Source: Candidatus Baldrarchaeum yapensis (lineage in GTDB: Archaea; Asgardarchaeota; Baldrarchaeia; Baldrarchaeales; Baldrarchaeaceae). Taken from it: a stretch of DNA of 20,873 nucleotides. The translations under genes and the position numbers were made by a program. The notes under the pieces are model-generated. The model saw only the letters and a list, made by a program, of their open reading frames with translations, had not been told where the DNA came from and ran no database searches. Each line of letters starts with the position of its first letter. Positions within the stretch are counted from its first letter, which is position 1. Shown here piece by piece: positions 1-20,873 of the stretch. The stretch is from contig JAEOSH010000043.1 in NCBI GenBank assembly GCA_016840465.1, positions 1 to 20,873 on the forward strand, given 5' to 3'.

Positions 1-141
1 CTCATAACCCACTATGAAAATTCTCTCTTCGTTCTCTGGGTACTTCTCTTTAATATGGGAATACAGTCCGCCGGACTGTATTCCCATATTAAAGAGAAGT
101 ACCCAGAGAACGAAGAGAGAATTTTCATAGTGGGTTATGAG
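1..141. repeat. Perfect fold-back inverted repeat (70-bp arms, 1-nt centre) at the window start
   Basis: Bases 1-70 are the exact reverse complement of 72-141, centred on C71 (…atacagtccg c cggactgtat…). Confidence 0.97.
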
Positions 142-237
142 GGTGCCAATCTCAAGCTTGTGCTTGATGTGCCCCTGCGGAGGGATGTTGTTAGCGAAAC
201 CGAACTCTCATGTCAGATTATTCGGCAAAGATATTAA
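72..237 (+). CDS. Probable 3' end of a truncated gene of unknown function
   Basis: Open frame GLYSHIKEKYPENEERIFIVGYEG…QIIRQRY* with protein-like composition. Its stop (235-237) abuts the convergent stop at 238-240. The ATG at 55 in the ORF track lies in the duplicated arm and is probably not the real start. Confidence 0.5.
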
Positions 238-675
238 TTAAAACTCTACGAGGGCGAAAAGAGATTCTGAGGGTCTAACAACCCCATTCCTCATTTTTAT
301 GAAACCAAGCCTTTCTAAGTATTTGAGATCCTCGAGCACGGTTTTCACTTCCACGCCACGCTCCTTAGCGACTTCCTCTATTTTTGCTTCTCCCTTTCCT
401 GCACATAATTTTATGACCGCAAATAGCGTTGCCTTCACTCTATCCGGTAGGAACCCCTCACCCTCGGTAAAAGCCAGATGCCACGTTTTTGAAAGAGGAT
501 TGTACATGAGTGAGAACCCCAGGAGAGATAACATGTATGAAACCCTCTCTAACGCCTTAATCGCACAAACTTCTCCAAAATCGTCCTCACGTAGGCCTAA
601 GAGCCTTATTATCTCCCGTAGGGATATTCCTTTGCCTCCCAAAAGCCTGCTCAACAATGCCGTGACCTCATTCAA
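238..675 (-). CDS. scpB: ScpB-like KITE subunit (tandem winged helix)
   Basis: 145 aa with two WH-like halves. LPDRVKATLFAVI…IEEVAKERGV…LKYLERLGFIK matches the ScpB WH-B pattern (LS..aLETLAiI…raEIeeiRGV…L..L.erGlI). It is the last gene after SMC and kleisin and overlaps the upstream gene by 8 nt. Confidence 0.75.
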   Translation of the reverse strand: MNEVTALLSRLLGGKGISLREIIRLLGLREDDFGEVCAIKALERVSYMLSLLGFSLMYNPLSKTWHLAFTEGEGFLPDRVKATLFAVIKLCAGKGEAKIEEVAKERGVEVKTVLEDLKYLERLGFIKMRNGVVRPSESLFALVEF

Positions 676-1234
676 TCATGATCACCTCGTTTTTGTCTTC
701 AGATAGCGATAGTCTCCCCGAAGATATCAATCTGAGGAGTGCAACGAATGCCATCAGCGTGGACCATCGATCTCCCATTTTAACCACATTTTCTACGCTC
801 GCCCTCCCTCCTTGCTCCGTTAAAAGCGAAAGTACCAGTCTAGACGCTCTTTTCAAGATATCCTCAAACCTTACGATACTTATCTCGACGTGTGGAGCCT
901 CAGAGCCTAACTCTATATGCTCGGTGAGCTCTTCTGCTTCTAAGCACCTCCTCTTCTCCGATAGCGATTTTAATCTCTCGAATGCTCTTCTGAGATCGTC
1001 GATTCCAATAAAGGGGAACATCAATGGAACTCCGGCTATTTTGATCTCTGGTTGTTCTCCCTCAAGGTTCATTAGTATGAGGTTTGCTATTTCGCGGATC
1101 TCCCTCTCGATAAGATCCAAAATTCTTGCAATTATCCTTAATGCTTCCCTTAGATCCATATTGTCGATCTCGGCAAGCACCTTTGAAATTAGCAAATTTA
1201 CGTCGCCACCGCTGCCCATCATAAGGGTCACCAT
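668..1234 (-). CDS. scpA: ScpA-like kleisin (short); likely start ATG 1222
   Basis: DVNLLISKVLAEIDNMDLREALRIIARIL resembles the ScpA N-terminal helical region, IGIDDLRRAF resembles the 'vTLdeLi.AL' motif, and C-terminal FVALLRLISSGRLSL resembles the kleisin cap WH (FLALLeL…G.v.l). It lies directly after SMC, with GGTGA 6 nt before ATG 1222. Confidence 0.75.
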   Translation of the reverse strand: MVTLMMGSGGDVNLLISKVLAEIDNMDLREALRIIARILDLIEREIREIANLILMNLEGEQPEIKIAGVPLMFPFIGIDDLRRAFERLKSLSEKRRCLEAEELTEHIELGSEAPHVEISIVRFEDILKRASRLVLSLLTEQGGRASVENVVKMGDRWSTLMAFVALLRLISSGRLSLSEDKNEVIMIE

Positions 1235-4200
1235 TCCAGCTCTATTATCCTGCTAACGCCGCGGTCTTTCTGCAACACCACTCCGTAAATCTTATCGGCG
1301 AACAATCCGATGTCGGCGTGCTTATCCGGCACAAATACCAGCACCTGCCTTCCCTTTGAATTCTTACTGAGAATTTTCGCCGCAACGGTGCTATGCCTGA
1401 TGTCTAAGAAGATGACCGGCTCGTCGTAGGCAAATATGCGGCTGTGCGATCTCCTCTGAAGTGCACATATGAACGCTATTGCTATGATTGTCTGTTGACC
1501 CTTACTGAAGGTCTTGATGGCACGTTCAACGCCATCGCCTGTTTTTGCCCTCATCACCAAGCCCAGTTCCTCGAAGCTACCATCCAATGTGGCGCTGCAC
1601 CGTATGTCGATGTTGTTCTCCTCAAGCACGCTATTAACTTCCCTGATAATTGAATCCACCTCCTTCCTCAACTCCTCCAAGTACTTATCTTTCAACTTCT
1701 CCATGAGTTGGCTGACGGCACTTATTTTCCTCTCTACCTCGTTTATTCGCCTAGAAATTTCCTTTCGACTCTCCTGTAGCTGCTTTACCCTGTCCAGCAC
1801 ACTCTCATCGACTTCTCCCAGTTCTTCCAGTTCCTGCAATACCACCTCCTTGCGCGCCCTTATTTCTGCGATAGAGCGCACCTTCGAAGGGCGTTCGACT
1901 CCCATAATTTTAACCGAACTGTAGAGATTACCGAGTTCCTCCTCGATACGCCTAATCTCTTCCTCCAACGTCTCCATCTTCCTACTCACGTCCTGATATC
2001 TCTCATCGAATCTGCCCAACTCCTCACGAAGTTTCTCCTTGCGCTCTTTCAGTTTCGATATCTCCCTATCCACGCCCTCGATACTCGATTTGATTTCTTT
2101 TTTCTTCCCCTCCAGCAGTTCGACATTCTTCAGGCTTTTTCTCAAGTCGGCATCTGCCCTTTCCAACTCTTCCTCCAATTCGACCTTCACTGATGCCTTC
2201 TCGTTAATTCTGGTATCAATGCCTACGAGCATTTTCTCCAACTCTGTTATCAGATTTTTGCCCCTCTCAACCATCCTGTCCACTTTTTTCAACTCTCTAT
2301 CGTTCCTCTTCAACCCTTTCTCTATAGCGTCCAGCATGCCAATGAGTTTATCGTAATCTGCCGGTTTCCGCCCCTCTATTTCCTTTAACCCTGCGAGCGC
2401 CTCGTCAACTCTCCTCTTATACTCTTCTAACTCTTTCTTCAACCGCGATACTCTCTCCTTAGCATTTTCTATCTCCTCACGCAGACGAAGCTTGCGCTCG
2501 TGGAGTTCTCTCCATTTCGGGATCAGGTTGAGCAACTCTCTTATTCTTTCCAACTCTCTCCCATATCGCTCTACGTCATCCGATAATTGCTTACGCTTCT
2601 CCTCCAAGGTCTTCCGCCTATCTTCCAACTCTTCGAGCATCGCTTGGAGCCTTTTAACGCTGAGGAGACCGCGAGGTTCCCGCCTTGCCACCATTTTAAT
2701 GACGTAATTACGCCCCTCCACAACTTCGCCGTCCAGCGTGACGAATCTATAGTTGTACTTTCGGGAGAGTCTTATTGCACTATCTAGGTCTCTCACAACC
2801 ACAACTCTGCCGCAGATATCCCTTATCACGGGTCTCAGTTCCTCGGGAAACGTTATCAGGTCTTCGAGCCATCCCACGACTCCCTCCTCCCTTAGCTCCT
2901 CCTTCTCCTCAACCCGCTCGACCTTGGGCATGTAGATCGATACTCCGCGTGCGCGGTACTTCCTTCTTCTGAGGTCGTTTAAGATGTCGTTTTGTATCTC
3001 TTTTAATATCTTGAGGTCCATCTCGTCAAATACCACGAACGATAAGAGATCCCCGCCAAATATTATTTCGACGACCTCCGCGTACTCGTCCGGGACCTCC
3101 ATGTGCTTCATCAGCGGCCCCATAGCGTTAATGCCCCTTCTCTCAACTTCCTTTTCCAGCCTTGTGACCTCCTCCGGTATGCGTTTATCTCTGCTCAGAA
3201 GCTTCGCCCTCAACTCCCTAATCTCCCCGTCAAGGTTCGCCAGTTCCTTGGTGATCCTCCCCAGTTCTCCGATCAGTTCGCCCCTCTTCCTTTCGAGATC
3301 CTCCATTCTCCTCCTCAATTCTTCCTCGTTGTAATGCTCAATCTCCTCTCCAATTTCCTGAATCTCCTTGTTAACCTTCGCAAGTTCCTCATGTAGATCC
3401 CTGAGCCTGTCCATTTCGGCATCAACTTCTTTTTTCTTCTCCTCGAACGCCCTTCTCTCCGAATTATACAGTTCTCTTGCCTTAGACCATTCTCCTTCCC
3501 ACTCACGATAGTCCTTGAGTTTGTTCTCGACCTCCCTCTTCCTCTCATGTAGTTTCTCGATCTTCTGCTCGATCCTTGCTCTTCTATGTTTCAGTTCTGT
3601 GACCCTTTTCTCAACATTTCTGATGCATCCCTCGAGGACCCTTTTCTCTCGATCAAGTCTCTCCATCTCCGCTCTCAGGCGTTCAATCTTACCTATTATC
3701 TTGTCGTACTCCTTACGCTTCTCCTCGATCTTCATATTTTCGGCAGCAATTTCACCTTCCACCTTTCTCAGCACTTCCTCGAGCGACTTCTTCTTTTTCT
3801 CCAATTCCTCGATCCGTTTTCTGGTTTCAGAGATCATTGCGTTGATCCTCTCGATCTCATGGGCTAGATCTCCGCATTTCCCCTTCAATTCTTCCATTTT
3901 TCTTCTGCGTTCTGCAAGTTCTCGCTCCCTTTCAGATATCTCCGCCCATAGTTCCTCCGCTTCCAGTTTTTTAAGTTCCTCCTCCAGCTTTCTCTTTCTC
4001 TCCAATTTTTTGATCTGCGGACGTAGGTTCATCTCCTCCGAGTTGAGGGCCCTTAATTCCTCCTCCAGCAGTTTCTTTCTCTCCGACAGTTCCCTAATTT
4101 TATCAAGTTTATCTAGGATTTCCCTCCGATGCCCCGCAAGTCCTGTGATTTCCTCCACTGCCTCCCTCAGAGCAATGGGGTCGAGATCCTTGATCGCATC

Positions 4201-4605
4201 TATCTTCCCTTGAGGGCAGAATACGAACGGGTTGCCGGGGTCGGTCTCCAGTTCCCTGACTATCCTTCTGACGCTCTCGGCAGTTGTGAGTTTGCCGTTG
4301 ACGAAGTACTGTGGGGGCCTTCCCCTTACGACCCTTCTCCTAATGGTAATTGATTCCTGTCCATTGCTGAGCACCACCTCGACCCATGCCTCATTACAGC
4401 CGTGCCTGATGAAGTCCGACCAGCGCGGATACCTCTCATCCTTTTGGTTCGATCCCAAGACGAACCTTAGCGCCTGGAAGAGCGCGGTCTTCCCGGATCC
4501 GTTTTCCCCAACGAAAACTAAGAGTCCATCTTCGAGGTTTATCTCCTCATGTGCGTACGAGAGAAAATTATGGAGCGTTAACTTTACGATCCGCACCCCC
4601 TCCAC
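1228..4605 (-). CDS. smc: SMC-family ATPase with hinge; atypical head (start GTG 4605 or 4596)
   Basis: 1125 aa. Walker A GENGSGKT (aa 33-40), Q-loop FCPQGKI, two long coiled coils around an SMC hinge (GPLMKHMEV…FVTLDGEVVE), signature-like FSKGQ, Walker B IFAYDE and D-loop FLD. Confidence 0.95.
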   Translation of the reverse strand: MEGVRIVKLTLHNFLSYAHEEINLEDGLLVFVGENGSGKTALFQALRFVLGSNQKDERYPRWSDFIRHGCNEAWVEVVLSNGQESITIRRRVVRGRPPQYFVNGKLTTAESVRRIVRELETDPGNPFVFCPQGKIDAIKDLDPIALREAVEEITGLAGHRREILDKLDKIRELSERKKLLEEELRALNSEEMNLRPQIKKLERKRKLEEELKKLEAEELWAEISERERELAERRRKMEELKGKCGDLAHEIERINAMISETRKRIEELEKKKKSLEEVLRKVEGEIAAENMKIEEKRKEYDKIIGKIERLRAEMERLDREKRVLEGCIRNVEKRVTELKHRRARIEQKIEKLHERKREVENKLKDYREWEGEWSKARELYNSERRAFEEKKKEVDAEMDRLRDLHEELAKVNKEIQEIGEEIEHYNEEELRRRMEDLERKRGELIGELGRITKELANLDGEIRELRAKLLSRDKRIPEEVTRLEKEVERRGINAMGPLMKHMEVPDEYAEVVEIIFGGDLLSFVVFDEMDLKILKEIQNDILNDLRRRKYRARGVSIYMPKVERVEEKEELREEGVVGWLEDLITFPEELRPVIRDICGRVVVVRDLDSAIRLSRKYNYRFVTLDGEVVEGRNYVIKMVARREPRGLLSVKRLQAMLEELEDRRKTLEEKRKQLSDDVERYGRELERIRELLNLIPKWRELHERKLRLREEIENAKERVSRLKKELEEYKRRVDEALAGLKEIEGRKPADYDKLIGMLDAIEKGLKRNDRELKKVDRMVERGKNLITELEKMLVGIDTRINEKASVKVELEEELERADADLRKSLKNVELLEGKKKEIKSSIEGVDREISKLKERKEKLREELGRFDERYQDVSRKMETLEEEIRRIEEELGNLYSSVKIMGVERPSKVRSIAEIRARKEVVLQELEELGEVDESVLDRVKQLQESRKEISRRINEVERKISAVSQLMEKLKDKYLEELRKEVDSIIREVNSVLEENNIDIRCSATLDGSFEELGLVMRAKTGDGVERAIKTFSKGQQTIIAIAFICALQRRSHSRIFAYDEPVIFLDIRHSTVAAKILSKNSKGRQVLVFVPDKHADIGLFADKIYGVVLQKDRGVSRIIELEW

Positions 4606-5515
4606 CCCCTACCATGCTCCTTATCCTCTCAACAGCCTTCTTCGCTCTCATCAACCTGATGATCCTCCTCTCACGATCATCTAGCAGTATAAACGAGCAC
4701 TTAGCGAGAAGGATTTCCAGTTTCCTATCGAGGGGTTGCCCGATGTTGATCTTACGTATTAGCTTCTCGAACTCCTGCCCGTACTCGCTGATTGCCATCA
4801 TGTACATTTGATCCAGCATGTCGTCGGGAACCACGCTCTCCACAACCTTAGGCGCTGGCGGAAAGATTATCCTCTCGAGACAAAAGATAAAGTCCTCCGT
4901 CTTAACAACGTCCCTGTTGTTGCCGAACGCATAAGAAACCGCCATCTTGACGAGATTTATCAGGTCCGTCGCATAGAGTCCCTCCGTCATCTCTATTATC
5001 TTTCTCAGGTCGATATCGTACTTTACACCGTCGAGTAATACCCTCAGCGCCTCCCCCCTCTCACTTGGCCCCGGTTCATGCACTCTTAATACGAACTCGT
5101 TTATTGTTAGCGGGTTTTCCAATGGCGGGCTCAGCACCACTATTAAAAACTTCCCGTCGAAGGCCCTATTCTTAAGGAGATCCATCACGTGATCACAACT
5201 TGCCCACGTTAAAAGCACGACTTCCCTGAACTTAGAAGGTTCCATATGCTCGTTGGCCGATATTTCTGTTATATCTATGTTCATTTCGTTCAATACTGAT
5301 TTTATCGCTAAATCTATCATCGATCTGGGATCCGCATAAAGGATGACCCTAGATACCGGTTCCACTCTCAGGTTTTCCGTGAAAAACGTGCGGTTCCTCC
5401 ATGCAGTTATCAGAGCCTTCAATGCCTCTACTGTGTCCCTGCAACAGATGTTTGCGACGGCCTTGACCTTCTCCTCCCACGTGGCAACCCTTTTCTCTTT
5501 CTCACTCTCCGCCAT
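4568..5515 (-). CDS. Inactive classic-clade (PAN/Cdc48/FtsH-like) AAA+ domain protein with C-terminal helical extension
   Basis: LRVEPVSRVILYADPRSMIDLAIKSVLNEMN aligns to '[28 protein letters not shown]' with the P-loop destroyed. No hhhhDE Walker B (VVLLTW instead). EPGPSERGEALRVLL…DIDLRKIIEMTEGLYATDLINLVKMA…DVVKTEDFIFCLERI is a recognisable AAA lid. Confidence 0.7.
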   Translation of the reverse strand: MAESEKEKRVATWEEKVKAVANICCRDTVEALKALITAWRNRTFFTENLRVEPVSRVILYADPRSMIDLAIKSVLNEMNIDITEISANEHMEPSKFREVVLLTWASCDHVMDLLKNRAFDGKFLIVVLSPPLENPLTINEFVLRVHEPGPSERGEALRVLLDGVKYDIDLRKIIEMTEGLYATDLINLVKMAVSYAFGNNRDVVKTEDFIFCLERIIFPPAPKVVESVVPDDMLDQMYMMAISEYGQEFEKLIRKINIGQPLDRKLEILLAKCSFILLDDRERRIIRLMRAKKAVERIRSMVGGGGGADRKVNAP

Positions 5516-7283
5516 AGTATCCTCTCACCTCCTCTATGACCATCTTGGGGAGATCGTTTGCATCCTGCACGGGATAGATTTTTCCTCCCATTTGGAAGAA
5601 CGTTTTGAACTTTTTGCTCTGCAGATCCTCCTCCCTGCCGCCTATCAAGAACAGTACTATCTTGTGCCCCATTGACGCGATCTCCATTAGGCCCCTTAAT
5701 GCCTGCTTCCAGTTGTAGATCTCCGCATCGCTTATTATCAGAACCAACACCTGATCCCTCGCCTTTTGCACCAGCTCAATCAACTCCTCTATCGGAAGTT
5801 CCGTTCCTCCGCCCTGGTACGTCAGTAAGCAGTCCTCCACTTTCTTCCTGTCTCTGGTCCACTCACAAGTTATGGGCTCGTCCGAGAAGTTCAGCACCGC
5901 CATCCTGCAGTTTTTCCTCATTGCAAAATCCAAGGCAGCGAATGCGGACACTAGTGCCGCATCATACGGTCCCGATGGTCCGGCCGGGTTCCATAATTCC
6001 CAGAACATGCTACCTGAGCTATCTATCACTATAAGGAGGTCGGGAGGGGCACTTTTCTCACCATGCCTTTCGCTTTTCCTTTTTACCCATTTTCTGGTGG
6101 TAATGTTCGGAATGAGAACCGGGAATGTTTGAAGAGATTGCACGATGTCCAACTCCTCTATTGGGTCGCCGATACGCCACACCGTGGTGTATGCGGGCAA
6201 TGCGCTTCCCTCTCTTTTAACCCGCATTTTTATTTCGATCTTTGAGGCCGCTCTTGCGCGATACCAGAACCTTAAGAGGTCATGCCCCCTCAACATCGGA
6301 GACAGACCCAGTGAGGCAGAGGCGAACTTTCCAAAGTCTTGCCCTCGCTCTACAAACCGCCTCGCTATTTTTTCAAGGTCCTCCTCTGATAGTTCGCCCT
6401 TCCCCTCAGCGGCCTCCTTATCACGTATCTCCATGGGGTTTCCACGCATCAGGATAATAACATCTTTAGGAACTTCTGCAGGTGATCTTTCTTCTTCGGC
6501 ATCGGGCTTAGTGGCCATGGGGGACCCTGTTGACGACCCTCCGCAACCTGTGAGCATGGGTGCCGGCACTCCTAAACAGATGCCCTCACGGACTTCCTCC
6601 ATCAGCACGTCTCTTAGTATCTGTGCGACCCTGCGAGTCCTCTCGGGCCACGAGTTCTCGTCATCTATTCCATCCCTGACGGCATTTGCAAGTTCTCGCG
6701 CTATTCTGTCCTCCCTTTTTCCAATGTCTAGGCGAATCGGAAATCTAACACCCCACAGGTATTCATAGGTTCGGACGAGTATTTTGAATAGGGCACTCGG
6801 AGATCCGGTTACTCTAACCGCCTCTCTTATTATCACCTCGAGTGACCACAGCGTGTCATCCCGGAACATCTTAAACAGTTTTGTTTCGACCACGAGATCG
6901 GCAAACACGTTTACTGCGAAAACCGCGCGCATTGGGTCGAGTACAGATGCCGCCTCGGCGACCATGAACGAGGAATTAATTCTATCATATGGACAGTAGA
7001 TGTAATGTCCGATTTCATGCCTTGCCATACATCTGAAAAACCTGAGGAGCTCCGTTTCTCCAAGCTGGGGATGTCGAGCAACGTTCATATGAACCCGCCA
7101 ATCCTCCTCGCTTATGTAGAAGCCCGATGTTTTCATCTCGTCATATTCTATTTCCGGCTCGGGGATCGGTGGGTTGAGGAAGTCCGCGAGCGCGAGGTTA
7201 TACCCCTCCCTTGCGATATGCATAACTCTCTCCGGCGGAATCCCCCTCCCTCTGCGGAAGATTTTACCTAGCGCTTTCTCCAT
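5502..7283 (-). CDS. Zincin-like metallopeptidase (HExxH) fused to a VWA domain (MoxR partner, DUF2201-like architecture)
   Basis: HEIGH at aa 89-93 (7005-7019) followed by NVFADLVV. The C-terminal VWA has a complete MIDAS: LLIVIDSSGSM, GGGT, IISD. GGTGA RBS, 4 nt after the MoxR stop. Confidence 0.85.
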   Translation of the reverse strand: MEKALGKIFRRGRGIPPERVMHIAREGYNLALADFLNPPIPEPEIEYDEMKTSGFYISEEDWRVHMNVARHPQLGETELLRFFRCMARHEIGHYIYCPYDRINSSFMVAEAASVLDPMRAVFAVNVFADLVVETKLFKMFRDDTLWSLEVIIREAVRVTGSPSALFKILVRTYEYLWGVRFPIRLDIGKREDRIARELANAVRDGIDDENSWPERTRRVAQILRDVLMEEVREGICLGVPAPMLTGCGGSSTGSPMATKPDAEEERSPAEVPKDVIILMRGNPMEIRDKEAAEGKGELSEEDLEKIARRFVERGQDFGKFASASLGLSPMLRGHDLLRFWYRARAASKIEIKMRVKREGSALPAYTTVWRIGDPIEELDIVQSLQTFPVLIPNITTRKWVKRKSERHGEKSAPPDLLIVIDSSGSMFWELWNPAGPSGPYDAALVSAFAALDFAMRKNCRMAVLNFSDEPITCEWTRDRKKVEDCLLTYQGGGTELPIEELIELVQKARDQVLVLIISDAEIYNWKQALRGLMEIASMGHKIVLFLIGGREEDLQSKKFKTFFQMGGKIYPVQDANDLPKMVIEEVRGYYGGE

Positions 7284-7287
7284 GTGA

Positions 7288-8997
7288 TCACCCCGTCAGT
7301 ATCTTCAGGAGTTTTTCGGCATCAGGGCCCGATATCTCGAGATACACGGGGTCATCATCCTCGGTTCCCGTGACGCTGACGGAGATCGTCACCCATGGAG
7401 TCCTGACAAAGCAGTATCCGATTCTTTCGAATAATGGTTTCAGCGATTCGTAGATTCTCCTATCCGGCACTTTGGCGATTATCTTCGGTCCTAAGTTCCT
7501 CCACTCCTTGAATGTTATCCGCACCATCTCGCATGTTAGTTTGTGTATTTGCCGATCCACTCTATCCAGGAGCCTCTCCCTGTAGGGTATATCCACGTCA
7601 CTGCTGAGTTTCTCCCTTATTTTTGCGAGGTCGCTCACCTTACCTGCTGTTATCGCCTTCTCTATCTCCGTAACGAACTTCCTGTACTTAGGAGAGTTTA
7701 GTTGCTTCACCAGCGGTAAAATGTCCACCTTGACAACGATGTCGCTACGCGCCCACAGTTCGAGTTTCTGAATGTCTTCTTTCGTCCCCGTCCCGCGCTC
7801 AAACTTTTCTAGGATGTCATATGCTTCCATCCGCGCGATGAACCGGTCCTTCACCAACTTCATAATATGTCTCGTAAACTTGAGCGGGTCCCCATAAAAT
7901 GGATGCTCGCGGAGGTTCTTATCGGAATACTGCACACGATGCCATACTACAAATGGTGCAATCGCCTCCACAACCTCTATCGTCACCCTATCCAAGTTTA
8001 GAAGCCATGCCAATGCTTTCGCATATCTGCTGATGTCCTTCGCTGCTCTTACGCTCAATGGAGTCAGTATCTTGTTACAGGGACATTTATCCGTGTTGAA
8101 GTGGCAACCCTGACACAGCCCGGTGTCTGGTCTGAGAATTCGGGCGTTCTCCTTACTCACCCGTATGCATGCCTTGTATTCGGAAATTATGCTACTTATG
8201 AATCTGGCGGCCCTAGGGTCGAGTTCCATTCTCTCGACCATGCCCCATATCTGCATCAGTTCCTTCTCGGTCAGAATTGCGGGGATTTGGTAATATTCAT
8301 CGAAACCGTAAAGTTTCTCGTCTTGGGTTCCGAGGATCACCTGCATCTCGACAGAGGAGGGCATTGTCACGGGAACCGCGATGCCGAACCTGTCAAGGAA
8401 GGGCAACCCCATTTCAAAGGTTCCTACGTCCTGAGGGTTCAGCGTCGCGTACAGCACGAAGTTTTCGCAACGGTATACTTTGTCAAAGTACTTTACCTGT
8501 CCTTCCGCAAGCAAAGATAGGAGGATGTCTTGGGCGTATGGACTAAGTCTATTCACCTCGTCGACAATCTTCCAGAAGTCCGTAACGAATCTCCTCCACA
8601 CGACGTCCTCTACTCCCTCTTTTAGTAACTTTCCCGGCTTAAGAGTGGCGACCATCTTCTCCTCCGTTATGTACGGGTGCGCCCTTACGACCGCCTCCTC
8701 TATCTCCCTTAACGACTTTCCGGTAAGCATCCTCCCGAGAATCTTAACGAGGGTGGTTTTACCACCCCCATGTCCCCCATATAGCAGCATCGTCCCACGG
8801 GGGACCAGCGCGTTAATGACCGCGAGTGTGAGGATTAATGGCAATCGCTTGACGGAGTATCGGCCGCTTCGGCCGGACGGAACCTTCACTTCTAGGCGTT
8901 CGCCGTGAACAAATAGTCTATGCACTTCAACCGTGTTTATTACTTCCCAGACCTTTCGCCTGAGGCTGTCCTCGGAGGCGCGGGGCAACCCGCACAC
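7288..8997 (-). CDS. MoxR-like (helix-2-insert clade) AAA+ ATPase with N- and C-terminal extensions
   Basis: Walker A GGHGGGKTT, Walker B KIVDEVNR, sensor I ATLNP, Arg finger FLDRF, sensor II LSVRAAK, and lid end APFVVWHRV. Adjacent to a VWA gene, as is typical for MoxR. Confidence 0.9.
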   Translation of the reverse strand: MCGLPRASEDSLRRKVWEVINTVEVHRLFVHGERLEVKVPSGRSGRYSVKRLPLILTLAVINALVPRGTMLLYGGHGGGKTTLVKILGRMLTGKSLREIEEAVVRAHPYITEEKMVATLKPGKLLKEGVEDVVWRRFVTDFWKIVDEVNRLSPYAQDILLSLLAEGQVKYFDKVYRCENFVLYATLNPQDVGTFEMGLPFLDRFGIAVPVTMPSSVEMQVILGTQDEKLYGFDEYYQIPAILTEKELMQIWGMVERMELDPRAARFISSIISEYKACIRVSKENARILRPDTGLCQGCHFNTDKCPCNKILTPLSVRAAKDISRYAKALAWLLNLDRVTIEVVEAIAPFVVWHRVQYSDKNLREHPFYGDPLKFTRHIMKLVKDRFIARMEAYDILEKFERGTGTKEDIQKLELWARSDIVVKVDILPLVKQLNSPKYRKFVTEIEKAITAGKVSDLAKIREKLSSDVDIPYRERLLDRVDRQIHKLTCEMVRITFKEWRNLGPKIIAKVPDRRIYESLKPLFERIGYCFVRTPWVTISVSVTGTEDDDPVYLEISGPDAEKLLKILTG

Positions 8998-9044
8998 CCC
9001 CTCTTTCCCACAACTTTCTCACTTAAAATCACAGCGTTTGCGCC

Positions 9045-9054
9045 TTTTAAATAA
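9045..9054 (-). promoter_or_regulatory. Candidate TATA box for the MoxR-VWA-SMC operon
   Basis: TTATTTAAAA on the minus strand about 50 nt upstream of GTG 8997. Confidence 0.5.
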
Positions 9055-9232
9055 GTTCATGTATGCAAGATTGTTCCAAAGACTAGGAGCCTTGTCGGAG
9101 CTGTAAAACTTATTGGGAACGATATCTCGGCTCACGAGGAAAGAAAAGGACCCAGCCCTTACATTGCGAAAATGTCCATACCTATCGATAATATGGAGTG
9201 AAGATTTATGCCCTCATTCTTTCTTTAAAGCC

Positions 9233-9811
9233 TCACCGACCCTCCGGTATCATACCATTCGCCCTTAATTCCTCATACACTCTTCTCAAAAGTTCTCGAA
9301 TCTTCCGGCGCTTCTTCATGCCTCCCATCATCTGTGCAACCTTTCTGATGCTCCCTATTACCGAGATCATCTCGAGTATACGTCTTTCCTGTTTTGTCAG
9401 TTCCAGATGCTCCAGTGCAAGCCTCGCGATGTAGTCCACCGGAATCTTGCCATAGTATAGGCTCTCGGGGTCTATCCCCTCCCCGTACTTCTCGATCACG
9501 TCGAACTCTATTATCGTGACGTTAGACTCCGGCGATACGTTGCCGTAGTGGTACTTCAGGCTCTCTATGAGCTCGTCCCTGCTCTTGAACCCGTCCTTGT
9601 GCGCGTCCTCATCGGTGAGATCCTTCACCTTCTTGTGTTCAACTCTCCTTACCCGGGCCTTCGCTATTATTTTGCCGCCACAGTGGATGAAGACCTCATC
9701 TCCCTCGCTCAGCCGGCGTATGGTTCCCAGCCTTATGGTCGTGCACTTTTTCCCCTTCAGGACCTTCTCACGGTACTGCCGCTTTAGTTCTATGTACTTC
9801 ATCCCCAGCAC
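9233..9811 (-). CDS. ASCH (PUA-like) domain protein with C-terminal HTH-like region; likely start ATG 9802
   Basis: KVLKGKKCTTIRLG…GDEVFI…LTDEDAHKDGF is the ASCH GxKxxTxR pattern. The tail LTKQERRILEMISVIGSIRKVAQMMG is HTH-like. Confidence 0.85.
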   Translation of the reverse strand: MLGMKYIELKRQYREKVLKGKKCTTIRLGTIRRLSEGDEVFIHCGGKIIAKARVRRVEHKKVKDLTDEDAHKDGFKSRDELIESLKYHYGNVSPESNVTIIEFDVIEKYGEGIDPESLYYGKIPVDYIARLALEHLELTKQERRILEMISVIGSIRKVAQMMGGMKKRRKIRELLRRVYEELRANGMIPEGR

Positions 9812-9981
9812 CGTGGCTTATGTTGTCCTGAAAATCAGGGTACGGATACCTAATAAGTGTACCACTGAGTGAAGGATTTGCGAATCTATTTCTGTAGTAT
9901 CGGAGTCAGTTTAGCGGCGTTATGAGCAAAACTAAAGGGGAATTGCTAGCTATTGCTTAATGCAATAAGTGGCAAGAGTAG

Positions 9982-10389
9982 TTATCGAGTTGTTTGACCG
10001 ATTTCTAACTCTATGAGCTTTAATCCGTATCTTTTAAGCCGTTCAAAATGCTTCTTATTTCTTGCCCAGAGAAACGCGCCCCTCTGGATGGCCGTAGCGG
10101 CAATTATGGCGTCACGTGGATCCAGGGCCTCCCCCCGGTTCATCAGATCGGCCTCTATTTTTGCCGCGCAGTCGGCGGCCTCTATTGATATCGGCAAAAC
10201 CCCGAAGTATTTCTTGAGCAGATTCTTAAGGTAGCCTTGATCGGTCTTATACGCTCCCGTCATAAATTCGAAGTAAACCACAGCGCAGATCTTCAGATCG
10301 TACTTTTCCATGAGGCTAATAATTTTCTTAGGGTCGCCCTTCTCCAGCAGATCTATCAGCACGTCCGTATCTAGATGTACCTCGTTCAT
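9982..10389 (-). CDS. vapC: PIN-domain (VapC-family) toxin
   Basis: VHLDTDVLID, YFEFMTG, DPRDAIIAATA and RNKKHFER. Acidic PIN residues are present, though the usual 'T.D/N' position reads ARN. Confidence 0.9.
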   Translation of the reverse strand: MNEVHLDTDVLIDLLEKGDPKKIISLMEKYDLKICAVVYFEFMTGAYKTDQGYLKNLLKKYFGVLPISIEAADCAAKIEADLMNRGEALDPRDAIIAATAIQRGAFLWARNKKHFERLKRYGLKLIELEIGQTTR

Positions 10390-10613
10390 TTCATCCTCCT
10401 CATCTGCTCTACTACTTTACGTATTTCCTCCAGACAACCCTCCGCTCGTACCTTCTCCAGATCAGAAATCAACTCCAGAGCCTTCATTCTCCTCCAGTGG
10501 TTTAACAGGAACTCTATCACCTCATTGAAACTCTGAAGTCCAAGTTCATTTTTCAGATTCTCCAGCCTCTCGAGAAGCGCTCTGTGCAGAGTGATCGTTG
10601 TGTATTCCCTCAT
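10386..10613 (-). CDS. vapB: VapB-family RHH-type antitoxin
   Basis: 75 aa. YTTITLHRALLERLENLKNELGLQSFNEVIEFLL is the archaeal RHH antitoxin pattern, and it has an ATGA overlap with the PIN gene. Confidence 0.85.
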   Translation of the reverse strand: MREYTTITLHRALLERLENLKNELGLQSFNEVIEFLLNHWRRMKALELISDLEKVRAEGCLEEIRKVVEQMRRMK

Positions 10614-10770
10614 TCCGATCCGCCCCTATGAAATAGCATTTTCCAATATATCATATCAAGTATACATTAATGCATGAATACATTGTCATGAAATTTTGTT
10701 GCAGGGGCCCACGAATTAAATTGTACCAAGGTGCAATTGCATTATGGTGAGGATCTCAGAGGGATAGTAG

Positions 10771-11910
10771 ATGAAAATACTAGTTCTCGGTTGTGGGAAT
10801 ATAGGATCCGCGATTGTAATGGATCTTACGAGGTCGATACCAAGTGCGGAAGTTGCGGTTGCCGATAACGATCTGAGGAAAATCACTCGATTAGCTAATC
10901 GATTGAAGGGGAAAATCCGACATGTACTCATTGATGCATCGAATCAGGAGAAACTTACACGGCTGTTTTCGAAATTTGATGTGGTGGTCGGTGCACTCCC
11001 TGGGAGATTGGGGTTTAATGCAATGCATGCTGCCATAAACGCGGGAACAAATATGGTGGACGTGTCATATACGCCGGAAAATCCTCTATTGTTGAATGAA
11101 GATGCTTTAAACGCGGGAGTCACAATAGTGCCGGACTGCGGTTTTGCGCCGGGATTAACAAATCTGATAGTCGGATTCTGCAGCTGCATATTCGACCAAA
11201 TCGATACTGTGAAGATCTTCGTTGGGGGATTGCCTCAAAGGCCCGTACCTCCCCTCGGATATGTTATTACATGGTCAGTGGAGGACCTGATAGAGGAGTA
11301 TACGAGGGACGCGAGGATAATAGTGGACGGCGAGATAGTAAGGGTCAGGGCTTTAGATGGAATAGAAACCGTGGAAATTCCACATGTAGGTACCCTCGAG
11401 GCGTTTTACACGGATGGGCTGCGCACTCTCCTTTACACGATGAGAAACGTGAGAAACATGTACGAGAAGACATTAAGATTCCCGGGACACGCTGAGAAGA
11501 TAAAACTGCTGAGAGATCTCGGGTTCTTCGATGATGACAAAGTAGAGGTTGAAGGGGTGGAGATACCCATCAACGTCTTCACCGCGAGGGTTTTAGAGAG
11601 GAGGTTGAGGGTGTCCGAGGTCAGGGACATGGTTGTAATGAGGGTTGAGGTTCTGGGGTACCATCAAGGAACGAAGAGAGTCATGATCTTCGACCTAGTG
11701 GATCGATTTGATGAGCGAGAGGAGATCACGGCGATGGCACGTGTCACGGGATACATGGCATCGACGGTTACGAAGATTCTGGCATCCGGGGAAATAAAAC
11801 AAAAGGGAATTGTTCCACCCGAAATTCTTGGGAGGGATACGGCAATATTTAAGAAAATTATAGAGGATCTCGGAAAGAGGAGAATTGTCATAAGAATCTC
11901 GGAAAAATAA
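10771..11910 (+). CDS. Saccharopine dehydrogenase / L-lysine 6-dehydrogenase family oxidoreductase
   Basis: Rossmann KILVLGCGNIG, DCGFAPGLTN, VGGLPQRP..PLGY.ITWS…LIEEY, LEAFYTDGLRTL, TLRFPGH and MARVTGY. Confidence 0.88.
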   Translation: MKILVLGCGNIGSAIVMDLTRSIPSAEVAVADNDLRKITRLANRLKGKIRHVLIDASNQEKLTRLFSKFDVVVGALPGRLGFNAMHAAINAGTNMVDVSYTPENPLLLNEDALNAGVTIVPDCGFAPGLTNLIVGFCSCIFDQIDTVKIFVGGLPQRPVPPLGYVITWSVEDLIEEYTRDARIIVDGEIVRVRALDGIETVEIPHVGTLEAFYTDGLRTLLYTMRNVRNMYEKTLRFPGHAEKIKLLRDLGFFDDDKVEVEGVEIPINVFTARVLERRLRVSEVRDMVVMRVEVLGYHQGTKRVMIFDLVDRFDEREEITAMARVTGYMASTVTKILASGEIKQKGIVPPEILGRDTAIFKKIIEDLGKRRIVIRISEK

Positions 11911-11976
11911 GAATCATAATAAGAGTGATGGCATCGTTCGCCAAGAACAATTTTGGCGGTCCCGCAAAGGGCATGC

Positions 11977-11984
11977 TTTTATAT
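11977..11984 (+). promoter_or_regulatory. Candidate TATA box for PaREP1 gene 1
   Basis: TTTTATAT about 30 nt before ATG 12014, consistent with a short or leaderless mRNA. Confidence 0.45.
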
Positions 11985-12013
11985 TTTCCTTTTGCATATA
12001 ACGGGGATAAACC

Positions 12014-12481
12014 ATGCGTAGGATTGAGGTTTCCGAGGGAATTTATGAGATCCTTTTGGAAATCGCCAGAATAAGGGGCAAAAGTATAGAAGAGATCATT
12101 GTTGAATCCGTTATTGAAGACCTAGATCCCAGAACAAGGATCGAGGTATACTTAAAACTCCATGAGAAGTTTCTGCGAGAGGCGGAGGATTTCTACGCCA
12201 AGGGCGATCTTGTACAGGCTGGTGAGAAGTACTGGGGCGCTGCAACGGCCCTCATCAATGCAATTGGTGAGAAAAGGGGATGGAAACATTACAGCCACAG
12301 GGACTATGCCGAAATTATAGAAAGATTATCCGAGGAGTTAAAAGAACCGCTGGGAAGGCTCTTTGCAAGCGTTGAGAGATTACACGCGAATTATTACCAT
12401 AATTTCCTGACAAAAACGAACTTCGAAGCGCATAGGGAGGATGCGCTTAAACTCATCACGAAACTCAAAGAACTCGTATGA
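12014..12481 (+). CDS. PaREP1-family (HEPN-like) protein with N-terminal RHH-like segment
   Basis: FLREAEDFYAKGDLVQAGEKYWGAA…KHYSHRDY…ERLHANYYH is the PaREP1 pattern (QA.EK.w.A…LH.nfY). Confidence 0.88.
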   Translation: MRRIEVSEGIYEILLEIARIRGKSIEEIIVESVIEDLDPRTRIEVYLKLHEKFLREAEDFYAKGDLVQAGEKYWGAATALINAIGEKRGWKHYSHRDYAEIIERLSEELKEPLGRLFASVERLHANYYHNFLTKTNFEAHREDALKLITKLKELV

Positions 12482-12569
12482 TGCCTTAAAGATATTACCG
12501 GAGATCCCATCGTGGCAATCTTATTCGCAAAATAAAAGAAAAATTGAGAAGAACTTGGTATAGTTCGTC

Positions 12570-13568
12570 TTATAAAATGGATGGCCTGGTGCGGGCCATT
12601 CTCGAAGCCATTTCCTCCAGTGTATCTTTCTCCTTTGTCCTGACGGGCGCCACGAAAAGGTAATAGAGGCTTTCTCTCCGGCAGAGGGCAATTCCGTAAA
12701 GGTTTCCGTCTTTGCTTCTGAACCTTATGGCGTCACCGGCACCTCTTTTCTTCGTCTCTATGATCTCGAAGTCCATTTCACCGAAATCAGGGACTTTCAC
12801 ATCGTATTTCTCCTTCTTCTTAAATCTGAGAGCGTCGAGGGCAAAAGTTCTCGCAACCTTCTCTGCAACTCTTTCCCAAGCCCTAGGTGAGCCGTAGAGC
12901 TCCAGTGCCATGAACTCCCCGTTTATGAAGATGGCGGCACCAACCTGCCCCTCGACGCTCTTGAAGTTCCTAACGTATTCATCGACTTCATCGCTCTTTC
13001 GCTCGAACACGGCGGTTAGATCTGCAGTTGAGCTAGACACATCATATGATACAAGATAAGCACTTGCCATCGACCACACAGATCTCTGGGGAAGGAACTT
13101 TTCTTTGAGAGCAAGAGTCCTTAATAGCCGTGGCGCCGTATATTCCTTAGCGACCTTCATTTTCAATTCTCCTGAACCTCTGGAGATAGGGTGCCACCTT
13201 CCTGCCTCTATGCAGCGAACCTCTACGGTCATGGTAATGGGCTCTTCTTGGGTTGCGGGTATCAGGAAGGGCTCAAAGATCAGGCGGTTCTGGAGCCCCG
13301 CCTTTAGATTAACGAACGCGGGTATTAGGACATCAACATTTGCATTACTCGTTACGCTTACGGCCTCAACGCGAGCGCTAGGAAGCTCCTCCACCTTTAC
13401 TAGGCCCTGTTCCTCTGCATCGTCTATCAGGATAAATTCTGGCTCGTGCAACGCTCCCTTGGAGATTATCGGAATAATGGTGAGGTTCTTGTACGTTTGC
13501 GGCTCTCCGAACTCGTAAAACTCACCAAAGTTGTTTAAAATACTTTTGAGTACGGATACCTCCTGCAT
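12570..13568 (-). CDS. ARPP-1 / DUF6569-like protein
   Basis: GEPQTYKNLTIIPI, LKAGLQNR, VRCIEAGRWH, QRSVW and GQVGAAIFINGEFMALELYGSP match the family pattern (G.kQNR, sCVE.GRW, Q..VW). GGAGG RBS. Confidence 0.75.
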   Translation of the reverse strand: MQEVSVLKSILNNFGEFYEFGEPQTYKNLTIIPIISKGALHEPEFILIDDAEEQGLVKVEELPSARVEAVSVTSNANVDVLIPAFVNLKAGLQNRLIFEPFLIPATQEEPITMTVEVRCIEAGRWHPISRGSGELKMKVAKEYTAPRLLRTLALKEKFLPQRSVWSMASAYLVSYDVSSSTADLTAVFERKSDEVDEYVRNFKSVEGQVGAAIFINGEFMALELYGSPRAWERVAEKVARTFALDALRFKKKEKYDVKVPDFGEMDFEIIETKKRGAGDAIRFRSKDGNLYGIALCRRESLYYLFVAPVRTKEKDTLEEMASRMARTRPSIL

Positions 13569-13670
13569 TGCCCCATCCTCCCATTTTGCAACTACTTTCG
13601 TTATAGGAGAATGAGATGAAGTATTTAATATTTGAGTTTCGGGAAGTAATGATCCCGCCCGTATCTTCGT

Positions 13671-14234
13671 TTACGCTTGTTGCTTTGCCTCCATGTGGGC
13701 ACGTTCCTTTAATATCCCTAGGAGTTCTTTCACGTATTTCAGTCGCGCCCTGACCTGCTCCGGTTTAAGTCTCGCCTCATGGAATCCCTCGACGTGTAGG
13801 AAGTATGCATGGTCCCAGTCGTCGTATATTCTCTCATTAATTTTTTCACTTAGCTTCCTCGCGGCGGCATCGAGTAAAGACAATGTCCATCTTCCTCGCT
13901 CTTTAGCTTTATTTGCTTCTTCGAGTTTCTCGGCTACTGCGAGGGCCTTAATGGCTTCTTCAGCCACCTTATACAGCTTTTCACATGCCTGAACGGTGTC
14001 TTTATCGACGAGTTTCTCGCCCTCTTCGAGGTACTTTTCGGCGAGTTCGGCTCTGGCTCTGACCTCATCCGTGGGATCCATGTTGAGTTCATGTATGAGT
14101 ACATCGATTAGTTTGGCTTCTACGTCGACGCCTAGGTCTCTGAGACGTCTAGCAACGGTTTCGGGTAGCCTGATAACGACTTTATAGATCATATTCATCA
14201 CGAATGTTTTTTCGTCCGACACGTTACTTACCAT
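13671..14234 (-). CDS. PaREP1-family (HEPN-like) protein; likely start ATG 14192 or 14198
   Basis: AEKYLEEGEKLVDKDTVQACEKLYKVAEEAIKALA…GRWTLSLL…WDHAYFLHVEGFHEARL is a typical PaREP1 C-terminus. Confidence 0.88.
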   Translation of the reverse strand: MVSNVSDEKTFVMNMIYKVVIRLPETVARRLRDLGVDVEAKLIDVLIHELNMDPTDEVRARAELAEKYLEEGEKLVDKDTVQACEKLYKVAEEAIKALAVAEKLEEANKAKERGRWTLSLLDAAARKLSEKINERIYDDWDHAYFLHVEGFHEARLKPEQVRARLKYVKELLGILKERAHMEAKQQA

Positions 14235-14521
14235 GATGCAGCTTGCCCTATTTGATTTTTCGTTATTGCCGAACGTGAAATTAGGCGAGTTGATATAGTG
14301 TGCCGATGCTATATTATCTCAAGATTGGAAGATGGTAAAAGATGCTACTCTTTTCTTTTCAGGCGTATCTCGTGGGCGTTTAAACGATAACAGGAAAAAT
14401 TCTGCAGTTGGTTTTTCCGGCAGTATTGATAGTTTAAGTGACACTTCGCTTACGCCGAACATTAAATATAACTAGCCGAAAAGTCAAAGTAAGAAATACG
14501 TCTAAGTGCTGAAATTGCCGA

Positions 14522-14934
14522 TTGGTGTTAACCGTGCGCGCCGTAAAGGAGGTCAGGATAAGATTCAAAGGAAGAGAGACAGCATGCACGGCGCTTTTTG
14601 ACAGCGGACCCGGCATTACGGCAATTCAGCGTAATTTCTTCGAGAAGCACTTCGGGTCGGAATGGTCAACTCTTGACAGACCGCTGGTTCTTTTCTGGAT
14701 TAATGGGAATCCATAAGGGTTGACAAGTACGCCTCTCTCATAATAGTCATAGATGAAGTTGCAATCCCCGAGGTCGTTTTCGTAGTGGACAAGTTCGTCG
14801 GAGAAGTCGAGGTGGAAGGCAGGAAGATCAAGTTACCCGAAGTGATAATAGGATCCGGGACTATGGACAAGTATGGCATAGTTTTGGATCCAAAGGAGGG
14901 CGTTAGAATCACCGGTGCTGGACTTTTGCTCTAA
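14522..14934 (+). pseudogene. Retropepsin-like aspartyl protease with one frameshift
   Basis: Frame 1 has ALFDSG and stops at 14714-14716. The -1 frame from the GGG at 14705-14707 reads ESIRVDKY…EVIIGSGTMDKYGIVLDPKEG…LLL* to 14934. One added base gives a 137-aa protein with both retropepsin motifs. Confidence 0.8.
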
Positions 14935-15072
14935 GGGATTATCGAAGGTTGTTTGAGTACTAATATTGTTAGAAGTGAGGTTTTTGGTGAGAATCTGCTA
15001 CTTTAGTGACCATTTAGGGGATTATAAAAAATGTTGGGTGATTATGAAGTGGAAGTCCTAAGGGCCCAGCGT

Positions 15073-15678
15073 TTAAGTTTCGGGGACTAAGGAGGCCGTT
15101 GCAAAAACGCTTCCCGCAACTATTGCGAAAGGCGCTCCCAGTGGCGCTATCACTTTCGGCACATCAAATGCCACGTCTATGCAAAGAGCATACACTTTTC
15201 CTCTCTCAAGGGCTCCCGCCGCCTCTACGAGTATGTGAATGGTTAATGCCTGCCTGCAGGTTGCAACTACGGTTCCGTCCTCCAAGTGTACCGTTATATT
15301 TCTGCACACCAGGAGAATATGCTTTATCTCCGCTCCGGCGGGCAAGTATATGTTCCCCGCCACTTGAACGTAGGAGCCGTTTGCGTAAAGCTTAACCGTG
15401 ATTCCTATTCCTGTCTCGGTAACGGTTTCGTTTCCAGCACCCGCCAGTACGATCTTGTCTATTGTCATGCTGACGTACTCGTAATTTATTTCGAAGGGCG
15501 GCGTGAAGTTTCGTCTGGGCGGCGGATCCGCGATGTAGATGTTCAGCAGGGCAGAGTTGCTCACGTACGCACCAACTTTATGTACCTGTTGTAATACTGG
15601 TTCTGATATTTCTGGAACAGTAAATACTACAATTGCAACTACCAACAGCAATATGACGATAGCTACCGCCTTCTTCAA
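15073..15678 (-). CDS. Secreted or membrane-anchored beta-rich glycoprotein, DUF4382-like; likely start TTG 15678
   Basis: (M)KKAVAIVILLLVVAIVVF is a signal/anchor. LNIYIADPP resembles the DUF4382 'l.v.ltDaP' start. Four N-x-S/T sequons (NFT, NET, NGS, NIT). The longer 15828 start would leave only 26 bp before the divergent gene. Confidence 0.6.
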   Translation of the reverse strand: MKKAVAIVILLLVVAIVVFTVPEISEPVLQQVHKVGAYVSNSALLNIYIADPPPRRNFTPPFEINYEYVSMTIDKIVLAGAGNETVTETGIGITVKLYANGSYVQVAGNIYLPAGAEIKHILLVCRNITVHLEDGTVVATCRQALTIHILVEAAGALERGKVYALCIDVAFDVPKVIAPLGAPFAIVAGSVFATASLVPET

Positions 15679-15854
15679 CTTAAACACCGATTCTATATTC
15701 AGAGTACCGCAATATAAGCGTTTTTTACGGAAAATGTTGTTCCGAGAAGTGGATAATACCCCGTTGTTGGTATTGATATGCAAATACAGCACTATCATTG
15801 CGCAACCACTTAAATACGTATGAGACATTATCTCTCGGAAGTAGGGTGTAACGG

Positions 15855-17345
15855 ATGGCCTGCCTGAAGATCGTTATTCCACCATTCACGCATGTGCTCA
15901 TGCCCCCGCTCGGACCCGCCGCTCTTGTAGCGTACCTTAGGAATAAGTATGCCGATGTGGAAGTACTCGATTTAAACGTGTCACTTCTGAAGATGTTACC
16001 CAAAAGCGTTAGAAATTCGCGAGACTATGCACAAATAGCCGACCATGCGGCCAGACTTTGTGATAAGATTTTCAGGCGATGGGCGGAGAACCCCGACGCG
16101 GATATAGAACAACTAAATGCGCTTATCGATCAGATACTTTCCGGAAATCCACACATAGTAGGCTTCTCATACTACTTTACAAATTTTTTGCTCTTCCCTC
16201 TTGCCAGCAGGGTGAAAGAGGAAGATCCGGAATTGAAAATAGTCGTCGGCGGGCCCACCGCAACCTTTAGTTATAGAGAGATTCTCGAAGGAAGCTTTGG
16301 AGTCGACTTCGTGGTATTGGGGGAGGGCGAAATTCCGTTATCCCAGCTGTATAGAGTTCTTGTAGAGGATGGGGACATTAGAAGCGTCGATGGAATAGCC
16401 TATAGGGATGGAGATGGAAAGATAATTGCTAAAGATGTAACTCTGATAGACGATCTGAACTCGCTACCGATTCCGGATTTCGAGGGCTTCAGTTTGAAGG
16501 ATTATTTCCTAATGAGGGTCTCTAGGGGGAGGTCCACGTTCCTGCCACTGGAAACCTCGAGGGGATGCGTCTTCAATTGTGCATACTGTCAGGAGAGGAT
16601 TCTTTGGAGGACATACCGTGAGAAGAGACCCGAGAGGGTGGTAGAAGAGTTAGAGCACGTGAAGAAGAAATACGGGGCCAAGGGTGTATGGTTTTGGGAT
16701 AGTCTTCTCAACGCGAGACCCGGAAGGCTGGAAAGAATCTGCGATGCCATTAGATCGAGCGGAGTAAATGTGGAATGGGGCGGGAGTATCTCCATTGCAA
16801 ACGTAAGCATCAACACGGTGGGTAAGCTGTATGATGCTGGCTGTCGCTTCCTCCAAATAGGGATGGAAAGCGCAAGCACCGAGGTTCTTAGATCGATGAG
16901 AAAGCCCGTAGATGTGGAAAAGGCGGCGCTATTGATTAAGAAGTTGAGCGATGCGGGAATATGGGTGCACATCTTCTTCATGGTGGGTTTTCCCACCGAG
17001 CGGTGGGAGGACTTCGAGGAATCGTTGAACTTCCTCATAGGCAACGCAGATTACATAGACAGCATAAGCGTATCGCCCTTCAGCCCCGCTGAAAACACGC
17101 CGATCGTCCTAAACCCTCAGACGTTCAACATATCGGATCTGAGAAGGCTCGTTATAAGGACGAAAAAGGGCAATATACCGTGCGGTTTCTCATTCAGCAG
17201 CCCCCATGTTGACGAGGTGGAGGTGGAGAGAAGGTTCCAGGTCATGGTGGAACTGGCGGAGGAGCTGGGAATATTGATCGGCGAGTTCCACCCACTCTTT
17301 TACATGGCTGGGCAGGAGTACGAGGGGAGTTCTTTAAGCAAATAA
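15855..17345 (+). CDS. B12-binding-domain radical SAM protein (class B-like), substrate unknown
   Basis: MPPLGPAALVAYL, IVVGGPTAT and DFVVLGEGE (cobalamin-binding region). ETSRGCVFNCAYC gives CxxxCxxC at C238/242/245. IGMESAS and FFMVGFPTE. Confidence 0.92.
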   Translation: MACLKIVIPPFTHVLMPPLGPAALVAYLRNKYADVEVLDLNVSLLKMLPKSVRNSRDYAQIADHAARLCDKIFRRWAENPDADIEQLNALIDQILSGNPHIVGFSYYFTNFLLFPLASRVKEEDPELKIVVGGPTATFSYREILEGSFGVDFVVLGEGEIPLSQLYRVLVEDGDIRSVDGIAYRDGDGKIIAKDVTLIDDLNSLPIPDFEGFSLKDYFLMRVSRGRSTFLPLETSRGCVFNCAYCQERILWRTYREKRPERVVEELEHVKKKYGAKGVWFWDSLLNARPGRLERICDAIRSSGVNVEWGGSISIANVSINTVGKLYDAGCRFLQIGMESASTEVLRSMRKPVDVEKAALLIKKLSDAGIWVHIFFMVGFPTERWEDFEESLNFLIGNADYIDSISVSPFSPAENTPIVLNPQTFNISDLRRLVIRTKKGNIPCGFSFSSPHVDEVEVERRFQVMVELAEELGILIGEFHPLFYMAGQEYEGSSLSK

Positions 17346-17534
17346 ATCGACCAAAGACCATGTAAAAAATGTAATAAAGCCGAGAAAAGCCACTTAGCCA
17401 TCTCTTCGTCGTGTTACGCAAAGCAATCCAAGGATGGCAGGATGGGAGCGGTTCAGAGGCCCGTTCTCCTCACAGATCGGCGACGTGCAATTTCATCATC
17501 ACCGGAAATGATAACCCTTCCTCGCAATATAAAC

Positions 17535-18158
17535 TCACTCTTTGGGTTCCTCAGGTCTTGGAAGTCCCTTCCTCCTCTTCACGCCTATTTCGTCCCTCAG
17601 ACACCATATTCCTTCAAACGGATCCAGAATTACGATTCCGAGTTTCGACGCGAGGTTGTCGCTCACGATTATTTCCCTCTCCCCCAGCATCACTGTCACT
17701 TTAGCCGGTACGGGATCCGTCCTTCTATCATCTAACACCAGCTCTACAGATGCGGGGGCGTTAATACGCATTCCAAGGCTTCTCCTCCCACGAGTGTATA
17801 TCTGATCATTTCAGAAATAGACTATTCACTAGGATGAATATTGCCGATACTTTCAACCATCATGGAAACCCCAACTTTTATAAACCCGGCTGGGAACATC
17901 GATCGTGGTGCCCGTCGATGTGGCCCCCGATGGGCCGCCGAGGGGATGAGGCGGCCGAGGGGGGAAGCCCGTGCGGGTTCCCAAAATACCCTTAGTTTCC
18001 AAAAGATAACGCACGGGCAACCACAATCCCATTCTTTCAATCATGGAATACGGAACTATTATCTCCGATTCATCCGATTCAAAGCCGCTGTTCACGAGCA
18101 CAGGCGCCACTATTTCCCTATCTCCGATTTTTATCTTCATCAGCACTCTTAGGCCCAA
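17535..18158 (-). pseudogene. Retropepsin-like protein (NSGFE variant), split by an insertion and a frameshift
   Basis: N-part MGLRV…VLVNSGFESDESEIIVPYSMIERMGLWLPV (18158-18012, GAGGT RBS), middle SISEMIRYTLVGGEALECVLTP (from 17821), frameshift in the C5 run (17754-17758), and C-part ASVELVLDD…IIVSDNLASKLGIVILDPFEGIWCLRDE. Joined, this gives a single protein of about 144 aa. Confidence 0.7.
17822..18011 (+). mobile_element. ~190-bp insert with TATA box and GC-rich structured core (candidate non-autonomous element or small RNA cassette); boundaries approximate
   Basis: It interrupts the protease frame. TTTTATAAA at 17876-17884; 17885-17982 is about 74% GC with several stems. No target-site duplication or terminal inverted repeat was seen. 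Confidence 0.45.
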
Positions 18159-18225
18159 TTTTTATTACCTCTTTCTTCCTTATTTTCCCGATCCTCCCAA
18201 CCTTCTTGCGAACCCTTATGAGCAT
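18118..18225 (-). CDS. 35-aa basic peptide, possibly an internally deleted AbrB/SpoVT-like antitoxin remnant
   Basis: MLIRVRKKVGRIGKIRKKEVIKIGPKSADEDKNRR, with GGTGA RBS and TATATATA at 18268-18275. It overlaps the protease start. The family call rests only on the N-terminal 'vRkKVG' resemblance. Confidence 0.4.
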   Translation of the reverse strand: MLIRVRKKVGRIGKIRKKEVIKIGPKSADEDKNRR

Positions 18226-18311
18226 ACCACTCACCGGTACATACCAACTATGACTTCACGAAACCGCTATATATACCTGTTAATCGTGACCGTAAACCAA
18301 CGCCTGCACAT

Positions 18312-18988
18312 TCAGTTATGCACACACTTCTTAATTGAATATACTAGTTCAAGAAACCTGATCAAATGGCCGAATGCCGATCTTAATGTTTCCTCCCTAG
18401 ATTCCTCAATTAATCTTATAACATCCTTAATGCTGTTCAAATTGCGAAGTTTTAGGAACTCTTTTGCATCACGATAGCCTTTGAGAATTTCTTTGTCAAA
18501 CTTCTCTTCTAAAAGTAATAAACGGGCTATATAGTCCTCTATAAAATGGCTTTCAAAGGGAGATCCCTAATTCCGGAGACAAGTATGAGTATTGGAAATT
18601 TTCCGTTTTTAATATCAAATAAATTTTCATCGACCGCATTCAGTTCTTTAACTGGAACTCCACTCGATTTTAACGAGTTCATGACGGATCGTGCTCTCTG
18701 CTCGTAATCATACTCATCCGCATCAATTATAACTCCAATAACTTTGATTTTCTTGGAAATTTGCGATAAAGTCGCAATATAGCTTGTAATTTCACGTATT
18801 GCTGGTACGCCTTCACAATCCGTCACTCCCATGTTAATATCCGGCAATTCTAATTTCTTAATGATGGCTTTTAGCACCTCCGCATCGGTCCTCCCTTCAC
18901 AAAGCACTATGACCTCTAACTCTTTAACAATTTTCCTAGCAAGTGCGTAAAACGCATTTTCATGAGGCTTTAACTGAACTATCGGCAC
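18312..18988 (-). pseudogene. TOPRIM-fold protein (DUF3226/OLD-like) with a -1 frameshift (pseudogene, error or recoding)
   Basis: VLCEGRTD and IIDAD TOPRIM motifs. Frame 0 stops at 18539-18541. The -1 frame from 18554-18560 continues PFESHFIEDYIARL…KKCVHN* to 18312, restoring 225 aa. Confidence 0.8.
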
Positions 18989-19000
18989 ATCTATGCCTCC

Positions 19001-20095
19001 TCATATAATGTCCAGAAATCTGGGGTCTATTCCCATTCTATCAAGTACGCTGACGTTTTCCGGCGTTAGTCGCCGCACATTCACATTGCCGGCCTTATCT
19101 CTCTCCATGAAGAAGATAGCGACATCTACATTCTTTTCTCTGGCAATTGCGTTCAAGAGTTTTATGAGTTCGAGGCTATGAGTCGTTATGAACGCCTGGA
19201 CCCTGTTCTCCATCACCATCTCAAGAAAAATTTCGAGAGTCTTAGCAAGCCCGCTGGGATGCTGGTGATTCTCGGGTTCCTCGATGAGAACTGCCGTATT
19301 CTTGGATAACGCGGCTACCATTATTATCATCATGGAGACCTTTGCACCATCGCCCAAATCGTCAACTCTGACGATTGCATCCGGCAACTTTACGACCAAC
19401 TGGAAGATTTCACCGTACGGCACATAGGTTATGTCTTCGGCCTCCACGTCGTATCCGCTCTTCAACATCCGAATTATTATCTTATCAAGCCTATATTTCA
19501 GCAGATCCCTCCACAAAATCTTCTCAACATGCTCTATTTCACGCATCAGATTTGCATCTATGAACTCCATATCGCTTAGGAATCTTCTTACCTTCTCACC
19601 TCGTCCCCCGACAAACTCGTCCAAAACGCGCATTACGAGGTCCGTGGAAGTCTTCATCATGGACTTGTTTTTCGAATTTACGGCGCCATAATGTATTAGG
19701 CACATGTGATCGAAATCTCTATATGGCACCTCCAAGATCGGATGCTCATGCCACTCGAAAAGTTTCGTCTTTAACTTAATACCATCACAGAACACAAATT
19801 CCACTTCTATCGGATCCTCACACTTATACATGTGCCACAAAACCTCACGGTCCCTATCCCACGTTAACCCTCTGAACCCCCTCCGATTCAGGAGGTAGGA
19901 GATCTTATCCGATATACCGTCTTTCTTATGAAGTCTCTCCTCGAACTTAAAAGCGGCAGACGCTAAATATATGGCTTCGAGAAGCGAAGACTTCCCACTA
20001 TTGTTCCTACCTATAAACACGTTCACCCTGCTCAAACCTTCAATCTTGCAACTCTTTATTGCTCGATAATTCTTGATCTCGAGAGATGTTATCAT
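19001..20095 (-). CDS. ABC-type ATPase of the AAA_15/AAA_21 (OLD/AriA-like) group
   Basis: LEIKNYRAIK, Walker A GRNNSGKS, signature-like LGDGAK, Walker B VLIEEPENHQHP and H-switch FITTHS. It sits 12 nt upstream of the TOPRIM gene. Confidence 0.9.
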   Translation of the reverse strand: MITSLEIKNYRAIKSCKIEGLSRVNVFIGRNNSGKSSLLEAIYLASAAFKFEERLHKKDGISDKISYLLNRRGFRGLTWDRDREVLWHMYKCEDPIEVEFVFCDGIKLKTKLFEWHEHPILEVPYRDFDHMCLIHYGAVNSKNKSMMKTSTDLVMRVLDEFVGGRGEKVRRFLSDMEFIDANLMREIEHVEKILWRDLLKYRLDKIIIRMLKSGYDVEAEDITYVPYGEIFQLVVKLPDAIVRVDDLGDGAKVSMMIIMVAALSKNTAVLIEEPENHQHPSGLAKTLEIFLEMVMENRVQAFITTHSLELIKLLNAIAREKNVDVAIFFMERDKAGNVNVRRLTPENVSVLDRMGIDPRFLDII

Positions 20096-20300
20096 AAGAT
20101 CTCCTCTTTCCGCAGATCGATTGATGAATATATCACAAAATCAATAACGCATTGAGTTTATAACAACTTTATGCAAGAGAATTTCTCATACGAGATGCGG
20201 TTTCATAAGTGCGCCAAAAGGCCTCCTAGCCTCACCGGGTTAGAAAAGATAAAATATTGCACATAAAGTACCGTGAAACTCCCTTTAAACGACACCCGCT

Positions 20301-20555
20301 CTACTTACCAAAAAGCAATTTCACCAGTACCCTGAATTCGACCCACATGTGCAGGATTGTTAAAATCCCCATTACTATGCCACTAATCGTGTGGATCTTG
20401 CTGATAACGTCAACAGTCGCCTTGGGAAGATAGCCCCTTAAGAACTGTATCATGAGTATCCCGGTTACCAGCACCACGAAAAAGTCTATGAATAACAATA
20501 GCGTGACCGGCCGCCTGGCTTTCCTCCTAAGAGTTGCCACATACATTTCTCTCAC
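20301..20555 (-). CDS. Small two-helix membrane protein, DUF4405-like; likely start ATG 20546
   Basis: Two hydrophobic helices. IHTISGIVMGILTILHMW carries the paired His typical of DUF4405/cytochrome-b-like segments. GGTGA RBS before ATG 20546. Confidence 0.7.
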   Translation of the reverse strand: MREMYVATLRRKARRPVTLLLFIDFFVVLVTGILMIQFLRGYLPKATVDVISKIHTISGIVMGILTILHMWVEFRVLVKLLFGK

Positions 20556-20557
20556 CA

Positions 20558-20597
20558 GGATAGTAAAAATTTTTACTATTTATAATCATTACTATCC
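20558..20597. promoter_or_regulatory. Palindromic operator array flanking a TATA box
   Basis: Perfect 20-bp palindrome ATAGTAAAAATTTTTACTAT (20560-20579) plus a third half-site TTACTATCC (20589-20597). Minus-strand TTATAAAT lies between them, directly upstream of the membrane gene. Confidence 0.7.
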
Positions 20598-20873
20598 GGA
20601 AACATAACTGCTGGTCAATCAATAGTGCCAAAAGGACAAGATCGGGGTGCATGGCAATTTTGCATGGCTGGCATGGTATCTTTGGTCAAGAAGCAGCAAT
20701 AAGAACGTCATTCTTACGCTCTAAGGGGTGCCCGTTGCGTCGACGACAGTATGCGTTCGACATCCTAATATAAAATTCCACGTCATATCCTAATGTGAGC
20801 CACGGAGAACTCCTATGGCACGTGATCGCAGATGACAGAGGACAGTGATTTGTGCAGGGAGAAGTGCTTCGAG

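Follow-up and report, generated by a model that had tools for sequence, protein, structure and literature searches.

Eukaryotes, whose Smc5/6 holocomplex is composed of Smc5, Smc6, Nse4 and Nse1/3 together with Nse2 and Nse5/6, have their closest known relatives in the Asgard archaea. To our knowledge, the loading, release and turnover of prokaryotic SMC rings are largely unknown, and we know of no dedicated ATP-driven remodeller or protease tied to such a ring. Pairs of a MoxR ATPase and a VWA protein carrying a MIDAS act as remodelling machines, as exemplified by NorQ–NorD, CbbQ–CbbO, RavA–ViaA, CoxD–CoxE and Rea1/Midasin. It has been suggested that Smc5/6 descends from a second SMC complex of Asgard archaea, and the corresponding SMC5/6-related archaeal SMC–kleisin–kite operon is already published (10.1101/2021.05.15.444277; 10.1101/2024.01.07.573240). 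This operon, known from Asgard and TACK archaea, encodes a second hinge SMC followed by the kleisin and the kite, coexists mostly with a canonical Smc and has been analysed for these three genes only; genes 495–497 of MK-D1 are an example of this order (van Hooff supplement, 10.1101/2024.01.07.573240). In the locus described here, the same three genes are accompanied by a constant gene for a degenerate AAA protein and by a linked MoxR/VWA pair.

The window, that is the whole 20,873-nt stretch of DNA that we analysed, belongs to a genome of the Asgard phylum that is 96% complete. Besides the locus under study it carries PIN, PaREP1 and a pair of AAA_15 and OLD-like TOPRIM genes, and tRNA and Rfam scans of the whole window gave no matches. 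From its list of open reading frames we observed six genes, all on the minus strand, spanning 238–8997. In gene order, and preceded by a putative promoter element, they are as follows.

9045..9051, minus strand: TTTAAAA, resembling a TATA box, 54 nt upstream of the MoxR gene; candidate promoter of the operon
7288..8997, minus strand: MoxR-type AAA+ ATPase, 569 aa (Pfam AAA_5, 3.5e-10, and AAA_lid_2)
5502..7283, minus strand: VWA/MIDAS adaptor, 593 aa (VWA domain, DSSGS MIDAS, HEIGH)
4568..5515, minus strand: pseudo-AAA protein (pAAA), 315 aa (in Pfam, an AAA lid only)
1228..4605, minus strand: hinge SMC of a non-canonical Asgard paralogue family, 1125 aa (SMC_N and SMC_hinge)
668..1234, minus strand: probable kleisin, 188 aa (no domain family called), always between the SMC and the winged-helix gene
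238..675, minus strand: probable KITE, winged-helix protein, 145 aa (wHTH matches only)

The successive junctions are a 4-nt gap and overlaps of 14, 38, 7 and 8 nt; the third junction shrinks to 29 nt if the SMC gene starts at the alternative GTG at 4596. Motifs resembling GAGG or GGTGA precede five of the six starts, the one before the 188-aa gene being weak, and the overlapping genes of the window look translationally coupled. A first-pass annotation, made from the sequence, had described six co-oriented genes with these junctions, ribosome-binding motifs and a single TATA-like box upstream. The junctions matched the list exactly, the motifs and the box were found in the window sequence, and the identities that it gave to the proteins hold, those of the kleisin and the KITE as probable ones. 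The six-gene arrangement is not a product of chance: synteny of these genes extends to dozens of species from several Asgard lineages.

We then compared the SMC protein with the known SMC families. It scored 276 bits against TIGR02169 (cut-off 729) and 236 bits against TIGR02168 (cut-off 567), while the canonical Smc proteins of neighbouring genomes scored 828–835 bits against TIGR02169. In the phylogenetic tree, the family of the window SMC was monophyletic (support 98/94) and separate from the canonical Smc clade (100/100). The signature motif reads SKGQ in the window protein and SGGQ in the family, where G1035 is 90% conserved. This protein is the only hinge SMC of its genome, which also gave no match to PF02616 (ScpA) or PF04079 (ScpB) and lacks a canonical Smc. 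A canonical Smc–ScpAB condensin was therefore rejected as the identity of this set, the SMC being below both TIGR cut-offs and ScpA and ScpB being absent. The paralogue family usually coexists with canonical Smc–ScpB in the same genomes. Thus, the second, canonical complex that the first-pass annotation proposed to look for is found in most genomes having the paralogue, but not in the genome of the window, which differs in this respect from the published operon type. When the family profile was compared with the PDB, we obtained 206 bits for Smc3, 195 for Smc2, 195 for P. furiosus Smc, 157 for Smc5 and 131 for Smc6, a similarity that does not single out Smc5/6 and does not discriminate a kinship of the core with Smc5/6 from one with Smc1–4.

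The profile of the 188-aa protein weakly matched the C-terminal winged helix of P. furiosus ScpA (4i99_C, E 1.1), and in the Atlas the protein resembled ScpA clusters, with a feature score of 0.90 and a structural TM of 0.49. Pfam searches with 25 kleisin and nine KITE sequences revealed no ScpA, Nse4, Rad21, ScpB or MAGE domain. In every family the operon ends with the conserved KITE gene; the profile matches of the protein in the PDB are generic wHTH regulators, and its comparison with Asgard ScpB by hhalign was not significant (2% probability). The order SMC, kleisin, kite in the window is that of the MK-D1 example. As far as can be judged from the sequences, the window set agrees with the SMC5/6-related second SMC complex published for Asgard and TACK archaea; its SMC is presumably a homodimer. 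Eukaryotic Smc5/6 likewise has an SMC–kleisin–KITE core, whose loading or ATPase activity is regulated by further dedicated subunits; however, Nse2 and Nse5/6 are unrelated in fold to the accessory proteins of this operon.

The gene directly preceding the SMC encodes a protein with the fold of a classical-clade (Cdc48/PAN/FtsH-like) AAA domain, with the alpha/beta core and the AAA_lid_3 fold both present, followed by a conserved helical C-terminal domain of ∼80 aa. Its family profile matched the D2 domain of Cdc48/p97 in the PDB at 1e-21, and its AF2 model (pLDDT 87) matched FtsH, PAN and p97 in Foldseek at 3e-10. The window protein has YADPRSMID at the P-loop position and VVLLTW at the Walker B position, neither of which is a catalytic Walker motif. 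The P-loop consensus of the family is GPPGTDF or worse, GPLGTGKS being kept by only one of ∼78 longer members. The C-terminal domain defines a family of 108 clusters among 1.84 billion representatives. Starting from this domain alone, we located the order pAAA–SMC–kleisin–KITE in three distant members, one of them with an intact Walker A.

In all examined loci with a long enough flank, pAAA lies directly upstream of the SMC5/6-like SMC, and it stays beside this SMC where the MoxR–VWA pair is on the opposite strand or elsewhere in the genome. Genomes of the Jordarchaeales, Thor, Hermod and Loki types all have the conserved core pAAA–SMC–kleisin–KITE. Hence, pAAA is the constant fourth gene of the SMC operon. 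This revises the earlier grouping of MoxR, the VWA protein and the dead AAA into one module: the MoxR–VWA pair is indeed linked to the SMC set, but pAAA belongs to the SMC operon. The protein may serve the SMC complex as a structural or regulatory subunit, and may have a docking role.

The MoxR protein consists of an AAA_5 core, an invariant cluster of four cysteines (C277, C295, C298 and C307), AAA_lid_2 and a C-terminal extension of ∼200 aa. Neither Walker A (GGHGGGKT) nor Walker B (DEVN) varies in an alignment of 11 sequences, and the orthologues across Asgard families are 42–58% identical. With intact Walker motifs and lid, and an adjoining VWA protein having a complete MIDAS (DxSxS..T..D), it shows the features of a MoxR with a VWA partner. 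This arrangement is shared with NorQ–NorD and the related pairs. The present pair differs from them in the size of MoxR (∼570 aa), its invariant Cys4 insert and 200-aa tail and the HExxH-containing N-domain of the VWA protein, and its genomic partner is an SMC complex instead of a metalloenzyme or a ribosome precursor.

In the VWA protein, the MIDAS residues D421-S-S-G-S425, T494 and D519 are invariant. The AF2 model (pLDDT 84, pTM 0.80) had the NorD VWA of the NorQD complex as its top Foldseek match in the PDB, and VIA on the full-length model gave Z 17 for the VWA domain; in both searches this domain dominates the matches. Within the helical N-domain the motif HExxH..PYD is conserved, marking a putative zincin. 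H89, E90, H93 and D100 are at least 90% conserved and P98 is invariant in the family alignment, and HExxH, P98, D100, N125 and D129 are all invariant in a subset of 26 N-domain sequences. The N-domain had no Pfam match in 26 members and no match in a profile search of the PDB. The AFDB clusters matching the model are unnamed or NorD/CoxE/ViaA-type entries, and one look-alike cluster in the Atlas has Peptidase_M48 on 13% of its members. The best 120 matches of the family in a search of 5.8 billion proteins were all from Asgard archaea, with uninformative names. The protein had been called a VWA-peptidase: the VWA domain with its MIDAS and the conserved HExxH stand, but sequence matches to Pfam or the PDB are absent for the N-domain and the putative peptidase assignment comes from the motif.

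We next examined the co-occurrence and linkage of these genes. Among 400 Asgard genomes, MoxR orthologues were found in 208 and the SMC paralogue in 206, in the same families; 182 genomes have both, 26 only MoxR, 24 only the SMC, and 168 neither. By family the genes are near-universal and single copy (66–67 of 86 genomes in family f7, 107–118 of 135 in f9 and 12–13 of 14 in f28), and the identity among members tracks taxonomy. The first-pass annotation would have been undermined by an adjacency confined to this genome; we observed instead that MoxR–VWA adjoins the SMC paralogue locus in 45 of 80 species loci. Of these, 43 are divergent (Thor/Hermod-type loci) and two are colinear with pAAA and the SMC (the genome of the window and Jordarchaeales-type loci), so that the linkage persists while the orientation differs between lineages. 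At six further loci, in some Loki-type genomes, MoxR–VWA lies beside canonical ScpB–Smc, and 13 loci show no SMC over at least 5 kb to each side. The pair is not adjacent to the SMC paralogue in families f9, f28 and f29, Loki-type ones among them. In families f16 and f31, the VWA protein has lost HExxH and the pair is beside neither pAAA nor the SMC paralogue; an HMM search found no pAAA homologue near it there.

The first-pass annotation knew of no characterised system joining these modules. Its SMC–kleisin–KITE part is, as described above, already published, but the links to MoxR–VWA and pAAA are undescribed in the literature that we searched: the van Hooff preprint, like its supplement, contains no AAA, VWA or von Willebrand in its text, MoxR occurs zero times in Yoshinaga & Inagaki 2021 and in van Hooff et al. 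2024/25, and no paper was found that describes MoxR–VWA joined to SMC–kleisin–KITE or pAAA as a subunit of the latter. As the linkage recurs in several Asgard lineages and no description was found, it points to an unknown protein machine, which may act on SMC rings. Our explanation of the whole, to which we give slightly better than even chances, is an Asgard SMC5/6-related complex with pAAA in its core and an operon-joined MoxR–VWA pair that remodels the SMC holocomplex.

This explanation has to be weighed against one in which the four-gene SMC operon and MoxR–VWA are independent housekeeping modules that were neighbours in an Asgard ancestor and were co-inherited, MoxR–VWA serving another client, such as a metalloprotein in maturation. 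Because related genomes are not independent, inheritance could explain part of the co-occurrence and of the conserved divergent synteny within Thorarchaeia. The unlinked state in the Loki-type families and f29, the 13 solitary loci and the absence of an SMC5/6-type SMC beside the pair in f16 and f31 agree with such independence; moreover, full-length zincin-motif/VWA proteins of similar structure exist in bacteria (Atlas clusters), and the clients of known MoxR–VWA pairs are very different (PMC9976466, PMC13036017). Yet the linkage has outlasted the change between colinear and divergent architecture across class-level lineages, the phyletic profiles of MoxR and the SMC paralogue agree family by family, and where the linkage is lost a subset re-associates, in two families, with another SMC, ScpB–Smc. 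Together with the apparent coupling of the overlapping window genes, these observations make mere co-inheritance rather unlikely in our view. It is very improbable that MoxR–VWA acts on pAAA only, for instance as a chaperone that assembles or recycles this client, with pAAA linking the modules indirectly and the SMC ring left untouched. The pAAA gene lies between the VWA and SMC genes of the window and overlaps both, and in Thor-type loci it faces MoxR across the divergent promoter, which agrees with this; but in f16 and f31 MoxR–VWA is kept even though its neighbourhood yielded no pAAA homologue, and in some Loki-type genomes it stands beside a canonical ScpB–Smc that is without pAAA.

A defence role had also been suggested, and an SMC-based anti-plasmid or anti-virus system with MoxR and the VWA-peptidase as effector arm would resemble Wadjet (JetABCD) and Lamassu, which are operons of an SMC-superfamily ATPase with extra effector genes. 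The window SMC gave generic matches to the PADLOC models of JetC and LmuB, the PIN, PaREP1 and AAA_15/OLD-like TOPRIM genes are in the same window, and eukaryotic Smc5/6 is described as restricting viral DNA (PMC10586767). However, the five other proteins had no PADLOC match, which excluded both systems in this check. Wadjet combines a MukB-like JetC with the JetA kleisin, the JetB KITE and the JetD nuclease, whereas here JetA, JetB and JetD (the last as had been noted) are unmatched and the operon encodes no nuclease. Lamassu has a short SMC-like LmuB with the LmuA effector (and LmuC), whereas the window SMC combines a true hinge with arms of full length and no LmuA was matched. The vWA–MoxR ternary conflict systems, which are patchy and mobile in their distribution, have a third component, VMAP, that bears effector domains; Kaur et al. 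2020 do not mention SMC (PMC7159879). The near-universal, single-copy and apparently vertical distribution within whole families, unlike that of patchy mobile defence islands, argues against a defence system, and we regard this role as highly unlikely.

We return to the remodelling of the SMC holocomplex, for which we infer the physical interactions, the direction of action and any proteolysis by analogy with characterised pairs. As in NorQ–NorD, CbbQ–CbbO, RavA–ViaA and Rea1, the VWA protein would use its MIDAS and N-domain to dock on one of the holocomplex components, pAAA possibly being the docking point. The MoxR hexamer would then use ATP to pull on the docked component, and the SMC–kleisin ring would be remodelled, opened or disassembled in loading, unloading or turnover; the HExxH site could possibly cut a subunit. 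A more specific proposal, which we put forward as quite doubtful, is that MoxR and the zincin-motif VWA protein form an ATP-driven, MIDAS-targeted opener or protease of Asgard SMC–kleisin rings, acting via pAAA on the SMC5/6-related complex and, in some lineages, on canonical Smc–ScpAB as well.

Such an activity would recall the action of separase and Wapl on cohesin, and Cdc48–Wss1, in that a dedicated protease or a remodeller driven by ATP would open the SMC ring. This operon also places a Cdc48-type AAA fold near a zinc-protease motif, although the Cdc48-like protein is dead here; separase, Wapl and Wss1 have no homology to the operon proteins, and the likeness is purely one of analogy. The present data extend the published SMC5/6-like operon of archaea by putative accessory subunits, and the dead-AAA subunit and the linked MoxR/VWA pair with its metal-protease motif are concrete candidates for regulators of SMC rings. 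If MoxR–VWA indeed acts on this complex, the clients of MoxR–VWA chaperones would extend to chromosome-organising complexes. If it opens the ring, prokaryotes would have their own functional counterpart to ring release of the separase/Wapl type or to Cdc48-assisted extraction, and regulated ring opening would predate eukaryotes.

The six genes lie on contig C74, which the window covers in full (20.9 kb); the contig belongs to an Asgard archaeal genome of 2.27 Mb that is 96% complete. The ORF listing and the sequence around the starts bore out the layout described in the first-pass annotation, including its junctions, RBS-like motifs and upstream box. The first two genes are separated by 4 nt, and the four junctions that follow overlap by 14, 38 (29 if an alternative GTG start is used), 7 and 8 nt; GAGG/GGTGA-like motifs precede five of the six starts. 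The features are as follows.

238-8997, minus strand: six ORFs, genes 1 to 6, of 569, 593, 315, 1125, 188 and 145 aa
54 nt upstream of gene 1, minus strand: TTTAAAA box, from the sequence
7288-8997, residues 277-307, minus strand: Cys4 cluster of MoxR, C-x17-C-x2-C-x8-C (C277, C295, C298, C307), invariant in 11 of 11 aligned orthologues
1228-4605, residue 1035, minus strand: ABC signature motif SKGQ of the SMC; family SGGQ, G1035 in 90% of sequences
9982-10389: PIN
12014-12481 and 13671-14234: two PaREP1 genes
12570-13568: ARPP-1 protein

The contig starts with a near-perfect long palindrome (1-140; ~70 nt followed by its own reverse complement), most likely a hairpin or fold-back assembly artefact of the contig end.

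The SMC of gene 4 has a hinge and scores 276 bits against the 729-bit cut-off for canonical archaeal Smc (TIGR02169). It falls within a monophyletic paralogue family (98/94), apart from canonical Asgard Smc (100/100). Gene 5 probably encodes a kleisin, as suggested by its position, its ScpA-like Atlas neighbours and a weak match to the ScpA C-terminal winged helix, and gene 6 is a winged-helix protein at the KITE position; neither reached a Pfam family. TACK and Asgard archaea have been reported to carry a second, "SMC5/6-related" SMC in SMC-kleisin-kite operons alongside the canonical set (10.1101/2021.05.15.444277; 10.1101/2024.01.07.573240). The complex in the window fits this description; the tree covered the paralogue family and canonical Asgard Smc, and raw profile similarity of the family did not favour Smc5/6. 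The SMC-kleisin-KITE part is of an already known kind. The SKGQ motif may mean weaker ATP-dependent head engagement in this organism.

A second, canonical Smc-ScpAB had been suggested as a point to check. Canonical Smc (~1200 aa) does coexist with the paralogue family in other genomes, but no canonical Smc, ScpA or ScpB was found in the window's own 96%-complete genome, whose sole SMC is the SMC5/6-type one. Two genomes of the same order (G002 and G004) have an Smc of canonical length (~1190 aa), and all four genomes compared from that order (G001-G004) lack both the MoxR orthologue and the SMC paralogue. Either reciprocal loss or transfer would account for this contrast.

Gene 3 encodes a degenerate AAA domain of the classical clade (pAAA). 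Its family profile matches Cdc48/p97 D2 at 1e-21, its model (pLDDT 87) matches FtsH, PAN and p97, and Walker A and B are destroyed across the family (P-loop consensus GPPGTDF). The first-pass annotation had rightly called it a dead AAA, but had grouped it with MoxR-VWA, and by synteny it belongs to the SMC operon. In each of the ten relatives' loci looked at first, a pAAA-type gene (271-438 aa) sharing an 80-aa C-terminal helical domain lies directly upstream of SMC, and pAAA holds the same position in the 45 SMC-linked loci of an 80-locus set. When 1.84 billion representatives were searched with the profile of this domain, just 108 clusters matched, and in most of them it forms the C-terminal end of the protein. 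Three distant members that we looked up (374, 603 and 562 aa) are each immediately upstream of a hinge SMC, followed, where the contig goes on, by two small genes (~236-248 and 187-194 aa). The conserved core is thus pAAA-SMC-kleisin-KITE. One of the three, P0160 (374 aa, L121:483-1607), whose gene overlaps the start of its own SMC gene, has Walker A intact (GPLGTGKS) and matches PF00004; an active AAA ATPase is thus the probable ancestor of the pAAA subunit. The two SMC5/6-related papers make no mention of a fourth, dead-AAA gene.

Gene 1, with AAA_5 and AAA_lid_2 domains (Pfam) and both Walker motifs intact (A, GGHGGGKT; B, DEVN), is by sequence a MoxR-type ATPase with a 200-aa C-terminal tail. 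Its Cys4 cluster, a likely zinc site, sits between the AAA core and the lid; typical MoxR proteins have no such cluster. Gene 2 ends in a VWA domain whose MIDAS (DSSGS, T494, D519) is invariant. Its AF2 model is good (pLDDT 84, pTM 0.80), with a VWA fold at Z 17 and, as top Foldseek PDB match, the NorD VWA of the NorQ-NorD complex. In the helical N-domain, HExxH, P98 and D100 are at least 90% conserved and all invariant in a 26-sequence subset. The MoxR and VWA identities proposed earlier were thus upheld by domains and motifs; the 'peptidase' label is drawn from the motif, since the N-domain matched no peptidase family in sequence searches (Pfam, PDB profile).

In two Asgard families, f16 and f31 (L035, L036, L039, L040), MoxR-VWA has lost HExxH and lies downstream of a conserved 440-483-aa gene of no assigned family. 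The same genomes have a very divergent SMC (1071-1088 aa) followed by genes of 227-229, 191-193 and 457-460 aa, the last identified in L039 as the large subunit of DNA primase.

Of 400 sampled Asgard genomes, 208 carry the MoxR orthologue and 206 the SMC paralogue, in the same families; comparison of the two tables gave 182 genomes with both, 26 with MoxR only, 24 with SMC only and 168 with neither. Many of the discordant genomes are incomplete MAGs; families f16 and f31 are genuine exceptions. For adjacency, 80 species loci were collected by searching with the MoxR alignment. MoxR-VWA is divergent from pAAA-SMC-kleisin-KITE in 43 (Thor- and Hermod-type) and colinear as in the window in two (one Jordarchaeales contig, one related MAG); it is convergent with ScpB and canonical Smc in six. 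Another 13 loci lack a neighbouring SMC, and 16 do not extend far enough for a call. In two Loki-type families (L030, L031, L032, L034; L087, L095, L098, L111-L113), MoxR-VWA lies convergent with ScpB/canonical Smc, 0.02-5 kb apart, and not near the SMC5/6-type operon. The Smc there is canonical (828-835 bits against 729, with PF04079 matches). MoxR-VWA and the SMC core are thus neighbours in 45 of the 80 loci; the link is conserved over class-level distances and through a rearrangement, but is not universal.

The operon is a real and conserved observation, and, as far as could be found, the dead-AAA subunit and the linkage to MoxR/zincin-motif-VWA are undescribed. In agreement with the earlier statement that no characterised system joins the two modules, full-text searches for archaeal work that links SMC to MoxR or VWA found none, and a survey of vWA-MoxR conflict systems (PMC7159879) does not mention SMC.

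We infer function from the genes present, their motifs and folds, their synteny and their co-occurrence. Following what is described for characterised MoxR-VWA pairs (PMC9976466 and PMC13036017), we propose by analogy that MoxR-VWA acts on the SMC complex. The VWA protein would be an adaptor docking on the holocomplex, possibly via pAAA or the kleisin; ATP-driven pulling by MoxR would remodel or open the SMC ring, and the HExxH site may cleave a subunit.

A role in defence had also been considered. The contig does carry the PIN and PaREP1 genes and an AAA_15/OLD-TOPRIM pair; the latter (18539-20095, minus strand), a 364-aa AAA_15/AAA_21 ATPase adjoining a 149-aa DUF3226/OLD-like TOPRIM protein, could be an OLD/Gabija-like defence pair. 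The operon itself encodes no nuclease, no PADLOC model matched any of the five proteins other than SMC, and Jet or Lmu partners were not found, which excludes Wadjet and Lamassu. Moreover, the SMC/MoxR-VWA system occurs in single copy and almost universally within large families, with sequence identity tracking taxonomy. These observations argue against defence and make a housekeeping role in chromosome biology the likelier one.

Follow-up and report, generated by a model that had tools for sequence, protein, structure and literature searches.

A pseudo-AAA gene and a MoxR–VWA gene pair linked to a non-canonical SMC operon in Asgard archaea

We propose that the second ('SMC5/6-related') SMC complex of Asgard archaea is joined with a MoxR–VWA remodeller that acts on the SMC holocomplex, a reading to which we give a little better than an even chance. 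The core of the complex would consist of four proteins from adjacent genes, namely a dead classic-AAA protein (g3), an SMC protein (g4), a small kleisin (g5) and a kite subunit (g6), and in the genome studied here these genes form one operon with two more, for a MoxR-class motor (g1) and for the VWA protein paired with it (g2). What is new is the four-gene unit g3–g6, the presence of g1–g2 beside that unit in two arrangements, and the family-by-family co-occurrence of the two modules over 268 genomes. Several Asgard lineages share the MoxR–VWA/SMC pairing, which therefore probably points to an as yet undescribed regulator of an SMC ring.

All forms of life rely on SMC complexes to organise their chromosomes. 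Among known organisms the Asgard archaea are the nearest kin of eukaryotes, and eukaryotic SMC5/6 has been proposed to descend from the archaeal 'SMC5/6-related' complex. To our knowledge this archaeal complex has been seen only as a trio of SMC, kleisin and kite, and we know of nothing on its regulation. The pseudo-AAA gene and the linked MoxR–VWA–HExxH pair are purifiable candidates for loading, unloading or turnover factors; if our reading is right, this would be the first MoxR–VWA system working on a DNA-organising machine.

Operon organisation

The six genes lie on the minus strand between positions 238 and 8997 of the window, the 20,873-nt stretch of DNA analysed here (Table 1). An ORF check reproduced exactly the co-oriented, overlapping arrangement and the junctions given in the earlier sequence-only reading: from g1 to g6 these are +4, −14, −38 (or −29), −7 and −8 nt, with the g3/g4 overlap being 38 nt, or 29 nt if g4 starts at the GTG at 4596. 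That reading had placed ribosome-binding sites before most of the genes and a TATA box upstream, and candidates for both are there. Purine tracts of the GGTGA/GAGG type precede g1, g2, g3 and g6, and the box, a candidate operon promoter, stands alone as an A/T box in the 236-nt intergenic stretch ahead of g1. The gene beyond g6, read from an overlapping contig, is convergent, and the operon therefore ends with g6. Rfam and tRNA scans of the window gave no matches. Dozens of other genomes show these genes linked as well, so the cluster is not due to chance.

Table 1. Features of the six-gene operon, in the order of transcription; positions are those of the window.
Feature	Positions	Strand	Remarks
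A/T-rich TATA-like box, TTATTTAAAA	9045–9054	(-)	48–57 nt upstream of the g1 start; read directly
g1, MoxR/midasin-class AAA+ ATPase	7288–8997	(-)	569 aa; AAA_5 and AAA_lid_2
g2, HExxH and MIDAS-VWA protein	5502–7283	(-)	593 aa; partner of g1
g3, pseudo-AAA	4568–5515	(-)	315 aa; classic clade, Walker motifs lost
g4, SMC with hinge	1228–4605	(-)	1125 aa; SMC_N and SMC_hinge
g5, candidate kleisin	668–1234	(-)	188 aa; position, weak fold likeness
g6, kite subunit	238–675	(-)	145 aa; tandem winged helix

A four-gene core around a non-canonical SMC

The identities first proposed for the genes (MoxR AAA+, VWA–HExxH, pseudo-AAA, SMC and winged-helix kite) hold up against Pfam, fold and motif evidence. 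The product of g4 has the architecture of an SMC-family protein, with a split ABC head, a coiled coil and a hinge: SMC_N matches at 102 bits over residues 6–1113, covering both termini, SMC_hinge matches at 51.8 bits over residues 495–613, with Walker A, Q-loop and Walker B (DE) all in place. The signature motif deviates: it reads FSKGQQ against SGGE[RK] in 11 orthologues and departs from S-G-G-[EQ], in that the serine is retained and the first glycine has become a lysine.

This protein is not the SMC of a standard Smc–ScpAB. Against TIGR02169, the Smc equivalog model, g4 scores 276 bits and does not reach the cut-off of 729, while the canonical Smc proteins of related genomes score 804–913 bits. 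It clusters with window-type SMCs from Jordarchaeia, Thorarchaeia, Lokiarchaeia and family f9, apart from canonical and long SMCs, and SMCs of this group coexist with a canonical Smc (>800 bits) in genomes of Jordarchaeia, Thorarchaeia and Lokiarchaeia. Most related genomes indeed carry, alongside the g4-type SMC, the second, canonical Smc that had been envisaged. By score and clustering g4 is thus a second, non-canonical SMC paralogue and not the standard Smc. Compared with PDB sequences, it lies at much the same distance from Smc3, archaeal Smc, Smc5 and Smc2, a ranking in which affinity to SMC5/6 is not separable from affinity to SMC1–4 or archaeal Smc.

The two small genes downstream were assigned by position and fold. 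The g5 gene sits between the SMC and kite genes in all loci, and we regard its product as a candidate kleisin: ESM Atlas gives a feature similarity of 0.90 to ScpA-bearing clusters and a structural TM of 0.49 to an archaeal ScpA cluster, and hhalign against Asgard ScpA, at a non-significant E of 0.064, aligns the C-terminal winged-helix region in register. The AF2 model of g6 (pLDDT 84) has two winged-helix domains, for which Foldseek returns ESCRT-II, ScpB, MukE, MAGE/Nse3 and Nse1 (E 2e-4 to 2e-3). With these tandem domains and a gene beside that of the candidate kleisin, g6 has the characters of a kite subunit; it is a remote homologue of Asgard ScpB (hhalign probability 70%, E 4e-5, 119 columns). 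Pfam scans of the alignment members at E up to 5 gave no match for g5, and for g6 a marginal ScpB match (E 0.2, below the ScpB threshold) and a DUF4194 match in one of 10 members (E 0.18); ScpA, Nse4, Rad21, MAGE and Nse1 were not found among members of either family, and profile searches of solved structures with g5 and g6 returned nothing informative.

Directly upstream of the SMC gene, in every locus seen, lies g3. Its sole Pfam match is AAA_lid_3, at 24.5 bits and below the cut-off, with no P-loop, and its ESM Atlas model matches the FtsH AAA module with a TM of 0.63 over residues 15–308. None of the 11 sequences keeps the Walker A lysine or Ser/Thr, and in place of the Walker B DE they have other residues or a deletion; at the Walker A position stands ADPRSMID here and GPPGTDF in Thorarchaeia, so that neither the GxxGxGK[ST] nor the hhhhDE of an active classic AAA protein is found. 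Judged by these motifs, g3 is a catalytically dead classic-AAA protein, the best conserved part of which is a C-terminal domain of ~90 aa. The dead AAA had been assigned to the MoxR–VWA module, and here the sequence-only reading does not stand: g3 is the first gene of a pseudoAAA–SMC–kleisin–kite unit, which is conserved as four genes in every Asgard lineage that has it and which stays intact where the MoxR–VWA genes lie 99 kb to 1 Mb away.

The MoxR motor and its VWA partner

In g1 we found an AAA_5 core (40.5 bits, cut-off 22) and an AAA_lid_2 (28.5 bits, cut-off 22.7), while AAA_3, the MoxR-proper model, scores 26.7 bits, or 0.3 under its cut-off of 27. The closest solved relatives are the MoxR protein 2r44, midasin and BchI. 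All 12 g1 orthologues keep the Walker A GGHGGGKT, the Walker B DE, the sensor-1 N, the arginine of LDRF and the sensor-2 motif SVRA; with core, lid and motifs intact, g1 falls in the MoxR class (AAA_5/helix-2-insert clade) and is predicted to be an active ATPase. Ahead of the lid it bears a conserved C-x2-C-H...C cluster.

In the g2 protein an N-terminal helical domain with an HExxH motif is followed by a conserved linker motif and, at the C terminus, by a VWA domain whose MIDAS is complete. The MIDAS residues (D421, S423, S425, T494 and D519) are invariant in 11 sequences, as are H89, E90 and H93 of the HExxH motif. In the AF2 model (pLDDT 77) the VWA domain (residues 409–593) superposes on solved VWA domains with Z 17.5 and an rmsd of 2.6 over 167 residues, including Z 16.0 with NorD and Z 14.2 with the MIDAS domain of Rea1; the Rossmann-like fold and the DxSxS...T...D metal site identify it as a VWA with MIDAS, the Pfam VWA_2 score (21 bits) being below the cut-off.

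The N-terminal domain is a putative Zn-metallopeptidase. Its HExxH motif is invariant in the Asgard g2 orthologues; of 15 sequences aligned for the wider family, two, the distant relatives P0139 and P0149, have lost it. A Pfam scan of the g2 alignment members at E up to 5 gave no peptidase family, the best side match being the VWA-like DUF2201 (E 0.013), and a profile search of solved structures with this domain returned nothing informative and no peptidase family; in fold searches with the whole g2 model the VWA domain filled the match lists. A complex prediction of full-length g2 with g3 scored 0.01, which gives no verdict and counts neither for nor against an interaction.

Characterised MoxR–VWA pairs include CbbQ–CbbO, NorQ–NorD, RavA–ViaA and BchI–BchD. 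Like these pairs and midasin/Rea1, g1–g2 sets an AAA_5-type motor beside a C-terminal VWA domain with a complete MIDAS. Unlike the known partners, g2 has an additional N-terminal HExxH domain, and g1 differs from known MoxR proteins in its length (Table 1), its Cys/His cluster and its uncharacterised C-terminal half. The client, if our reading is correct, would also differ, being an SMC complex; we know of no MoxR–VWA pair that acts on one.

Distribution and linkage among Asgard archaea

The sequence-only reading would have fallen if the modules adjoined each other in this genome alone, and that condition does not hold, since the synteny extends well beyond it. The colinear six-gene order recurs in three further genomes, of the Jordarchaeia family (G010, G020 and G099), the loci of which are 33–54% identical to the window for g1–g4 and g6 and 25% for g5. 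One of these, G099, carries the NCBI label 'Thermoproteota'. In Thorarchaeia, g1–g2 and g3–g6 are divergently transcribed neighbours (~35 fetched loci), and in at least 43 surveyed genomes of this class g2 and the g3 C-terminal domain lie 2.6–4.1 kb apart on one contig. With two arrangements, colinear and divergent, the adjacency has therefore survived a rearrangement.

We surveyed co-occurrence of the modules in 268 Asgard genomes that were at least 85% complete. Among them, 160 have g2 and 163 have the g3 C-terminal domain, and both modules occur in families f1, f7, f8, f9, f22, f27, f28 and f31, with g2 and the g3 domain in 51 and 49 of 58 genomes of f7, in 89 and 98 of 106 genomes of f9, and together in all three genomes of f8 and all nine of f27. 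In 17 families neither turned up, and g2 occurs without the g3 domain only in f29, f21 and f5. The families with both modules may represent one or a few clades, so these co-occurrences may count few independent events. The system is single-copy, syntenic and near-universal in the Thorarchaeia, f9 and Lokiarchaeia families, and the distribution of g1–g6 is vertical and housekeeping-like.

The modules are unlinked in Lokiarchaeia and in f9, which with 106 genomes is the largest family; 99 kb separate them in G145 and ~1 Mb in Promethearchaeum syntrophicum MK-D1. The g1–g2 pair of f9 has a conserved neighbourhood of housekeeping genes (for a HAD hydrolase and a peroxiredoxin), and that of Lokiarchaeia adjoins the canonical Smc/ScpB locus, with which it is convergent. 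Distant relatives of g1–g2 have no SMC neighbour and stand beside other third genes; being an SMC accessory is therefore no intrinsic property of the pair. The third gene beside two such pairs (L117 and L118) was considered as a relative of g3 and rejected, as hhalign showed no similarity. One genome with distant g1–g2 relatives has an operon of an SMC gene followed by genes for 229 and 193 aa, kleisin- and kite-sized; these two genes give no match to the g5 or g6 profiles, and no gene matching the g3 profile was found.

Relation to described SMC systems

A second SMC paralogue that forms an 'SMC5/6-related' SMC–kleisin–kite complex has been described in Asgard and TACK archaea, beside the condensin-like Smc (Yoshinaga & Inagaki, 2021, PMC8665677; van Hooff et al., bioRxiv 10.1101/2024.01.07.573240). 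It resembles g4–g6 in its gene order and in its coexistence with a condensin-like Smc. In P. syntrophicum the published genes _495–_497 run on the plus strand in the order SMC, kleisin, kite and are 313 genes from the condensin-like set _810–_808 (PMC8665677; 10.1101/2024.01.07.573240). In CP042905.2 the window-type and long-SMC/ScpB operons are 312 kb apart, a spacing that fits the published one and thereby matches the P. syntrophicum orthologue to _495–_497. From position, then, the g4–g6 complex is most likely the 'SMC5/6-related' complex of van Hooff et al. Both papers are silent on a pseudo-AAA gene ahead of the SMC gene and on a MoxR–VWA pair; in van Hooff et al. (10.1101/2024.01.07.573240) no relevant 'AAA', 'VWA' or 'MoxR' stands in the main text or the supplements. 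The sequence-only reading knew of no characterised system that joins these modules, and this survives in part: the SMC complex was already partly described, so that only the accessory genes are new, and those are undescribed in the literature searched for Asgard or archaeal MoxR, VWA, SMC and kleisin, a search whose coverage excluded most subscription journals.

The g4–g6 genes share with Smc–ScpAB (condensin) a hinge SMC, a small kleisin, a tandem winged-helix kite and the gene order; they differ in that g4 fails the Smc equivalog cut-off, g5 and g6 stay under the ScpA and ScpB Pfam thresholds, and a fourth gene, the pseudo-AAA, belongs to the unit. Wadjet consists of the kleisin-like JetA, the kite JetB (DUF4194), the MukB-like JetC and the Toprim nuclease JetD, and Lamassu of the effector LmuA and of LmuB, an SMC-like ATPase that lacks a canonical hinge. 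Both resemble g1–g6 in having an SMC-family ATPase and accessory genes in one operon. Unlike Wadjet, the operon has no JetA, JetB or JetD and only partial, non-specific JetC coiled-coil matches; unlike Lamassu, it has no LmuA or effector domain, its LmuB match is partial, and g4 has a true SMC hinge.

Alternative readings

A serious contender, though clearly less probable than an SMC remodeller, is that g1–g2 is a general MoxR–VWA pair for chaperoning or maturing some client that has nothing to do with SMC; its adjacency would then be inherited synteny, and only g3–g6 would be a functional complex. The unlinked modules of f9 and Lokiarchaeia favour it, as do the different conserved neighbourhood of the f9 pair and the association of distant g1–g2 relatives with genes other than SMC. 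It sits less well with an adjacency kept in two arrangements and at least three classes, with two modules that nearly every family either has or lacks as a set, and with a g2/g3 junction that overlaps or abuts both in the window (14 nt) and in Jordarchaeia; and the Lokiarchaeia pair, while away from g3–g6, adjoins the other SMC locus.

SMC-family ATPases also serve in defence, and eukaryotic SMC5/6 restricts extrachromosomal DNA; the six genes might thus be an anti-plasmid or anti-virus system related to Wadjet or Lamassu, in which a MoxR–VWA–peptidase effector replaces the nuclease. In favour are also weak PADLOC matches of g4 to the LmuB and JetC models and an unrelated AbiL/PARIS-like ATPase–Toprim pair 10 kb away in the window. 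We think this reading improbable. Wadjet and Lamassu themselves are excluded by PADLOC, which called no defence system, matched nothing in g1, g2, g3 or g5 and gave generic coiled-coil/ABC matches to the SMC. The JetD-like nuclease that the sequence-only reading did not see in the operon is absent also by Pfam and PADLOC, neither of which finds a nuclease domain. The true hinge and the kleisin–kite set, the housekeeping-like rather than patchy distribution, and the status of g4 as the only SMC found in this genome argue further against defence, which is the least likely of the three roles first proposed (chromosome organisation, DNA repair and defence). The status of g4 is also what speaks for a quite different reading, that g4–g6 are simply the organism's fast-evolving canonical Smc–ScpAB: no other full-length SMC was found in this Asgard MAG, which is 96% complete, and no canonical Smc, ScpA or ScpB was found elsewhere in it. 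The TIGR02169 score, the separate similarity group of the g4 orthologues and their coexistence with a canonical Smc in Jordarchaeia, Thorarchaeia and Lokiarchaeia make this extremely unlikely, and order-mates have a canonical Smc instead, without the g1–g6 system.

A possible remodelling mechanism

For the favoured reading, that g1–g2 remodels the second SMC complex, we infer a physical association between the two modules and suggest a mechanism by analogy with CbbQ–CbbO, NorQ–NorD, RavA–ViaA, BchI–BchD and midasin. The MIDAS site of g2 would grip one of the subunits of the SMC holocomplex by an acidic residue, and the g1 ring would then pull on that subunit, driven by ATP. The complex would be remodelled by opening, loading, unloading or recycling of the ring, and proteolysis by the invariant HExxH domain of g2 may be a further step. 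The biological role is likely to be chromosome maintenance rather than defence.

A more specific version, which we find rather doubtful, casts the MoxR–VWA pair as a dedicated ATP-driven ring opener whose MIDAS docks on the pseudo-AAA or the kleisin and whose metalloprotease cuts a subunit, most attractively the kleisin. If true, kleisin cleavage by g2 would be a separase-like release step invented in archaea, and in the pseudo-AAA the Asgard complex would have a fourth subunit of its own, for which eukaryotic SMC5/6 has no recognised counterpart. The components are present in the cultured P. syntrophicum MK-D1 and in thermophile-like MAGs with compact proteins, which should make reconstitution feasible. 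The g3 family also raises a point of annotation: the 588 homologues found carry the database labels 'AAA family ATPase' or 'ATP-binding protein', despite the missing ATP-binding residues.

Gene cluster and its boundaries

The minus strand carries six consecutive open reading frames (g1–g6), arranged head to tail from position 8997 down to 238. Re-reading the coordinates gave exact agreement with the junctions of the sequence-only reading: running from g1 to g6, a 4-nt gap is followed by overlaps of 14, 38 (29 with an alternative GTG), 7 and 8 nt. The ribosome-binding sites noted at most genes correspond to purine-rich GGTGA/GAGG tracts 5' of most starts, and the upstream TATA box to a TTATTTAAAA box 48–57 nt before g1. 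The gene beyond g6, read from the terminus of a second contig in this assembly (C89), is convergent, and the cluster therefore terminates at g6. Transcription of all six genes as a single unit is plausible.

Features of the window
Feature	Position	Strand	Description
g1	7288–8997	-	ORF, 569 aa
g2	5502–7283	-	ORF, 593 aa
g3	4568–5515	-	ORF, 315 aa
g4	1228–4605	-	ORF, 1125 aa
g5	668–1234	-	ORF, 188 aa
g6	238–675	-	ORF, 145 aa
Neighbours	9233–17345		ASCH-domain protein, PIN nuclease, saccharopine dehydrogenase, two PaREP1-family proteins, ARPP-1 protein, B12-binding radical SAM enzyme
Candidate defence module, two genes	18539–20095	-	ABC-type ATPase then Toprim protein

The C89 end (L121, 9543–9924) and positions 67–448 of the window overlap with 95% identity, a sign of strain heterogeneity or of a contig join; in C89 the g6 C-terminus differs at three residues. 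Within positions 1–141, bases 1–70 match the neighbouring ~70 bases exactly in reverse complement when the latter are read in their C89 version; the contig end is thus palindromic, probably an assembly artefact.

A MoxR–VWA pair

Its sequence places g1 in the MoxR/midasin class of AAA+ proteins: it scores above threshold for AAA_5 and AAA_lid_2, its closest solved structures are MoxR (2r44), midasin and BchI, and Walker A, Walker B, sensor 1, the arginine finger and sensor 2 are kept in 12 of 12 aligned orthologues, among which a C-x2-C-H...C cluster is also conserved. The C-terminal part of g2 is a VWA domain with invariant MIDAS residues (D421, S423, S425, T494 and D519 in the orthologue alignment), and in its predicted fold it aligns with VWA domains of known structure (Z 17.5). 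Among these are NorD, of the NorQ–NorD MoxR system (Z 16.0), and the MIDAS domain of Rea1/midasin (Z 14.2). The N-terminal domain of g2 is helical and carries an invariant HExxH; since family, profile and fold searches matched it to no peptidase family or fold, g2 is a putative peptidase at the level of this motif. The wider g1–g2 family comprises 1223 clusters in a representative library; distant members pair with other genes, some are missing the HExxH, and one genome with distant relatives has an SMC-229aa-193aa operon without g3.

A four-gene SMC unit

The SMC and kite identities first proposed for g4 and g6 are borne out, and g5 is kleisin-like. g4 is a true SMC with a hinge. Against the canonical Smc equivalog (TIGR02169, cut-off 729 bits) it reaches only 276 bits; its signature motif deviates (FSKGQQ, residues 1033–1039, versus SGGE[RK] in all aligned orthologues). 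The predicted fold of g6 is a tandem winged helix (pLDDT 84) that matches structures of ScpB, MukE, MAGE/Nse3 and Nse1, and profile comparison with Asgard ScpB marks it as a remote homologue (E 4e-5). g5 is a candidate kleisin: where its gene lies and how long it is both fit, its language-model features point the same way, and its structure matches ScpA weakly; sequence comparison with kleisins gave no significant match.

The fold of g3 is a classic AAA module (TM 0.63 to FtsH, ESM Atlas), and in all aligned orthologues the lysine of Walker A is missing, as is the acidic pair of Walker B. Its best-conserved portion is a C-terminal domain of ~90 residues for which no known relatives were found. 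The window's g3 is the most eroded member of the family. A search of public databases found 588 g3 homologues; among the 120 listed, those with names are called 'AAA family ATPase', 'ATP-binding protein', 'SpoVK/Ycf46/Vps4 family AAA+ ATPase' and even 'FtsH 4', labels that stand despite a family without the Walker A lysine. At all occurrences g3-g4-g5-g6 forms a constant unit, including lineages in which g1–g2 is far off; the pseudo-AAA protein is a member of this SMC unit rather than of the MoxR–VWA module in which it had been placed.

Conservation of the linkage

Coupling of g1–g2 to the SMC unit is conserved in part. The adjacency recurs beyond this genome: g1–g2 is colinear with and directly upstream of g3–g6 here and in three genomes of the Jordarchaeia family, and the modules are divergent neighbours in Thorarchaeia (~35 loci examined), with 2.6–4.1 kb between g2 and the g3 C-terminal domain in at least 43 surveyed genomes. 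In family f31 they lie no more than 7 kb apart. Adjacency does not extend to f9, the largest family surveyed, or to Lokiarchaeia, where the modules are non-adjacent (99 kb and ~1 Mb apart); in Lokiarchaeia g1–g2 adjoins the canonical Smc/ScpB locus instead. In Promethearchaeum syntrophicum MK-D1 (NZ_CP042905.2, ~3.314–3.327 Mb) and at one other locus (L076), a small methyltransferase gene lies between g2 and ScpB. One colinear operon, on JAPDJY010000061.1, is from a 'Thermoproteota archaeon' according to NCBI; its genome (G099) falls in the Jordarchaeia family f8, and the label is probably wrong.

A survey of 268 Asgard genomes with completeness of 85% or more shows the two modules occurring together in eight families and missing together from 17, with three minor exceptions. 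As these families may represent few clades, this co-occurrence is suggestive rather than statistical. Among the matches listed, all g2 and g3 homologues are Asgard (Thor-, Jord-, Hermod-, Hod-, Sif- and Lokiarchaeia), cultured MK-D1 included.

Relation to other SMC complexes

In the window's genome (2.27 Mb, 96% complete) g4 is the sole full-length SMC found, and neither ScpA nor ScpB was detected above threshold. Two members of the same order (G002 and G004, 91% complete) show the complementary pattern: they carry canonical Smc (847–859 bits), and g2 and g3 were not found in them. This complementarity suggests that either complex can serve as the sole SMC. The second, canonical Smc sought alongside g4 is present in Jord-, Thor- and Lokiarchaeia genomes (804–913 bits), though none was found in the window's own; because the two coexist there, g4 defines a separate SMC paralogue group. 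MK-D1 encodes a canonical SMC of 1200 aa, a long one of 1498 aa and a window-type one of 1187 aa, three paralogues in all.

A second, 'SMC5/6-related' SMC–kleisin–kite set has been described in TACK and Asgard archaea (Yoshinaga & Inagaki, PMC8665677; van Hooff et al., bioRxiv 10.1101/2024.01.07.573240). The published P. syntrophicum genes _495–_497 (van Hooff et al.) agree with the window-type operon in orientation, order and spacing, as do _810–_808 with the long-SMC/ScpB operon; the two published sets are 313 genes apart, and the two operons 312 kb apart. From this positional match we infer that g4–g6 is probably the archaeal 'SMC5/6-related' complex. The SMC–kleisin–kite trio and MoxR–VWA pairs are each already known as classes. 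Neither of the two papers mentions the conserved pseudo-AAA fourth gene or the MoxR–VWA–HExxH linkage, and we found no description elsewhere in the searchable literature. Their interest lies in the Asgard–eukaryote connection and in direct testability by reconstitution.

Possible function

In characterized MoxR–VWA pairs (CbbQO, NorQD, RavA–ViaA, Mg-chelatase, Rea1), the VWA MIDAS holds a client that the AAA+ ring remodels. Among the neighbours and phyletic partners of g1–g2 the SMC unit alone is recurrent, and the pair is thus best read as an ATP-driven remodeller of the SMC holocomplex, which might act in its loading, unloading, opening or turnover. The HExxH domain of g2 could add an optional proteolytic step, and g3 would be a plausible docking subunit. 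The original proposal of a loader, unloader or effector is supported as far as the recurrent linkage of g1–g2 to the SMC unit goes; its inclusion of the dead AAA protein alongside the MoxR ring is not, as g3 sits with the SMC unit. Defence, also put forward at that stage, is disfavoured: PADLOC detected no system at the cluster, which contains no nuclease, the distribution is vertical and single-copy, and no SMC besides g4 was found in the genome, all of which argues for a housekeeping role on the chromosome.

Remainder of the window

None of the genes at 9233–17345 recurs beside the SMC unit in other genomes. The candidate defence module is unrelated to the SMC operon. Its ATPase (364 aa, AAA_15/AAA_21) matches PADLOC AbiLi (5e-36), PDC-M38A and AriA, and its Toprim protein (149 aa, DUF3226/OLD-like) matches PDC-M38B (3e-8).

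Follow-up and report, generated by a model that had tools for sequence, protein, structure and literature searches.

The window analysed here, a stretch of 20,873 nucleotides from Candidatus Baldrarchaeum yapensis, carries on its reverse strand an SMC gene with an open frame of 1125 codons and a GTG start, together with three genes that accompany it in related loci (Table 1). In database gene calls the protein begins three codons later (P0002, 1122 aa). The protein has the complete SMC layout of two head halves separated by long arms and a hinge, and Pfam matches SMC_N across residues 6–1113 (3.2e-29) and SMC_hinge (1.3e-13); with TIGR02169 it reaches 276 bits, compared with a cut-off of 729 bits. 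The protein retains the Walker A motif, the Q-loop Gln, the Ser and Gly of the ABC signature, the Asp-Glu pair of Walker B and the D-loop Asp, all of which are invariant in the family to which it belongs, termed family F below, and its N-terminal head half is without the GFKSFG-type insertions of canonical SMC. No signs of decay were seen, the frame being intact and the terminal branch (0.64) being no longer than that of its Jord sisters (0.51 plus ~0.2). The product is therefore probably a functional SMC ATPase of full length from a non-canonical lineage, a reading in which we place considerable confidence.

Table 1. Features of the SMC locus; positions are those of the window.
Feature	Position	Strand	Basis or remark
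SMC gene (P0001), 1125 aa	1228..4605	(-)	Open frame
N-terminal head half, aa 1-172, with NFLSY, Walker A and Q-loop	4090..4605	(-)	Family alignments A1, A4
Walker A GENGSGKT, aa 33-40	4486..4509	(-)	G33, G38, K39 invariant in family F
FIRHGCNEAWVEVVL, N-head, aa 65-79	4369-4413	(-)	Located in SMC protein
NPFVFCPQGKI, aa 125-135, then LDPIALREAVE	4201-4233	(-)	Located in SMC protein
Q-loop Gln132, in CPQGKI	4210..4212	(-)	Invariant in 25-sequence family alignment
Hinge domain, aa 488-643	2677..3144	(-)	Pfam SMC_hinge; family hinge alignment
Hinge end FVTLDGEVVEGRN, aa 621-633	2707..2745	(-)	Without following Gly-Gly
ABC signature F-S-K-G-Q, aa 1033-1037	1495..1509	(-)	Lys1035, codon AAG, 1501-1503
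Walker B IFAYDE, aa 1057-1062	1420..1437	(-)	D1061, E1062 invariant in family F
D-loop F-L-D, aa 1066-1068	1402..1410	(-)	D1068 invariant in family F
H-loop strand QVLVFVPDKH, aa 1087-1096	1318..1347	(-)	Pro1093 (1327-1329) in place of switch His
Kleisin-like gene, 188 aa	668..1234	(-)	Overlaps SMC stop
Kite-like gene, 145 aa, tandem winged helix	238..675	(-)	Conserved downstream in family loci
Upstream gene, 315 aa, AAA lid match only	4568..5515	(-)	Overlaps SMC start

Family F occurs widely among Asgard archaea and is not of the canonical Smc-ScpAB type. In an exhaustive search its members, ~30 clusters at 50% identity, score from 525 down to ~180 bits, below which lies a plateau of generic SMCs at no more than 160 bits. 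All named members are Asgard (Jord-, Thor-, Prometh/Loki-, Hel-, Hod- and Odinarchaeota), and none was found outside Asgard archaea in the searches made. A profile match above 600 bits occurs in at least 117 of 251 Asgard genomes, canonical SMCs reaching at most 362 bits with the same profile. Most Thor- and Loki-type genomes carry the family, and in Thor- and Jord-type genomes it is found together with a canonical SMC of ~1200 aa. Neither a canonical SMC nor ScpA, ScpB or a short Smc5/6-like gene was found in the present genome, which is 96% complete, and the protein described here is its sole SMC.

Three regions of the protein depart from the canonical pattern. In the H-loop, Pro1093 is invariant in the family F alignment (n = 25), and HMMER and MAFFT alignments give this loop two residues more than in canonical SMC, Smc1-4 and Rad50. 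A (T/S)-P at this position is found in family F, in the related group G2, in the short family S and in all sampled Smc5 and Smc6, and is absent from the canonical SMC, Smc1-4 and Rad50 sequences compared. The hinge retains GP and TLDG, has lost the trailing G...GG and contains a private insertion of ~9 aa (NDILNDLRR...). TLDG without Gly-Gly is a trait of family F, whereas canonical Asgard SMC hinges retain TLEGDxxExxGxxxGG; the Gly-Gly is also absent from three alignable Smc6 hinges. A hinge HMM scores 136.7 bits on the protein, similar to canonical hinges, and 88–148 bits on family F, compared with at most 20 bits on Smc5/6 hinges, so that by profile score the family F hinge is otherwise of canonical type despite the lost Gly-Gly. 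In the ABC signature, S1034 and G1036 are invariant in family F (n = 25), while position 1035 is Gly in 20 of the 25 sequences, Glu in four and Lys in this protein only, the nearest orthologues of which read SGGE. The four Glu-bearing sequences are Hod-type members with SEGQ, G2 has SSG, and SEG, SDG, SSG and STG occur in other SMC lineages. A single-base error is unlikely, since the AAG codon is at least two base changes away from every Gly codon and the same protein is predicted on a 22-kb contig that was assembled separately from a public sequencing run, possibly of the same sample. On these alignments, Lys1035 is a change private to this protein, at a site that has varied repeatedly within family F and other SMC families, and its most likely effect is to tune ATP-dependent head engagement without abolishing it.

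An earlier note on this DNA had quoted these motifs, and all of them are present where it placed them, including the hinge end without its glycine motif, where the Gly-Gly is indeed missing after FVTLDGEVVEGRN. Its statement that eukaryotic Smc5 and Smc6 carry Pro for His at the H-switch agrees with every sampled database sequence, and the Smc5 head motifs that it named correspond to YVK(R/H)G...I(K/E)I(S/E) and NL(C/T)QFLPQDRV in database Smc5. S-K-G, the conservation of which it had proposed to check, is not a lineage feature, the orthologues carrying SGG[EQ] and the Lys being private. The note had reasoned that a head firmly within ordinary archaeal Smc, with orthologues carrying LSGG and TH, would make these substitutions private or a sign of decay; the signature half of this expectation agrees with what was found, but at the H-loop all family F orthologues have Pro and never His.

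The SMC gene lies in a conserved operon that, in 11 family F loci, comprises a pseudo-AAA gene, the SMC, a small kleisin and a tandem winged-helix kite. In all 11 loci the SMC is immediately preceded by a homologue of the 315-aa gene, and in ten of them it is immediately followed by the kleisin-like gene (alignment A7), the remaining locus (L017) ending too soon. No Pfam family matched the kleisin-like protein, the C-terminal winged helix of which weakly resembles that of ScpA. In the predicted complex its N-terminal helices lie on the SMC neck and its C-terminal winged helix on the cap, with a score of 0.79 compared with 0.12 for the best of three controls; 58 of 80 solved complexes, but only two of 110 mismatched pairs, attain the mark used for such scores. 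At least 84% of contacts agree between prediction runs and the partner pLDDT is at least 65, although the pass may reflect likeness to known structures, because SMC head–kleisin complexes have already been solved. The 188-aa protein is thus predicted to be a kleisin that binds the SMC neck and cap. The AlphaFold model of the kite-like protein (pLDDT 84) retrieves ScpB, MAGE-A3, MukE, JetB, Nse1-Nse3 and ESCRT-II with Foldseek, all of them tandem winged-helix proteins. No significant sequence similarity to Nse4, Nse1/3, ScpA or ScpB was seen for either the kleisin or the kite; DUF4194, which we take to be the JetB/MksE kite family, is matched weakly by two of ten family kites (E = 0.0018). A MoxR AAA+ gene and a VWA gene stand beside the operon here, in Thor loci and in G2 relatives outside Asgard.

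The placement of the head was examined in maximum-likelihood trees of the head domain (IQ-TREE, LG+C20+F+G4 PMSF; support is given as ultrafast bootstrap/SH-aLRT). Family F with G2 forms a clade in three trees (99/96, 96/87 and 99/98), within which the present protein is sister to Jordarchaeales proteins (100/99), and all bacterial and archaeal SMC with Smc1-4 form a separate clade without family F (96/93, 98/98 and 100/97). Joining family F to the canonical clade and Rad50 to Smc5/6 is not rejected (AU p = 0.54, 0.30). Family F appears to branch between canonical SMC/Smc1-4 and the Smc5/6 group, the AU tests being compatible with a place on either side of the root. In profile comparisons on PDB chains, the family F C-head profile scores Smc6 18–27 bits above the canonical Asgard profile and is lower than the latter on every Smc1-4 and prokaryotic SMC, the N-head profile lies ~42 bits higher for Smc5, and the full-length profile gives its top scores to Smc2 and Smc3, not Smc5/6. 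The distinct SMC lineage that the earlier note had proposed is upheld by the head tree that it had called for, the head lying outside ordinary archaeal Smc (98/98, 100/97; AU p = 0.018 against a clade with Asgard canonical SMC). Its suggestion of a relationship to Smc5/6 survives in part: the H-loop Pro is common to both and the Gly-Gly loss is shared with the alignable Smc6 hinges, but family S is closer to Smc5/6 (99/94).

That the protein is a true archaeal orthologue of eukaryotic Smc5/6, its closest sister and direct prokaryotic counterpart, is unlikely. The shared H-loop (T/S)-P speaks for it, as do a head tree without family S, in which family F plus G2 is sister to Smc5 plus Smc6 (96/78), a hinge tree that groups family F with Smc6 (SH-aLRT 94), the Smc6 clusters among the feature-based Atlas neighbours of the protein and a G2 profile that ranks plant Smc5 (93 bits) above Smc2/3 (~76–81 bits). 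However, once the ~640-aa hinge-less family S is included it takes the sister place and family F falls deeper, a parabasalid Smc6 query scores 91–113 bits with S-type proteins but no more than 50 bits with SMC_hinge-bearing prokaryotic SMCs, the family F hinge is far from the Smc5/6 range, and the AU tests leave the root side of family F unfixed. It is highly improbable, and largely refuted, that the protein is instead a fast-evolved canonical Smc with odd motifs arising from the private decay of one lineage. It is the only SMC of its genome, its hinge is canonical-type with TLDG, its signature Lys is private and an all-Asgard SMC clade is not rejected when hinge columns are included and Smc5/6 sequences are left out (AU p = 0.168); yet orthologues of 24–35% identity share Thor- and Jord-type genomes with a canonical SMC, family F is a well supported clade outside every canonical SMC, the head dataset rejects a clade restricted to Asgard SMCs, the branch is of ordinary length and the operon has its own conserved partners instead of ScpA/ScpB.

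Two further readings concern function. A catalytically degenerate head, which would bind ATP, barely hydrolyse it and serve as a static clamp or scaffold, seems quite unlikely. Two ATPase motifs are off consensus together, and non-Gly residues at this signature position are found in catalytically degenerate, non-hydrolytic sites of some ABC proteins; by this analogy the ATPase may be weakened. Against degeneracy, the Pro is found throughout the family and in Smc5/6, which are active ATPases, the remaining motifs are intact, and Glu, Ser, Asp or Thr occupies the same signature position in other apparently sole SMCs. A defence or episome-restriction system of the Wadjet/Lamassu type, or one acting on extrachromosomal DNA as Smc5/6 does, in place of a housekeeping organizer, is very unlikely. 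Eukaryotic Smc5/6 restricts episomal DNA, and the weak DUF4194 matches and the MoxR AAA+ plus VWA neighbours would suit such a role; however, PADLOC matches JetC and LmuB only over parts of the head or coiled coil and finds nothing for the partners, the operon is without a nuclease partner, the protein is the only SMC here, and the family tree follows named Asgard lineages while most Thor- and Loki-type genomes carry the gene, which resembles vertical inheritance and not patchy defence islands.

For the functional, non-canonical SMC ATPase that we favour, two copies would dimerize through the hinge, and the heads would engage around ATP sandwiched between Walker A on one head and the partner head's signature. 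The kleisin, carrying a kite dimer, would link one SMC at its neck to the other at its cap, and the resulting SMC–kleisin–kite ring would entrap or extrude DNA. Because this is the only SMC complex in the genome, it presumably performs general chromosome organization. We infer ATPase activity, dimerization and DNA entrapment for family F members from their sequences.

SMC-type ATPases with a kleisin and a kite are also known in MukBEF, Wadjet JetABC(D) and Lamassu LmuB, and some family kites weakly match DUF4194, but the present system has no MukB-type hinge or nuclease subunit. With the short archaeal family S (~625–680 aa), family F shares an ENFMSY-type N-terminus, an SGGE-type signature (as family F consensus), I-T-P at the H-loop and a position outside canonical SMC; family S has short arms and no hinge, whereas family F is full-length with a hinge, and the query used retrieved no S-type gene from this genome or from 251 Asgard genomes. 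The protein resembles canonical Smc-ScpAB (TIGR02169/TIGR02168) in architecture, length, TLDG hinge fold, homodimer-type single gene and kleisin and tandem winged-helix kite partners, and its full-length profile similarity is highest to the canonical Smc type and Smc2/3; it differs in its score well below the cut-off, the absence of GFKSF and of the hinge G...GG, the H-loop Pro with two extra residues, partners that do not match ScpA or ScpB and its place outside the canonical clade. Like eukaryotic Smc5/6, family F has (T/S)-P replacing the H-loop His, an NF(L/M)(S/T)(Y/F/H) N-terminus, a compact N-head free of the canonical insertions, and kleisin and kite partners with no HEAT (hawk) subunits, and like Smc6 it has a hinge end without Gly-Gly. 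Unlike the Smc5/6 heterodimer, it is presumably a homodimer, since there is a single SMC gene; the hinge of the protein is canonical-type (137 bits), PQG replaces PQD in the Q-loop and SKG replaces SGGE in the signature, and no counterparts of Nse2, Nse5 or Nse6 were recognized. SMC5/6-related SMC–kleisin–kite complexes have been described in TACK and Asgard archaea (Yoshinaga & Inagaki, 2021, PMC8665677; van Hooff et al., 10.1101/2024.01.07.573240). They resemble family F in being a second, non-canonical SMC encoded alongside a kleisin and a kite in a separate operon, often beside the canonical complex and sometimes the sole one kept, and in branching off canonical SMC towards Smc5/6; in the trees presented here, however, family F is not the closest relative of Smc5/6. 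We infer that family F is the clade of these two surveys, although it may instead be the extra Asgard-only SMC complex mentioned in the van Hooff et al. preprint. The text consulted does not discuss the Pro of the H-loop, the missing hinge Gly-Gly, the pseudo-AAA gene upstream or S-K-G. The protein is thus probably a member of a second, non-canonical SMC lineage known from earlier surveys, and its signature Lys is private to it.

The window SMC is encoded by an open frame of 1125 codons, and a separate assembly of a public sequencing run, possibly of the same sample, contains a contig with the identical protein. Pfam places SMC_N over amino acids 6–1113, covering both termini, and SMC_hinge (E = 1.3e-13) in the middle, at amino acids 495–613; the hinge scores 136.7 bits on the hinge HMM and lies ~315 and ~340 residues from the two halves of the head. 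The ABC head is split, with Walker A and the Q-loop at the N-terminus and the signature, Walker B and the D-loop at the C-terminus, and GENGSGKT, Q132, S1034/G1036, D1061–E1062 and D1068 are all present and invariant across family F, the non-canonical Asgard lineage that holds this SMC. Every string quoted in the earlier note for the head, signature, H-loop and hinge was recovered, which confirms that observation (see the table). The TIGR02169 equivalog of canonical (Smc–ScpAB-type) proteins gives 276.3 bits, against a curated cut-off of 729.4 and 770–940 bits for canonical Asgard SMCs. Rad50 models reach at most 114 bits against cut-offs of at least 700, and an SMC hinge is present with no zinc hook in its place; the PADLOC matches to JetC and LmuB are partial, extending over no more than the head or the coiled coil, and the partner proteins match none of JetA, JetB and JetD. 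Because SMC_N, SMC_hinge and the motifs are intact, yet the TIGR02169, PADLOC and Rad50 scores are low, the protein is, as judged from its sequence, a full-length hinge-bearing SMC, though not a standard one. It shows no sign of decay: no stop interrupts the frame, no gene of the operon is missing, and its terminal branch (0.64) is similar in length to those of its Jordarchaeales sisters.

Features of the window SMC and its surroundings, and of the other loci named in the text
Feature	Positions	Strand	Remark
SMC gene	1228-4605	-	window
FIRHGCNEAWVEVVL	4369-4413	-	N-head string of the earlier note
NPFVFCPQGKI	4201-4233	-	N-head, Q-loop region
FVTLDGEVVEGRN	2707-2745	-	hinge end
FSKGQ	1495-1509	-	signature, aa 1033-1037
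QVLVFVPDKH	1318-1347	-	H-loop strand
Upstream pseudo-AAA gene	4568-5515	-	window; homologues in L010-L018, L029, L030
MoxR-type AAA+ and VWA genes	5502-8997	-	window
MoxR-type AAA+ and VWA genes	L029:2471-4168	-	family F locus
MoxR-type AAA+ and VWA genes	L030:1196-4654	-	family F locus
MoxR/VWA genes	L053:9519-13339		G2 locus
MoxR/VWA genes	L054:1-2381, 9554-11359		G2 locus
ASCH-domain gene	9233-9811	-	window
PIN-domain gene	9982-10389	-	window
PaREP1-family gene	12014-12481	+	window
Rad50/SbcC-like gene	L002:958-3447		G000 contig C12
Rad50/SbcC-like gene	L037		contig C46
G2 SMC-like gene	L053:5001-8339
G2 SMC-like gene	L054:5001-8468
SMC-like gene, His retained	L050:380-3595		genome G033

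An exhaustive search of 1.84 billion representatives showed a step in the scores: ~30 clusters range from 525 to ~180 bits, and beneath them the generic SMCs level off at or below 160 bits. The closest relative of the window SMC has 35% identity, and all members of family F named at source are Asgard (Jordarchaeales, Thor-, Prometh/Loki-, Hel-, Hod- and Odinarchaeota); RLI60442.1 and RLI48923.1 are earlier database entries for Thorarchaeota members. Among 251 genomes of the phylum, at least 117 match the family profile above 600 bits, where canonical SMCs reach at most 362, and 107 contain a canonical SMC above the TIGR02169 cut-off. A peptide pattern derived from the family alignment was too generic on genome contigs and recovered at least two family F loci. 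Thor- and Jord-type genomes carry family F and a canonical SMC together, and family F is therefore a paralogue and not a fast-evolving orthologue. In the window genome (96% complete) family F was found alone: a search for a canonical SMC or a short Smc5/6-like gene returned neither, and there was no PF02616 (ScpA) match and no PF04079 (ScpB) match over cut-off, the operon neighbours likewise lacking a ScpA or ScpB match. The assemblies searched of a sister family within the same order have a canonical SMC and no family F. The window genome also contains two Rad50/SbcC-like genes (830 and 916 amino acids).

Two further SMC types were encountered in these genomes. Genomes of a Loki-type family (f9; L038–L041 in genomes G040, G011, G031 and G021) carry a ~1480-residue SMC that has a long branch and heads of the canonical GFKSF type; TIGR02169 matches at E <= 1e-120 occur in only 8 of 61 f9 genomes, and family F profile matches at E <= 1e-60 in 56 of 61, a tally that may include a few canonical-level matches. 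Jordarchaeales possess a third SMC (L048, G020 contig C4; G073 contig C25) of 1156–1183 residues that is canonical-like, although its 657–672 bits on TIGR02169 fall short of the cut-off; its hinge is degenerate (41 bits).

Comparison of 25 family F sequences separates the traits of the lineage from the changes private to the window SMC. The proline at the H-loop (Pro1093; V-P in the window SMC) is invariant across all 25, and the loop is two residues longer than in canonical SMCs, Smc1–4 and Rad50. Family F hinges retain GP and TLDG, and the subsequent G...GG is never present; the window hinge reads TLDGEVVEGRNYVIKM, without the Gly-Gly, so that the canonical G-x(5,6)-G-x3-GG after TL(D/E)G is missing, and it carries a private insertion of ~9 residues. 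The signature is SGG[EQ] in 20 of the 25, the nearest Jordarchaeales orthologues among them, SEGQ in four members that form a clade, the sole Hodarchaeota-named sequence among them, and SKGQ in the window SMC only. The lysine codon is AAG, at least two changes away from every glycine codon. Several other SMC lineages carry Glu, Asp, Ser or Thr at this position; given these and the alignment, the lysine is a change private to the window SMC, at a site that varies again and again. Of the two substitutions that the earlier note had proposed to follow in orthologues, the proline thus proved to be a family character, and the S-K-G did not extend beyond the window SMC. A large cluster of SMCs of 1165–1171 residues (P0018, P0019, P0021, P0025, P0035 and others), three members of which are labelled only '[bacterium]' at source, has the signature LSEGE; as these appear to be ordinary SMCs, the first glycine of SGG is replaceable.

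The affinity of family F was examined using eukaryotic Smc5, Smc6 and Smc1–4 proteins from the databases. What the earlier note stated about Smc5/6 was borne out: T-P or S-P follows the H-loop strand in 7/7 Smc5 and 8/8 Smc6 sequences sampled, and Smc5 shows YVK(R/H)G and NL(C/T)QFLPQDRV. The proline is common to family F, its hinge-less relatives (G2), the ~640-residue hinge-less archaeal Smc5/6-like ATPases (family S) and Smc5/6, and is absent elsewhere. A maximum-likelihood head tree (323 columns, LG+C20+F+G4 PMSF, careful search, Rad50 root) built without family S recovered canonical SMC with Smc1–4 (98/98, ultrafast bootstrap/SH-aLRT), a clade that excludes the window SMC, Smc5 with Smc6 (100/100), F with G2 (96/87) and the latter two groups together (96/78). 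When six family S proteins, from searches that returned eukaryotic Smc proteins, were added, the window SMC again fell outside the canonical clade (100/97), family S became the sister of Smc5/6 (99/94), F+G2 lay deeper, and Rad50 plus canonical SMC were split from F, G2, X, S and Smc5/6 (96/84).

A clade of family F with the Asgard canonical SMCs, in which it would be a divergent offshoot of the ordinary type, is rejected on the head dataset (AU p = 0.018) and is not rejected on the earlier head-plus-hinge dataset without Smc5/6 (p = 0.168). A tree that joins family F to the canonical clade and Rad50 to Smc5/6 is as good as the best one (AU p = 0.54), and the corresponding alternative is likewise not rejected with family S included (AU p = 0.30). 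Full-length profile searches of the PDB put Smc2 and Smc3 at the top, above Smc5/6; since the hinge and arms of Smc5/6 evolve fast and lower their scores, kinship was judged from differential head profiles and not from this ranking. Relative to a canonical Asgard profile, the family F C-head profile raises PDB Smc6 chains by 18–27 bits and lowers every Smc1–4 and prokaryotic SMC; the N-head profile raises Smc5 by ~42 bits, yet also Rad50 by 20–35 bits. In a hinge-only tree (quick search, long branches), family F groups with the three alignable Smc6 hinges (SH-aLRT 94), which also lack the Gly-Gly. The differential head profiles, the hinge tree and the shared H-loop proline are three independent hints towards Smc5/6. 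The canonical type of the family F hinge and the full-length scores, highest for Smc2 and Smc3, speak against a close relationship. We read family F as an SMC lineage of its own that branches deeply, intermediate between canonical SMC and the Smc5/6 group; it probably belongs to the Smc5/6 side, with the position of the root weak, and is not the closest archaeal relative of Smc5/6. Of the suggestion in the earlier note of an Smc5/6-related or otherwise distinct lineage, the second half is supported; the first half is favoured by the trees, the alternative rooting not being rejected.

Several hinge-less or unusual relatives were observed alongside. The archaeal ATPases of ~625–680 residues (P0515–P0518, P0521, P0526, P0346, P0351, P0356, P0357, P0371) show ENFMSY, TQSGGER, VDEYD(I/V)HMDP and QYIVITPSQ and form the well-supported sister of eukaryotic Smc5+Smc6 mentioned for the head tree. 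An SMC-like protein of 1060–1071 residues (locus L050 and P0373) begins like Smc6 (INFMCY), has SSGEK as its signature and keeps the histidine (TTTHR); it falls between family F and S+Smc5/6 with weak support; phmmer with the 1071-residue L050 protein did not single out Smc5/6. G2 (L053, L054; P0224, P0011, also P0158) is a sister or offshoot of family F with the signature SSG[EQ] and an H-loop that reads I-P or V-P; it lacks the Q-loop Gln, and a hinge could not be recognised in it. Its gene order is the same (upstream gene, SMC-like gene, two small genes), and a MoxR-type AAA_5 gene comes next. Neither G2-type nor S-type proteins were found in the 251 Asgard genomes, in searches that had no positive control and show little, and G2 is therefore probably from another phylum.

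The gene neighbourhood of family F is conserved. A homologue of the upstream pseudo-AAA gene directly precedes the SMC gene in 11/11 loci; its product has 271–438 residues and an AAA-lid match only, and is best conserved in the C-terminal ~85 residues. A gene for 182–221 residues (188 in the window) follows the SMC in 10/11 loci, and one for 152–180 residues (145 in the window) comes next wherever the locus reaches far enough. The model of the 145-residue protein is a tandem winged helix (pLDDT 84) for which Foldseek returns ScpB, MAGE-A3, MukE, JetB, Nse1–Nse3 and ESCRT-II; the model thus points to the kite class, the subclasses being indistinguishable from the about equal fold matches to ScpB, MAGE-A3, MukE and Nse1–Nse3. 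The 188-residue protein matches no Pfam family, and its model is confident for the C-terminal winged helix only, which weakly resembles that of ScpA: Foldseek gave nothing at E <= 0.001, with ScpA C-terminal winged helices at ranks 2, 5, 15 and 19. Neither the kite nor the kleisin profile had a significant match among PDB sequences, the best kleisin hint being the ScpA C-terminal domain (E = 0.98), and Pfam scans of all kite and kleisin family members revealed no ScpA, ScpB, Nse1, MAGE or Nse4, with a weak DUF4194 match in 2/10 kites.

Prediction of a complex between the SMC head (amino acids 1–215 and 925–1125) and the 188-residue protein gave a score of 0.79, the best of three controls giving 0.12; the mark set for this score is reached by 58/80 solved complexes and 2/110 mismatched pairs. 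Contact agreement between runs was at least 84% and the partner pLDDT at least 65. The predicted contacts place the N-terminal helices of the partner on the neck (SMC amino acids 159–190 and 942–978) and its winged helix on the cap (amino acids 1094–1125). The prediction supports binding of the 188-residue protein to the SMC head as a kleisin; since the geometry is that of a textbook kleisin, the pass may reflect likeness to solved SMC–kleisin complexes. MoxR-type AAA+ and VWA genes adjoin the SMC module: in the window they share its orientation, in Thor-type loci they diverge from it, and in the G2 loci outside Asgard they lie downstream, so the association recurs across distant relatives. 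The PIN-domain, PaREP1-family and ASCH-domain genes near the operon appear to be ordinary accessory genes of archaea.

Intact ATP-binding and hydrolysis motifs, a hinge with long arms, conserved kleisin and kite genes and the failure to find a second SMC in the window genome are the features on which a mechanism can be proposed. The window SMC would homodimerise at its hinge and its heads would engage in an ATP-dependent manner, while the kleisin would bridge neck and cap and close a ring that may entrap or extrude DNA, giving the complex a general chromosome-organising role in this organism. The H-loop histidine usually contacts the γ-phosphate, and the signature serine contacts ATP in trans. 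With proline throughout family F, the usual histidine contact is absent, as in Smc5/6. The private lysine is adjacent to the signature serine, and its positive charge might come to lie at the interface of the engaged heads. A bolder reading, which we consider improbable, would make family F an ancient SMC type in its own right, the third beside condensin-type SMCs and Smc5/6 and standing between the two, that has fully replaced the canonical complex here. In the window SMC the private signature lysine might then reach the γ-phosphate of the ATP on the partner head in trans, partly substituting for the missing H-loop histidine; if true, this would be an SMC ATPase cycle with a lysine-finger-like element. 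Reverting the lysine (K1035G) would be a simple way to probe head engagement by mutation. The window genome, in which family F is the only SMC found, is a natural setting for asking whether a complex of this kind suffices for all chromosome organisation.

No known organisms are closer to eukaryotes than the Asgard archaea, which gives their SMCs a bearing on the origin of the eukaryotic SMC complex set; the window SMC is a deeply divergent addition to the non-canonical Asgard lineage. Yoshinaga & Inagaki (2021; PMC8665677) divide archaeal SMCs into canonical and 'SMC5/6-related' types, the latter found mostly in TACK and also in Asgard, often beside the canonical type and sometimes alone. According to van Hooff et al. 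(bioRxiv 10.1101/2024.01.07.573240), each of the two types has its own SMC–kleisin–kite operon, and in Asgard alone the entire complex was duplicated once more. Family F fits this picture and may correspond either to the Asgard SMC5/6-related clade of these studies or to the extra Asgard complex. The published picture is unchanged and the value of the present analysis is thus incremental; its three new points are modest, namely that an H-loop proline and a hinge without Gly-Gly characterise the family, that S-K-G is private to one member and that a genome can have family F only. Canonical Asgard SMCs keep TLEGDxxExxGxxxGG in the hinge. Family F hinges are of the canonical type, with 88–148 bits on the hinge HMM versus at most 20 bits for Smc5/6, and the window hinge, canonical by both Pfam and HMM, has only the Gly-Gly loss in common with the three alignable Smc6 hinges; two Smc5/6-like traits, the H-loop proline and this loss, can thus occur with an otherwise canonical-type hinge.

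Follow-up and report, generated by a model that had tools for sequence, protein, structure and literature searches.

P0001 of Candidatus Baldrarchaeum yapensis appears to be a catalytically dead descendant of the classic AAA clade that works, without enzymatic activity, solely as a partner of the second (non-canonical) SMC–kleisin–KITE complex of Asgard archaea, a reading that we favour with moderate confidence; its likely place in the ring complex is that of a non-catalytic subunit or a docking element. Its gene lies at positions 4568..5515 on the reverse strand of the window (the whole stretch of 20,873 nucleotides analysed here, contig JAEOSH010000043.1) and forms an intact open reading frame of 315 amino acids. 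A ribosome-binding site read from the sequence (GGAGGTGA, 5525..5532, reverse strand) stands 9 nt 5' of the ATG, and the gene shares 14 nt with the VWA gene and 38 nt with the SMC gene. The unbroken frame, the strong ribosome-binding site and the overlap with both neighbours, all pointed out in an earlier note on this DNA, are thus borne out by the sequence. Our literature search found no paper describing this protein, and no partner of its kind described for any SMC complex.

The AlphaFold2 model of P0001 (mean pLDDT 87.2) comprises a five-stranded core (strands 56-60, 82-86, 99-103, 123-128 and 141-144), then helices over residues 150-217, with a lid of four helices and, at the C-terminus, five additional ones. 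When this model was compared with the PDB by Foldseek, the top matches were classic AAA modules only (FtsH, Rpt subunits, PAN, p97 and YME1), with E ~1e-10 and probability 1.0, and FtsHi chains (8xku) were also among the matches; the search of the ESM Atlas led to AAA families as well, FtsH being the structurally closest. Model and structural matches together uphold the AAA fold that the earlier note had proposed. The four-helix lid (residues 147-217, positions 4865..5077, reverse strand), located by alignment to PF17862 and to the PAN and FtsH lids, carries the classic-clade signature TEGxxxxDL. PF17862 (AAA_lid_3) matches residues 167-209 with E=2e-5 and 24.5 bits, below the Pfam cut-off of 27.2 bits, and the Pfam search gave no match of P0001 to PF00004. 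Relatives do score above the Pfam thresholds (L027 with 76.1 bits for PF00004 and 31.6 bits for PF17862, L023 with 33.6 bits for PF00004), and the less eroded ones match models of FtsH, PAN, Cdc48 and CdvC. The MoxR-clade domains AAA_5, AAA_3 and lid_2 were all missing from P0001 in the Pfam search, the neighbouring P0004 having AAA_5 and AAA_lid_2; the type 3 lid, together with the lack of AAA_5 or AAA_3 matches, agrees with the proposed origin in the classic rather than the MoxR clade. Within the classic clade, the best NCBIfam score of P0001 is 27 bits against a cut-off of 500 bits and covers the lid only, the best GKT-type relative reaches 110 bits against 600, and no membership of PAN, FtsH, Cdc48 or CdvC is indicated, every NCBIfam subfamily score being far below its cut-off. 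The family is therefore a separate subfamily, distinct from PAN, FtsH and Cdc48.

P0001 shares with classic-clade AAA proteins (PAN/Rpt, FtsH, Cdc48/p97, Vps4/CdvC) the alpha-beta-alpha core and an AAA_lid_3 with TEGxxxxDL, but it lacks their Walker A Lys, Walker B DE, arginine fingers and aromatic pore loop, and it has an additional C-terminal domain. The Walker A motif GxxGxGK[ST] is absent from P0001, with ADPRSMID at that place; the remnant YADPRSMID (residues 60-68, 5312..5338, reverse strand), without Gly-Lys-Thr, was located by the HMMER alignment to PAN, in which ILYADPRSMIDLAIK of P0001 is paired with LLYGPPGCGKTLMAK of PAN, and by the family alignment and motif table. A Walker B motif of the form hhhhDE was likewise looked for in P0001 and is replaced by VVLLTW (residues 99-104, 5204..5221, reverse strand), without Asp-Glu, on the modelled beta-3 strand (99-103). 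P0001 has no RPGRFD-type SRH, and the sensor-1 Asn and two Arg fingers of the consensus ATNRPD..LD.AL.RPGRFD are unmatched, the sequence there being LSPPLENPLTINEF. Among relatives, Thorarchaeota have an SRH of the form A[AST]T[TS]RP..VD..LL..FDR, without RPGR, and one SRH Arg is kept in family f18 only, as TRFD. Pore loop 1 (aromatic-hydrophobic-Gly) is missing, in every member aligned, from the stretch that joins the Walker A helix to the Walker B strand. The alignments hence agree with the first reading of the Walker A and Walker B remnants and of an SRH without an Arg finger. With the P-loop Lys, the Walker B acids, the arginine fingers and the pore loop all lost, P0001 is predicted to be capable neither of ATP hydrolysis nor of substrate threading.

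The same decay runs through the family. Among the 74 family sequences of the motif table, the G-K-T columns hold Asp followed by Phe, Ile or Leu in 58, Thorarchaeota having a fixed Walker A of the form GxxG[TS]DF, and GK[ST] is kept in only three (two f18 proteins, from G039, which is Ca. Freyarchaeum deiterrae, and G142, and one Helarchaeales protein). The Walker B Glu column holds Lys or Arg in 42/74 and Glu in a single sequence (as KE), and neither D-E nor E-E occurs at Walker B in any of the 74. GxGKT is kept by basal relatives, namely the Freyarchaeum/Jordarchaeum type and two further families, and the Walker B of these GKT-type relatives is D-N, E-N or D-P, never DE. The expectation that orthologues always lack the P-loop Lys therefore holds for whole families but not for the basal branches, which keep GKT, though none keeps DE, and the decay is not recent. 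As read from these alignments, catalytic decay is ancient and ordered, and pseudo-enzyme evolution is stepwise, with DE changing to DN first, GKT then giving way to a fixed DF, and erosion following; this ordered and conserved replacement of motifs suggests that a structural role has been kept, and speaks against drift. The phylogeny separates the SMC-linked AAAs from the AAA ATPases of this genome (SH-aLRT 95), and all 27 dead forms are compatible with a single loss, their monophyly having 31% support and being uncontradicted. Matches in G072, G106 and G096 to the full-length profile (1e-37 to 1e-42) involve the AAA part only and were taken as ordinary AAA ATPases.

The additional helical C-terminus of about 100 residues noticed at first is indeed present in the model as five helices. 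This family-specific domain (residues 218-315, 4571..4864, reverse strand; alignments A1 and A5) is modelled with a pLDDT of 85.9 and is the best-conserved part of the P0001 family, 42-46% identical between P0001 and the Jordarchaeales-type copies, with a conserved, basic last helix (R..RAKK..[ED]R). It has no sequence match in Pfam or the PDB and no recognisable relative among known folds, the best VIA Z, 5.8, being no more than noise for helical bundles, with Foldseek E values exceeding 1; since no fold relative is recognisable, any role given to it is guesswork. Long alignments to FtsH prompted us to consider a remnant of the M41 protease, which we reject because those alignments have an rmsd of 13-16 A, Pfam gives no M41 signal, and FtsH is missing from the VIA matches listed for the domain alone (all with Z 4.0 or more). 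We also set aside the idea that the last helix resembles an ESCRT-III MIM, whose spacing it does not match. Homology between this domain and the C-terminal part of the f25 and f26 AAA proteins is unproven (hhalign probability 0.3%); their AAA part matches at 98%, as any AAA might.

The genes around P0001 are all on the reverse strand. The SMC gene, translationally coupled to that of P0001, encodes P0002 (1228..4605), a divergent SMC of the second type with 1125 amino acids, an SMC_N domain and a hinge, which scores 276 bits on TIGR02169 against a cut-off of 729 bits; a phmmer search of the PDB put this SMC no closer to Smc5 or Smc6 than to Smc3 or Smc2. Relatives carry a canonical SMC elsewhere (~880-910 bits), and none was found in the genome studied here, where P0002 is the only SMC seen. 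The next gene (668..1234, 188 amino acids) has a conserved position in all loci and may code for a kleisin, its profile giving weak matches to ScpA C-terminal winged-helix fragments (E 0.1-0.5). It is followed by a probable KITE subunit (238..675, 145 amino acids, winged-helix; alignment A3), several members of which have wHTH matches and two DUF4194. On the other side lie P0003 (5502..7283, 593 amino acids), an HExxH-motif/VWA protein with VWA_2 at residues 416-519 and HEIGH in its translation, and P0004 (7288..8997, 569 amino acids), a MoxR-type AAA+ ATPase with AAA_5, AAA_lid_2 and an intact GGHGGGKTT; orthologues of P0003 adjoin MoxR in other loci. This setting fits the second ('SMC5/6-related') SMC–kleisin–kite operons of TACK and Asgard archaea (Yoshinaga & Inagaki 2021, PMC8665677; van Hooff et al., bioRxiv 10.1101/2024.01.07.573240), in that a divergent SMC is accompanied by a kleisin and a kite of its own, the canonical SMC of relatives being additional. 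The main texts of PMC8665677 and bioRxiv 10.1101/2024.01.07.573240 make no mention of AAA, MoxR or VWA.

The AAA-like gene lies directly upstream of the second SMC gene across loci, an arrangement that is invariant. Both genes share one strand in each of the 46 fetched genome loci that contain the pair; among the 44 that were measurable, the distance to the earliest start of the SMC gene ranges from -32 to +19 nt, and five of five metagenome contigs have the same arrangement. Even in a Loki-type closed genome, where only the C-terminal domain is recognisable, it still directly precedes the SMC gene. Three gene orders relative to MoxR-VWA were seen. The pair is divergent in Thorarchaeota, downstream in L150 and at another locus in f9 and f28. 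The location of the P0001 gene between the VWA and SMC genes, highlighted in the earlier note, accordingly holds in this lineage and in Jordarchaeales-type relatives but is not general across Asgard loci, whereas its presence in the syntenic clusters extends to essentially all those examined. Because the constant neighbour is the second SMC while the position of MoxR-VWA varies, P0001 is tied first to the SMC. A 1589-aa open frame in G241 that resembled a natural AAA–SMC fusion was rejected, there being a TGA stop between the genes and the frame being shared by chance. At five other Asgard loci, MoxR-VWA adjoins canonical SMC-ScpB, which, like the separate MoxR locus of f9 and f28, speaks against our main reading.

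It is this varying arrangement that bears on an alternative close to the adaptor role suggested in the earlier note, in which P0001 is mainly a handle or adaptor of MoxR-VWA, gripped as a tether by the VWA MIDAS or the MoxR ring, and no stable SMC subunit. Here the gene is flanked by those for VWA and SMC and overlaps each of them, and in three gene orders MoxR-VWA remains adjacent to the cluster. The distribution of MoxR lends indirect support, as an orthologue occurs only where the P-loop is dead: it is present in f1, f7, f8, f9, f28 and f33, all with a dead-type AAA, and was not found in f18 (0/5), f25 (0/2) or f26 (0/2), families whose SMC-linked AAA keeps GKT. This complementarity may reflect a single evolutionary event, kin not being independent. 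However, the constant neighbour is SMC and not VWA, the dead AAA of f9 and f28 still abuts SMC with MoxR at another locus, and basal GKT-type relatives precede SMC in genomes without a MoxR orthologue, all of which make the adaptor role unlikely in our view.

On our main reading, with P0001 as a partner of the SMC complex, its frozen AAA body could provide a rigid, 'stator'-like docking platform, and its C-terminal domain might load or regulate the ring by binding DNA, the kleisin, or the SMC at its head or arm; ATP-driven work on the complex would then be supplied in trans by the MoxR ATPase and the HExxH/VWA adaptor. A more specific scenario, which we put forward only tentatively and regard as doubtful, is that an ancestral ATP-binding AAA 'switch' became a nucleotide-free stator when MoxR and HExxH/VWA were recruited for ATP work, yielding a remodelling machine for SMC rings.

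Loss of catalysis with retention of the fold is familiar from non-catalytic AAA and AAA+ subunits such as the clamp-loader delta-prime 'stator', the chloroplast FtsHi/Ycf2 motor subunits and the NSF-D2 or Pex D1 rings, and P0001 likewise keeps the ATPase fold, presumably as a rigid structural or regulatory element. Those subunits work within rings or spirals of related active AAA subunits, whereas the P0001 cluster has no active AAA of P0001's own clade, and what adjoins P0001 is an ABC-type ATPase, the SMC. SMC rings also have regulators that are not SMC proteins themselves, among them Nse5/Nse6 of Smc5/6, ParB for bacterial Smc, and MatP/MukB. By analogy with Nse5/Nse6, ParB and MatP, P0001 may be an extra subunit that loads one SMC complex or tunes its ATPase, although the folds of Nse5/Nse6 (alpha-solenoid) and ParB (CTPase) are unrelated to its own, and to our knowledge no SMC partner has an AAA fold. 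The MoxR-VWA pairs RavA-ViaA, CbbQ-CbbO and NorQ-NorD, which follow the Rea1/midasin logic, each act by remodelling one particular client whose gene lies close by. P0004 and P0003 belong to the same type, P0001 itself standing outside the MoxR clade with a lid of type 3 instead of lid_2; we know of no such pair with an SMC as client.

Little is understood of the way archaea load, regulate and remove SMC rings, and the Asgard archaea are the lineage regarded as the source of eukaryotic cohesin, condensin and Smc5/6. If the proposed remodelling machine is real, the closest archaeal relatives of eukaryotes would possess protein-remodelling equipment devoted to loading, unloading or opening SMC rings. 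A conserved, selected AAA-derived subunit beside the second SMC would represent a kind of SMC partner that is new as a class. That catalytic death goes with the occurrence of MoxR-VWA as a remodeller gives a concrete set of proteins for co-expression, the GKT-type and dead-type forms offer a clean natural comparison for ring handling, and the P0001 family makes a tidy case of stepwise pseudo-enzyme evolution.

A defence function was also considered, in which the cluster would be an SMC system of the Wadjet or Lamassu kind acting against plasmids or viruses, with the dead AAA as sensor or regulator and HExxH-VWA as effector. Defence systems built on an SMC-like complex and additional partners are common, the SMC has moderate PADLOC matches to the LmuB and JetC models, and its being alone in its own genome, with no canonical SMC beside it, would fit such a role. 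Those matches are weaker than its match to TIGR02169, however, and PADLOC-DB 2.0 gives none for P0001, P0003, P0004 or the kleisin, and generic ones only for SMC and KITE. No nuclease is seen among the six cluster genes, and the dead AAA gene, unlike patchy defence islands, is single-copy and near-universal in whole families with stable synteny, so that defence seems to us distinctly improbable. More improbable still is a transient assembly chaperone for the SMC coiled coil or heads, missing from the mature complex: the origin in a chaperone-type AAA family and the tight translational coupling just upstream of SMC, which could deliver P0001 to the nascent SMC protein, speak for it, but AAA-type unfolding should be impossible without ATP binding or a pore loop.

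That P0001 is maintained follows from its relatives. A phyletic survey of 136 Asgard genomes, each at least 93% complete, found the C-terminal domain (A5 profile) in one copy each in 104, and NG86 estimates of dN/dS across 10 orthologue pairs of relatives are 0.07-0.23. Taken by halves, the AAA part and the C-terminal part both give 0.05-0.24 in 9/10 pairs, the remaining pair being left out because its C-terminal dS was saturated. The nearest orthologues of P0001 itself are at best 32-36% identical, and for want of a close one, selection on its own lineage is inferred from these relatives and from the intact frame. Low dN/dS, occurrence in 104/136 genomes and constant synteny thus make P0001 a maintained pseudo-enzyme and not a pseudogene, as first suspected. 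A decaying gene or an unconventional, still active ATPase, for which it could be argued that P0001 is the most eroded form, with PF00004 undetected and the lid below the Pfam cut-off, is very unlikely given the dN/dS of relatives, the intact frame with its strong ribosome-binding site, the confident model, the identity of the C-terminal domain to Jordarchaeales-type copies and the joint absence of all four catalytic elements.

By family, the C-terminal-domain profile is found in 22/25 genomes of f7, 72/75 of f9 and 5/5 of f18, and the named relatives in protein-database searches are all Asgard. The KITE profile is present in 107/136 genomes. Dead AAA and KITE occur together in 101 genomes, the AAA only in three, KITE only in six and neither in 26, which leaves nine discordant genomes against the 101 with both. 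The one exception to the single copy of the dead AAA is a copy split across two contigs.

The 315-aa protein P0001 (4568-5515, minus strand) has a classic-clade AAA fold and, at its C-terminus, an additional domain of about 100 aa, as the earlier note had proposed from the sequence, and its observation that the catalytic motifs are lost is likewise confirmed. Pfam returned AAA_lid_3 alone (residues 167-209, E=2e-5, slightly below the cut-off), NCBIfam and PDB searches matched the lid region of PAN, FtsH and Cdc48, and HMMER aligned the PAN P-loop segment LLYGPPGCGKTLMAK to ILYADPRSMIDLAIK of P0001. From an alignment of 20 family members, AlphaFold2 gave a confident model (pLDDT 87.2) that has five strands, a lid of four helices and another five helices; its top Foldseek matches are classic AAA modules only (E about 1e-10). 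P0001 shares fold and lid with PAN, FtsH and Cdc48 but fails every catalytic feature of theirs, being without the Walker A Lys, the Walker B acids (VVLLTW) and the arginine fingers. Its scores approach no named AAA subfamily threshold in NCBIfam, and it is a separate, dead AAA subfamily with a new domain.

The C-terminal domain is the most conserved part of the dead-AAA family and the chief part common to the HMMER matches of P0001, and in the Loki-type genome it is the sole part of the dead AAA still recognisable. The family consensus reads YPDDFLDQLYLMAV..LN.G.PLS....FL.RYPFLL.G..E.RL.RL.RAKK..DRL.R..GR. Modelled alone (pLDDT 85.9), the domain forms a five-helix bundle whose last helix, of 23 residues, is basic; it has no sequence relative in Pfam or PDB, and structural searches gave nothing convincing (best Z 5.8). 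It is presumably the working surface of the protein, binding either protein or DNA.

The catalytic sites were tabulated in 74 family members. The G-K-T columns hold Asp followed by Phe, Ile or Leu in 58/74, with a fixed GxxG[TS]DF in Thorarchaeota, and GK[ST] is kept in three members only. The Walker B Glu column is Lys or Arg in 42/74 and Glu in one only (KE), none of the 74 having D-E or E-E; the SRH (second region of homology) reads A[AST]T[TS]RP..VD..LL..FDR, the RPGR arginines being missing, and no aromatic pore loop was found in any member inspected. Basal relatives, namely a 459-aa Freyarchaeum/Jordarchaeum-type AAA before an 835-aa SMC and a 540-560-aa AAA before the SMC-kleisin-KITE set of families f25 and f26, have an intact P-loop, score above the Pfam AAA threshold and carry D-N or E-N at Walker B, which, by analogy with known AAA enzymes, should permit ATP binding without hydrolysis. 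In a quick maximum-likelihood tree, flagged for long branches and compositional bias, the SMC-linked AAAs separate from the ordinary AAA ATPases of the window's own genome (SH-aLRT 95), and one clade (SH-aLRT 95) unites 27/27 dead forms with a Helarchaeales GKS protein at its base. A single loss of the Lys fits this topology, although monophyly of the dead forms alone is weakly supported. The window copy lies within the most eroded branch, grouping with Jordarchaeales-type copies (best identity 36%) and four metagenome proteins.

Ten orthologue pairs of relatives gave dN/dS of 0.07-0.23 (Nei-Gojobori). When the dead AAA part and the C-terminal part were computed separately, nine pairs gave similarly low values for both (0.05-0.24); in the tenth, C-terminal dS was saturated. 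Among 136 Asgard genomes at least 93% complete, the C-terminal-domain profile found exactly one copy in 104, including one copy split over two contigs, and the KITE profile (small winged-helix SMC-complex subunit) was positive in 107; 101 genomes have both AAA and KITE, 3 AAA only, 6 KITE only and 26 neither. Two of the six KITE-only genomes, from f25 and f26, carry a GKT-type AAA (Walker A Lys kept) missed by the C-terminal profile, and at least two others have KITE at a contig end. Neither profile found its gene in families f3, f5, f6, f13, f14, f15 and f21, where wholesale absence is likely because the genomes are at least 93% complete. The low dN/dS in relatives and the single copy in 104/136 genomes support a maintained pseudo-enzyme over a pseudogene, and P0001 is very probably dead but selected.

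P0001 belongs to six co-directional minus-strand genes in the window: a MoxR-type AAA+ ATPase (7288-8997), an HExxH/VWA protein (5502-7283), P0001, an SMC (1228-4605) and two small genes, for a putative kleisin (668-1234) and a probable KITE subunit (238-675). The ribosome-binding site GGAGGTGA lies 9 nt before the P0001 start, and the P0001 gene shares 14 nt with the VWA gene and 38 nt with the SMC gene. Just upstream of the cluster, on the same strand, are an ASCH-domain protein (9233-9811) and a PIN-domain protein (9982-10389).

HMMER, run against all 1.84 billion representative proteins, gave only 27 matches to P0001 at E <=0.001, and a near-length word-index search gave nothing besides P0001 itself. 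Every organism name attached to a related locus or protein is Asgard (Thorarchaeota, Jordarchaeales, Freyarchaeum, Jordarchaeum, Helarchaeales, Harpocratesius). The fetched loci show the order AAA homologue, divergent SMC, kleisin-sized gene and winged-helix KITE-like gene; AAA and SMC share a strand in 46/46 fetched genome loci holding both, the AAA stop lies -32 to +19 nt from the earliest SMC start in 44 measurable loci, and the AAA-before-SMC arrangement recurs in five metagenome contigs. MoxR-VWA is upstream and co-linear in the window and the Jordarchaeales-type family, divergent relative to AAA-SMC in Thorarchaeota, downstream in contig L150 and at a separate locus in f9 and f28. Since its position varies and the AAA-SMC junction is fixed, the constant partner of the AAA is SMC. 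In relatives, this SMC is the second, divergent one of the genome, a canonical SMC lying elsewhere (about 880-910 bits on TIGR02169); relatives hold both types, and in the window's own genome (96% complete) the divergent SMC is the sole full-length SMC match, with no canonical SMC above the TIGR02169 cut-off. Second archaeal SMC operons have been described as SMC, kleisin and kite only (Yoshinaga & Inagaki 2021, PMC8665677; van Hooff et al., bioRxiv 10.1101/2024.01.07.573240), and the main text of neither paper mentions an AAA, MoxR or VWA gene. Our literature search found no description of the dead AAA protein, and PADLOC has no model matching P0001.

MoxR orthologues (E <=1e-60, same 136 genomes) occur in the dead-P-loop families: f1, the window's own (C-terminal profile and MoxR both present), f7 (Thorarchaeota; 22/25 for each), Jordarchaeales-type f8 (2/2 each), f9 (profile 72/75, MoxR 65/75), Loki-type f28 (1/1 each) and f33 (1/1 each). 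They are absent from the families in which GKT is kept, f18 (including G039, Ca. Freyarchaeum deiterrae; profile 5/5, MoxR 0/5), f25 and f26 (0/2 for both in each, the AAA being seen by other means in G146 and G148, respectively), and from families without the SMC complex. This complementarity is the best support for the dead AAA working with the MoxR-VWA module, and suggests that the nucleotide-dependent step was taken over by MoxR; a serious caveat is that it may reflect a single event on the tree. A second serious caveat comes from five 'Promethearchaeota'-labelled genomes (loci L124, L130, L140, L141, L143), where MoxR-VWA is convergent to a canonical SMC (832 bits) and ScpB (e.g., L140:7950-15645) and the vicinity holds no dead AAA; each SMC type thus has MoxR-VWA as a neighbour in some lineages.

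We consider it reasonably probable that P0001 is an SMC-complex partner. Most likely, its nucleotide-free AAA body would give the second SMC-kleisin-KITE complex a docking platform; P0001 would bind the complex via its C-terminal domain, and MoxR-VWA would do the ATP-driven remodelling. The adaptor role suggested in the earlier note, linking the AAA+/VWA module to SMC, is plausible, with P0001 tied first to SMC.

Individual loci showed further features. The window's genome has a second, partial KITE-like match (C89:88701-88922, minus strand; 79 aa, one in-frame TAA), which may be a gene fragment. The single 1589-aa AAA-SMC open frame that the genome search reported for G241 is not a fusion: a TGA and 21 nt separate the two genes, which share one reading frame (L058:9383-9409). 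In genome G138, the dead AAA homologue occupies two overlapping ORFs of 116 and 172 aa, split at the eroded centre (L061:8954-9792, plus strand) through a frameshift in the gene or an error in sequencing, and the following SMC is intact as far as the contig end. The closed Loki-type genome encodes a 1154-aa HEAT-repeat protein (L067:15-3476, plus strand) with a Pfam match to Cnd1 (condensin subunit 1; E=2e-11), a family often cross-matched by HEAT repeats; the dead-AAA/SMC cluster follows about 4 kb downstream, with a transposase and a glucanotransferase between. In G148, a 176-aa protein immediately upstream of the GKT-type AAA/SMC cluster (L153:5500-6027, plus strand) weakly matches UFC1 (Ufm1-conjugating enzyme; E=1e-4, below cut-off).
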